From Azolla caroliniana (lineage: Eukaryota > Plantae > Polypodiophyta): 64,000 nt of DNA. Below are positions 1 to 64,000 of this stretch, piece after piece; the stretch's first letter is position 1, and each line of letters starts with the position of its first letter. Below the pieces are notes generated by a model. That model searched no databases. It was not told the DNA's origin and saw only the letters and a program-made list of their open reading frames with translations. The stretch is from the NCBI GenBank assembly GCA_043228905.1, contig JBHGNT010000015.1, positions 9,672,001 to 9,736,000 on the forward strand, written 5' to 3'. The translations under genes and the position numbers were made by a program.

Positions 1-1933
1 CGAACCTCCGGATTAACCCACCTTATCATAGCTACATCCAGTATCGTACAACACCGCATCATCCCGAGTATCGGAAGACAATCCGTCTCGATCACCACTG
101 CGGCTCTGATCAAATAATCCCGATCCGATTTTATCGCCGACACGACTCCCCACAGTTCTCTTTTGACTTGTGCATATCCACGTTGCCTTTCGTCGAGAAC
201 CTTTGCTCCGAATCGGATCGGATACCGTGAACCATCCGAGTCGGCTTGATTGATGACCCACCCGATACCGGTTGGACTTGTATCAACCGTTACTATGATC
301 GGTCGGTCGTAGCTCGGCTTCTTAAGTGCTTCCGCCCTCCGAAGTGTCTTCTTCAATTTCTTCATGGCTTTGGTGTGTTCCGGTTTCCATTCGAATTTCT
401 TACCTTTCCGCAACAAGTGGTAGAGCGGGTCCGCTATATGTGCATAGTGCGGAATCCATATGTGATAAAATGCACATGCACCAAGAAAACTTCGAACTTC
501 GGATGTTGACTCGCATATTTCCTCCATAGCTTGAATCGCATCGATCTTTGTTGGTGACGGTCTTCGGCCGTAGGGCCCACATAGATGTTCAACCACCAAT
601 ATTTCTTCTTGCCCGAATGCCGATTTCTCCCCGGAAAGTGTTAGGTGCACATCTTCTAGCTTTCGCAACACTTTCTCGCAATCATGAATATGGTCGACCA
701 CGAACTTTCGGCATCCCCGATCATCCATAGTCTCATCTTTTTCTTCTACCGCGCATCCTTTCATCGGAATGTCATCGAGGAACGGCATCGTTATCTCCGG
801 AATGCAGTCTCGAAGCACCTTGTTCATCGCGTTCATCATATGAGCAACCGAGTTTGTCGCTCCTTGTGGTAGTGTGCACATTCGGACTAATCCTATCGGT
901 GTTCGCATGGTTGTGATGTCTCGGCTCTCCACGGCTAGTTGGAATTGGTCATACCCCGAGTATAGGTCTCCGATGGAGTATATCGCACGACCGGCAAAAG
1001 CTTCCGCAAATTCGTCCACTATCGGACCGACTCCCGAGTTCCGTATCGTGACCTTATTCACCGGTTGCAAGTCTTGGATAAATCGGAGTGACCCATTCTT
1101 CTTCGGAACCGTAAACCATCAATTTGAGTACGGAGCAGTTGATGGCTCTAGAATCCCCGTCGCCACCTTCTCCTTGAGCAAGTCAATGACTTTCGGAATA
1201 TGCGCTCGTGGCACCGGAATCGGCTTCAGGTTCCATGGTACATGGTCAATCGTGAAGATCACCATTGGCTCCACTATTCTCGGATCGACGCACCCTATCT
1301 CCCTTGATGTAAATGCAAACGCTTTGCCGTGTTGCTCCAACATCTCGCGAAACCGTTCTTCTTCTTTTTGTAATAGGAACCCACCTCCACCGATCCGAAG
1401 TTTCTTCCAGGTCTCATCCGTGAAGGCATGTCCGATATCCACGGACTTCCGAAGTGTCGGATATCCCGAGACTTCTTTCCTCTTTTGTTCGCTATCGGCG
1501 GGTAGTGGTCTCGCGGCCGGTTTCACCTTCTTCTCTACGGTCTTGTATTTCGTACTTACCATTGCTTCTTCTTTGCGGAGCGTATCCGGCTCCATTTTCG
1601 CAATGATCTCGTACATCTCGACCGATTCCACCGGGACTACCCGGTTCCCTGGGCTTTTATCTTCCGCAAGCTCTTCAAGTCGTTGTAGCGTGCTCCCATA
1701 GAGCACTTCTTCGACTATCCCCATGATTTCTTCATCTTCTTTTATTATTGATGCCGACCGCAACTTATCCTCCACTTGTCGGTATCCTTTCTTCAATCCT
1801 CCGGTTACGGTCGTGTATGTAGATGCCCCATCCGGACCGATTCGTACATGTTTTGCTCCGAGAGTTTTCTTCCTGTGTGGGGTATGAGGGCTTCTCGGAC
1901 TATCACTTCCCCACTCCGCAACAGTCCGCTTTA
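1..1933 (-). pseudogene. pol: pol (RT, RNase H) of A1, in the -1 frame, with premature stops
   Basis: Frame is open from the slippery site to a CGA>TGA stop at 1119; homologous to 55207-58730; RT FLDD motif. Confidence 0.85.
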
Positions 1934-3883
1934 AAAATCCATTCTCACTTGGGACAAGAGTTCCCTCTTGTTCCTTTCGTGATTTGCCGGCACCGTTAGG
2001 AATTGGACGGATTTCCCACCGTTTTGGCTCCGAATTCGCGCAAAAGCCGCACCGCTATCGAGCACCTTCGTCTCCATCTGTGATGCCGTGATAAAGGGTT
2101 GGCCGAGGAAGACGGAATGTGAAACCTCATCTTGCACGAAGAAATTTTGGTCGATCTCGACATCCCCGATCTTCACCGTCACATCCGGACAAGCCGGAAA
2201 TAGATCTTCCGTTGCTTTGGTGGCCGCCCGAATCTTCCATCCATGGTTGGTGTTAATAGGCCACTTCCCCTTCCGGTAGAACTCCTTGGACATCAAGTTG
2301 ATCTCCGATCCGTGATCAATCAATGCTAGCACGGGTTCTTTGATGTTGCCGATTCGGACCGGAGTCTCCGTAGTCGCACGTGCCCAATGTGGCCTTGTAT
2401 AGTGGGAGTTCGGAATTTCGTCCTCCACTTCGGTGTCGTTCATTAAAACGGTGTTCGCATTCACCCTTGGAGCATTTTCCTCCGTACTTTGTCTTTTTCG
2501 CTTCACGAGATCCACGAGAAGATCGTGGAACTCCTTCTTTTCTATTCTGAGTAGCTCCGGAAGCGAGAAATCTACCCGGCTATCCAAGATCCTTTCCTCG
2601 AACACTCTTTTCAAGTCTGTTTGTTGTTCTATGTCTGAGGCGAGCTTGAATGCCGGAGTTGCCTTTTCTTTTCCCTTACCTCCGGAGTTCCAACTTTCCG
2701 GTATCTTCGATGGCCCGCCCGCATCCTCCGTGCATCGTCGTTTCTCGTCCACATACACCTTATGCAATTGACACAGGGCGTATACGCTATTCTTGTCGAC
2801 AGGGCACTCCCATCCCGTAGCTTCCCGGACGCCTTCCGCGTAGCTTCGGATCTCGTTGGAGTCGGTTTTCTCGGTGTTTTCTAGAACTTCCGGCCAAAAA
2901 GACGTCTTTGCTCTCGATGACTCCCCGACACATATTCCCGTGGTTGTCCCATAGTTGCTTCTTGCCGTCAATTCCTCCTCGAGCACCTTCTTCATGCCGC
3001 CTTTCCGGAAGTTCGGTCGGAGTGGCTTCCGAGAGTCCATCGAATGAATCCGGTTTCCCTCGTAGTAGATGAGATCTCGCCGTACCGCCTCCTTATGCTC
3101 GTCGCAATCCCTCCGATCGTGTTCGGCGCTATCGCACCATATGCACCGTCGGTCCGTATACTTGGAGCTTGTGGGGCGGTCATCCGACTTCTTCACCATC
3201 GCGATCTTCAGATTCTCCATCTCCTTCAATAGTTGCTCCACCGTAGATGCATCAATCCCCTTCTCGGTTGTAGTCTCCCGAGCCCTCGGTTCATGGTCTT
3301 CCAATTCGGTTCTCGGTTTCGGAATCGGTTCCGAAACCCTCTTTTCCTCGTTGGCAATCCATTGCCCCCTCTTCGTGTATCGCGTGACGATATCCCGCAC
3401 GCTTTCCCATGTTTCGGTGAGGCCACTCTCCGTGGTCGTGTCCTCCAAGAGCACTCCAAGATCTTTCCGGTCCCGGACGTCCACGGCTCGCAAGAACATG
3501 ATCACCTTGTCTGGTACGAGGATAGCTTGATCTCTAGCAGACAACCTCCCGAACCGGCTTTCGAATGCCGAAAACACATAAATGACCTTCAATCCCTTGT
3601 CTGGCGTCTCCACCCAATCTTCGAATCCCCTTCGCGTCGCCTTGGAGGAATCCTCGATGGCGAACATCCTCTTTAGCTCTTCTTCAAACGCCTCCCATGT
3701 CGGATTTTGTTGTCGTAGCCCATGGATGCTTGCTTGAAGCCCGTCGGTCCCCACCCGGTTGAAGGACGTCACTTGCAGTCCTTCCGATATTCCGCACCGT
3801 AGCATCTCCGCCTTGTAGTCCTGAAGATACCGCGACACGTCTTTCCCGTTGAATTGCCCGTTTCGTTGCACGAGCCGCTCCAC
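1931..3883 (-). CDS. gag: Gag-aspartic protease polyprotein of A1 (true start probably ATG at ~3973, with an upstream frameshift)
   Basis: 650-aa ORF; CIWCDSAEHDRRDC zinc knuckle; retropepsin motifs LIDHGSEINLM and FLGQPF. Confidence 0.88.
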   Translation of the reverse strand: MERLVQRNGQFNGKDVSRYLQDYKAEMLRCGISEGLQVTSFNRVGTDGLQASIHGLRQQNPTWEAFEEELKRMFAIEDSSKATRRGFEDWVETPDKGLKVIYVFSAFESRFGRLSARDQAILVPDKVIMFLRAVDVRDRKDLGVLLEDTTTESGLTETWESVRDIVTRYTKRGQWIANEEKRVSEPIPKPRTELEDHEPRARETTTEKGIDASTVEQLLKEMENLKIAMVKKSDDRPTSSKYTDRRCIWCDSAEHDRRDCDEHKEAVRRDLIYYEGNRIHSMDSRKPLRPNFRKGGMKKVLEEELTARSNYGTTTGICVGESSRAKTSFWPEVLENTEKTDSNEIRSYAEGVREATGWECPVDKNSVYALCQLHKVYVDEKRRCTEDAGGPSKIPESWNSGGKGKEKATPAFKLASDIEQQTDLKRVFEERILDSRVDFSLPELLRIEKKEFHDLLVDLVKRKRQSTEENAPRVNANTVLMNDTEVEDEIPNSHYTRPHWARATTETPVRIGNIKEPVLALIDHGSEINLMSKEFYRKGKWPINTNHGWKIRAATKATEDLFPACPDVTVKIGDVEIDQNFFVQDEVSHSVFLGQPFITASQMETKVLDSGAAFARIRSQNGGKSVQFLTVPANHERNKRELLSQVRMDF

Positions 3884-3990
3884 TTATGCCACTATCTCCG
3901 ACATCGCGCGTTGTTCTTGTAGCATGCGCTCGAACATCATCATCATGTTGCTAGCCTCCGGTTGATTTTCCATCTCCTTGCCACCCGGTT

Positions 3991-4008
3991 TTCACGTCGG
4001 GTTCACCA
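3991..4008 (-). other. Primer binding site complementary to the 3' end of tRNA-Trp
   Basis: Plus strand TTCACGTCGGGTTCACCA matches the recalled 3' 18 nt of plant cytosolic tRNA-Trp; identical at 60748-60765. Confidence 0.85.
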
Positions 4009-4012
4009 ACTA

Positions 4013-4732
4013 TGTCGTGCCTTTCGGCTCCGGATCGTTGCGTGAGTCGGGTGGGAACCGCCGAGGTTTTGGACTAGGAGGAAGAAAAATACAAATAAGG
4101 CTAGTAAAGAATAGGTATAAAGAGTTATAAGATAAGAATCTTGTGAATCCCACAAGTTTAGTATACTTAGTCAATATTTAGGTAGTAAGAGAGAATTATT
4201 TTAGCAAATTCGTGAATCCCACGAATATTTTAGATTGATCGATCATTATAGACAAAAAAATCAACAAAAACTACAATGTGCTCCCCATCCTTATATAGTG
4301 ATGGGAGAGACTAAGCATAGCTACATGCTTTTTTCTAATATGCACACTAAATGTGCATGTGATGCTTTTCTAATCCTTGCTTTTATTTGCTAAATATAGT
4401 GCTCATGCACGCTAGATGTGCATGAGTCACTTTTTAGTTGCTTGCGTTTTTCTATAAAATATTCACGCACTCTAAAAATGCATGATTTACCTTTTAATAA
4501 AGGTAGGCGCAAATAAAGCACTTATAGTTATTAAATCTATTTTTAGAACACTAAAGATAAGGTAGCATAATGGTAAAGTTGAGGTTTGGCTACGTGGAGG
4601 TATAGGGTTTGAATCTTGCCTTATGCACATGATAAATATTTTGATATATTATTTATTTATTTATTTATATGTATCTAAAATCGGATATATTATTTTATGG
4701 TTTTCACGTAGTGTGTGGAATACACTACGACA
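4013..4732 (-). repeat. Family A LTR (5' LTR of A1)
   Basis: TG...CA with 6-bp inverted termini; homologous to 44298-45026, 54546-55150 and 60776-61230. Confidence 0.92.
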
Positions 4733-6248
4733 ACGCGATGAACAAGGTGCTTCGAGATTACATTCTGGAGATAACGATGCCATTCCTTGATGACATTCCG
4801 ATGAAAGGATATGCGGTAGAAGAAAAAGACGAAACTATGGATGATTGGGGATGCTAAAAGTTCGTAGTCGACCATATCATGATTGCGAGAAAGTGCTTCT
4901 AAAGTTAGAAGATGCGCACCTAACACTTTCCGGGGAGAAATTGGCATTCGGACAAGAAGAAATATTGGTAGTCAGACATCTATGTGGGCCCTACAGCCGA
5001 AGACCATCACCAACCAAGATCGATGCGATTCAAGCTATAAAAGAAGTATGCGAGTCACAATCCGAAGTCTGAAGGTTTCTTGGAGCATGTGCATTCTATC
5101 ACATATGGATTCCGCACTATGCACATATTGCGGACCCAATCTATCACTTGTTGCAGAAGGGTAAGAAGTTCGAATGGAAACCGAAGCATACCAAAGCCGT
5201 GAAGAAGGTCAAGAAATCACTACGGAGGGCAAAAGCACTAAAGAAGCCGAACTATGACCGACCGATCATAGTAACGGTTGACACAAGTCCAACTAGAATC
5301 GGATGGGTCATTAATCAAGCCGACTTGGATGGTTCATGATATCCGATCCGATTCGGAGCAAAGGTTCTCAATGAAAGGCAACGGGGATATGAACAAGTCA
5401 AAAGAGAATTATGGGGAGTCGTGTCGGCAATCAAATCGGATCGAGATTATTTGATCGGAGCCGAAGTAGTGATCGAAACAGATTGTCTTCCGATACTTAG
5501 GATTAATGTAGTGTTGCACGATACCGGATGTGGCTATGCTAAGGTGGATTGCATATGTTAAGTCACTTAATCCGGAGGTACGACACATCTCCGGAAAAGA
5601 CAACGCAACACGGTAGCGGATATGCTATCAAGGGCACGGTTCGGAGATGACATAACCGAATCCGATAATGAGGAAGTTTCTGAAGACTACTTTGCTTCGG
5701 AGCACATATGTCGGGTGAACGTAATCCAACAATTCCGAGAAGAAGAATACGAGGGAGAAAGCTTGCTGATCGGGAAAGTGCTACAAGAAATCAAGGAATC
5801 ATCGGACAATTAAGAGAAGAGAGCCGAGATCCGAAGTAAGAAGCAGCAAGTCCGAAAGTTCTTCTTGAAAAATGGATTAATATGGAGGGAGCCAAAAAGA
5901 CCAGATGGCATACCACTTTGGCTAGTCAGAATGAAAGAGCAACGAAACCAGATAATGTCCAAGTTTCACGAATCCGATTGGGCTGGACATCGAGGAACAT
6001 GGGCAACTTTTGTGAAAATCAAACAAAAATATTGGTGGAAGAATATGTACAAAGATATAGCGGAGTTCACGGAAAGGTGTGAGAAGTGTCAAATCTACTC
6101 CGGAGTTCGACACCGAGATGAGTTGCATCCGACATTCTCACCGACAATCAACTTAAAATGGATGGTCGATATTGTAGCCATGCCAACCGGGATCGGACAA
6201 AAGAAGTACTTGGTGTTAGCTCGGGAAGATCTCACAAACCAAGTAGAT
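4733..6248 (+). pseudogene. pol: Older family A pol fragment (RT end, RNase H, integrase zinc finger) into which A1 inserted
   Basis: MPFLDDIPMKG; IIVTVDTSP; HESDWAGHRG...CEKC; multiple stops. Confidence 0.88.
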
Positions 6249-7552
6249 TGCCTGACGAAATTGGCGTTCCTCATCCTGAGGTAACTCTTGTCGTAAGGAT
6301 GACATCGAAAACCTCTCCTCCTCGTCATCTAATTCGAGTTGTAACGCTCGTTCAATCACCATATCCGTCGTTTCCCCTTTCACGCTATTGCTGTTGAGCG
6401 TTGCCCAGATGGGCCGGCGTAACGCTGCCAGAAATGTCTCCAGAGCCTCCTTCGCGGGGCTTCAATCCATTTTCCGTCGTAAATTTTGGAACCGTAAGCT
6501 GAAGTCTGCTATCGTCTCGGTCAGTAGTTGCTTAATTGTATAAAACTGCCCGAGAATCTCGCGTTGTGGAACCCTCTGGTGGAAAAAACGCAAGAAGGAG
6601 GACTGCAGCTGATCGAAGGTTGTTATGGCTGGTAAATCCATCTGTGAATGCCAGAACACCGCACGCCCAGCTAATGTTAATCCGAACTCCGTCATTTTCG
6701 ACTGGTGTGCCACCGTCTTGGAAAGGTTCTGTGCCATGTGGTTCGCATTCCAAACGTTCAAGAACATGCGAATATGAGTTGCAGCGTCGATTTCGCCATT
6801 AAAGTGGGGGTAGGCAAAGGCCATCGTGGGAGCTACGACGCATCAGAAAAGGTCACCGGGTGGCTGCGGTAAGCGTGGTCCCCTCGCCTCGTTGAGGTAT
6901 TTGGGAAGCAAGGAATCCCCTTTGCACTCCTGGCAGGTATTACTGGGGTCGCCGATGCGCGGCTTTTGTCGGGCGCGTTCTTCTACCTGGCGTGTGACGA
7001 ACCTTGTTATTGGCCGGTCTTGTCTTGTTGGTTCTCTGGGTCGTCTGCTGCTAAACATCCATTCGTTGTTGCTCGTTAGTGAGGAAACACAGATCATCGG
7101 GCGTGCCAAAAGTGTTGCCTCTTAGGAACACGGTCCGTGGTCAGTCCGTCGACCTAGACCCCAAGGTGAGTGGGAACAACGAACAGAGCTTAAGCGTACT
7201 GCGTAAGAAGAGAACCGTTGTGGTTCCTCCGTGTGTAAGGGGAGACGGCTACAACCGACTCCTTATCACAGGTTGCGCTTACGTACTACTACGCTTACAT
7301 ATCCGAGACACAGACACTGAATTAGTCGTAGCTATACACAGAAACTCAGAAAAGATAGTATTCTATTATCAGGCGTTCTTTTACAATTCTCAAAATTTAC
7401 ACGCACCCCCTTCAGAGGTTTTCTGCCCTTTATATATGCAGGGTCTAATTAGCCGTTCACGCGGGGAAGCATGAACCGTTACATACGTTACGCTTTATAT
7501 AGTTTCTTATTCCTACGCTTTTGGCTGTCGGTTACTATTCCGGCAGACAACA
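6249..7552 (-). mobile_element. Truncated Ty3/Gypsy (Tat/Athila-like) element G: 5' LTR, PBS and gag
   Basis: LTR 7113-7552 TGTTG...CAACA; PBS TGGCACGCCCG (7098-7108, tRNA-Arg-like); retrotransposon Gag-like ORF 6462-6824. Confidence 0.72.
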
Positions 7553-8684
7553 TTCATGTGCTCCGCCATGCTGGAGCCATCTTGGTACCGGAGTCTTACT
7601 AGCTTCCGGAATACCGAAACCGGATTAACAGCATTTTTATTCTGAAACATAATGCCGATCTTCTCCCAGAGCTCATGAGCCTTGCTCTCTTCATTGAAGT
7701 TGTTGTATAGGCTCATGTCGATGAAGCACCGTATGTACGCCGTTGTCTTCATGTGCATCACCTCCCATATCATGGCGTCGATTTTGTCCAATCTCTTGTC
7801 CCCAAACTGAACCGGCAGCCAAAGATCTTTAACCACAAGCATGTCCCTCATCTTCGACTTCCATACCGAATAGTTGGAGCCCGTGAGCTTGAACATGCCT
7901 CCCAACGAATCGTCCATTTTTATGTGTCGTTTCGCTCTGATACCACTTGACAGGAACTAAACGCTCCTTATGCGCAACGCTCGGCCACAACCAAGCTTAG
8001 AATCATACACAAAACCAGGAATGAATGCACGACACAGTGAAGAGAAGAGTACACAGGATGTTTGCGTGGAAAACCCAAACTAGGGAAAAAACCACAGCAG
8101 CCCACAGGCTGCAAACTATCACTATGTTACAGTGTACAACAGTAAAGCACCGAGGCAACAACCTCGAGCTTTCTATCTTTGCCACAGGCGGTGGTTACAA
8201 CAAAGGCAACAACCTCTTCCTCTCTCTCTCTCTCTCTCTCTCTGTACACAGTTACGCGCTCTGATCTTGCACACACCAGAATAACAACAACACTCTACAT
8301 CATCGCCAATAAGTTTGCCCTAAGTCATATTTATACTAATATGACTTTCCGGCTATTTACAAATATAGCCTCGTTGGACTCTCAGAAACATATTTATGAA
8401 TATGTCTCTTCATCCGGTGAGCACTTCTCACCGGGTCTGCACCATTCGGCTCTCCGTAGCCGGGTACTCCTCATCCGGTTCTCACCGGGTCTGCACCATC
8501 CAGCTCTCCGTAGCCAGGTACTCCTCATCCGGTTCTCACCGGGTCTACACCATCCGGCTCTCCGAAGCCGGGTACTCCTCATCCGGTTCTCACCGGGTTT
8601 GCACCATCCGGCTCTCCGAAGCCGGGTACTCCTCATCCACACTGTTCTTCTCCCTTCCCATCCGGAGGGACCTGTCTCCCAACA
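7553..8684 (-). mobile_element. Truncated Ty1/Copia family F (F1): 5' LTR 7948-8684, tRNA-iMet PBS, gag N-terminus
   Basis: PBS TGGTATCAGAGC (7934-7945); gag MDDSLGGMFKLTGSNYSVWKSKM; interrupted by the G LTR at 7552. Confidence 0.88.
8415..8640. repeat. 57-bp tandem repeat (~4 units) in U3 of the F1 LTR
   Basis: Unit ...CCGGTTCTCACCGGGTCTGCACCATCCGGCTCTCCG...; 19-aa periodicity in the overlapping ORFs. Confidence 0.92.
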
Positions 8685-8934
8685 AAATTTGGAGCTCGCA
8701 TGGGGGAGATATGACGCTTAGAAGGTCAATGTGTCATAACTAAAAATAGGAGATACAAAACTTCTAAAAAAAGCGTGAAAATGAGAAGAAGAAGATTATA
8801 AGAAGTGAGAACGGGAGATATAAGAAGTGATGCCTTTATAATAAGGAGAGACGAGTAAGGTGGTTGAGTTTTGGCCTACTTCTTGTGATGTTTTCTTGCC
8901 CATTCATGCATGTAATGTGGTTGAGCCATTATCA

Positions 8935-11750
8935 ATAGATCTTTGTGGTTTTGGATTTATATGTCTTCAATACGCCTCAATGGTAAATGGATTTTCGGGA
9001 TCAATGTGACCTAGGATAGGAGCTTATGTGAATGCCTCTTTCAGCTAAGTAAATGCCTTGTCCACTTCGATAGTCCAAATAGATGCTTGATTTTTCTTGG
9101 TGAGTTGGGGGAGGGGCAACACAATGGTTGAATAATTACATATGAATTTGTGATAGAAGTTGGCAAACTCGAGCAAACATTGGACATCTCAAACTAAACA
9201 TGGGGGTTGTCATTCTAATATTGTTTGGACTTTTGTTGGATCCATGAAAATACCTTTGAATGAAATAGTGTATCCCAAAAATTCGACTTGTTTGCAATCA
9301 AAACTGCACTTCTCAAGTTTGGCATAAAGACCATACTTTCTTAGGCGTTCAAGTACTTTCCACACATGTATATCATGCTCCTCATGTGTTTTAGAGTAAA
9401 TCAATAGATCATCTAAGTATATGAAGAGAAAGATATCCAAGAAATCCCACAAAATGTCATGTGCCATATGTTGAAAAACTACGGGTGCATTTGTGAGCCC
9501 GAAAGGCATGACTATATACTCGAAATGAACATACCGAGTGCCAAATGTAGTTTTCCACTCATCTCCCGATTGAATTCGAACAAGATTATATGCACCCCTA
9601 AGATTAAGTTTGGTAAAATTCGTTGCCCCACCAATGCACTCTCAAAGACTGGAGATTAAAGGTAGAGCATACCTATTTTGTATGGTGACTTTAAGCCTCG
9701 ATAGTCCACGACCAAACGAAGCGAGCCTTCCTTTTTCTTCACAAAAAAGATAGAAGCACCATCTGGAGACTTTGAATGTCGAATAAACCCATGTGCAAGA
9801 TCCTCCTCAATGTATTCTCAAAGAACCTCAAGCTTAGTTGGTGATAGATTGTAGACCGAACCCCACGGTGGCACTTTTCTTGGTTGGAGGTCAATGGGAC
9901 AGTCGTATGGCCGATGCTTTGGTAGTACACTAGCTTTGACTTTGTCGAAAACATCAACATATTCTTGATATTTTTTGGGAATTGGATGTCTGAATTCCCT
10001 TGAGTGGCACTAGAAGGTGACACTGATACTGCAAATAGGAAAAGATCCTCCTTTCCTCCCACTTGGCATAATTGTTGCAATGTGATGGTTGAAATTTGAT
10101 GAAAAGGAGGTTGTGCATTGATAGAACTACATTCTTTAAGGAAATAATCCTAGGTTCTATCCTTGGCAATGATGTTCTCTGTTGAAGGGAACCAAATTTC
10201 TCGCCTCCTCTAATCGATTATTGGGTTATGTAGCTCAAACCATGGCAAACCGAGGACAATTGGATGCTTAGAGCTACGGATTATGTTAAAGGAAACTACA
10301 CTTCCTAAATCACCTAAGAGTATATGGATTGGCTCAGACTCTTCGAATATCTTCCCGGAAGCTATGGGACGTCCATCAATTGAATCCCTAACTAGGCAAG
10401 GAAATGTATGCAAGGATATTTGGTGTTTTTGGGCAAAATCTCTATCCATGAAACAAGAATTGGCGTCGGTATCTAAGAGGGTTTGAACCTGAAGTTGACA
10501 AATCGGTGTCCTAACTTGTAGTTAGGGTGAGAAGACTCTACTAACAGGCTTGGAAGAAATGGAACCCACACTAGGTTGTACAGATCTAGGGTTGTCCAAC
10601 CAAATGGCTCCTATTTTGACCGGATTATTCGTTTTACTCCTCTTCTAATTGGCTTAGGATTATCTTCAAACTTATTGGACAGGGGTGGATTATTCATAAT
10701 ATTAGAATCACTAGATACTTCTAAAATGTTGGACTCATTTTAATTGTCATAGTGAATTTGATTTACCTGGCGTCTTGGCTTGCGGGAGCAATGAATGGCT
10801 ATATGTCCTGGACCTCCACAATATAAGCACAGACGGCTTGCTCGTCGTTGTTGCTTCTCTTTGTCCGACAACAGTCGTCATTGTTGGGTCATGTTGATCT
10901 CCATGGGTATAGGTCTATCCATTGGGACTGGACTACGTGTTTGCCTTAGAGATGATTGCACCATTACTGATGCATAAGTTGGTATGACTCTTGATCTTGT
11001 TATTTGTTGTTGTCGCTCACATCGATGCTCAAAAACGTAATTATCACACCATATTACTTGACTAATACCTTCTGTAAGTGATTTTGGGTTCTCAAGAAAG
11101 GTAAGAAGTAAGACTTTGACATCACTACGAAGACTGGAACGAAATTGTTTCATTAGGGCTTGTCCATCCCAAGGAATATTGCTTACGATGAGACGAAAAT
11201 TGGTTGCATATGTCGATGTTGGTTGATCACCTTCAGAGTGTACGAATCTTGTTGATTGTTTTTCTTGCCCCATCTGTATCTCCGAAGCAAGCCCTAAATT
11301 CTTTGAAAATTCCTCGAAGTTATTCAGTAGAGGAGAATTTGTCTCTAGTAATGGAGCAAATCACGATACCTCTAACCCGACTCATGATGCATCTATTTGA
11401 TAACAAATGGGATGAATTTGAATTACCAACCGTACTTGATTCAAGAAATATCGAAAATGCACCCTCAAACCATCAAATTTAGCTAGGAGGCTGATTTTGG
11501 GCTCATTGATCATGCCTTGACCTTCGACCCTTTGTTGTTGTAAAACTACGATTGTCAACTCTAACTGTTGAACCCGTCACGTAAACTCCTCTTGTTGTTG
11601 TTGCTTCTCCATAGTAACCTTTTCTAGATCTCCAAGTAGATGTTGATTCTCTAATTCAAGAGATGTGAACTTGGATTTAAGATTCTCCATTTCTGCAACA
11701 AGGGTGAGATATTCTTCTAAGATTCTCCATTTCCGCAACCATTTCTCCAT
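8935..11750 (-). mobile_element. Degenerate Tcn1-like chromovirus (E): gag, PR and RT remnants
   Basis: ORFs homologous to 39955-42700 (MPFGLTNAP, YLDD, VLGLPWFELHNP, IPWDGQALM); many stops. Confidence 0.87.
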
Positions 11751-12049
11751 TCTCCTTACAATAATAAATATATTACAAAAGTAGCTTTTATGGATTACAA
11801 GGTCCGAGGTTCAAGTTCGAGTGATGCTATTGTTCATGGCACTATCCTGGGCATGCTCTTTTCCTCCAACATTTCCTTGGCCGCTTCTACCATTGTCTGG
11901 TTCCATCATTCGGCCATGCCCTTCTATTCCGGCGTGTGAGTAAGTGCAGGAGAACTCCCTCCGGATTCCTTTGGTCTACTGGTGAACTAGCAGGAAAGAG
12001 TACCGCGGACACTTGATTTTCCTCTCTATTTCCTTATCAACTAAGCTTT

Positions 12050-12678
12050 TTAGGTCCCAGAAACAGGAGAATACATATTCGCTCTTCTTATCAATGACGT
12101 ATACCCAAGTGTGTCAACTGAAGTCGTTGATGAATATGAAGGAGATGACAAATCGACTCTCGCCCATGCTCACGCAGCTTGTCGATGCCCATACATTCAT
12201 GTGGATCAAATTGATCTGATTCTAGCTCCGATTCTTCTCATTGGGGAATGGAAGCCTATGTTTATTCCTGAGTTGACAAGCTTCACATATCTCAGCCATC
12301 CATCCACTAAACTTCGGCAATCCAAAAACAACCTCCTTCAGTTGCAATTCATGAAGCTTCTAATAGTTGATGTGGTTGATCCGCTTTTGCCATAGGTCGA
12401 TGTCGGATTCAACCTTTTGTCCTTTTGCAAACATTATGGCACAACATCATTTGTTTTGAGGATAAACATCCTCTCGTCTCTGCGCCCACATGCGATCAGC
12501 CGGCCCTCATCTTCAATGAAGTAGCCGAGGTGATTAAATCGAACCTACATTCCTTGCTCGACAATCTATTTGACAAATACCAAGTTCTTCGCAATTCTTG
12601 GAACATGCAACATGTTTCATATCAACCCTTTTTATCCAACATGGGTGAGTGGTACATCACCCACGTGTCTGATGGGGT
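12050..12678 (-). pseudogene. Older Copia family H fragment (H0, protease to integrase), left part; host of H1
   Basis: Homologous to 16200-16780; continues at 18419 across the TSD. Confidence 0.78.
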
Positions 12679-15600
12679 TGTAAAAGAATACGTGTGCGTA
12701 AACACAGAGATGGAGATGGAGATGGAGATGGAGATGGAGAGACAGAGACAGAGATAGAGAACTAAGTTCTATTTCAAAATAATGACGCTCTGTACATTCT
12801 TCATGCTCAGTGAGCACCTTTTATACAAGCCCTGACTATCGAGCTGACACAAGTACTGACAGTACTTGACTGCTCATAAATGAGCCTACTACACTAACTC
12901 CCAAAATTATTCCTTACGAGGAATACCATACTAACGGCCTTTCGGTTTACACACCAATACGGCCACGTTATGCGTACTATTTTACGCACCCAGTCTACAA
13001 ACTGGGTTACGCACCGTATTACGCAGCCAATGTTGAGCTTGTCACTCAACACTCCCCCTCAATCTCAACTTGAGATTTCTTCTACTCTTCTAGATCTACG
13101 CTCTGGTTCCTTCTGGCTTCACACCTCGCTCGCACTCCTCGACCTGTTTGAATCTGCGCGCCTTGACCCTTCCGGTTGGCTTGTCTGCTCATCCGGCCCT
13201 TCTCAACTCCCTTGTTGTCGCGGTGTCGGTGCGTCCTTCACTGCCCTTTTCTCCGCATGGCCTTTAGTTGATTTGGTGCTTCCGAATCGAACATTCCGAT
13301 TTAATAGAACACTTCTGATTCAATTCCACTCTCATCTGAATTGGCTGTCTCCAATTCCTCTCCTGTCTTTAGGCCTTTGACTACATCAGACCATGTCTTG
13401 GTCTTGGCCTTTACGCCCTTCTTGGCTGTATCTCCCCCTGATTCAGCTATCCTCGGCTCTTCCCTACGGTTATGGCCCTTGCTCTTTTCTTCAGCTTCTT
13501 CAACCGGCCGAAATCAAATTCTTCATCTGATTCCACGTCACGGTTACTTCAGCCGCGATGAACACTTCTGCTCCTTTCACGCTCTTGTTCCTGTTTTTCC
13601 TTTCCCCCCTCAAGTTCGGCGTGTCGAGGTGATGCAACCCAAGCTCACCTGAGAAATGTTGTAACTTGTCGAGACCAAGAGGCTTGGTGAAGATGTCGGC
13701 AACTTGCCGATCCGTCGGAACATAAGCTAGTTCAACTTCACCTGAAAGGACCCGCTCACAGACAAAATGGTAATGCACCTCAATGTGCTTGGTCCGGGCA
13801 TGGAACACAGGGTTTTTCGAAAGGTGGATACTGTTGAGGTTGTCGCAATAGATCGTCGTCGGGTCAGACACCTCTACATGCAGATCCCGTAATAGTCGTT
13901 TCAGCCAAATGACTTCGCACGTAGCGACATTCCCCCCTCGATATTCGGCCTCCGTGCTCGACAGTGCCACTATCAGCTGCTTTTTGCTACTTCACACAAT
14001 CGTTGCACTTCCTAATGAGAAGGCATATCCAAATGTGGATCTACGATCGTGGGCATTTCCGGCCCAATCGGCATCCATGTAGCCAACTAACTGTTCGGCT
14101 ACGCCTGCCTGATACAACATCATATCTTTCGTGCTGCTGACATATCACAATATCCTTTGTGCGCACTTAAAGTGTTCGGCCATAGGTTGCGACATAAATT
14201 GACCGATCAGTCCGACCGGGTAGCTAAGCTCCGGCCTGGTGATTGTCAAATATATCAAGCTTCCGACAATCTGTCGAAACCGTGTCGGGTCGCATGCCTT
14301 TCCCGAATCTCGGTGAAGCTTTGCATTTCTATCCAGAGGGGTTGAGATGGGCTTACAAGTTGCCATCCCGAACTTGAAGAGCATATTCAACGCGTAATGA
14401 CGTTGGCTGATCAATATGCCTTATGGGGTACGGATCACTTCGATCCCGAGGAAGTAATAAAGGTCTCCAAGATCCTTCATGTCAAATGATGCCGCAAGCT
14501 GAGATTTTATGCGGTGGATTTCGTCCAGGTTGGCACCGGTGATGACTAAATCATCAACATAAAGTAGAAGACTTACCGGTCCATATGGACCTTGCCGAAC
14601 AAATAGTGAAGAGTCTGATTTCGACGTCGTAAACCCCATCCTACGCAACTGTTGCGTAATCTTCGCGTTCCAGGATCACGGGGCTTGCTTAAGTCTGTAG
14701 AGTGCCTTCTTCAGTCGGAAAATTGCCGAGGTGTTTTGATCGGATAGAAATCCGGGGGGTTGTACCATGTACACATGTTCCTCAAGATCACCGTGTAGGA
14801 ACGCGTTCTTTACATCCATTTTATGTAAGTGCCACCCCTTTGTCGCAGCCACGGCTAGCAGAACCCGCACGGTAGTCATCTTCAAGATAGGTGTGAAGGT
14901 CTCGTCGTAGTCCACGCCATGCTTCTGCGCGTAGCCTTTCGCCACTAAGCGGGCCTTTTATCGATTGACTGAGCCGTCAGTATTGTATTTCACTTTATAC
15001 ACCCACCTACATCCGATCGGCTTTACACCCTTTCGTGCGTCAATCAGGTCCCAAGTCTCATTATCAGTCAAAGCGCACATCTCTTCCTCCATCGCGGCAC
15101 GCCAATTTGCGTTTTTCGCCGCTTCTACGTAGCTCTCCGGCTCACGCACTTCCGCCACTCGCATCATGTACGCGTAATGGTGTGCCATGTACTCATTATA
15201 CCTGTATCTCGTTATGGGGTTCTTGGGGCATGTAGATCGACGTAATTTGTGATTACCCGATTTCACGACCTTTCCGGCTACTGTCAACCTCTTCCGTGGA
15301 GGTTCCTTTCAGTTTGCCCGTAGTCTGACTCGCTACAATCTGACCCGACACTGCCGAAGTCGTATTCTGGCATTTTCTTCTTGCCCTTCTCTTTACGCAT
15401 AAACTGTCTCCTCGGTTCTTTATGAAGGGACATCACGGCCGAGTCTCCACTACTCGCCGTCTCTTCAATAGGTTGATCATTTCGGCTCAACCCTGCATTC
15501 GGCCCACTTAGCCGAAATGATATCGGACTCTCTCTCAGAGCTCCGATTTCCTCATCATGCAGAGGCATCCCAGCCTCGCTGACTTCTTCCTTAGAATTCG

Positions 15601-18413
15601 AAATGGAGTCATGAGGTATTGGAGGTGAAGGCAGGTACCACCAAGCGGATTCGTCGAACACGACATCTCGACTTACGTGTACTTCCTTTGTTCGGGGGTT
15701 ATACCATTTATACCCCTTTTGCTCGTCTGGATAGCCGACTAAGATGCACTTTTCGGCTTTTTCACCCAACTTCCTCCTTTTTTCCTATGGCACATGCACA
15801 TATGCAATGCTACCGAAAATCCTCAAGTGTGCCAAGTTCGGCTTCTTCCCGAAATACAGCTCATGTGGCGACACTCCTCCATTAGCAGAAGTCTGATTCT
15901 GCAGGTAGACAATCGTCCTCACGGCTTCAGCCCAATAGAATTTCGGCATATGCTTCTCTTCAAGCATTGCCCTGGCCGCTTCTTCGATTTTCTGATTCTT
16001 CCGCTCGACCACGTTGTTCTGCTACGACGTGTATCTACACGAGAATTCGCGTCGAATTCCCTCCTTCTGTAGCTAACTTGTGAACTGGTCGGAGAAGTAC
16101 TCCTTCCCGTCATCGGACCGTAGGCATTTGATCTTACGCCTTGTTTCCCTTTCCGCAAGGCTCTTCACCTTTAGGAAACATGTGAAGACTTCGCTCTTCT
16201 TCGCGATTGTGCATACCCACGTATCCCAAGTGAAGTCGTCAATGAAGGTACAAAGTAACAGCTTCCACCGAGACTCACGTTCTGTGCCGGTCCCCACACA
16301 TCCGAATGGATCAAATCCAGCTGAGTTAGACTACGATTACACTCATTGGGGAATGGAAGCCGGTGTTGTTTTCCCATCGAACAAGCTTTGCAGACTTGGC
16401 CATTACGGCCCCGGAATTTCGGCAAGCCGAAAACAATGTTTTTCGTCTCCATCTCATGAATCCGTTGGAAATTTACGTGGCCGAATCGCTTGTGCCACAG
16501 GTCGATATCCGATTCGACCTATTGTCCTTTCGCATACAATGCGGTTCCGGCTTGATTAGTGTCGAGGATGAACATCCTCCCTTCACGGCACCCTAGCGCG
16601 ATTACTTTGCCTTCCTCTTCTATGAAGCAACCGAGATGCGTGAATCGAACCTACATTCCCTGGTCGACGATATGACCAACCGACACCAGGTTCTTCGTTA
16701 TTGTTGGGACGTGCAACACGTTCATGACTTTCCCTTTCTGCCCAACGTGGCTGAGGGGAACTTCGCCGACATGTTTGATGGTATGCAGAGTGTCGTCTCC
16801 CATTTTGACCACACCTTGCGATTCCAGTTTCTCCAAGTACGAAAACCATTCCTCATGACTCGTCATATGATTTGACGCTCCGGAATCAACATACCACACC
16901 TCGCTTCATTTTGAGGCGTTCATAGCCATAGAATTGGCCTTATGCTTCATTACAAAGGTTGGGCCCGATTTGTTTCCGGCTTGTTTAGAGCCTTCTGCGT
17001 ACTGCGATCTCTTACGCCTCTCTGTGTCTCTTCGGCTTGATCTAGCTTTGTCCGAATCGGCTCTATTTTTCCAGCACTCACTCTCCTTGTGGCCTTTCCT
17101 CCCACAGTACCAGCATTTCGACACGGCCTTCTCTTACCGGCTTCCGACGCCGCCAAGACTCCCCCTGCTTGTGGAGGGTCCGGAACTGTTGTCGGTATTT
17201 CAATTATGCTGCTTGTTCTGCTCTTGTCGGCCGCCTCCATTGCACGTTGATCCACCTCGTGCACCACGACCACGGGGCCTATCTTCCTCCGTGTACAACA
17301 CCTTGACGTCGGCATGCATACTCATCGACGCACCCGCGTGATTTTCGTCCACGAGCAACATTGACTGAACCTCAAAGAATGAAGGTGTATTCTCCCTCGT
17401 ACAAACCACCGTTCGGAAGGCTCCAAACCTGGACGCAAGCCCACCAAGGAAAACCTGCACCATTTCATCTTCCTCAACGTTCACGTTGACGGAGGTGAGA
17501 GAATCGCAGATTTCCTTGATTTGGGTCGTGTAATCAGCCACAGACAGATCTTTCTACCGGACATTGTTGAGCTCCTGCCTGAGCTGCAGCTTCATGGCCA
17601 TCGTGCTTGCGGCGAAAATCTTTTTGAGATTCACCCACGCGTCCTTTGGCGTCTTAGCATCCCGAATATAGCTCAATAGTTGGTTGCTCACACATCATGC
17701 AAAGCAATAGAGAACTCTGCTTGCCGCTTGTTCCCAAGCTGAGAAATCTCTGTGTGTCGAATCGGGTGCTACATCATTAGCTCCTTCAACATAACTCCAA
17801 TAGTCATGACCAAGCAGGTACTAGTGCATCTTGTGCGACCAAGATGCATAGTTGCTCTTGTCGAGCTTTTCAGTCGGTAGCGAGCTTCCCATACCTTTGT
17901 CCATATTGCTGTCTTTTTCTTTTCCAAAAAAAACGAAGAACAACTTCAACATTGTTTTGTCACAAGCTTTTCTTGTCGGCTGCAGAGGACTTCAACCCTT
18001 GCGCTCTGATACCATGTAAAAGAATACTTGTGCGGAAGCGTGTGCGTAAACACAAAGTACATAGTTCAGTAAACTCAGAAAACATAGAGATGGAGATGGA
18101 GATGGAGAGACAGAGACAGAGAACTACATTCTATTTCAAAATAATGACGCTCTGTACATTCTTCATGCTCAGTGAGCACCTTTTATACAAGCCCTAACTA
18201 TCGGGCTGACACAAGTACTAACAGTACTTGACTGCTCATAAATGAGCCTACTACACTAACTCCCAAAATTATTCCTTACAAGGAATACCATACTAACGGC
18301 CTTTCGGTTTACGCACCGAGACGACCACGTTATGCGTACTGTTTTATGCACCCAATCTACGCAATGGGTTACGCACCGTATTACGCACCCAATGTTGAGC
18401 TTGTCACTCAACA
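12679..18413 (-). mobile_element. Full-length, decayed Ty1/Copia family H (H1)
   Basis: LTRs 12679-13051 and 18015-18413; TSD GGGGT on both sides; PBS-Met 18003-18014; PPT 13052-13062; order gag (CWYCGRKGHKESEC)-PR (WYVDSGAS)-IN-RT (YVDD)-RH. Confidence 0.95.
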
Positions 18414-18418
18414 GGGGT

Positions 18419-19070
18419 GCACATTATTGTCTCCGGTCTCGACAAATCCCGGATGTTCCGGTTTTTCCAAGCTCAAGAACCATTCAACATGGTTCGTCAT
18501 GTAATTTGATGCTCTAGAATCAACGTACCAAACCTCCTCCAACTTTGTAGCACGTGCACCCATCTAATTAGTGTTGTGCTTCATCATGAGAGCACGGCCC
18601 ATTTCGGGTCCTCTTGAGCTTTCGGCAAAGTGTGATCAGTGGCGTTTATCTCTGTCTCCCCGGATCAATCTAGCTTGTCCAAATCAACACACTTCTTCCA
18701 ACACTCACTCTCTTTATGGCCCTTTAGAACAAAGTACCATTAGTCCATTGCGAGCTTCCCTTGCCGATGTTTGGTGCCGCCTTGACTCGCCCTGCTCGTG
18801 GAGGGTCCAGAACTACTGTCGGCACTACTTCTGTGCGTTCGGTCTTCCTCCTGTCCGCTACCTCCATTGTGTGCGGACCCGCCTCATCCACCACGGCCAT
18901 GGGGCCGATCAGCCTCCATGTACAACATTTTTTTGCCGGCATGTGTGTTCGTCGACACACCCATGTAGTTTTCTTCAACGAGAAGCATCAACTACAATTC
19001 GAAGGACAACGTATTGTCTCTCGTGCTGACCGTCGTTCAGAATGCCCCAAATCTAGACGCCAGCCCTCCA
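18419..19070 (-). pseudogene. H0 right part (gag/protease)
   Basis: Homologous to 16800-17440. Confidence 0.75.
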
Positions 19071-21030
19071 AGTTCAAGTTTCTAAGTTCGGATGGCGGAA
19101 AAGAATGCTTTTGCAGCCAATTCACGAGCTATTTGCAGACCAAGGGAATCCAAAGGGAGTTCTCTTGCAAAGACATGTCGTAGTAGAACGTGTGGCTAAG
19201 AGACAGAATTGGACAATGGTAATAGTGGCTAAGGCAATGCTGGAGGAGAAGATCATGCCGAAGATCTATTGGGCCGAGGCGATCCGGATGGCCATCTATA
19301 TACAGAATCGAATATCTGCTCCCGGAGGGAAGGTGTCGCCAAATGAGCTATTTTTAAGGTGAAAACCTAATTTGACACACCGAGGGTGTTTGATAGTATT
19401 TAACATATGTGCATATATGAGATGAGAGACGAAGGAAGCTGGATGCCAAGGCCAAGAAGTTTATCTTGGTCAGTTATTTGCACGAGCAGAAGGGGTACAA
19501 GTGTTACAACCCCCGGATGAAGCAAGTGCGGGTGAGCCACAACATCATCTTTGATGAATCAGCATCTTGGTACTCCCTTCCATCTCCAACCCTCGAAGAC
19601 TTCTAGGGAAGAGGTTAGTGAGTCTAATCTCATTCCAGTTTAGTGGGCAAAATGAGAAACTGAATCGGAATGACTGGTCAAATGAGGAGCTGACAAGTAG
19701 TGAAGAATCGGATGTGCAGTCTCAGTGCCAGAAGCCAAGATACGGCTTACATGCAAGGAGAAGAGGAATATGAAGATGTTGAAATACAACATAGAGGATG
19801 GTCCATCGGATCAGGGTGAATCCAATGCGAGCAAGAGGGAAGATGGACCTCATGAGTTGAGCATAGAGTCGACCAAGAGGGCCATGAAATTGGCAAAGCA
19901 GAAGTTGCACCATCAACCCACTAGAAGAACCTCGTAGTTCGGTACGGGTACAACGACTATATGGTGCATCACTATGTGTACAGGGCGAAGGTGGCGGAAG
20001 TGCGTGAGCCGGAGAGCTATCCAAAGGCTGTGAAAGATGCTAATTGGTGTGCTGCTATGGAGGAAGAGATGCACACATTAGCGAAGAACGAGACATAGGA
20101 CCTAGTTGATGCCCCCAAAGGTGTGAAGTCGATCGGGTGTAGGTGGGTATACAAGATCAAGTACAACGCCGACAGCTCTGTCAACCGATACAAGGCTCGA
20201 CTAGTGGTCAAAGGCTATGCACAACAACACAACATTGTCTGCAACGAGACATTCGCGCTGATTGCCAAGATTACAATCGTCCGAGTGCTATTGGCGGTAG
20301 CGACCACGAAGGGATCGCACCTAGACCAAATAGACATGAAGAACACATACCCGCAAGGAGAGGTTGAGGAACAAGTGTACATGGTGCAACCTCCCGGATT
20401 TCTATCCAGATTGAACACATTGGTCATTATCCGATTGAAGAAGTCCCTCTATGGACTAAAGCCAGCCACGCGTGCTTGGAATGCGAAGACCACGCAATGA
20501 CTACATCAGATGGGGTTTGCTACGTTGAAGTCAGACTCTTCACTTTTCATCCAACCGAAATGCCGGAAATGCCGGCGATCGAAGGTCTACATCAGGTTTT
20601 GCATTTTCGCTTCGAAGCGCCGCGATCACCTCGAGCACTAAGAAGTAGTTGACAGTTACATTGTTGAGCACCAAGGCCAAGTATCGCATAGTGGCTGTTG
20701 TGACATGCGAAGCCATATGGCTCAAGAGGTTTCTAAGGGATCTGCATGTGGAGGTGTTCGAGATGATAGTCATATACTTTGACAACCTCAGCAGCATCCA
20801 ACTAGCAAAGAACCCAGTCTTCCACGCCCAGACAAAGCACATCGAGGTGCAATATCATTTTGTTCGTGTTCGTGTTCTCTCTTGTGAACTGGAACTTGTA
20901 TATGTTTTGACAGATCGGCAGGCTACCGATATCTTCACCAAACCTCTTAGCCTAGACAAGTTGTGGCAATTTCGAGTATGCTTGGCTTGCAGCACCTCGA
21001 CATGTTGAACTTGAGGGGAAGAAATTTACA
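19071..21030 (+). pseudogene. Copia family H IN-RT-RNase H remnant with an internal RT deletion near 20555
   Basis: YWAEAIRMAIYIQNR; [25 protein letters not shown]; KNPVFHAQTKHIEVQYHFVR. Confidence 0.85.
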
Positions 21031-21039
21031 GAAGTTCTA

Positions 21040-22080
21040 GACCATGCAATCAAAAGGATTCGTCATTGGACTCCCGAATTTTATAGAAAGAGAGAGCATT
21101 GGTATATGTGAGGCATGTCAATTCGGCAAGCATCCATTCCTGACAGAGAGGAATGTGAGCAAAGAATTCTTGGACATTGTCCACTACGACGTTTGGGGAT
21201 CGGCATAGACATCCACATTCAGCGTATGCCGATATTATGTCACGTTTATTGACGACTTCTCCATGCACACCTAGATCTACCCTATGTGGCAGAAGAGCAA
21301 AGTGTTCGAACACTTCCAAAAATTTAAGAGTGAAGTCGAAAAAGCTACATGTCGGCACATCCAATGCCTTCGATCGGATGGGGGTAAGGAGTACTTCTTG
21401 GCTGAATTCACAACTTATCTCTGAAAGGAAGCAATTCAATGAGAGTTCTCATGCCAACACACACCTCAACAAAATGGAGTGGTTGAACACAAAAATCGGC
21501 ACATATTAGAGGTGGCAAGAGCAATGATGAATGAGAAGAACCTACCAAAGTCGTACTGGGCAGATGTGGCAAACACAACCGTTTACCTTATGAATAGGTG
21601 GACAACATCCAGGGTACACAACATATCACCTCAGGAAAAGCTTTAAGGGAAAAAGCCGGATCTATCCCATGTTAGGATATTCGGTTCAATTGCATATGTA
21701 CATATTCCCGACGAGAAGCGCCAAAAGCTTGATCCGAAGTCAGAGAAATGTATCCTCATAGGATATTCGCTTGAATATAAGGGGTACAAACGCAATAATC
21801 CAACTACCCAAAAAGTTCGAGTGAGTCTTCTTTGACGAGTCAGCATCCTGGTACGAACCAGAGACGACTCCGACTTCAACCCTTGTCAACCCCGCCTCGG
21901 ACGACCAAGTGATAGAAGACAAAGATTGACTCAGGCACATGTTCAAAGAATGTCCAATTACGACCAGACTGAGTGGACCTCAAGAGCCCCCGAACGATCA
22001 AAGCACATCTCAGCCAAGTCCGAAGCTAGATAAAGGTAAGGCCAAAATGTCGGAATACGAAGATTTGGACGAAAGTTGTA
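21040..22080 (+). pseudogene. Copia integrase-region remnant
   Basis: GAG-pre-integrase/IN-like motifs (HYDVWG, DGGKEY, PQQNGVVE, KLDPKSEKC) spread across frames. Confidence 0.75.
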
Positions 22081-22324
22081 TATAGTCCCCCTCTATGTTC
22101 GCCCCTTCGCGGTTATATAGTTGTCTCCTAACTTGGCGCGTTCCAACTACTCCCACCTGATTATCAGCTTCTACCTTTGGTTGTTAGTGTTTGGCTCCTT
22201 TTGGTCTTTTCACATTCATTCCCATAGTCTTTTCCTATTTGTCCTTCGGGAATCGTTCACACTTTGGCCCCTTCTGTCCCACCTAGTTTCGAATCGACCA
22301 AGCATCTGACCATAGTCTGCCGAC

Positions 22325-25300
22325 TCAAGAAGCCATCCCCTTCACAAGATTCTCTCGTAAGGCTTGTAGAAACATGAAAGAATCATCAGCCAAAGCTTGT
22401 GCAACTAGTTGCCCTCCAGCCGGAAGGTGTAGATCCACAATATCACCATTTGTTGCAAGCTTGGATAGCATCACAAACAAGGGATGAGTAACAATAGCAA
22501 ACAACAACATGTTAATAGGGCATCCTTGATGAACGGATCTTGTAATGGCAATATCTGATGTAACTCCCCCATTAAGCATGACTCGAGACACCGCATCTTG
22601 TCCTAATAAAAATTTGAGGCAAGACATACGAGGTCCAAAGCCCATTGTATGCATGAACCCGAAAACAAAGGACCAATTAACATGATCATAAGCTTTCTCC
22701 AAATCTAATTGCACCATAATCAATTCTTGATGAGTGTTTCGAGCATAATCCATGGCCATTTGAACATTCAACATATTATGCAATATATTCCTACCTGCAA
22801 TAAAACCATATTGGGCAGGATGTATCAACTTTGGCAAATACTTTTGTAATCTATTTGCCAAGACCTTTATAAATACCTTATACAACCACCCCATCAAAGC
22901 AATAGATCTCCATTGATGAAACGACTCTGGAGATGCCACCTTTGGAACTAATTTAATTAGACCAACCTTCCAAGCTTGAGGCATACGACTAGAATCCCAA
23001 GAATGTAGAAACATCAAAGTTAAGGGCCCCTTTAAAATGTTTGAATATAGCTTAAAAACTTCATTTGTCAAGTCATCCCAACCAGGGCTCTTACCACTAG
23101 GAAGGTGCCTTAAAACTGTGTCCACCTCATCCTCAATGAAATCTGCATCCAATTCATGACTAATGAGGTCATGCACAATACTTCCAACCACATCATAAAA
23201 CTCATGACGTGCTCTACTCACCTCATTTGTCATGTTAACAATTGTGGACCTATCAACTCCTTAAAGTAATGAACACGTATCTCAATTATTGTCATAGGAT
23301 CCACTATCCACTCATCCCCTTGCTTCACATGTACCACATTAGATCGAGTATAAGTAGGATATAACGCTCGGAAAAACAAATGAGATTGACATTGATTATC
23401 TATGAACCCATCCCTTAATTGTCGCATCTTTGTGTAACGATAGCTTTGGCATTGCAACTAAGAAATAATAACATGCAATTGACTTTGGATATCCAAAAGC
23501 TCTTCATCTAATGGTGCATGTATCAATAATGCATTACACCTAGAGAGAACTTGTGAGAATTGTAGAAGAAGACCTCTTCTTCGTTGAGCATTAGTTACTC
23601 CATATATGTGATGAATGATCTTAATATTTCATAACGTGATATCCCATACTTTAACTCCTTTAAGATTCACTTCTTGTGAAAAATTTACCAAAATTTGCTC
23701 CATGAGAGAATCAAAGTGAGGTTGAAGTTAAAGAGAAGAGTTAAAGTGTAATGGAGGCTTTCCAAGTAAGGATTTATACATGTCAATTGCATGATCACAA
23801 ACCTCCAAACAAATAGGAAAGTGATCTGAAGTTCCTACATCTTGTAAAACTGCCATACGAAGTGATGTCGATAAAAAAGAATCATTGTGCATCGCATACA
23901 TTCTATCTAACCGACTCCATGTTTGTCTATGTTGAGCGGATTGGAAAGTAAAACCTGGATCATTCCCATATAACCATGTCCAAACATCCAACTTCAGAAC
24001 CTCCATAGCCAATGAATCCCAAGCAAGTTGCTCAGGATCATCCATGATTGAATGTTGAAACGTAGATTGAGATGCATCAATACACATGTTAAAATCAGCC
24101 ATAAGTAATCCTGGACGGCCCACGCATAGGGTTTGACGAAGTGGGCCCCATAATGCAATACGTTGAGTGGCTTGGTTAGGGGCATAAATCCCAACCAGCC
24201 ACACAACCTCCCCAAAAAAAGTGATTCTAGAACCAAAAATCGACCATAAGGATCATTATGCACCACATGAGGATAATATTTATCCTGCACGATTAATACC
24301 ACACCTAAATAATGATTATTAAAATGTCCTGCATAGAATGATGAATATCCACGCAAATGAATTATGGATCCTACTAACTCATGACACTTATGCTCAATTG
24401 CACATAATATATCCCATTCTTTACTTAACAAAGTTTGCCATAATATATACTTCTTATGAGGAGAACATGCCCCTCTCACATTCCATGTTACCACTTTCAT
24501 TCAATCAACAATGGTATGGGTGCACTTGCTCCTTTAGAGCAACCGATGTCATGAAACTAGTCAAAGCATGTTCCAATGCTGCATATGGATTTTCATACAC
24601 CACATCCTTAGAGTTGTCTATCGAAATCTTTTGTTTAGGTTCTCCCTCTTGACGAAAACCTTGAGAATTCGATGAATTTACAACCCGTCCCAATTAATCA
24701 AATTGAAGGTGAAGGGGTAATCCCTTATCCCTAAATTGTCTTTGCCAAGGAACTTTTCGAGGACCCTCCCTAGCTCCTAAATTACTTTTCCAAGTAGTCT
24801 CACGAGTAGTGGGCAAACTATTACGTTTCATATTCATTGATTTGCCCCTCGACTTGCCCTTAACCTAATGCCAATCCTTTTCAACAACATCACTACTAGT
24901 TTTATCCAACGGTTTTTTCCCCTTATCTATAACCACCAAATTTGGTTTTTCCATATCCATAGATTGAGTTCCCTTATTCTTAGGACCCAAACCTTGAAGT
25001 GAAACCTCTTTATAACCTGCTCTAGATGATGTTCCTTCATACATAACAACCACCATATCTAACACACCAACATCTCTCGCAACTCCTTCTCATTAGGAAC
25101 CTCTATAGTTGAGGGACAATGACGATTACATTCTGCCATAAAGTGACCCCATTCACCACATCCAAAACAATGACCTGCAAATGTCTCCCACTTCAATTTA
25201 AAACACAGTTTTTTCATTCCAGGTGTGTTCATACGCACCTATCCTGGCCTCTTACGACTTGTATCCCATAACACACAAAATCTGCACTTATTTGTAGCAT

Positions 25301-26100
25301 TTGCATGTGGAGATACCAACACTTTACCGATTTGACTCATCAACTTTGGTAAAAGTGGCCATAAAAAAGCATGCTTACAATCCACTGTTACCCAAACAGG
25401 ACATTCTTGTTTCAACAAAGCATGATAGTCCACAACGGGGGACCATTGCATTACATGCACCAATCGTTTATCAAAAAACAGTAGAACTTTAGCCAACAAT
25501 GCACTTCAATGTTCCGGTGAACGAAACACTACATCATAAAACCCTCGTGGTCCTGCATATATATATTCAACACAATTTGGTGACACGATTGTGTTGAACC
25601 ATTGTTTAATCCAATTAATGTGTGGGAGTTTCCCAGTAAAAACAATATAACCGCACGATCATAGAATACATCAAAAGATTGCAACACTGCCTTAGCATCA
25701 ACTTCGACATCATGCACATCCTCATCATTGCATTCTTTCCCTACATTTCCATTTTCTTCCACAAATCAGACAATAAGGTATTGGCAATTCCCCATAAATT
25801 ATCCCAATTACAATTATCCTTGTCAACCTCATTTACATGTATTACTTTGGCATATGTTGCTTTTTTCTCATTAATTTCCTCAATGCCCTTAAACCTCTTA
25901 GAGCTTCCAATGTCTTCCCTTTCACGATTACATTTAACCATCACATTACTCTTTTTTGGATCAATTGTTTCCATATCGATGTCCCCCACAATTTGAGAGG
26001 AATTCATGTTTATATCCATTATTCTTGATGTGATAGCGATCTGGGATAAAAACAATTTTCCATGAACAAGAAAGACAACCAAAACTCACCCAATTGAAGA
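22325..26100 (-). mobile_element. L1-clade LINE, decayed and 3'-truncated: ORF1 (zinc knuckle) and ORF2 (APE endonuclease, RT)
   Basis: MKVVTWNVRG, SRLDRMY, SDHFPI (endonuclease); KSPGWD, LDLEKAYDHV, QGCP, LADD (RT); CFGCGEWGH near 25150. Confidence 0.9.
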
Positions 26101-26312
26101 GGTTGACGATGATGAATACAATAGAAGACCTGCAATTTGTGTTGAGTATGTGGATGCCAACAACACAAGATTCCTTATTTTAATCTCTACTTCTCACACA
26201 GACCACCAAATTTAACTTGTTATATCTCGTTATGAAGCTCTGATCAAGAGCTTTCTAACGCATGTCTTTATGCTCAATTCCGTTACTTATAGAGATTGCA
26301 GCAATAAAAACA

Positions 26313-26422
<110 letters not shown>

Positions 26423-26729
26423 GCAATGACCAAAACACTAACCCACTTTCACATACAAGTGAAAACCAATACATGTGGTGCGAAGCTTCAAATATCGTGG
26501 TATTAACAACTTGTTGGCAAATAGGTGGAATGCATGCTATGAATCTAGACTTCAAGTGGGTTGGAATAACAATCATATGTTTGAGAATCAATGCAACCGA
26601 AGTGATACTCAATGATGGAAAGTGAGGTAGATGTTTATCAATGCTATTGTGGTCGAAATGTTGCTTTATGGAGTGCAAATGTAGGGTGGCAATATTTTTC
26701 TTAGTGGATGGAGTGAAATAGAGAAAATC

Positions 26730-27420
26730 CAAAAAATGTTCTTATCTAGACAATTGGGGTTAAAATCATCAACATCTTATCCTACCATGCTACTAAAAAC
26801 AAGTGATCGGCCCATAGATGTACTAGCCATAGAAAGAGTATACAAATATGTCATAAAAGTCAAGAATATGCATGATCATAGATTGCCCAAACAAGCTTCG
26901 AACATTGTAGGATTCAATGTACAAAACTAATAAGAGAAAAATCCTCTCATGTGGTTGGATGCTTGACATCGTAAAATAGTTTAAGAGATGGCGAGTAGCA
27001 AATCTATTGGAGCGCTAAAGTGATGCTATGATGTATGTGATCATTGAGGATAGATTACTAGAGGCACTTAAAGTGACATAAAAATGTCCAAATTGGAATA
27101 TTGCATTGCAAATATTAACTCTCAATGTTGGCCCCAAAAGGCAAAATATATGGCAGAATGTATCCAATGGCATCTTATTACCCCCATGTGCCTTGGCTTT
27201 TAGAGAGCATTAACACTTGTTCAAACTTGCTCATACAAGTTAGGTGTTGAGGTCACATCATGACATGATCACGCAAATATGAAGATATACAACATATGCA
27301 ATGAAAACCTAGTGGAGGATGAATATCATTTACTTATCGCATGCTCAACGTATAAGGTAATTCATGAATAATGTTATGACTTGTTAGAAGGGCATGACAA
27401 TGTTTGTGTCATACTGAAAT
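26730..27420 (+). pseudogene. Old RTEX-like LINE ORF2 C-terminal remnant
   Basis: RQLGLKSSTSYPTMLL...PIDVLAIERV..RLPK and ICNENLVEDEYHLLIAC; homologous to 37400-37950/47825-47930. Confidence 0.65.
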
Positions 27421-28876
27421 TTTCACCGAGAAGCATGAGGACATGTATGCATGCTAATAGCAAAAGCATTGACATCCATCTCATTCACTTGTTGATCAAT
27501 GATCTTCCCTAGCCTCTCTCCAATTGGTGCCAAACAATTATCTTCACTAGAGAATCTTTTACTATTTTGAAGATGTTCCTTTCCACTAACCAAATTTGAT
27601 TGTAGTACGAAGCAACAACAATAGACCCAAAGCTTTAAGTATTGTGGTATATGACACCCAATCATAACTGAAGTAAGAACTATGAAAATGAAAACTGTAA
27701 TTGAAAAAATAAACTTATTACCCCATAATAAAATGGCAAACAAGAGAGCAAATAGTGAAAGCCATATATTCATGATAGAATTTTATATCACAAATTTGAG
27801 TCTATCATCTTAAAAGAGGACTCTAGTTATGAATGACACATGTCCTCTGAGTGGCTTCAATGCATCTCCCCCATGCATCTTCCCAAAGTGACTTTACCAC
27901 TATATCTCTATGTCTTCACATAAGAGAAAGAAAGGCCAAGAGATCACTGGTCCAAGCTCTGTAAGCTGTGATTGTGTTATTATAACAGTTCTACTTAAGA
28001 CCAATGCATTGCAAAATTTAGCATGTGGTAAGATCTTGGAACAGATTCATTTTTGACACATAATGGAACACACAAACTCACAAAGTCGTCATAACAACAA
28101 AGATATCTAGACTTCGCCCAATTTCCATCTCTGATTAATCTATCATCCTTGCTTCCATTATTTATCATGACAATTATTTTGATAAAATGAATGCAAAAAG
28201 CAGCATTTCCAGACAGGCCACCAGCACAGGTTTATAGATTACAACCACTCCAGGAATACTTTCAATAACATGTATGGGCAGTTGATTAGATTCTATTATA
28301 TTACGAATTTGCCAACCATATGTTAACATCAAAACAAAAAAATAATGGTGTGGTTGACAGAGCCGACTGAGTAAAATCACAGAGCAAACAGCTACAGTAT
28401 AATGCAGGGCAAAGTGCTGTATAATAGTAGTTTATTTGCATAATGGTAATACATACAGATAGAACCTCTTCCTGCACCCAAGGCCAATGCATTATGGGCT
28501 ATGCATAGGCTCTTGTTTCAGATATTTACCTTGAACACTAGGTGATGACTGTCACAGGAGTACATTGACATGTTTTCAAAAACGATAATGATTTTCAGCA
28601 ACCACAACGGTTTGTTGTGGTCGCATGTGGTGGTGAGTGCGTGGTGTACATACATATAGATTGCATTTTGTATGAACACCCCACTCACCTTGTGTATGAT
28701 TTTATAAAATAACGTAGACAACTTGCCTCTGCTATGAGAAACCTGGTTCATGAATGCTACAAAAAACGAATCCATATATGTTGCATGATATTTTCTGATA
28801 TGAAAACCTTCGAGGGCTCCCTCCCCCTCCATGACAACATTCCCTCTATTCCTTCAATACACATACATGCATTCGT

Positions 28877-30624
28877 TCATTCCCAGATTAATTTGCCACC
28901 AACATGAAGCTGTGAAGCATTTGATACATAATCTCTCAGTCCCGTATCTTCCACTTCACAAAATTGATGAGCCCAATCAGGGGGTTCTATGGCTTCAGTT
29001 CCTAGGCCTGGAGTTCTATCAAAGCTGTCCAGGTCTTTATTCTTCCCCCAATCTGTAACAAAAGTGGCGGCTCGCCTCACAAACTTGACCTTAAAATCTT
29101 CCCACACTTGGAACTTGTAGTGATGTATGACAGCATCATTTCGGGAGGCTTGTAAGGACACAAATCCTGACTTGAGCTCAAAATGGTGGACTCGGCTGCA
29201 ATAGGAGAGATCCATAGATGAGGGCTTCACAATGGACTTGACTCTTCTGGGATTTCTCATCCGCCATATGTAGTTCCACATTTGGCCACTCTTTGGAAGT
29301 CTTGTTAGGCCAGATGGCCCAAAATTGAAGTTGGAGATCTTGATCTGCCCAAGATCCGCGCCACTTGTAGTATTCTCATAATGCTTCACCATAACATGCA
29401 AGGGATTCCGTTCCTGCTTCTGGTTCAAAACATAAGCCTTGGGAAAGATGAACTCATCCACATCGATAAACGCCACCCATGTACACTCCCGGGAAGCTTT
29501 TATAGCACAATGAGAGAAGCTCGCCTCCTGCGTTTTTAGCCATGGCCATGGGTGCCTACTCACATTGTAGGCTTTCTTATTTAGTTCGTCGATCACATTC
29601 TTAATGTCATCATCACTGTTGTTGTCATAAATGAAGAACTTCTGGATGCCCAGGTGATTGTGGTACATAACCCATTCTTTTAAGAACTTGGCGGCATTCC
29701 ACATGAGTGTGCATGCACAAAGATACAGGTCTTTTGGAGGGTTACCATCATCCGAATGCAACATGCTTTGCCCGGGCTCAAACTTGACTACCGAGGGGAA
29801 TACCTTACCTTTGAGAACAACAGTGATCCGTTTCCCTGCAAGCTCACTAGTCCTGGGAAGTGGAGGAAGCCGACACCTCACGTTCTCCTGGCAGAAGTCA
29901 ACCACTTGAGTCATCGTCTCATCCCCAAACAGACATCCGAGAGCAGCAGGACGAGCACTTCTCTTGCCATGAGAGATGCCTTTGACGAACAGGATAATGT
30001 CACCTTCATTCTCAAGAGACGCCCATCCATACACTATCTTCTTCCAACCAACTTTCCCATATCTGGTAGCACCAGAGCTGCTGCCATTGTTTGCTGCGTC
30101 AATGGCCACAGGTCGGCCATCGATCTCAAAGGTAACAGGGGATCCCATCACTGATTTCCTCCCAACTGCCCCCACATCTGGCGGATGTTCACATCTCACG
30201 AATCCATCTTCCACTGAAAGGGCACGGGTTCGCACCTGACCTCCTGCATACTGATACGAGCATTTAATCCTACTACTTCTTCTCCCATGCCCCCGCACCT
30301 GCCTGCCTCCCTGGATCCCTTCCTCTCCTCCCTGTTCCATCATCATCACATCATCATCATCATCATCATCATCATCACCCAGGGTGGGACCTCCAAATAT
30401 GAGGAGCACAGTGTCATTGAATGTGATGGCACCATGTACTACTACTCGGGAACGAGATTCCTGCTTCTGCAACAGAATAGTAGAAGAAATAGGTCCATTT
30501 GAATGCTTGGCTTGCCTGGAAGATGGTGGAAGAGGCGGTTTTGCGTGCAGGCGTCCACCAACACAGTTCCATGGTCCAGCAGAACAATCTGAAGAAGAAG
30601 AAGAAAAACATGACAAAGTGAATT

Positions 30625-30662
<38 letters not shown>

Positions 30663-30757
30663 TGTATGTATGTATGTATGTATGTACATTGTATGGTTTA
30701 CAGCACATGCCTAGGCTCTTACATCATCCGATGTAGGTCAGGCAGGCCACCAAACAA

Positions 30758-30793
<36 letters not shown>

Positions 30794-31006
30794 GAGTGAG
30801 AGAGAAGTTTATGGTTTGTTTTATGGATGACTATATATACCTTGAGGTGTAAAGCGAGAAGTAGCGAAGAAGAGGAGGAGGAGGAGGAGGGTGAAGAAGA
30901 GGGAGGAGATTCGAAGGCGAGTCGGATGATGGAGGAAGAAGAAGAAGAAGAAGAAGAAGAAGAGGAGGAGGAGGAGGAGAAAAGAGGGGGCCGGTGCGGT
31001 ACACAT
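28877..31006 (-). CDS. Glycosyltransferase family 92 / DUF23 protein; exons 31006-30841 and 30588-28877 (625 aa), type II membrane protein
   Basis: CACTLMWN..FLKEWVMYH..LGIQKFFIYDNNSDD; DVDEF DxD motif; HHYKFQVWEDFKVKF; GT donor at 30840 and polypyrimidine-AG acceptor at 30589 join in phase 1; exon 1 has an ATG and a hydrophobic anchor. Confidence 0.88.
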
Positions 31007-31512
31007 CCTTTCTCTCCCTCTCTCTCTCTCTCTCTCTCATATAGGTCCGTCCCTCCCTCATATACATGCATATACAGTATCGTATATGTACATATAATAC
31101 ACATGTATATGAATGAGAGAGGGAAACGAAATGGAGTAGGAGGTGCACCACCCAATAATCGATATTCTCTGCTCCTCTGCCTCCCAAGGATGGAAGGAAG
31201 GAAGGAAGGAAGGAAGGAGGGAAGGAAACTCAAATTTGACGTTGGAAAGAAGGAAGGGAAGGAGGGACGTTTCTAAAACCAAAACTGGCCTTGGAAGCAA
31301 AATGGCCCTCTCTCGTGGTAGGTAAGTAGTTGTTCGTTTCTTGGAAGCAAATGGGCCTCTCTCTCTCTCTCGATGTATTAATTCGTATAGAGAAGTATAT
31401 GTATGTATATGCATTCAGTATATGTATGTCTTTGAGATTTTGGAGAGTCCATCCTATCCATTCACACTCTTTCTTACTTGCTACTACAACTCTCAAGTGA
31501 GAGAGGGTACCA

Positions 31513-31547
<35 letters not shown>
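30628..31547. repeat. Microsatellite cluster in the GT92 intron, exon 1 and upstream region: (TATG)n, (CA)n, (GAA/GGA)n, (CT)n, (GGAA)n
   Basis: Seen directly. Confidence 0.93.
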
Positions 31548-31550
<3 letters not shown>

Positions 31551-33010
31551 CTTCCCAAGGAAACTGAGTTTCCATCATTAATTTGAATTGGGTTAGTACA
31601 AACGAAGGTACCCATATTTGTGAAATGTAGGAATAATCCATAACGTGCACATTGCAAATGCACGATGTTGCAACCTAATTATTTGTAAATGTATGTAATG
31701 TTGTTGTAGAGACTTATTTGATATTAACAAGTGGTATAAATATTATTGAGCTACGTTCGTGAAGAAAAAGCACAACTATGTCTCATTCTATAGTGTCGAT
31801 CGTACTATATATTTCCAAGCAAAGTTGTTAATAAACACGTGTATAATGAATAGTTATGGCATACCCTCAAAGGAGGAGATTCTCACCTTTTCTCTCAATC
31901 AAGGGTTTGTGTATTATGAAATCCTAGATGTTGCCATTGATTATCCTCCCATTTAATTTGATTATTATATTGTGCACTTTATTTGTGTTTTAGAGAAGTA
32001 GACCTTGAATGAGCTTTCAGCTTTTTTATATTGGTTTCCTATCCATTACCAATGTTTGAGCCATCATTAATAGTTAAAAATTTTATGGATATTTGCAAAC
32101 GTATATACTAATCATCATTAGATCAAGATGTATGACCCACTTCATTTTCAACCAAATGAATTGTCAATAAATCAAATAATTATTTGGTGCTACTACTCTC
32201 AAATAGTTTCAAAGAACCTTTTGTGGATGTCCATGTCTTCATGGTGACTCCTTTTTCATGACCAAACACTTATTGTTGATGCAACCATGAGCTCCTATAA
32301 ACTATGTGAGACTACTACCACTATCCACTATTTCAAAGTTAAAGTCGTGCTAATTGCCACTTGGTCCAAAGTTAACTTCTTATGGTTCACTTTAAAACAA
32401 AGTTTGCCTTCTTGTTCATGCTAGGATCATCTTCTTATTGTACCAAAATTTCTTTGTTGGTTGAGATTTGCAAGTCAATTCAGGCGACCTAGTGTGAACT
32501 CTCCAAGACCAACTATATGTATGTATTTATGATGAACTTAGTTCTTGGAATAAAGTTATTATTTTGAGCTTTCGGGAGTTAGAGAAAGAGAGAACTTCTA
32601 TACACGATCTTTTACCTACTCTTAGGAATAGTCAAGATGACATCTTCAATGGTGCAAATTGTTTTTGAGTGCTTTCTCACTAAGTCTTTGATTGCTACTA
32701 GGTGTGGGACGTCGATCTATCTGCCAATTTTGGACCCTCCCCCTCCCTTTTGTGACACTAACAACACCCTATGCTTACACAATTCCCAAAGTAGAAGGTG
32801 ACAGTCACAAGTGGCAGTGGAACAACAATATAGTGAACAAAGGTATAGTGAAGGCCCTTGATTAGAAGGCTTCCCTCACTCGAAGGAAATCCTCAATTAC
32901 CATGTGGTGCTTGAGGGAATTTCTTGCATGTTCACTTCAATGCAGAAATTAAAAATTCATCGAGATTCCAAATTCTCCCTAAACACTCATACCCTCCCCT
33001 ACCTCCTAAC

Positions 33011-33700
33011 TGTTGGGAAAACATGTCCCTTCGGATGGGAAGAAGAGAACGAACCAAATCGAAGGCACGTGGGTAATTCGGCCGAAGCCGAAATCGAAAT
33101 CGAGAACCGTAACAGAAAATCAATTGAATAGCCAATTCGGAGGCTACATTTGTAAATAGCCATAAATGTTGTATGGGTATATATATACACTGCGGGCAAG
33201 TTGTTAGAGTGTAAGAAAGTGTTGAAACATTATTGTATAGTTAGAGAAGGTAGTTGCCTTTGTAACTGTGAGAGAGTGTGAGAGAGAGTGAGAGTTAGCG
33301 AGTAACTCTACGACCATCAGTTTGACAAAGGAGAGCTTAAGGTTGTTGCCTTGGAGCTACTCATTGTACTTCTCCTATCATAATGATATGTTTGAGTTTG
33401 TGGACTCCATGTGTTTTTTCCCTTTTCAGGTTTTCCACGTTAAATATCAGTGTCCCTGTACTTGTGTTTTTCTGCCTTCTCGTTTTTCCTTGTCTGTGCA
33501 CTGTCTTTCTTGATCTTTGCACCCGAACATTCGAAGTGAAACCAGTTGTGGCCAGTCACGATCCTAACAAGTGGTATCTGAGCGATGGAAGACTCGTTCG
33601 GCAACATGTTCAAGTTAATCAGCTCCAACTATTCACTGTGGAAGTCGAAGATGTGGGACATGCTCGTGTGCAAAGACCTCTGGTTTCCAGTGCAGTACAT
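33011..33700 (+). mobile_element. Copia family F fragment (F2): 5' LTR 33011-33569, PBS-Met, gag start
   Basis: TGTTGGGA...TAACA; PBS TGGTATCTGAGC 33572-33583; MEDSFGNMFKLISSNYSLWKSKM. Confidence 0.85.
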
Positions 33701-33799
33701 CGATCAGGTGCAGACTTTGTGTTGAGAGATGTATAACACATTTCGGAAGTTCAATTGAACTTGATACCAGCCGGTCAGCTGGATGGCGAAGGCTACACA

Positions 33800-35425
33800 T
33801 GTAGTGTGAAATGTTACGTGCAGAACCTATACGAAACACAGAATACCGACAGAGAAAAAACAGGTTTAATGGAGAGCTTAAGACACAATGTACACAGGAG
33901 AGATAGAGAGGAAAAAACACATAGAAAAACTAAATTCGAATAATGTGTGAACTCTGTACATAGGATGTGCTCAGAGAGCACTTTTATACAAGTTCATACG
34001 GACTGTCAGAAGTACTGACACGTACTTCAATGCTCATAACTAAACTCCTACACTAACTCCCAAGTATATTCCCTCGCAGAATATCTATTCAACGGCCTCC
34101 TGGTTTTCGCACCGATCCGGCCTCTTGTTGCGCATTGGTTTACGCACCGATCCGATTCTCGGCTTGCACAGCCGATCCGGCCAATGTTGAGCTTGTATCT
34201 CAACACTCCCCCTCAAGCTCAACTTGAGGCTCTTCCGGTCCTTTGCTCCGGTTTCCCTTGACTTCACACCTCGCTCGCGCTCCTCGACCCGTTCGATTCC
34301 GCGCACCTTGACCCTTACGGTCGGCTTGTCTGCTCGTGCGGCCTTTTCTAGCTCCCTTGTTGTCACGGTGTTGGCGCCTCTTCTGCTGCCCTTTATTCCG
34401 CTTGGCCTTCAGTTGATTCGGCGTCTCTGAATCAAACATCCAAGCCGAATCGGTTGCCTCCGATTCGTCTCTACTTTTGTCCGAATTGGCTGTCTCCAAT
34501 TCGTCCTCAATCTTGGCCTTCTCGCCCTTGTTGGCTTCATCTCCCCCATGTTTGGGTGGCTCCGGCTCTTTCTTTTGGCTGCTGCCCTCTCGTCCGCTTC
34601 CTGAATCTTCTGTGGATCCACCTTCAACTTCTTCAACCGACACTAAATCGAATTCGTCATCCGATTTGATGTCGCAGTCACTTCCGCTCCTTTCCTTGGT
34701 CTTGCAGGACTTTTCTCCCCCCTCAAGTTCGGCACGTCGAGGTGCCGCAACCAAGCGCACCCGAGAATTGCCACAACTTGTCTAGACCAAGGGGCTTGGT
34801 GAAGATGTCGGCATGCTACCGATCCGTCAAAACATACTGAAGTTTGACTTCACCAGAGAGGACATGCTCGTGGACAAAATGGTAGTGCACCTCAATGTGC
34901 TTAGTCCGAGCGTGGAAGACGGGGTTCTTCGCAAGTTGGATGGTTATGAGGTTGTAGCAGTAGATCGTCGTCGGACCGGACACTTCCCCCTATAGATCCT
35001 TAAGTGGCTGCTTCAGCCATATGGCTTCGCACGTTGCGACAACCGCTCCTCGATACTCAACCTCTGTGCTCGACAGTGCAACTGTCAGCTACTTCTTGCT
35101 ATTCCACGTGATCGCAGCGCTCCCAAGGGAGAACGCGAATCCAGATGTGGATCGACGATCGCCAACATTTCTGGCTCAGTCAGCATCTGTATAGCCGACT
35201 AGCTGCGTGGCAGTACCGGTTCGATATAGTAGCCCTCGGTCCTTAGTGCCACTGACGTACTTGAGTATGCATTGCACGCACTGGAGGTGGTCCTCGGTTG
35301 GCCGCGCCATGAACTGACTAATCAAGACGACCGGGTAACTGAGGTCCAGCCGGGTGATAGTCAAGTATATGAGGCTTTCGATAATCTGTCGAAACCTTTT
35401 CGGGTCGTAGAACTTTCCGGAGTCA
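33800..35425 (-). mobile_element. Copia family H 3' fragment (H3): RT end, RNase H, 3' extension and 3' LTR (~33800-34205)
   Basis: LIYLTITRLDLSYPV, GYTDAD; PPT next to LTR; LTR similar to H1 and H4. Confidence 0.85.
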
Positions 35426-36245
35426 GAGGAGAATGGGTCAGATATGCTGACCAAGGTGTTCACGCCCGACAAGCTAGATGCATGCCGGAAGCGAATTGGA
35501 CTAACCAAACATCCCATGCTGGAGTGAAGGGGGAGTTTGTTAGGATTTCGGTCCCTCCGGATGGGATGATGAAGGCCCAGTGAGAACCAGATGATGAAGT
35601 ACCTAGCAACGGAAGACCTGGTGAGAACCGGATGATGAGTACCCAACAACGAAAGACCTGGTGAGAACCGGATGATGAGTACCCGACAACAGAAGACTCG
35701 GTGAGAACCGGATGATGAATACTCCGTAAGGAAGACCCAGTGAGAACCGGATGATGCAGGCCCAGTGAGAACCTCTCACCGGATGAAGGGACATAAATGT
35801 AAATGTCTCTATTGGCCCATTATGGCTATATTTGTAAATAGCTCGAAAGTCATATTAGTATAAATATGACCTAGGGCAAACAAAGGTCGTGGTAGATGAT
35901 GTATAGAGTTATTGGTGTAACTATTGTATAGAGTGTAACAGAGAGAGAGAGAGAGAGCGATACAGAGTGTGTCTCTGCTGTAACCGCCGCCAGGCGAGAG
36001 GTTGAGAGCAAGAGGTCGTTGCCTCTGTGCTCCTTGTTGTACTCCTTGACATAGTGATAGTTTGGAGTCTGTTGGCTCCCATGGTTTTTCCCTCTCAGGG
36101 TTTTCCACGTTAACATACTATGTACTTACTCTCTCTCATATTGTTTGTGTATACGTGCATTTACTTTCTTTGCCCATTTCTTCTGTGGTTGTGATTCTAA
36201 CGAAGTGATGGAAGTCTCAGTTGTGGCTGAGATATATTCCGCACA
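35426..36245 (+). mobile_element. Copia family F 3' end (F3): RNase H tail, PPT and 3' LTR 35538-~36245 with 40-bp tandem repeats (35580-35790)
   Basis: ENGSDMLTK; PPT GAAGGGGGAG 35526-35535; LTR homologous to F1 and F2. Confidence 0.82.
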
Positions 36246-38142
36246 CGCATATTTCGCGACAAGATATGCATGCACTAGCCGGAAGCATTCGAAGAAAAAG
36301 GTAAAGAAAACTTGGTATGCCGATAGAGAAAGAGCCTGTATGGGCTGAAGCAGGCACCTTGGCAATAGTATCGAAAATTCGAATCCTTCATGACCGACAA
36401 TGGGTACTGTCATAATGACACTCACATCATATCAAGATTTGACCCCACGACCTTGTTATATGCATGTCAAATCCTTACCCATTGTATTAATATTCTTATA
36501 TGTATAGTTTTTAGAATAATATTCTATATTACTCTACATTCTAGAATGACCTAGAATATTCTAGAGTGTTCTATACACTAGAACCTTCTAGAATACTCTA
36601 GAAACCTTCTAGATTACTCTACATTCTAGGATAACCTAGAATATTCCAGAGTGTTCTATATTACTTATAAATAGGGATCTATCAGTCATCCCAAAACTAA
36701 ATTGGTTCAACGCCATTCTATAGCACTATGTTGCCTACTCCTTGTAATTCAATAATATTTCCGTTTCAATTCTCTCTCTTTCTTTGTCTTAGCACTATAC
36801 TTCTCTCTCTCTCTCTCTCTCTTGGTGTTAAGCAAGGATGCCCACTCTCACCAACACTATTTGGTCTACGCATTGATGAATTGGAAGAAATGGTTACCAA
36901 GTTTGCAAAGGAAGAATGTGTTGAAGAAGTTGCCATTGGGAATGTTGTGATTATGCTTTTGCTATATGTAGATGATGTAGTGTTTTTTGCAAATACTTTA
37001 GGAGATGCACAAAACCTTATGAAGGCATTGGAAATTTTTTGCATGCATACTAAATTAAGTGTCAATAGCTCTAAAACGAAGATTATGCTTGTGAAGAGCC
37101 AAAAAGAGATAAACCATGCATTATGCACAACAATGAGCTACTTGAATGTGTGGAAAGCTTCAAATATCTTGGCCTTGAAGTTCCTTCAAATCATAAATGG
37201 AATGAATGTGCTACATGCCACCAAGAGGCAGGAAATCAATCGTACTATGCATTTGAGAACACATGCAATCTTGGAGATATTAAGTGTTGGGTCCTCAAGA
37301 AATATCTTTTCGACACTTTGGTGACATCGGTTCTTCTCTATGGGGTGGAAGTATGGGGCGGTAGCATCCCTAAATCTATGTTGAAAGATTTTGAAAATGT
37401 CCAAAAGCATTTTCTTACAAAGTTTCTACAAGTTAAGAAACAAACGCCCTACACCCTCCTCCTCCTTGAGATGGGATCGCTTCCCATTGAGATTATGGCC
37501 ATGGAAAGGGTTGTTGAATACATGCTTAAGGTTCAAAAAAGTCCCTCACATTGACTTCCTAGAATTGCATTGGAAGCAAGAAAAAAGATCCAAAAGACGC
37601 ATAAAAGCAAAATTTTGTGTTCCAGTTGGATGCAAGATATAGAAAAATGGTTTGGTAGATGGGATGCAAGACACTTGCTTCATGATGCATCACTAGATTC
37701 CTCTGTAAATGAGGCCTTTTTGCAATGCCAATGTATCATGACATAGGACAAATGTTGAGGCTCACGCTTCACACATTATACTACACATGTTGCACCTAAT
37801 TACAAAACCATATTCTTTGCGGAACAGGGAAACCGTACATATCGATACATGTTAGAACCCATACCATTATCTTCGATTCGAACAATTGCTTCCATGCAAC
37901 TTAGCTCACATGCATTGCGATGTGAGATAGGGCGTTGGGGCACAAGTTGTTACGGGCATGACCATTTAATATCCCGTGGTGAGAATTTACCGTAGTATTC
38001 TATACATGTGGATAAGTGTGAGGGTTAAACGAGAGTGTAAAGAAGGGGAGGATTACTTTTAATCCTCAGGATTGAGACAACCCATTAGGTCAAGTGTGAA
38101 CTTGCCTGGGGGACTTGGGTATCGCTATAAATAAGAGGCCTA

Positions 38143-39459
38143 CTTGATGGGTTACCTCCTAAACGTAATATAGACCATCATATAGATATTGTACCTGGTG
38201 TTGCACCAATAAGTATACCTTCGTATCGCTTAAGTCGATCCGAAGAAGATGAGGTATCTAAGCAACTCAAGGACTATTTACGAATGGGTTATATACGTTA
38301 TAGTAAATCTCCATGGGGTGCACCAGTTCTCTTGGTAAAAAAGAAAGAGGGCACATGGCGTATGTGTATTAATTACCGACGCTTGAATAAAGTGACGATC
38401 AAGAATTTGTACCCATTGCCCCGGGCTGACGATCTAATTGACCGTCTCCAGGGAGCTCGGTATTTTACGAAACTTGATCTCCGTACTGGCTACCATCAAA
38501 TACGAATAAGTGAGGACGATGTTCCTAAAACGACATTTCGTACGCGCTATGGCCATTACGAGTTTTTGGTTATGCCTTTTGGTTTGATGAATGCGCCGAC
38601 TACTTTTCAACAAGAAATGAATGACATTTTCCGAGAACAACTTGGAAAATTTGTCGTTATTTTCTTGGATGATATTTTAGTTTATAGCCGTACATTAAAA
38701 GAACATGCTAGACATGTCCGCTTTGTTTTACAAACATTGCGTGACAAACAGTTTTATGCAAAGATCTCAAAATGTGAGTTCTTCAAGAAATCAATTACTT
38801 ATCTTGGACATCTCATAACCGAACGAGGAGTTGAAATTGATCCTTCTCGCATTGAGAAAATCAAGCTTTGGCCCACTCTTCGGAATATTGGAGAAGTTCG
38901 ATCATTCCTTGGTTTTGTCGGGTTTTTGCGAAAGTCTCTTCGTAATTACTCCCAATTGACGACGCTGTTTACTGATCTTTTAAAAGGTCAAACGCGTAAG
39001 TCTACAAAACCTATTGTGTGGAATGGTACACTAGACCTCGCCTTTAAGGAACTCAAGGACCTGGTTTGCAAGTCTCCTTCACTTCTTTTACCTGATCCTT
39101 CAAAACCTTTTGAGGTTGAAACCGATGCAAGCGATTATGCTATAGGTGTTGTCTTGTATCAAGACGGTAAACCAATAGCATTCGAGAGTAAGAAACTTGA
39201 TTCTGCTCAATGTCGGTATACCGTTCAAGAAAATGAATTATTTTCAGTTATACATGCGCTCAAAACATGGCACCATTATCTTTATGGAAATCACTTTGTG
39301 GTAACTACGGACCACGAGTCCTTGAAATATTTCTGTGACCAACAAGACTTGAAAGGTCGTAAGGCACGATGGGCTGATCTCATCCAGGACTTTGATTTTT
39401 CCATACGATATCATAAAGGTTCCATGAACACCGTCGCTGATGCACTAAGTCGCATCTGT
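38143..39459 (+). pseudogene. pol: RT-RNase H of element C
   Basis: ORF 38284-39525 (last ~20 aa derive from the inserted B LTR). Confidence 0.9.
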
Positions 39460-39954
39460 TGTCATGATATGGCAAGACTCGAACCCATGACCTTAGGTTA
39501 TATGGGTCGAGCTCTTGACCATTAGACCATCTATTGTAATACGTAGGATATTATTTTCATTTACATTTTATTATAGGAAATTAGTGTATATTCCAGATTT
39601 CTCTGGAACATTCTAGAAGCTTCAGGATTACTCCTGAAAACACTATAAAAGAGGGCACTAGGCATTATGTTGAACCAAATTGGTTCAACGCCAGTCTTAA
39701 GCCTTTTAGCCACCGTTGTATATTCTCTTCATATAATAAATATCTTTCTTATCATCACTCTCTCTCTCTTTCTCTCTGTCTCGCTCACTTCTTCCTTCTC
39801 TCGAAGAAGTTCCACACCTCTCATAGTACTAATCCTTCGTTTAGTACTAATTCCTTCTCTGTCTCAGTACTATTCCTGACAGTTTGAACCAATTTTCCTA
39901 CCTTCTGTCTCTCTCATTTCCTACTAATCTTTTATTCCTCTTTTCTTTCATCCC

Positions 39955-41106
39955 ATGGCCACTGTTAGCGCTGAAGAATATCAATCTGTTTTCTCGGAAT
40001 TCCAATGCTTGAAGGAGAAGTTCCATGCTTTGGAACAAGAAAACCAACGGTTGCTGGGGGATCTTCAGCAAATCTCCTTAGAAAAGCAGCAAACGCAACA
40101 ACAACATGGGGAACTTGCGTTACGCGTGCAACAACTCGAAGCCACCATCGTAGCGATGCAACAACATGGGTCCGGAACACAAGGGATTCATAAAGAACCT
40201 AAGATTGGCCTTCCCACGAAGTTCGATGGAACGCGATCGCAGTTTAGAGGGTTCCTTAACCAGGTACGATTAGTTATTCAAATGCATCCTTCCCGATATC
40301 CCACCGATGCATCACGAGTGGGTTTAGTAGGCACTTTGTTAAGTGGCTCAGCGTTGTCATGGTTCGCTCCACTATTAGAAAAGGAATCTCCATTACTCAA
40401 CAATTTTGAAGAGTTTCTAGGTGAGTTTAAAGCATGTTTCGGAGATACTGACATCATCAGGACCGCAATCAACAAAATCCGGCGATTACGCCAAGGTGAC
40501 CGTCCAGCCTCCGCATACGCTGCAGATTTTCGCCTACTCGCCGCCGATATCCCTTGGGATGATCAAGCGTTGATGGAGCAATTCCGTTATGGTTTACGCA
40601 ACGATGTCAAGGATTTACTCTTGACCTTCCCCGAAGAGCCAAAGTCCTTAACAGAAGCAATCAGTCGTGCGGTGAGATGTGACAACCGCCTCTTTGAGCG
40701 ACGTTCGGAACGACAGCTACAGATGCCGAGGGCAAGAACAGAGCCCACCTACGCCTCAGTGGTAGCAAGACCTTTTCCGAGGGAGTCATATAATGCGTCT
40801 CCACCGAATACTCCGACTCCGATGGAGATTGACACTACACGTCGTCGAGGGCCATTATCCGAAGAAGAAAAGCAGCGACGCCGTACAAATCGACTATGTC
40901 TTTACTGCGGTGGACCAGGACATATCGCAATAAATTGCCCCCATAGGCCAAGAAGACAGGTAAACCAAATAGTCGCTAGTTCTAATTGTACTAAATCCGA
41001 ACCTATTTCAGTAGGGATATCTGATAGTCCTAATAGTACTAATATCCCAGATCTAGCAAACAAATTTGATGTCCTTAGTCAGTTAGAAGAAGAGTTAAAC
41101 GACTAA
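39955..41106 (+). CDS. gag: Gag of B (coiled coil, capsid, CLYCGGPGHIAINC knuckle)
   Basis: Intact 383-aa ORF; PTPMEID motif. Confidence 0.92.
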   Translation: MATVSAEEYQSVFSEFQCLKEKFHALEQENQRLLGDLQQISLEKQQTQQQHGELALRVQQLEATIVAMQQHGSGTQGIHKEPKIGLPTKFDGTRSQFRGFLNQVRLVIQMHPSRYPTDASRVGLVGTLLSGSALSWFAPLLEKESPLLNNFEEFLGEFKACFGDTDIIRTAINKIRRLRQGDRPASAYAADFRLLAADIPWDDQALMEQFRYGLRNDVKDLLLTFPEEPKSLTEAISRAVRCDNRLFERRSERQLQMPRARTEPTYASVVARPFPRESYNASPPNTPTPMEIDTTRRRGPLSEEEKQRRRTNRLCLYCGGPGHIAINCPHRPRRQVNQIVASSNCTKSEPISVGISDSPNSTNIPDLANKFDVLSQLEEELND

Positions 41107-44100
41107 GTCCAGCCAAAATAGGAGCCGTTTGGTTGGACAGCCCTAGATCTGTGCAGCCCATTAGTGGTTCCATTCCCTCTAAGCAAGTTAGTGATGTGTT
41201 CGTAGCCCAAGTAATAGTTAGTACTAAAAGTACCCCTCCAGTACATGTCCTAGCACTCCTAGATTCCGGAGCTAACTCTTGCTTTATGGATAAGAAATTT
41301 GCTCAAGCTCATAAGATATCCCTAAGAAAACTCCAGTGTCCAGCCTCTGTAGTAGTCATTGATGGACGTCCCATTGCTTCCGGAAATATCCTAGAAGAGT
41401 CAGAGCCCATTAATATTGTCCTAGATAACTTAGTATGTGTAGTATCATTTAATATTATTAGTATCCCAGAACATCCTATAGTTTTAGGACTACCGTGGTT
41501 CGAGTTACATAACCCTGACATAGATTGGAGAACAAGAGAAATCCGGTGTCGACAAACCCAAGGGTCAACTCAGAAGATGGCAACCATTTCGCTACGTTAG
41601 TTGCGTAAAGAAGGGCACAAGGAGGAAATGTTCCTCTTTGCAATATCAGTAAACCCCTCCAACACCACTAAAGAAGAATCCACCGTTCAACTTCCCGAGA
41701 AGTATCGCCATTACACCGATGTGTTCGATAAAGTACAAGCCAACACACTTCCTCATCATCGACCGTACGATTGCCCCATCGATTTACAACCGGGAAAAGA
41801 GCCGCCATGGGGACCGATCTACAATTTGTCACCAACCGAGCTGGAAGTCCTTCGGGCCTATATAGAGGAGAATTTGGAAAATGGTTTCATTCGGCATTCG
41901 AAATCTCCAGCTGGTGCGCCCATTTTCTTCGTCAAGAAAAAAGATGGATCGCTTCGTCTCGTTGTAGATTACCGTGGCTTGAATAAGGTTACAATCAGGA
42001 ATAGGTATGCTCTTCCCCTTATCTCAAGTCTTTTAGAACGGATCAATGGTGCCAGGTTCTTCACGAAGATCGACTTACGGGGAGCATATAACCTCGTACG
42101 GATTCGACCAGGAGACGAATGGAAGACCGCGTTTCGCACCAGATATGGGCACTTCGAGTATACTGTCATGCCGTTCGGCCTCACTAATGCGCCGGCAGTC
42201 TTCCAGCACATGGCTAATGATATATTCCGAGATCTATTGGATGATTGTTTGATCATCTATTTGGATGATCTACTGGTTTATTCAAAGACCCAAGAAGAAC
42301 ATGATTCTCATGTACTATTAGTACTAAAACGACTTCGAGAACATGGTCTGTATGCAAAGCTAGAAAAATGTAGTTTCGGGTGCAACCAAGTGGAATTTCT
42401 CGGCTACATCATTTCATCAGAAGGCATCTCCATGGACCCAGCTAAGGTCAGAACTGTGGTAGAATGGCAGACTCCGCGTTCGGTATGGGATGTACAATGC
42501 TTCTTAGGCTTTGCCAATTTTTACCGGAAGTTCATACAAGATTACTCAAAGATCGTTCTACCTCTCACACAACTTACCAGGAAGGGACAACCGTTCACCT
42601 GGTCTGAAGAAACGGACATGGCTTTCGAGAGTCTTAAAAAAGCATTTACATCGGCTCCAATTCTAGCTCATGTCGATCCGGAGAAACCATTCATTATCGA
42701 AGCTGACGCATCGGATTTTGCATTGGGGAGCATTCTGTCACAACAGGGGAATGATGAAAAGCTACATCCTGTGGCTTTTCACTCACGCAAGTTTGATGCC
42801 GCCGAAATCAACTACGAAATCCATGATAAGGAGCTATTGGCAATAGTGGATTCTTTTATGCAATGGAGGCATTTTCTGGAGGGATCCTCTCATCCAGTCA
42901 CCGTATTTAGTGACCACAAGAATCTTGCCTACTTTCAGGATGCTCGTGTGTTGAATCGACGTCAAGCTCGGTGGGCCCACTTCCTCACGCGTTTCGACTT
43001 CAAAATTACATATCGTCCGGGGAGGCACCAAGGGAAGGCAGATGCATTATCACGGCGTTCGTATCTAGCACCCCGTCCCGGCGAGCCAGCTTTCGATAAC
43101 CAAAAACAAGTCATCTTGGGACCGGCACGATTACAAGCAACACAAATCTTTGACATGCCTATGGATTCCCGCGTTATCGATACCATACGTGAAGACTTGA
43201 AGACAGATGCGTTCGCCCAAGCTATACTAGCACAAATTGATCCCTCTCGAGCGTCGTGTTCACAGTCGCAACCACCAGGTACGGACTATCGGCAATTCAA
43301 ATACCATGATGGATTACTCTTCTTTAAAGAACTTTTGTATGTTCCTAATGGTTCTTGCCGCCTTCGAGTAGTACAAAACTGTCATGACACATATACAGCT
43401 GGGCATTTTGGTAGTACTAAAACATTACATTTAGTACAACGATCATTCTGGTGGCCCTGTAGGCGACAATTTGTCGAGGATTTTGTTCGGACTTGTGATA
43501 CATGTTGCAGAGCGAAAATGCCAAGGCATCATCCATATGGTTTATTAGAACCATTATCAATTCCAAGCAAGCCGTGGCAATCCATTGCTCTAGACTTCAT
43601 CACAGATCTTCCAGTCTCTAAGGGGTTCAATGCGATTCTAACGGTGGTCGATCGATATACGAAGATGGCTCATTTCTTGCCATGTACTAAGGAGATCTCC
43701 AGTGAAGACACTGCCGAAATTGTCATGCGTGAAGTATGTCGGCATCATGGACTCCCCGATAGTATCATCAGCGACCGTGGACCCCAGTTCGTGTCAAAAT
43801 TCTGGAAGCACCTTTTTAACATGCTCAAGGTCACTTGTAACCTCTCTTCCGGCTACCACCCACAAACTGACGGCCAAGCTGAAAGAACAAATCAAACGTT
43901 GGAGCAGTATCTGCGGTGCTTTCTCAGCTATCATCAAGACGACTGGGCAGATATTCTCCACTTCGCCGAATTCGCCTATAACAACTCTATCCACGCATCC
44001 ACTAAAGTTACGCCATTTTATGCTTATACGGGATGTCACCCCCGGTGGAGTGTACTTGAAACCCCAGAGGTGTCCACAAATCCGTGCGCGGAGGATCGTT

Positions 44101-45423
44101 TGGAGCGGTTACGCAAGATACAAGCGGATTTATCTACTCATCTCCAGCAAGCTCAACAAACACACAAGGTCTACGCGGATCGTCATCGACTTCCATCTAG
44201 TTTTAATATTGGAGATCGGGTGTGGTTGCTACGACGACACATCAAGACTACTCGCCCATGTGAGAAGTTGGATTATCGGCGATTAGGTCCTTTCCGTTGT
44301 CGTGCCTTTCGGCTCCGGATCGTTTGCGTGAGTCGGGTGGGAACCACCGGGGTTTTGGACTAGGAAGAAGAGAGTTTTAAGGCTAATAAGAATATAAATA
44401 TGTTGTAAGAAAGAGTTATAGCAAACTCGTGAATCCCACGAGTGTATTGTATTAGATTAATCAATATGAATATAAGAATATAAACTTCGGTTGAAAGAGA
44501 ATGATATAGAATTCTCGCGAATCCCACGAGTATAGTTTATTAATTGGTGTTTTTTAGAAACATATCTAGTTTCCAAATATTTTTCACACACAATTACATT
44601 GTGCTCCCCATCCTTATGTAGTGATGAGGAAGTCTTAGTAATCCATGCTTTTTCTCTAACTATAGACCCCATGCTTTTCCTATAGATAGACTATATGCTT
44701 TATCTAAAGTGATCATGCTTTTTTCTAACTTGTGCGTTTTTTATCATGCACGCTAGATGTGTATGTGTAGCTTTTTCTTTTGTTATGCGTTTTTCTAATG
44801 TTTATCCTAGCGTGAATTTACCTTTCTATGTGGGACATCTATGCTTTAACACTAATGAAATGCTAGTGTAATGGTAAGACATTACATTATTAACATGGAG
44901 GTGCAAGGTTCGAATCTTGCCCTATGCATGTTCCATTTATTTTGCTATTTTCTTCTATTTCTTCATTTTTTATTGAATCTAATACTATATACGTTTTTCA
45001 CGTAGTGTACAAAATACACTACGACACCGTATTATTGGAAAGATTAATGATGTTGCTTTTCGTCTCGATCTACCTCCTCAACTTCGGATACATCCGGTGT
45101 TTCATAGTTCTCTCTTCGAACCCTACCACGAGAGCACCATCCCAAAACGTCTTATCCAACCTCCACCCCCGATCGAGCTTGAAGATGGGCCGGAGTACGA
45201 GGTTGCCGCCATTCTTGATTCCAAGATTGTTCGCAACAAGCTCTACTATCTAGTCGATTGGCTAGGCTATAGTCCCAGCGAACGTACTTGGGAACCGATC
45301 GAGAATGTAACCAATGCTCGTGCTCTTCTTGAAGACTTCCATCGTCAATATCCACACAAACCGGGTCCTCAATCCAAGACGACTCGTGACACTCGTCGTT
45401 TTAAAGGGGGGATAGTGTCATGA
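41094..45423 (+). pseudogene. pol: Pol of B (-1 frame): PR (LLDSGA), RT (YLDD), RH, IN, group I chromodomain; one stop at 41598 and a solo-LTR insertion
   Basis: ORFs 41133-41600, 41601-44363 and 45097-45423; GPFR|IIGKIN is restored when the solo LTR is removed. Confidence 0.93.
44298..45026 (-). mobile_element. Solo LTR of family A (A2)
   Basis: TGTCGT...ACGACA flanked by a perfect 4-bp TSD CCGT. Confidence 0.94.
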
Positions 45424-45710
45424 TATGGCAAGACTCGAACCCATGACCTTAGGTTATATGGGTCGAGCTCTTGACCATTAGACCATCTATTGTAATACGT
45501 AGGATATTATTTTCATTTACATTTTATTATAGGAAATTAGTGTATATTCCAGATTTCTCTGGAACATTCTAGAAGCTTCAGGATTACTCCTGAAAACACT
45601 ATAAAAGAGGGCACTAGGCATTATGTTGAACCAAATTGGTTCAACGCCAGTCTTAAGCCTTTTAGCCACCGTTGTATATTCTCTTCATATAATAAATATC
45701 TTTCTTATCA

Positions 45711-45758
<48 letters not shown>

Positions 45759-45862
45759 GCTCACTTCTTCCTTCTCTCGAAGAAGTTCCACACCTCTCAT
45801 AGTACTAATCCTTCGTTTAGTACTAATTCCTTCTCTGTCTCAGTACTATTCCTGACATCTGT

Positions 45863-47372
45863 GAAGTTAACATGCTTAGCTTCACTGAAATAACATCAGA
45901 TCTTTATGATCACCTTCGAGGAAAGTATCCTGATGACAGTTATTTTGCAAAATACTGGGCAAGAGTTGAGTCTGGAACAGATACCACCACATCCTCGAAG
46001 GAATACTTCCACATTGCTAACGGTTTGCTCTACCGTAATGGGAAGGTTTGTGTTCCAGATTTACCTGAGGTCAAAAAGAGGATTCTTTTTGAATGTCATG
46101 ATGCACCCTCAGCAGGGCACCCTGGAATACATCGTACACTCGTTCTCATCTCCACTCAATTTTATTGGCCTAAGATGCGTCCTGACATACATAGCTATGT
46201 GACTAAATGTCACCAGTGTCAGGTTAACAAAGCCGAGCGACTTAAAGCCGCAGGACTTTTACATCCCTTGGACATTCCCAATAATAAGTGGGAACGTATA
46301 TCCATGAATTTTATTGTTAGCCTTCCTCGCACCCAAAAAGGTCATGATGCCATATGGGTTGTCGTTGATCGACTAACTAAAATGGCCAGATTTATTGCTA
46401 CTAAAACCACGGTAACAACTCCTGAATTGGCTTACCAATTCGTTGACGAATTATTTCGTTTTTATGGGTTACCGATGGATATCGTGAGTGATCGAGATCC
46501 AAAGTTTACTAGTGACTTCTGGACACAAGTCTTTAAGAAGTTAGAAACTATGTTGAGCATGAGCTCCACGGATCATCCTGAATCCGATGGACAGACAGAA
46601 CGAGTAAATCAAATTATTGAGGACATGATTCGAGCATACGTTGGTGCAAAACCAACAAAATGGGAACGTTATCTCCCAATTTTGGAGTTTGCTTATAACA
46701 ACTCCAAGCATACATCGACGGGATATAGTCCTTTTATGTTGATGTATGGTTTTCAACCACGAGCCCCGATTGATGTTAATATACATCATGATGAGTTGTG
46801 AAGTACGCAAAACTTTCTTCGGGATATGCAAGATATGTTGCATATTGCATGAGATAATATAAAAACAGCTCAAGATAGAGCGCGTTTTTATGCCGACCAT
46901 CATAGGCAACCTCGTGTATTCAACCCTGGACAGAAGGTATTTTTACGTGTACCTCACAATTCTAAGACATTGGCTACGGGTAAGTGCGCTAAGTTAGCCC
47001 CACGGTTTTGTGGACCTTTTACAGTCCTCAAACGCATTGGGTCATCAGCCTATCGTCTCGCTCTTCCCGATGGTGTTGGAATTCATCCAGTCTTTCATGT
47101 GAGTCATCTAAAAGAATTTCTAGGTTCTGGCGACAATACAGTTACAACTGAAACTCTGGTTACTTTTGAAGAATTATCTTCTAAACCACATGTACCAAAA
47201 AGAATTCTCGATGTTAAAACAAAAAAATTACGTACTAAGGAAATCCGAGAATTTAAAATAAAATGGATGGATAAATCAATAAAAGATGCCACATGGGAAC
47301 GCGAAAATACTCTCAGAACTAATTTCCCTAACTTTCCATTGCAAGAGTGCAATGTTTTAAAGAGGGGGAGTA
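45863..47372 (+). pseudogene. pol: Integrase and chromodomain of element C
   Basis: HDAPSAGHPG..CHQC; IVSDRD; GQTERVN; PRFCGPF; PKRILD..KIKW..DATWE. Confidence 0.9.
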
Positions 47373-50260
47373 TGTTACGGGCATGACCATTTAATATCCC
47401 GTGGTGAGAATTTACCGTAGTATTCTATACATGTGGATAAGTGTGAGGGTTAAACGAGAGTGTAAAGAAGGGGAGGATTACTTTTAATCCTCGGGATTGA
47501 GACAACCCATTAGGTCAAGTGTGAACTTGCTTGGGGGCCTTGGGTATCGCTATAAATAAGAGGCCTAGCTACCCTCATTTGATCATCTTTTGACTACATC
47601 GAGACTCTGGTCTTGTGGTGGGTCAACTCTTGTAGCGAGCGCGCTAGCACCAGGTATGACTCGACGCCACAGCGGTGGTATGGGACACCGATCGGGGCTC
47701 GAGTCCATCTCGATCCCTTCGCTCGGGGGTGGATCGGCACCCTTCTTTCTCTTTCTCCTTTCTATCTATCAATACTTTATCCTTATCTTAAGCTTACTTT
47801 AGTACCTAGATCTCTAATACAAGTGATGAGAGTGGTCGACTATGCACACTTTGCTCTGAACAAGTTCGCGAATCTGAGTATCACACTTTGATACAATGCT
47901 CTGCCATTGATCATATCCGACCATGCTTTCCACATCTCTTCGACCGAGCCCAATCCTTGCATGAATTCCTCTCACAACCATAATGCGCACGCTTGATTGC
48001 AACATTCATTGGTAAAGTTCTTGAACATCGAAAGTCACTACTCACTTTCACATATATCACGTGAAATGTAATATTTTTGGTCTCATAGGTCATATTTGAC
48101 CTACGAAGACGATAATATAATCTATCTATCTATCTATTTCTCCATCTTGACAGCTTGAACCATTTTTTTCATTTCTTCCTCTTCCACAAACCCTAACAAG
48201 TTCTCGTCTTCCTTCTCCTCTCCCCTTGTAAGCTATGGAGTCTGTGAGCAAATAGGAGTATATGCGTGTTCTTTCTGAGCTCAACATTCTCATGAATAAA
48301 TTTGTGGCATTAGAGCATGAAAACCAAAGGCTACTTGGGGACCTACAACAAGTGAGCACCGAAAAAGCTCAACAATATGAAGAGTTATCGCAACAGGCTC
48401 ACCAACTTGAGGCGACTATATTATCATTATGAGAACAAGCATCGGGGGGTCAGAACTCCCCTAGAGAACCAAAGATTTTCCTCCCTGCCAAGTTTGGTGG
48501 TACGAGGTCTTTATTTCGAGGCTTTTTGAATCAAGTTCGTCTAGTTATTCAGCTACATCCCAATCAGTATCCAACTGACAATGTTCGTGTGGGATTAGTG
48601 GGAACTTTGTTATGCTGTACGACATTAGCATGGTTCACACCACTTCTCGAGAAGAAATCACCATTGCTAGAGGATTTCGAGGCATTTGTTAAGGAGTTTC
48701 AAGCTAGTTTCGGAGACACTGACAACAATAGGATAACGATAAACAAGATTTGAAGGCTCTGACAAGGAGATCGTCTTGCGTTGGCCTACGCATTTGATTT
48801 CCGTCTCTTGGCATGCAGTATCCCTTGGGATGAGGCGGCCTTAATGGATCATTTCCATCAAGGTTAGGGTAATGATGTTAAAGATCTTCTCCTTACTTTC
48901 CCTGAAGATCCGAAGTCGCTCACAGAGGCCGTGCGATGTGATAATCGCTTATTTGAGCGATGTTCTAAGCGCTAACAAATGTTATGCCGTCAACCAGAAC
49001 AGACTTACGCTTCCGTAGTTGCAGCACCTCCACCAGTTTCCAGACCCATTACAAGGGATGGCCCAACTCCGATGGAAATAGAGTCAATAGAACGTCATGA
49101 GCCTTTATCAGATGTTGAGCAGCAACGACGTCGAGCGCATCGCCTATGCTTGTATTGTGGCGGTCCAAGACATATAGCCATAAATTGTCCACATAAACCT
49201 AGACGTCAAGTATACCAAGTAACTGCACATGACAACCATACTTCGAGTTCCATTGTTACTTCTAATAACATAAGTAAGCATCATAGTCCTTGCCATGAGA
49301 ATAGATTCGAATGCCTTGAGCCAATTAGAGGATGTGTTAAACGAGCAAGTCCGGCCAAAATAGGAGCCATTTGTTTGGACCATCCTAGCTATGTAGAGTT
49401 AGTTCCTCGTCGTGGTTCCATTTCATCAAATCAAGTGAGTAAAGTTTTTTTTGCACAAGTCGAGCTTACCACATCTACATGTCATCGAGTCCTAGCCTCT
49501 GCCCTCCTAGATTCTGGAGCCAACTCTTGTTTCATGGATCGTGAATTTGCATTGTCACAAAACATTCTCTTGAATAAGCTCCCAAGCCTAGTAGCCATAG
49601 GATTGATTCATTGATAGTCGAGGAGTCCAAGCCAATTCGGATAGTTCTTGGCGATTTGGCAATCATAATCTCTTTTTCAACATTATTCGTAGTCCGGAAC
49701 ACCCAATAGTTTTAGGTCTCCCTTGGTTTGAAGTCCATAACCCGAAGATTGACTGGATGAAAAGAACAATTGAGGAGACCCGGGAAAAAAGCACAAACCC
49801 CGCATCCCTTAAATCTCCGACGTGATACTAGATCCCCTGAGTTATCGACCATCTCTCTACGACATTTGCGTGAGGAAGGGGGGAATGAGGCCATGTTCGT
49901 CTTCACAATAGTAGCAACTTCATCATCCACTTTACATGAAGCAGACATTAAACCACCAGAGAAATACAAAGAGTTCTCAGACGTCTTTGATAAGGTGAAG
50001 GCCAATACATTGCCGGAGCATTGGCCATACGACTGTCCTATCGATTTACAACCAAGGAAAAAACCTCTATGGGGTCCAATTTATAATCTCTCCTTGTTAT
50101 GTACACATAATGTTGGTGAGGGTAGGTCACTAATATTTACATTAGTGAAGGGTATGTTCACTAATGTTAAAAAGGGGCTAATGTGATTGGATAGAAGGAA
50201 TGATAGGTGCATGCACTATCATGATTTGGGCAACCAATGAATGGAGACCCTTTTAGAAAG

Positions 50261-50347
50261 TGAAAAAGAATAGTGTGCGGAAGCAATAGAAAACCGAAAC
50301 ACAGAAACACAGGTTTAATGGAGAGCTTGAATATACGCAGTACGCGG

Positions 50348-50381
<34 letters not shown>

Positions 50382-53300
50382 AAAACATAAACTCTATTTG
50401 AAAAATTAATTCTGAAACTCTGTACAACGTATGTGTTCAGTGAACACATTTATACAAGTCCATACAGACTGACAAAAGTACGGTGTACTTCAATGCTCAC
50501 ACAAGTGTCTAACACTAACTATGAGACTTAACTATCTAGTAGTCTAGGCTGCTACTAGGCTTCTGGTTACTGATGGATCCGACTAACCGGCTCCCCAGCT
50601 CACCGACTCACTTGCTCACCGATCCGGCTCATCCTTCCGGATGCCGATCCAGCTCAGGCTTATTCAGCCGATCCAGATCCGGTTGAGCTTGTCGCTCAAC
50701 ACTCCCCCTCAAGCTCAACTTGAGGTCGGATCATAGTGTCAGTCTCCATGGCAACCGGTCCTTCTACCCGGCTCCTTCTGGCGTCACTCTTCCCCGCTCG
50801 CGCTCCTCGTCCAGTCCGGTCCCGTTTGCCGCGACCCCTCTAGTTCTGCGCACCTCGACCTCCTCGGTCGACTTGTCTGCTCAACAGGCCCAATCTAGCT
50901 CCCTCGTTGCTATGAATTTGGCACGTGTCGATTCGCCGATTCCTTCGTGTTGGCGTCGACTTTCGCTGCCTTCTCGTCCTCTTGGCCTTGAATTGATCTG
51001 GTTCTTTCGAATCCGTCTATTGAACCGAATCGGATGTCTCTGATTTGATCCAGCTCTTGTCCGAATCGGTCGCTCCTGATTCGTCTTCCGGTTCCAGGCC
51101 CTTCACCACATCAGACCATGTCTGGGTCTTGGCCTTCTTCTTCTGGTCGGCTTTGTCCTTCTTGACTCTGCCACCACTGCCACTTGTTCCGACTTGTTCA
51201 AATGTGTCAACTTCCTTAGTCGACTTGGCTCTTTTCTTCTTCTTGTCTCTCCCTTTGTCGATTCTTCCCTCACCGGCGCAATCGGTAGTTTCTTTGCCTT
51301 TGCCCATTCCGGTGTCTTTGCCAGTTCTCCCTCTCGAGTGTGGCATGTCGAGATGTTGAACACCAAGCATTTCGATGAAGTGCTGCAACTTGTCCGATCC
51401 GAGCGGTTTGGTGAAGATGTCAGCAACTTGCCGATCCGTATGAACATACCGAAGTTCGACTTCACCGCTCAGGACACGCTCAAGCACGAAGTGGTAGTGC
51501 ACTTCTATGTGCTTCGTGCGAGCATGGAATACGAGGTTCTTGGCGAGCTACATGTTGCTTATATTGTCATAGTAGATTAGGATCGGGGTCGACACCTTGA
51601 TCCGTAGGTCTTGCAGCAGTTGCCGAAGCCAAATGGCTTCAAAGGTGGCAACAGTAGCGCCCCGGTATTCAGCCTCAGTGCTCGAAAGGGCCACTGTTGG
51701 CTGCTTTTTGCTGCTCCATGCAACAACCGTGCTACCAAGGGAAAACATATAGCCGGAGGTGGATTGGCGATCCGATGCATCGCCGGCCTAGTCGGCATCG
51801 GTGTAACCGACTAGCTCTTTGGTTATACCATGCCGGTATAACAGTCCCTGTTCCTTTGTGCCGGTCACATATCGCAAAATTCGATGCGCGCACAGAAGGT
51901 GCTCCACGGTCGGCTTCTGTATATATTGGCTGATCACGCCGACCGGATAACTGATGTCGGGTCGGGTGATTGTCAAATATATAAGGCTTCCGATGATTTG
52001 TCGGAACCGCTTCTCATCGTAGGCCGGTCCGGAGTCGGGACAGAGTTTCTGGTTCTGGTCCAGGGGTGTGGAGATTGGTCGGCATTCCGTCATGCCGAAC
52101 TTGTACAACATATTGAACACATAGTGTCTTTGTGAGAGCAATATGCCGTTGGGGGTTCGGATCACCTCGATCCCAAGGAAATAGTGAAGGTCCCCCAGGT
52201 CCTTCATCTCAAATGCGTCCGACTGCTGGGACTTGACTCGGCTGATTTCATCGAGTCCGGGTCCGGTGATGATTAGATCATCAACATACAACAGGATGCA
52301 AACCGGACCGTCCAGACCTTGCTGGATGAACAACGAAGAGTCAGAATTGGAGGCCGCAAACCCCATCTTACGCAATCAGTGCATAATCTTCGCATTCCAA
52401 GCTCGGGGTCGGGGGGCTTGCTTCAGGCCATAAAGTGACTTCTTCAGCCGGCATACCGCCGACTTGTTCATCTCCAACTGGAAACCAGGGGTTGGGTCAT
52501 AAAGACCTCTTCTTCAAGATCGCCTTGATGAAATGCATTCTTCACGTCCATCTGGTGAAGATGCCACCCCCTTGCCGCAGCAACCGCCAACAACACACGA
52601 ACCATAGTCATCTTCGCTACCGGAGCAAAGGTCTCGTCATAGTCGATTCCGTGGGTCTGCGCGTATCCCTTCGCCACTAACCGGGCCTTGTACCGATTAA
52701 CCGAACCATCGGCATTGTACTTTACCTTGTACACCCACTTACATCCGATCGGTTTATAGTGTCGGGGAGGGTCAACTAGGTCCCATGTGTCGTTGGCATC
52801 AAGTGCCCGCATTTCTTCCTTCATAGCGGCACACCAATTTGCGTCCTTTGCCGCTTTTGCATAGCTCTCCGGCTCACGCACTTCTACCACCTTGGTCATG
52901 TATGCATAGTGATGCACCATGTACGCATTGTACCCATACCGTTTCACGGGGTTCTTCTGGCGGGAAGACCGGCGTAACTTATCATTACCCGATTTGAGGC
53001 CCTTCTTGGCCGGTTCAGATTTCATTCTCGAAGATCCACCTTCATCCTTTCCGGGGTCAGATTCGCTCCGATCCGACTCAACGTTGCCGGTTTCGTATTC
53101 CGGCATCTTCTTCTTCCCCTTCTCTTTGCGCGTGAACCGTCTCCTCTGTTCCTTGCACGGGGAGAGCACGACAAAGTCTCCATTACTCGTCGGTTCCTCA
53201 TCCGACTGGTCATCCTGACTCAGCCACTCATTCGGTCCACTTAACCGAAATGAGATCGGACTCTCTTCTAGAGTGCCGAGGTCTTCATCTTCTATTTGGG

Positions 53301-56300
53301 TTGGTTCAGGCTCACTAGCCTCATCCTCCGGTATCCGGTCGGGGTAGGAAGTTGGAGCCGATAAGGCATACCATGATGCCGTCTCATCAAACTCAACATC
53401 CCGGCTAACTCGGACCTGCTTCGTCCGGGGGTTATAACACTTATACCCCTTTTGCTCATGCGAGTAACCGACCAGGATGCATTTCTCTAATTTTGCATCC
53501 AATTCCTCCGCTTCTCATCAGGCACATGCACATATGCAATGCTACCGAATATCCGAAGGTGTCTCAAATTCGGCTTGCATACGAAATACAGCTCATGTGC
53601 GGACACCTTGTCACCGATCCGGTTTTGGATGTAGACGGTCGTTCGAACCACCTCCGCCCAGTAGAAATGGGGCATGCTCTTCTCCTCCAGCATTGCCCTT
53701 GCCGCGTCAACAATCGACCGGTTCTTCTTTTCGGCGACACCGTTTTGTTCCGGTGTGTATCTGCAGCTAAACTCTCTCCGAATTCCTTTTTGCTGTAGAT
53801 AACTGTTGAATTGGCTGGAAAAATATTCTTTTCCGCCATTTGACCATAGGCACTTGATCTTCCTCTTCGTTTCCCATTCAACCAGGCTTTGCAGGTTCCG
53901 GAAACACTCGAAGACTTCGCTCTTCCGCTCAATGAGGTAGATCCATGTGGGCCGGTTGTAGTCGTCGATGAAGGAGACAAAATACCAACTCCCACCAAGA
54001 CTAACGTTCTGTGTCGGTCCCCATACATCCGAACGAATAAGGTCAAGCTTGTTACGGCCACGGTTTCGTTCGGTGGGGAATGGAAGCCGGTGTTGCTTCC
54101 CGAGTTGGTAGGCTTCACATATTTGGGCCTTCCGGCCACTGAACTTCGGCAAACTGAAAACAACTTGTTTCGTTTGGAGGTCTTGAAGTCTCCGGGAATT
54201 GACGTGGCCGATCCGCTTATGCCACAAGTCGATGTCCGATTTGACCTTCTATCCTTTGGTGAACAAAGCGGTGCCTACGTCATTAGTGTCGAGGATGAAC
54301 ATCCTCCCGTCTCTACGTCCTTGCACAATAATCTGGCCCTCTTCCTCGATGAAGCACCCAAGGTGCGTAAACCGCACCTGCATCCCCTGGTCAACAATCT
54401 AACCGATTGACACCAGGTTTTTCGTGATAGTCGGAACGTGTAATACGTTCATCAGCTTCCCCCTCTGTCCGACATGGCTCACAGGGACTTCTCCGACATG
54501 CACGATTGGGTGAGGAATGTCATCCCCGGTTTCGACGACTCCCTGTGTCGTGCCTTTCGGCTCCGGATCGTTGCGTGAGTCGGGAGGGAACCACTGAGGT
54601 TTTGGACTAGGAGGAAGAAGAATACAATATAAGGCTAGTTATGAATAAGTAGAAAGAGAAGTAAGAAATAAAACTTGTGAATCCCACGTGTTTAGTGTAT
54701 TTAATCAATATTTAGATTGTAAGAAAGAGAATTTTGATGATAAACTCGTGAATCCCACGAATATATTAGATTGATCAATCATTGTAAAAATAATCAACAA
54801 CACCATACATCTTTCTCTCCTCTTTATATAAGGATGGAAGAGGCTAAGCATGGCTTCATGCTTTTTCTAAAGTGTTCATGCACAGTAAATGTGCATGAGT
54901 TGTTTTTTCCACTATACTCCTATTTCCTAAATATAGTGCTCATGCATGCCAGATGTGCACGAGTAATTTTTTATTGGTGTACATTTTCATATTTATAAAT
55001 TTGTCTCTTCATCCGGTGAGAGACTCTCACCGACCTTCTTTATCCGGCTCTTGCCGGTTTTGCTTGATCCGGTTCTTACCGGTTCCTCCTTGTCCCATCT
55101 GGAGGAACAAAAATGCAATTTTCATGTAGTGTGCGAATTACACTATGACACTCGCCCCCTCCAAACCCGCACATCCTCCGGTATGTGCCGAAGTTCCCGA
55201 AGCTTATTATTCGCCTTCATCCGTAGCACTCTCCGATTCTCCCCTTATGTCGACTACGAGTTGAAGTCCACTTTCTTCGCTTTCCACATCACCGCGATCT
55301 TTGTCCGGTTGCTCCTCGTTGTCGGTCTTGTCTAGGGTTACATAGGGTTTGTCATCAGTCCGCTTCTTGAAGATCTTTACCTGTTTCCCCGCTATAGGCA
55401 CTCATAGTATCGTTCCATCCAATTCGCATAGTCGGTAAGTTCCGTTGTCGAAAACTTTCTGAACCTCGTATGGCCCGAACCACTTTTTCGTGAACTTCCG
55501 TATCGTTGCATGTTGATGATCCAAACTACTGTCATAGAAAATCATCCAATCTCCTTCTTCAATCTTCCGTGGTCATAGTCGGTGCTTTGTGTCGAACCGG
55601 CTTTTGTTCCGGAATCACGCTTCTTGTTGTCGACGTGTTGCTTCCGCTATGTCTTCCGGTCTTCCCTCTAGTTGTCGTATCCGGACCGCTAGTAGTTCTT
55701 CCTGGCTCATCTCGTCCTTCCACGGTAGCATTGTCCATGTCGCGATCATGGTTTCCATCGGCATTACCGGTGCTTGTCCGGTCATAAGTTCTGTCGGCAT
55801 ATAACCGGTTACGGGGCTATGCGTCGTCCGATCCACCCATAGTGCAGACGGGAGCATCTGCGGCCAATCCTTCACCCTTCTGTCGCATGCTTTGGAAAGT
55901 GCTTTGACGATCGGACTATGTCCTCGTTCAATTTTCCCGTTGGCTTCCGGATTGTATGCCGTTGTTAGTGTTAACCGAACTCCATGTTTGGTGAAGAATT
56001 CCCCAGCTTTATCAGAGTTGAGTTCTCCCCAATCCGCAATCACTTGTCCTACGCACCAGTACCGGCAAAACACTTCTTCGAAAAGAAATTGGCATACCAT
56101 AGAACACATTTTTCTCCGTAGCGCTCGACCTTCTACTTGGTTTGTGAGATCTTCCCGAGCTAACACCAAGTACTTCTTTTGTCCGATCCCGGTTGGCATG
56201 GCTACAATGTCGACCATCCATTTGAAGTTGATTGTCGGATGTAATTCATCTCGGTGTCAAATTCCGGAGTAGATTTGACATTTCACGCAGCTTTCCGTGA

Positions 56301-59300
56301 ACTCCACTACATCTTTGTACATATTCTTCCACCAATATTTTTGTTTGATTTTCACAAAAGTTGCCCATGTTCCTCGATGTCCAGCCCAATCAGATTCATG
56401 AAACTCGGACATTATCCGGTTTCGTTGCTCTTTTGTCCCGACTACTCGAAGTGGTATGCCATCCGGTCTTTTCGGCTCCTTCCATATCAATCCATTTTTC
56501 AAGAAGAACTTTCGGACTTCCCGCTTCTTACTTTGGATCTCGGCTCTCTTCTCTTTATTGTCCGATGATTCCTCAATTTCTTGTAGCATTTTCCCGATCA
56601 ACAAGCTTTCTCCCTCATACTCTTCTTCCTGGAATTCTCGGATTACGTTCACCGAAGCATATGTGCTCCGAAGCAAAGTAGTCTTCGGAAACTTCTTCAT
56701 TATCGGATTCGGTTATGTCATCTCCGAACCGCGCCCTTGATAGCATATCCGCTACCACGTTGTCTTTTTTGGAGATGTGTCGAACCTCTGGATTAAGTGA
56801 CTTAACATATGCAATCCACCTTAGCATAGCCACATCAGGTATAGTACAACACCGCATCATCCCGAGTATCGGAAGACAATCCGTTTCGATCACTACTTCG
56901 GCTCCGATCAAATAATCTCGATCCAATTTGATTGCCGACACGACTCCCCATAATTCTCTTTTGACTTGCGCATATCCGTGTTGCCTTTCATTGAGAACCT
57001 TTGCTCTGAATCGGATCGGATATCGCGAACCATCCGAGTCGGCTTGATTGATGACCCATCTGATTCCGGCTGGGCTTGTGTCAACCGTTACTATGATCGG
57101 TCGGTCATAGCTCGGCTTATTAAGTGATTCCGCCTTCCATAGTGTTTTCTTAAGCTTCTTCATGGCTTTGGTATGTTCCGGTCTCCATTTGAACTTCTTA
57201 CCCTTCCGCAACAAGTGATAGAGTGGGTCCGTAATATGTGCATAGTGTGGAATCCATATATGATAGAATGCACACACTCCAAGAAACCTTTGGACTTCGG
57301 ATTGTGACTCACATACTTCTCTCATAGCTTGAATCGCATCAATCTTGGTTGGTGACGGTCTTCGGCTATAGGGCCCACATAGATGCCTGACTACCAATAT
57401 CTCTTCTTGCTCGAATGCTGATTTCTCCCAAGGAAGTGTTCGGTGTATATCTTCTAACTTTCAAAGCACTTTCTCGCAATCACGAACATGGTCGACTATG
57501 AACTTTCGGCATCCCTGATCATCCATAGTTTCATCTTTTTCTTCTACCGTGCATCCTTTCATCGGAATGTCATGTAGGAACGACATCGTTATCTCCAAAA
57601 TGCAATCTCGAAGCACCTTGTTCATCACGTTCATCATATGTGCAACCGAGTTTGTCGCTCCTTGTGGTAGTGTGCACATTCAGACTAATCCTATCGGTGT
57701 CCACATGGTTGTGATGTCTCGACTCTCCATGACTAGTTGAATTGGTCATACCCCGAGTATAGGTCTTCGATGGAGTATATCGAACGACCGGCAAATGCTT
57801 CCGCAAATTCGTCCACTATCGGACCGACTTCGGAGTTCCGGATCGTGACCTTGTTCACCGGTTGCAAGTCTTGGATAAATCGGAGTGACCCATTCTTCTT
57901 CGGAACCGTAAACCATCGATTTGAGTACGGAGCGTTTGATGACTCTAAAATCCTGATCGCCACCTTCTCCTTGAGCAAGTCGATGATTTTGGGAATATGC
58001 GCCCACGGCACCGGAATCGGCTTCAAGTTCCACGGCACATGGTCAATCGTGAAGATCACCATTGGCTCCACTATCTTTGGATCAACGCACCCTATCTCCT
58101 TCGATGTGAATAAAAATGCTTTTGCATGTTGTGCTAACATCCCACGGAATCGTTCTTCTTCATTTTGTAAAAGGAAACCACCTCCACTGATATGAAGTTT
58201 CTTCCGGGTCTCATCCGTGAAGGCATGTCCGATATCCACGGACTTCCGAAGTGTCGGACCTCCCGAGACTTCTTTCCTCTTTTGCTCGCTATCGGCGGGT
58301 AATGGTCCCGCGACCGGTTTCACTTTCTTCTCCACGGTCTTGTATTTCGTAGTTACCATTGCTTCTTTTTTGCGGAGCGCATCCGGCCCCATTTTCGCAA
58401 TGATCTCGTACATATCGACCGATTCCACCGGCACTACCCGGTCTCCTTGGCTTTTATCCTCCACAAGCTCTTCAAGCCGTTGTAGCGTGCTCCCATAGAA
58501 CACTTCTTCGACTACCCCCACTATTTCTTCGTCTTCTTTTATTATTGATGCCGACCGCAACTTATCCTCTACTTTTCTGTATTTTTCCTTCTTTCCTCCG
58601 GTTACGGCCGTTTACGTAGATGCCCCATCTAGACTGATTCGTACTTGTTTTGCTCCGAAAGTTTTCTTCCTGTGTGGGGTATCAGGGCTTCTCAGACTAT
58701 CACTTCTCCACTCCGCAACAGTCTGCTCTAAAAATCCATCCTTGATTTACCGGTAGAGTTAGGAATTGGACGGATTTCCCTCCGCTTTGGCTCCGAATTC
58801 GTGCGAAAGCCGCACCATTGTCGAGCACCTTTGTCTCCATTGATGAAGCCGTGATAAAGGGTTGCCCAAGGATCACGGAATGTGAGACCTCGTCTTGTAC
58901 GGAGAAATTTTGGTCGATCTCGACATCCCCGATCTTCACCGTTACATCTGGACAAGCCGCAAATAGATCTTCCGTTGCTTTAGTGGCTGCTCGGACCTTC
59001 CATCCATGGTTAGTGTTTATAGGCCACTTCCCCTTTTGGTAGAACTCCTTGGAAATCAAGTTGATCTCTGATCCGTGATCAATCAATGCTAGCACGGGCT
59101 CTTTGATGTTGCCGATTTGGACCAGAGTCTCCGTAGTTGCATGTGCCCAGTATGGCCTTGTGTAGTGGGAGTTCGGAATTTCGTCCTCCACCTCGGTGTC
59201 ATTCATTAAAACCGTGTTTGCATTTACTCTTGGAGCATTCTCCTCTGTACTTTGTCTTTTTCTCTTCACGAGATCCACAAGAAGATAATAGACTTCCTTC

Positions 59301-62207
59301 GCTATTCCGAGTAATTCCCGAAGCGAAAACTCCACCCGGCTATGGAGGATTCTCTCTTCGAACACTTTTTTCAAGTCCGTTTGTTGTTCAATGTCCGAGG
59401 CGAGTTTGAATGCCGAAATCGTCTTTTCTTTTCCCTTCCCTCCGGAGTTCCAACTTTCTGGTGTCTTTGATGGTTCGGCCGCATCATCCGTGCGCCGTTG
59501 TTTCTCGTCTACATACACCTCATGCAATTGGCATAGGGTGTGTACACTATTCTTATCAACGGGACACTCCCATCCCGTAGCTTCTCGGATGCCTTCCGCG
59601 GTGCTTCGGATATCATTGGAATCGGTTTTCTTGGGGTTTCCTAGCACTTCCGGCCAAAAAGATGCCTTTGCTCTCGATGACTCCCCGACACGTATTCCCG
59701 CAGTTGTTGCATAATCGCTTTTTGCCGCTATTTCCTCCTCATGGACCTTCTTCATGCCGCCTTTCCAGAAGTTCGATTGGATGGCTTCCGAGAGTCCATG
59801 GAATGGATCCGATTTCCGTCGTAGTAGATAAGATCCCATCGTAACGCCTCCTTGTGCTTGTTGCAATCCCTTTGATCATGTTCCGTGCTATCGCACCATA
59901 TGCACCAACGGTCCATATACTTGGAGCTTGTGGGACGATCATCCGACTTCTTTACCATCGTGATTTTCAGATTGTCCATTTCTTTCAGCAACTGCCCCAC
60001 TGTGGTTGCATCGATTCCCTTCTCGGTCGTAGTCTCCCGAGCCCTCGGTTGATGGTCTTCCAATCCGGATCTCGGTTTTGGAATCGGTTTTGAAACCCTC
60101 TTTTCTTCGCTACCAAGCCATTGACCCCTCTTCGTGTATCGCGCGACGATATCCCACACGCTTTCCCATGTTTTGGTGAGGCCACTCTCAGTGGTTGTGT
60201 CCTCCAAAAGCACTCCAAGATCTTTTCGGTCCCGGATGTCCACGGCTTGTAGGAACATGATCACTTTGTCCGGTGCGAGGATAGCTTGATCTCTCGCAGA
60301 CAACCTCCCGAACCGACTTTCAAATGATGAAAACACATCGAGGACCTTCATCCCCTTATCTAATGTTTCCACCCAATCTTCGAATCCCCTCCTCGTTGCC
60401 TTGGAGGAGTTCTAGATGGTGAACATGGTCTTTAACGCCTCTTCAAATGCCTCCCACGTCGGATTTTGTTGTTGTATCCCGTGGATACTCCCTTGAAGCC
60501 CGTCGGTCGCCACCTGGTTGAAGGATGTCACTAGCAGTCCTTCTGAAATCCCGCACAGTAGCATTTCCGCCTTGTAATCTCGCAAATATCGCAACACGTC
60601 TTTCCCGTTGAATTGCCCGTTCCGTTGCACGAGCTGCTCTACTGCCACCGCAATCTCTGACATCGCGCGTGTTCTTGTAGCATCCGCTCAAACATAGCCA
60701 TCATGTTGTTAGCCCCCAGTTGATTTTCCATCTCCTTGCCACCCGGTTTCACGTCGGGTTCACCACTTATGTTTATGTCGTGCCTTTCAGCTCTGGATCG
60801 TTGCGTGAGTCGGGTGGGAACCACTGAGGTTTTGGACTAGGAGAAAGAAGAATACAATATAAGGCTAGTTATGAATAAGTAGAAAGACAAGTAAGAAATA
60901 AAACTTGCGAATCCCATGTTTTTAGTGTATTTAATCAATATTTGGATTGTAAGAAAGAGAATTTTGATGATAAACTCGTGAATCCCACAAATATATTAGA
61001 TTGATCAATCCTGCCCTATGCATGTAACAATCTTTTTTTTCCTATTTATAGATTTGTCTCTTCATCCGGTGAGAGAGTCTCACCGGCCTTCTTTATCCGG
61101 CTCTTGCCGGTTTTGCTTGATCTGGTTCTTACCGGGTCTCCTAACCGGGTCCTCCTTACCGGGTCCTCCTTGTCCCATCCAGAGGAACAAATATGCAATT
61201 TTCACGTAGTGTGCGAATTACACTACGACACTGGTTGTTTTGGTTTCTCCAAGAAGGAGAACCACTCTTTGTGGCTTGTCATGTGATTCGACGCACTGGA
61301 ATCAACGTACCACACTTCCTTCGATTTGGAAATGGTCTTCTTCATCAAGTTAGCCTTGTGTTTCACCACCAAGGCTGGCTCTTTACCGGCTTTTCCGGTT
61401 TTGGATCCTCCCGATCCTTCTGCGTAGTGCGAGTATTGCTGGTTCTCTCTGCCAGCCTTGCCGGATTCGGATCTGTCCGAATCGGCATGCTTCTTCTAGA
61501 ACTCACTTTCTCTATGGCCCTTTTTCCCACAGTACCAACATTCCGTGTCGGCCTTTGCTTGCCGACCTCCGGCACCGCCTTGACTCCCCCTGCTTGTGGA
61601 GGGTCCGGAACTACTGTTGGCACGTTCTCTGTGCCTTCGGTCCTGCTCTTGCCGGCCGCTACCATTGCGAGCCGACCCGCCTTGTCCACCATGCCCACGG
61701 GGCCGATCTGCCTCCGTGTACAACATCCGACTATTGGTGGGTGTACTTGTTGACGCATCGGCGTGGTTCTCCTCTACAAGGAGTATCGACTGTAAGTCAA
61801 AAAATGACGGTGTATTCTCCCTTGTACACACAACAGTTCGGAACGCTCCAAACTTTGACGCCAAACCTCTGAGACAGATTTGCACCATATCGGCTTCTTC
61901 GATATTCACATCGATGGGGGCCAAAGAGTCGCAGATGTCCTTGATTTTTGAGGTGTAGTCTGCCACCGACAAGTCGCGTTGTCGTAGGTTGCTCAGCTCC
62001 TGTTGGAGTTGAAGCTTCCTATCTATAGTGCTTGTGGCGAAAGTCTTCTTCAGATTTCCCTAAGAATCTTTTGGTGTTTTTGCATCCCTAATGTAGCTTA
62101 GGAGCTGTTCGCCCACACAAGACGTGAAGCAGTACAATACTCTGCTTGCCGACTGTTCGCACACCGGGAAATCTCTGTGTGTCAATTCGGGTGTTGTGTC
62201 ATTTGAA
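50261..62207 (-). mobile_element. Copia family H copy H4 (3' LTR 50261-50701; body 50702-54545 plus 61231-62207), split by A3; 5' end missing
   Basis: RH, RT (YVDD), IN and gag ORFs; PPT; protease continuous across the insertion. Confidence 0.9.
54546..61230 (-). mobile_element. Full-length, decayed family A Gypsy (A3)
   Basis: LTRs 54546-55150 and 60776-61230; PBS-Trp 60748-60765; PPT 55151-55162; gag-PR 58728-60731; pol 55207-58730; no chromodomain; imperfect 4-bp TSD CCTG/CTGG. Confidence 0.93.
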
Positions 62208-62209
62208 CA

Positions 62210-62410
62210 TGTGTGAGTAGAATATAGGTACTAAGGTGTAAATTCTATATTAAATGTACTTAGGAGTGGAAGATCTAGAATATCTCACTTAAATACAAGG
62301 ACCTATTTAAGGCTTTATAGTCAACACTCCTAACTAGATTCTATCTAGGTAACTACGAAGTTACATGGTTGACTAAATAACTAAACTAAATTGAGCTTGA
62401 TCTCTCAACA
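62210..62410 (-). repeat. Short LTR-like sequence with a family-H-type terminus
   Basis: TG start; ends TTGAGCTTGATCTCTCAACA; no TSD. Confidence 0.5.
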
Positions 62411-62977
62411 CATCCGTATGAATCTGTCAAGGTCGTGCTTACTGAGCCAATCCCTAGTGGTTGTCGATAGTGCCATAGGTTCCGTATTTTCTTCGTTGAC
62501 ATCGTTGCTACGGTTGGGTGCTTGTGCTCTGTGACTTGCCTACGCTTTTCCAGTGTCACGAAAATATGACAAGGATACGTGAACTTGAGGCACGACCCTA
62601 GCGCCTCCGACCAAAGGATATCAGATTCGTGCGTTTATATTTTTAACAATTAACGTAAATGAGAAATTTAGTATTTTTTCATTAGCAAAGGAAAAGAAAT
62701 TACAATATGTCCCAAGATTTAGATTCCGAAGTTTTAGGTTTACTGAGATTAATAGAAAAGAAAAATTAGGGGTTTTGAGAGATATGGCTTCCGTAAGGAA
62801 AATTAGGGTTTTTGGCTTTTTAGAAAATTATCGTTCTTGAGTGTTCTAGCTTCGATAAGATAAGGGAGCCGAGAGGGGGGGGGGGGGGGGGGGGGGAATG
62901 GAGAAAAGAAGAGAGTGCAATATATACGGAGTTCTTTGTTGATCAGAGCCTCGCATGTTCCTTTGCATGCGTCCACT

Positions 62978-63092
62978 TTTAGTTGCATGGCCTCCATTTT
63001 TGGTTGCTTGCCCTTTACTTTTGGTTGCATGGCCTCCTTTCTTAGTTGCTTGGCCTCCATTTTTAGTTGCGTGGCCTTTACTTTTGGTTGCG
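62978..63092. repeat. 21-bp tandem repeat (~5 units)
   Basis: Unit TTTT(A/G)GTTGC(A/T)TGGCCTCCA-like; 7-aa periodicity in the overlapping ORFs. Confidence 0.9.
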
Positions 63093-63214
63093 TGCGACTG
63101 TTCGTTTAATTCAGCCACACGATCCAATCATCCATAAAAAGTTCAGCCCGTGTAACTTGTATGTCGCAACCAAACCATGCGTTGCAACTGAATCGTAGAT
63201 GCGTACATGCGCGC

Positions 63215-63580
63215 GCGACCCGACCGCGCCGTATACGCATCCGCACACACGAACATCCCGACCAAGCCATGTATGTGTGCGTTTGCACACACGAGTGTCC
63301 CGACCGAGCTCTGTACACGTCCGCACACACAAGCGTCCCAACTGAGTCGTGTACGCGTTTGTAGACACGAGCGTCCGGACCGAGCCGTGTACACGTCTGT
63401 AGGCACGCACGTCCCGACCGAGCCGTACATCGTGGCTGATCAACCCGTGAAACAAAATCATCTGAGCCATTCATCTTGACCGAGTCGTGTACGTGTCTGC
63501 ACACACGCACGTCCCGATCGAGTCGTACGCAGTGGCTAATCAATTCGTGACCTAAAAATCATTTGAGCCATTCATCCAAA
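63215..63580. repeat. 38-bp CpG-rich tandem repeat (~6 units) followed by a ~100-bp duplication
   Basis: Unit CCCGACCGAGCCGTGTACACGTCCGCACACACGAGCGT. Confidence 0.88.
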
Positions 63581-64000
63581 CAATTTAGCCCAAGTCACCA
63601 TGAACATTCTAGCTTCACACATAGACATAAAGTAATAGGTTCTGGCTCTCTATATATACTATGGGATCAAATGTTGTCCTATTTATGTGGGATATCTCAT
63701 AGTTTTGTTTTTCCCAATCTTCTCAAACTCACACTCACATAACTTGATACTTGTTTATCCGTTTCATGTGTAGTAAAATGTGTTATGACGCTCTTGAAGA
63801 TGTCCAACTTTCGTACTAATCCATTTAAACTAACCTGAAATAATTATTTCATTACTTTTTCGTATCGTGTGTAAAAAATCACATGACACCAGAAGCCTGC
63901 ACGCTCGGTTGTTCTCTCAAAACCTTTTGTTCGCGAAATGAAACTTCTTCGTCTGTCTGGAAGTTTTGTTACCCCATTTTTTGCAGTCATCACTTCTTGA

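Follow-up and report, generated by a model that had tools for sequence, protein, structure and literature searches.

The window analysed here, a 64-kb stretch of Azolla caroliniana DNA, contains a single host gene surrounded by nested plant retrotransposons. The gene encodes a glycosyltransferase; Ceratopteris (61%, across two thirds of the query) and Adiantum (55%) supply its best named relatives, as against 40% for Sphagnum (Table 1). The best-preserved element of interest, B, encodes gag, protease, RT, RNase H and integrase and measures ~5.7 kb without the solo LTR A2, which interrupts it; the copy also carries one in-frame stop, and its two LTRs differ by one mismatch and a 20-nt gap at a (CT)n tract. 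Instead of a tRNA primer site, B has at 39884-39893, after the 5' LTR, ten bases complementary to 39679-39688, which lie ~30 nt past the TATA box; this is the self-priming layout given for Tcn1 and Tf1/Sushi elements (PMC6317226). Because this predicted transcript start maps downstream of the tRNA-like module described below, the module of B was placed in U3. A C-terminal chromodomain is indicated indirectly through a close relative, P0003 (91% identical in RT-RH), which carries PF00385 and whose residues 1028-1158 align to 45028-45420 at 76%. B can be described as a self-priming, Tcn1-like chromovirus present at very high copy in fern DNA, the likeness to Tcn1 being one of layout.

Family A is represented by three elements, encodes pol and has named relatives in Riccia (50-70%) and Adiantum (66%); no chromodomain appears in the Pfam lists among the 120 relatives listed. 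Its RT-RH is 22-26% identical to that of P0003 and falls in a separate, fully supported clade of a quick tree of 30 rows built from sequences other than named reference elements, so that the description of A and B as unrelated Gypsy lineages in an earlier note on this DNA is fair. A primer-site-like stretch starting with TGG, a putative match to tRNA-Trp, lies at 3993-4008 (- strand), with a matching site after the A3 5' LTR; these sit 4 and 10 nt past the LTR end, not 1-2 nt.

Among the other residents of the nest, the chromovirus that hosts B (element C, 37948-38142 and 47373-47821) carries an internal deletion that fuses its 5' LTR, from just past the TATA box, to pol; it lies within LINE-like sequence and is without a module. 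Tandem arrays are found at 8371-8692 (54-nt units), 35572-35756 (about 40-nt units) and 62948-63115 (21-nt units), the first two inside Copia-like LTRs.

Table 1. Positions in the window of the host gene, the elements and LTRs, and the tRNA-like modules within them
Feature	Position	Strand	Remarks
Glycosyltransferase gene	28877-30622		host gene
Element B	39460-45857	+	self-priming chromovirus-type Gypsy; 5-bp TSD TCTGT
B 5' LTR	39460-39881	+	
B 3' LTR	45416-45857	+	after PPT 45403-45415
B LTR TATA box	39644-39650	+	predicted Pol II promoter; ~115 bp from A box and divergent from it
B predicted transcript 5' end	39679-39689	+	10-nt complement to primer site 39884-39893
B 5' LTR module	A box 39529-39519; B box 39485-39475	-	boxes 33 nt apart; B box 15 nt from LTR tip
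A box of B 5' LTR	39519-39529	-	3' half ATGG doubles as hairpin arm
Long imperfect hairpin in B	39464-39530	-	pairs D-arm side with B-box side; also folds on sense (genomic RNA) strand
B 3' LTR module	A box 45485-45475; B box 45441-45431	-	
D module	36435-36489	-	one mismatch in each box; D, a lone LTR related to B, starts at 36408
A1 5' LTR	4013-4732	-	
A1 module	4563-4642	+	A box 4563-4573; B box 4606-4616; T4 run 4639-4642; spacing 32 nt
A2	44298-45026	-	solo LTR of family A in B integrase region; 4-bp TSD CCGT
A2 module	44864-44943	+	A box 44864-44874; B box 44907-44917; shared flank; T4 run 44940-44943; spacing 32 nt
A3 5' LTR	60776-61230		boxes deleted
A3 5' LTR module remnant	61011-61040	+	3' flank and T8 run kept; boxes deleted at 4-nt AATC microhomology; A-only profile E 0.04
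A3 3' LTR	54546-55150	-	boxes and flank removed by a different deletion from that of the 5' LTR
Possible half-module in F	11800-11841	+	AGGTC and B-box-like 11808-11818, no A box in register; E 1.3, weak

tRNA-like modules in the LTRs

Scanning the window with A- and B-box consensus sequences, and comparing the result with 60 order-3 Markov simulations of the window, gave three strict A+B pairs against none in each of the 60 simulations, which rules out a chance origin of the modules. When one mismatch per box was allowed, the scan returned exactly the five modules of Table 1, where the simulated mean was 0.28 for spacings of 25-60 nt or 0.05 for spacings of 30-36 nt. All three perfect B boxes of the window lie inside modules, and the B box of A1 has a single mismatch, a C-to-T change at CpG. 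The A-B box spacing is tRNA-like in all five modules (32-33 nt), all five are antisense to gag-pol, and they can be assigned to U3 because they lie upstream of the TATA box of the LTR. These results confirm the boxes, the spacings of 33 nt (B) and 32 nt (A) and the antisense U3 location that the earlier note had reported for the five modules, as well as its view of the D module as decayed.

Several observations bear out the derivation from tRNA that had also been proposed. In a box-anchored alignment all modules are in tRNA register, including an AGGT at the position of the variable loop. Against the Rfam tRNA model (cut-off 29 bits) A2 scored 13.4 bits, over model positions 8-63 and with a single inserted base, and B gave no match; an ARAGORN search of the window called no tRNA gene. 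A functional tRNA gene is ruled out by these two sets of results. At a lowered threshold ARAGORN made 209 calls in the window, which we regard as noise. The further claim that no anticodon or acceptor stem had been kept needs rewording: no tRNA is called, and the stems are decayed, not wholly absent, as A2 retains three of four D-stem and three of five anticodon-stem pairs in the Rfam alignment. From the variable loop through the B box, 18-19 nt of B have exact blastn matches to phage records; these are weak (E 2-8), and three of the ten records are annotated as tRNA-Met or tRNA-Val. A2 gave only two irrelevant matches to phages. No 5S sequence was present among the 19 Rfam matches to E 10 in the window or in the tRNA-model runs.

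The earlier note had regarded sporadic SINE-type insertions with TSDs as evidence that would count against it. We recognized no SINE-type TSD or 3' tail around the modules, and the block is family-wide for both A and B in all four DNA runs examined. The sequence upstream of the modules is AT-rich; B has a TATA-like run and CAA, A1 and A2 share AACACTAA instead, and no clear TATA or CAA is common to all. Judged on their sequence, the modules are tRNA-like without being tRNA genes, and capture from a tRNA gene or a tRNA-derived SINE is their likely source. Of the two former T-stem strands of the B module (39483-39492 and 39470-39476), the 5' strand matches natural tRNAs but the 3' strand is the pairing partner of the 5' strand of A2, as would be seen in a chimeric module or in one that the hairpin described below had rewritten.

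Layout and conservation in family A

The LTRs A1 and A2 are ~60% identical overall, and their similarity is unevenly distributed. Pairwise identity is 10/11 in the B box, 9/11 in the A box (both changes being at degenerate positions), 11/14 in the 3' flank and 28/33 at the LTR terminus, as compared with 5/14 in the spacer and 26 of 62 columns just upstream. A free spacer between fixed boxes is the conservation pattern that marks a promoter. Contigs from four DNA runs, collected on A2 at 80% likeness, point the same way with the proviso that depth here adds up short contigs and does not measure copy number, and that diverged flanks are clipped: in all four runs the depth of the B-box bin was ~5 to 17 times that of the flanking bins (44840-47 and 44944-51), of the same order as the LTR terminus, and that of the A-box bin was only slightly above the flanks. 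Variants were listed at 9 of 68 module positions and 25 of 96 flank positions (p 0.05, in a rough test with clipped flanks). The main variants of the B box fall at CpG (C to T in 22-30% of depth, G to A in 6-23%), as expected for ageing copies. Loose contig ends in both families A and B lead to other subfamilies that have different spacers and A boxes fitting the consensus.

Downstream of the B box, the first T4 run occurs at +22 in A1, +22 in A2 and +21 in the A3 remnant, with different intervening bases; a randomly chosen start point gives such a position in 5-7% of cases in these LTRs, and most loose ends behind the family A flank also reach a T-run there. Family A thus seems to be laid out as a whole Pol III unit, with a predicted RNA of ~90 nt containing two hairpins (fold z -3.8 for A2). 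The module holds as a feature of the family in A1 and A2; the third element, A3, is without boxes in both LTRs. It is likely that A3 had boxes when it inserted, because its 5' LTR keeps the flank and T-run beside a four-base microhomology. The box region was lost from the two A3 LTRs by distinct deletions, and the module, or its hairpins, may be prone to such loss.

A hairpin in family B

In family B the corresponding segment folds as one long hairpin, in agreement with the earlier note (z -4.6 on the antisense strand, with none of 200 shuffles as stable), and it folds equally well on the sense strand (z -4.9). We consider it possible, though unlikely, that the hairpin and not a promoter is what has been selected. 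The tRNA-like piece would then be the raw sequence from which a stem-loop at the start of U3 was made, with the boxes surviving as parts of the stem, and the structure, placed after the PPT in genomic RNA or at the end of the cDNA, could help plus-strand priming, strand transfer, 3' end formation or packaging. Alongside the sense-strand fold, the distribution of variants favours this alternative. Among the best 40 of 75 rows, variants occur at 3 of 63 positions in 39460-39522 compared with 18 of 111 upstream (p 0.03), and this low-variation block coincides with the hairpin: all three of its variants fall within the loop or next to it, and the stem shows no more variation outside the boxes than inside them. 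The B box has no variant in the same best 40 of 75 rows. The A box varies at 7 of its 11 positions, which are precisely its unpaired 5' half (7/7, including T8, G10 and A14, in up to 22-33% of depth) and which vary about as much as upstream U3; the remaining ATGG pairs with CCAT in the 3' flank. Conservation of the boxes above flanking U3, which the earlier note had proposed to check, is supported in family A and weakened in family B.

Comparison of B with D shows 19 shared pairs, of which three are changed on both sides and none is broken, D having gained hairpin pairing at the cost of B-box bases; around the B box, A1 and A2 have 13 stem pairs in common, again with none broken. These pair counts come from two sequences each, in two of the three cases B and D differ by C-G to T-A, a change that methylation decay favours, and the A1/A2 stem has no two-sided change. 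The fold is moreover no better than shuffles for A1 (z -1.1), D (z -0.4) or L001, the related locus described below (z -1.4). Further difficulties for a selected hairpin are that A and B fold differently and lie about 110 nt and 15 nt from the LTR tip, respectively, yet share boxes and spacing, and that the fixed T-run of family A is left unexplained. No T4 run exists inside the B LTR: the first past the B box are at +209 for the 5' LTR, in the flank, and at +283 for the 3' LTR, in the end of the integrase region, and that of D is at +57, outside the LTR. For family B taken by itself, a hairpin accounts for the observations no less well than a promoter does.

Distribution among relatives and common origin

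Of 105 related loci, 76 reached the end of the polyprotein, and an LTR tip could be called in 39, with some miscalls possible; the metagenome relatives were drawn from 2 of 64 parts of the set and have only 35-67% identity. A module was found in one of the 39 tips, that of L001 (55% protein identity), where it is degenerate with two mismatches per box, antisense, in the same place, with 33-nt spacing and AGGTC. The rule that L001 satisfies was also passed by 9 of 1560 shuffled tips, and L001 was the top profile match (E 0.03 in 641 kb). Its sister L002 has no module, and the sequence of L100 (70% in RT-RH) ends before the LTR tip. Within the window, F is a sister family of B whose element lies on the - strand with a truncated LTR tip at 11841, where a possible half-module is seen. 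This tip of ~90 bp (11750-11841, - strand) is fused directly to the gag start by a deletion and is preceded by GGATAG, like the PPT end of B. A profile search of the C and Copia LTRs yielded nothing significant, searches of viral contigs with the B integrase, the shared motif and the family A alignment gave no match, and the exact motif shared by A and B occurs in none of the 105 loci. The module is lineage-restricted and losable, and possibly old in the B clade.

Other features of these relatives were seen with or without a module: L002 (1854-2040), L001 (4134-4462) and L100 (1-290) have a self-priming hairpin after the TATA box and TTCTAGAA-rich repeats in U3. Six of the loci, L100, L101, L102, L103, L104 and L105, are eukaryotic Gypsy sequences on contigs filed under bacterial genomes, most likely through assembly contamination.

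The proposal that A2 and B share a 3' flank ending in CATG, and that the module was exchanged between families, could be upheld only in part. Beyond generic tRNA features the two families share eight of the nine bases after the B-box core (chance about 3e-4), and profiles cross the family boundary weakly, A1+A2 finding B at E 0.003 and B+D finding A2 at E 0.08. The CATG of B is part of the LTR terminus TGTCATG, which is present also in the module-less relatives L002, L020, L067 and L078; the case for exchange is weakened because this leaves only the eight of nine bases. A shared donor for the A and B modules is plausible on this similarity, and a common tRNA or SINE donor would also explain both the flank and the weak cross-family matches.

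Discussion

We have described a putative tRNA-like (type 2) Pol III promoter that lies backwards in U3 of two Gypsy lineages. The best explanation, which we put forward tentatively and at somewhat less than an even chance, is that a tRNA-type promoter was captured and then retained for the binding of TFIIIC and TFIIIB, just upstream of the Pol II TATA box. TFIIIC would bind the B box and set TFIIIB 30-50 bp inward, between module and TATA box, and the two factors could maintain a nucleosome-poor, boundary-like patch at the outer edge of a fresh LTR insertion. Such a patch might help the LTR promoter to resist silencing spreading from the surrounding nest of dead elements. In family A a short RNA of ~90 nt would arise as a by-product; the B unit, which is without a terminator and now folds as a hairpin instead, would serve chiefly for binding; and old copies would lose the site through CpG decay or deletion. 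The two families may differ, with a promoter in A and a hairpin in B.

For this promoter reading we count the boxes, which are far above chance and in exact tRNA register, the free spacer between the A1 and A2 boxes, the fixed T-run, the A2 depth peak and the L001 module. Against it we count the coincidence of the conserved block of B with a hairpin, the broken B box of D, the share of family A depth (22-30%) with a C-to-T change in the B box, the barely raised A-box bin of A2 and the lack of a shared upstream TATA or CAA. The module must also be dispensable in relatives, because both A3 LTRs and L002 are without boxes. Barrier activity of tRNA elements is documented in yeast and animals, and we found no plant evidence of it in the literature examined. 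Recruitment of TFIIIC and TFIIIB, termination at poly(T) and the action of tRNA genes as insulators are established (PMC13578239, PMC11346459). As CpG methylation excludes TFIIIC (PMC11346459), shielding would be limited to young, unmethylated copies, and the site may not resist silencing.

We think it improbable that the antisense Pol III RNA is itself what matters, as a source for small-RNA pathways, a decoy or a means by which the element limits its own copy number. That RNA would be a short two-hairpin molecule in A and, in B, a hairpin with read-through across the PPT and the chromodomain end. The complete promoter-terminator layout and predicted structured RNA of family A suit such a role, as does the position of the first T4 run 283 nt past the B box of the B 3' LTR, where read-through would cover the PPT and the end of the integrase region on the antisense strand; the Pol III microRNA cassettes that foamy viruses carry in their LTRs (PMC3993851) and the antisense RNAs of Ty1 (PMC12786077) are precedents. 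The transcribed spacer, however, is the least conserved part of A; the fold predicted for A is unlike that for B and, in the 5' half, is not the same in A1 and A2; the hairpins of A are shorter than expected of a microRNA precursor; and an antisense RNA would normally promote silencing of the element.

Similarly improbable in our judgement is that the modules are passengers, that is, a fragment of a tRNA or tRNA-SINE that entered master LTRs, was copied along and is decaying neutrally, its apparent conservation stemming from motif ascertainment and alignment bias. Loss from both A3 LTRs, absence from L002 and from 38 of the 39 related LTR tips, and decay at the CpG of the B box in roughly a quarter of the family A depth would all be accommodated, and Kojima noted that 'not a few' Repbase LTRs hold partial tRNA-like sequence, in a study of which the relevant part analyses TRIMs alone (PMC10886601). 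Yet A1 and A2 have kept boxes and flank while their spacer diverged to near-random identity, the B-box block is common to subfamilies about as widely as the integrase-binding terminus, and the module is without a recognizable TSD or tail. For family A the passenger reading is already hard to hold.

That the module is a landing pad or decoy for elements integrating at Pol III start sites, as yeast Ty3 does, is very unlikely: Ty3, Ty1, Tj1 and Dictyostelium elements are known to target Pol III genes, but none of the five box-bearing LTRs of this heavily nested window has an insertion just upstream of its A box, and A2 landed in the B integrase about 400 bp from the nearest module. Priming by a module RNA was set aside, as B self-primes and both A3 and B have a PPT.

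Returning to a retained TFIIIC/TFIIIB site, a bolder version of it is that autonomous Gypsy elements of seed-free plants captured a portable Pol III cassette and passed it between lineages as a TFIIIC-bound U3 shield (in family A also a small antisense RNA gene) that keeps new insertions active in heterochromatin. We regard this as unlikely on the sequences at hand; if true, host tRNA machinery would have furnished these elements with a counter-silencing device acting in cis. If TFIIIC binds the modules at all, very abundant LTRs would scatter many potential boundary sites over the fern genome and would offer a simple test of tRNA-type elements as plant chromatin barriers. If instead the hairpin matters, a tRNA relic would have been recycled as a replication structure.

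Comparison with known systems

LTRs with Pol III promoters have already been described in short non-coding TRIMs, which use them in place of the Pol II promoter, and in foamy viruses, which produce microRNAs from them. A conserved backward promoter in U3 of a coding Gypsy element cannot replace the Pol II promoter as in TRIMs, which suggests another use. Our literature search returned no description of an antisense tRNA-type promoter in U3 of a coding plant Gypsy; supplements and Repbase entries may already list such LTRs.

With regard to the lineages themselves, B resembles Tcn1 and Tf1/Sushi elements in its self-priming layout and its chromodomain-bearing close relative (PMC6317226), and a PCR survey reported no Tcn1 clones from ferns (PMC2864245). 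Family A, a short non-chromovirus with liverwort and fern relatives, resembles the Phygy and Selgy non-chromoviruses (PMC2864245). The pertinent sections of these papers describe no tRNA-like LTR sequence in either group (PMC6317226, PMC2864245).

The foamy virus LTR has an A box, a B box and a T-run terminator in an autonomous retroelement that Pol II otherwise transcribes, and yields structured short transcripts; these units are retroviral, experimentally shown and microRNA-yielding and, in the relevant passages of that source, are not described as tRNA-derived, in contrast to the tRNA register, short A hairpins and predicted transcript found here (PMC3993851). In Culex, cqgypsy_1 has tRNA-like sequence at a Gypsy LTR, for which insertion of a SINE (Twin) was suggested; that case, confined to a single family, comprises two foldable tRNAs with CCA ends, together with a duplication of 26 nt where the 5' LTR meets the PBS, whereas we find a box-only U3 module in several families (PMC3286476).

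Parallels also exist among plant and other TRIMs. Cassandra likewise has a small-RNA-derived Pol III promoter in plant LTRs, but its promoter is 5S-derived (type 1) and drives the RNA of a non-autonomous element, and the modules here are without a 5S match (PMC10886601, PMC12786077). Helenus/TRIMp3 elements share tRNA-derived A and B boxes inside the LTR, conservation centred on the boxes and loss of tRNA function (PMC10886601). Their proposed origin is a SINE insertion into an LTR, with one plant case, from Selaginella, and their autonomous partners were expected to rely on Pol II (Kojima 2024, PMC10886601). Helenus elements are 311-1263 bp long and non-coding, in contrast to the families here, which encode gag-pol and keep a TATA box (PMC10886601). 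The Helenus promoter was proposed to transcribe the element itself, a sense use that is implied by the model, the orientation of the boxes not being stated in the relevant text, whereas in all five modules here the boxes point away from the element's transcript (PMC10886601). What is new relative to Helenus and Cassandra, as far as the sequences indicate, is a tRNA-type promoter module that is antisense and in coding families, and it is best developed in family A.
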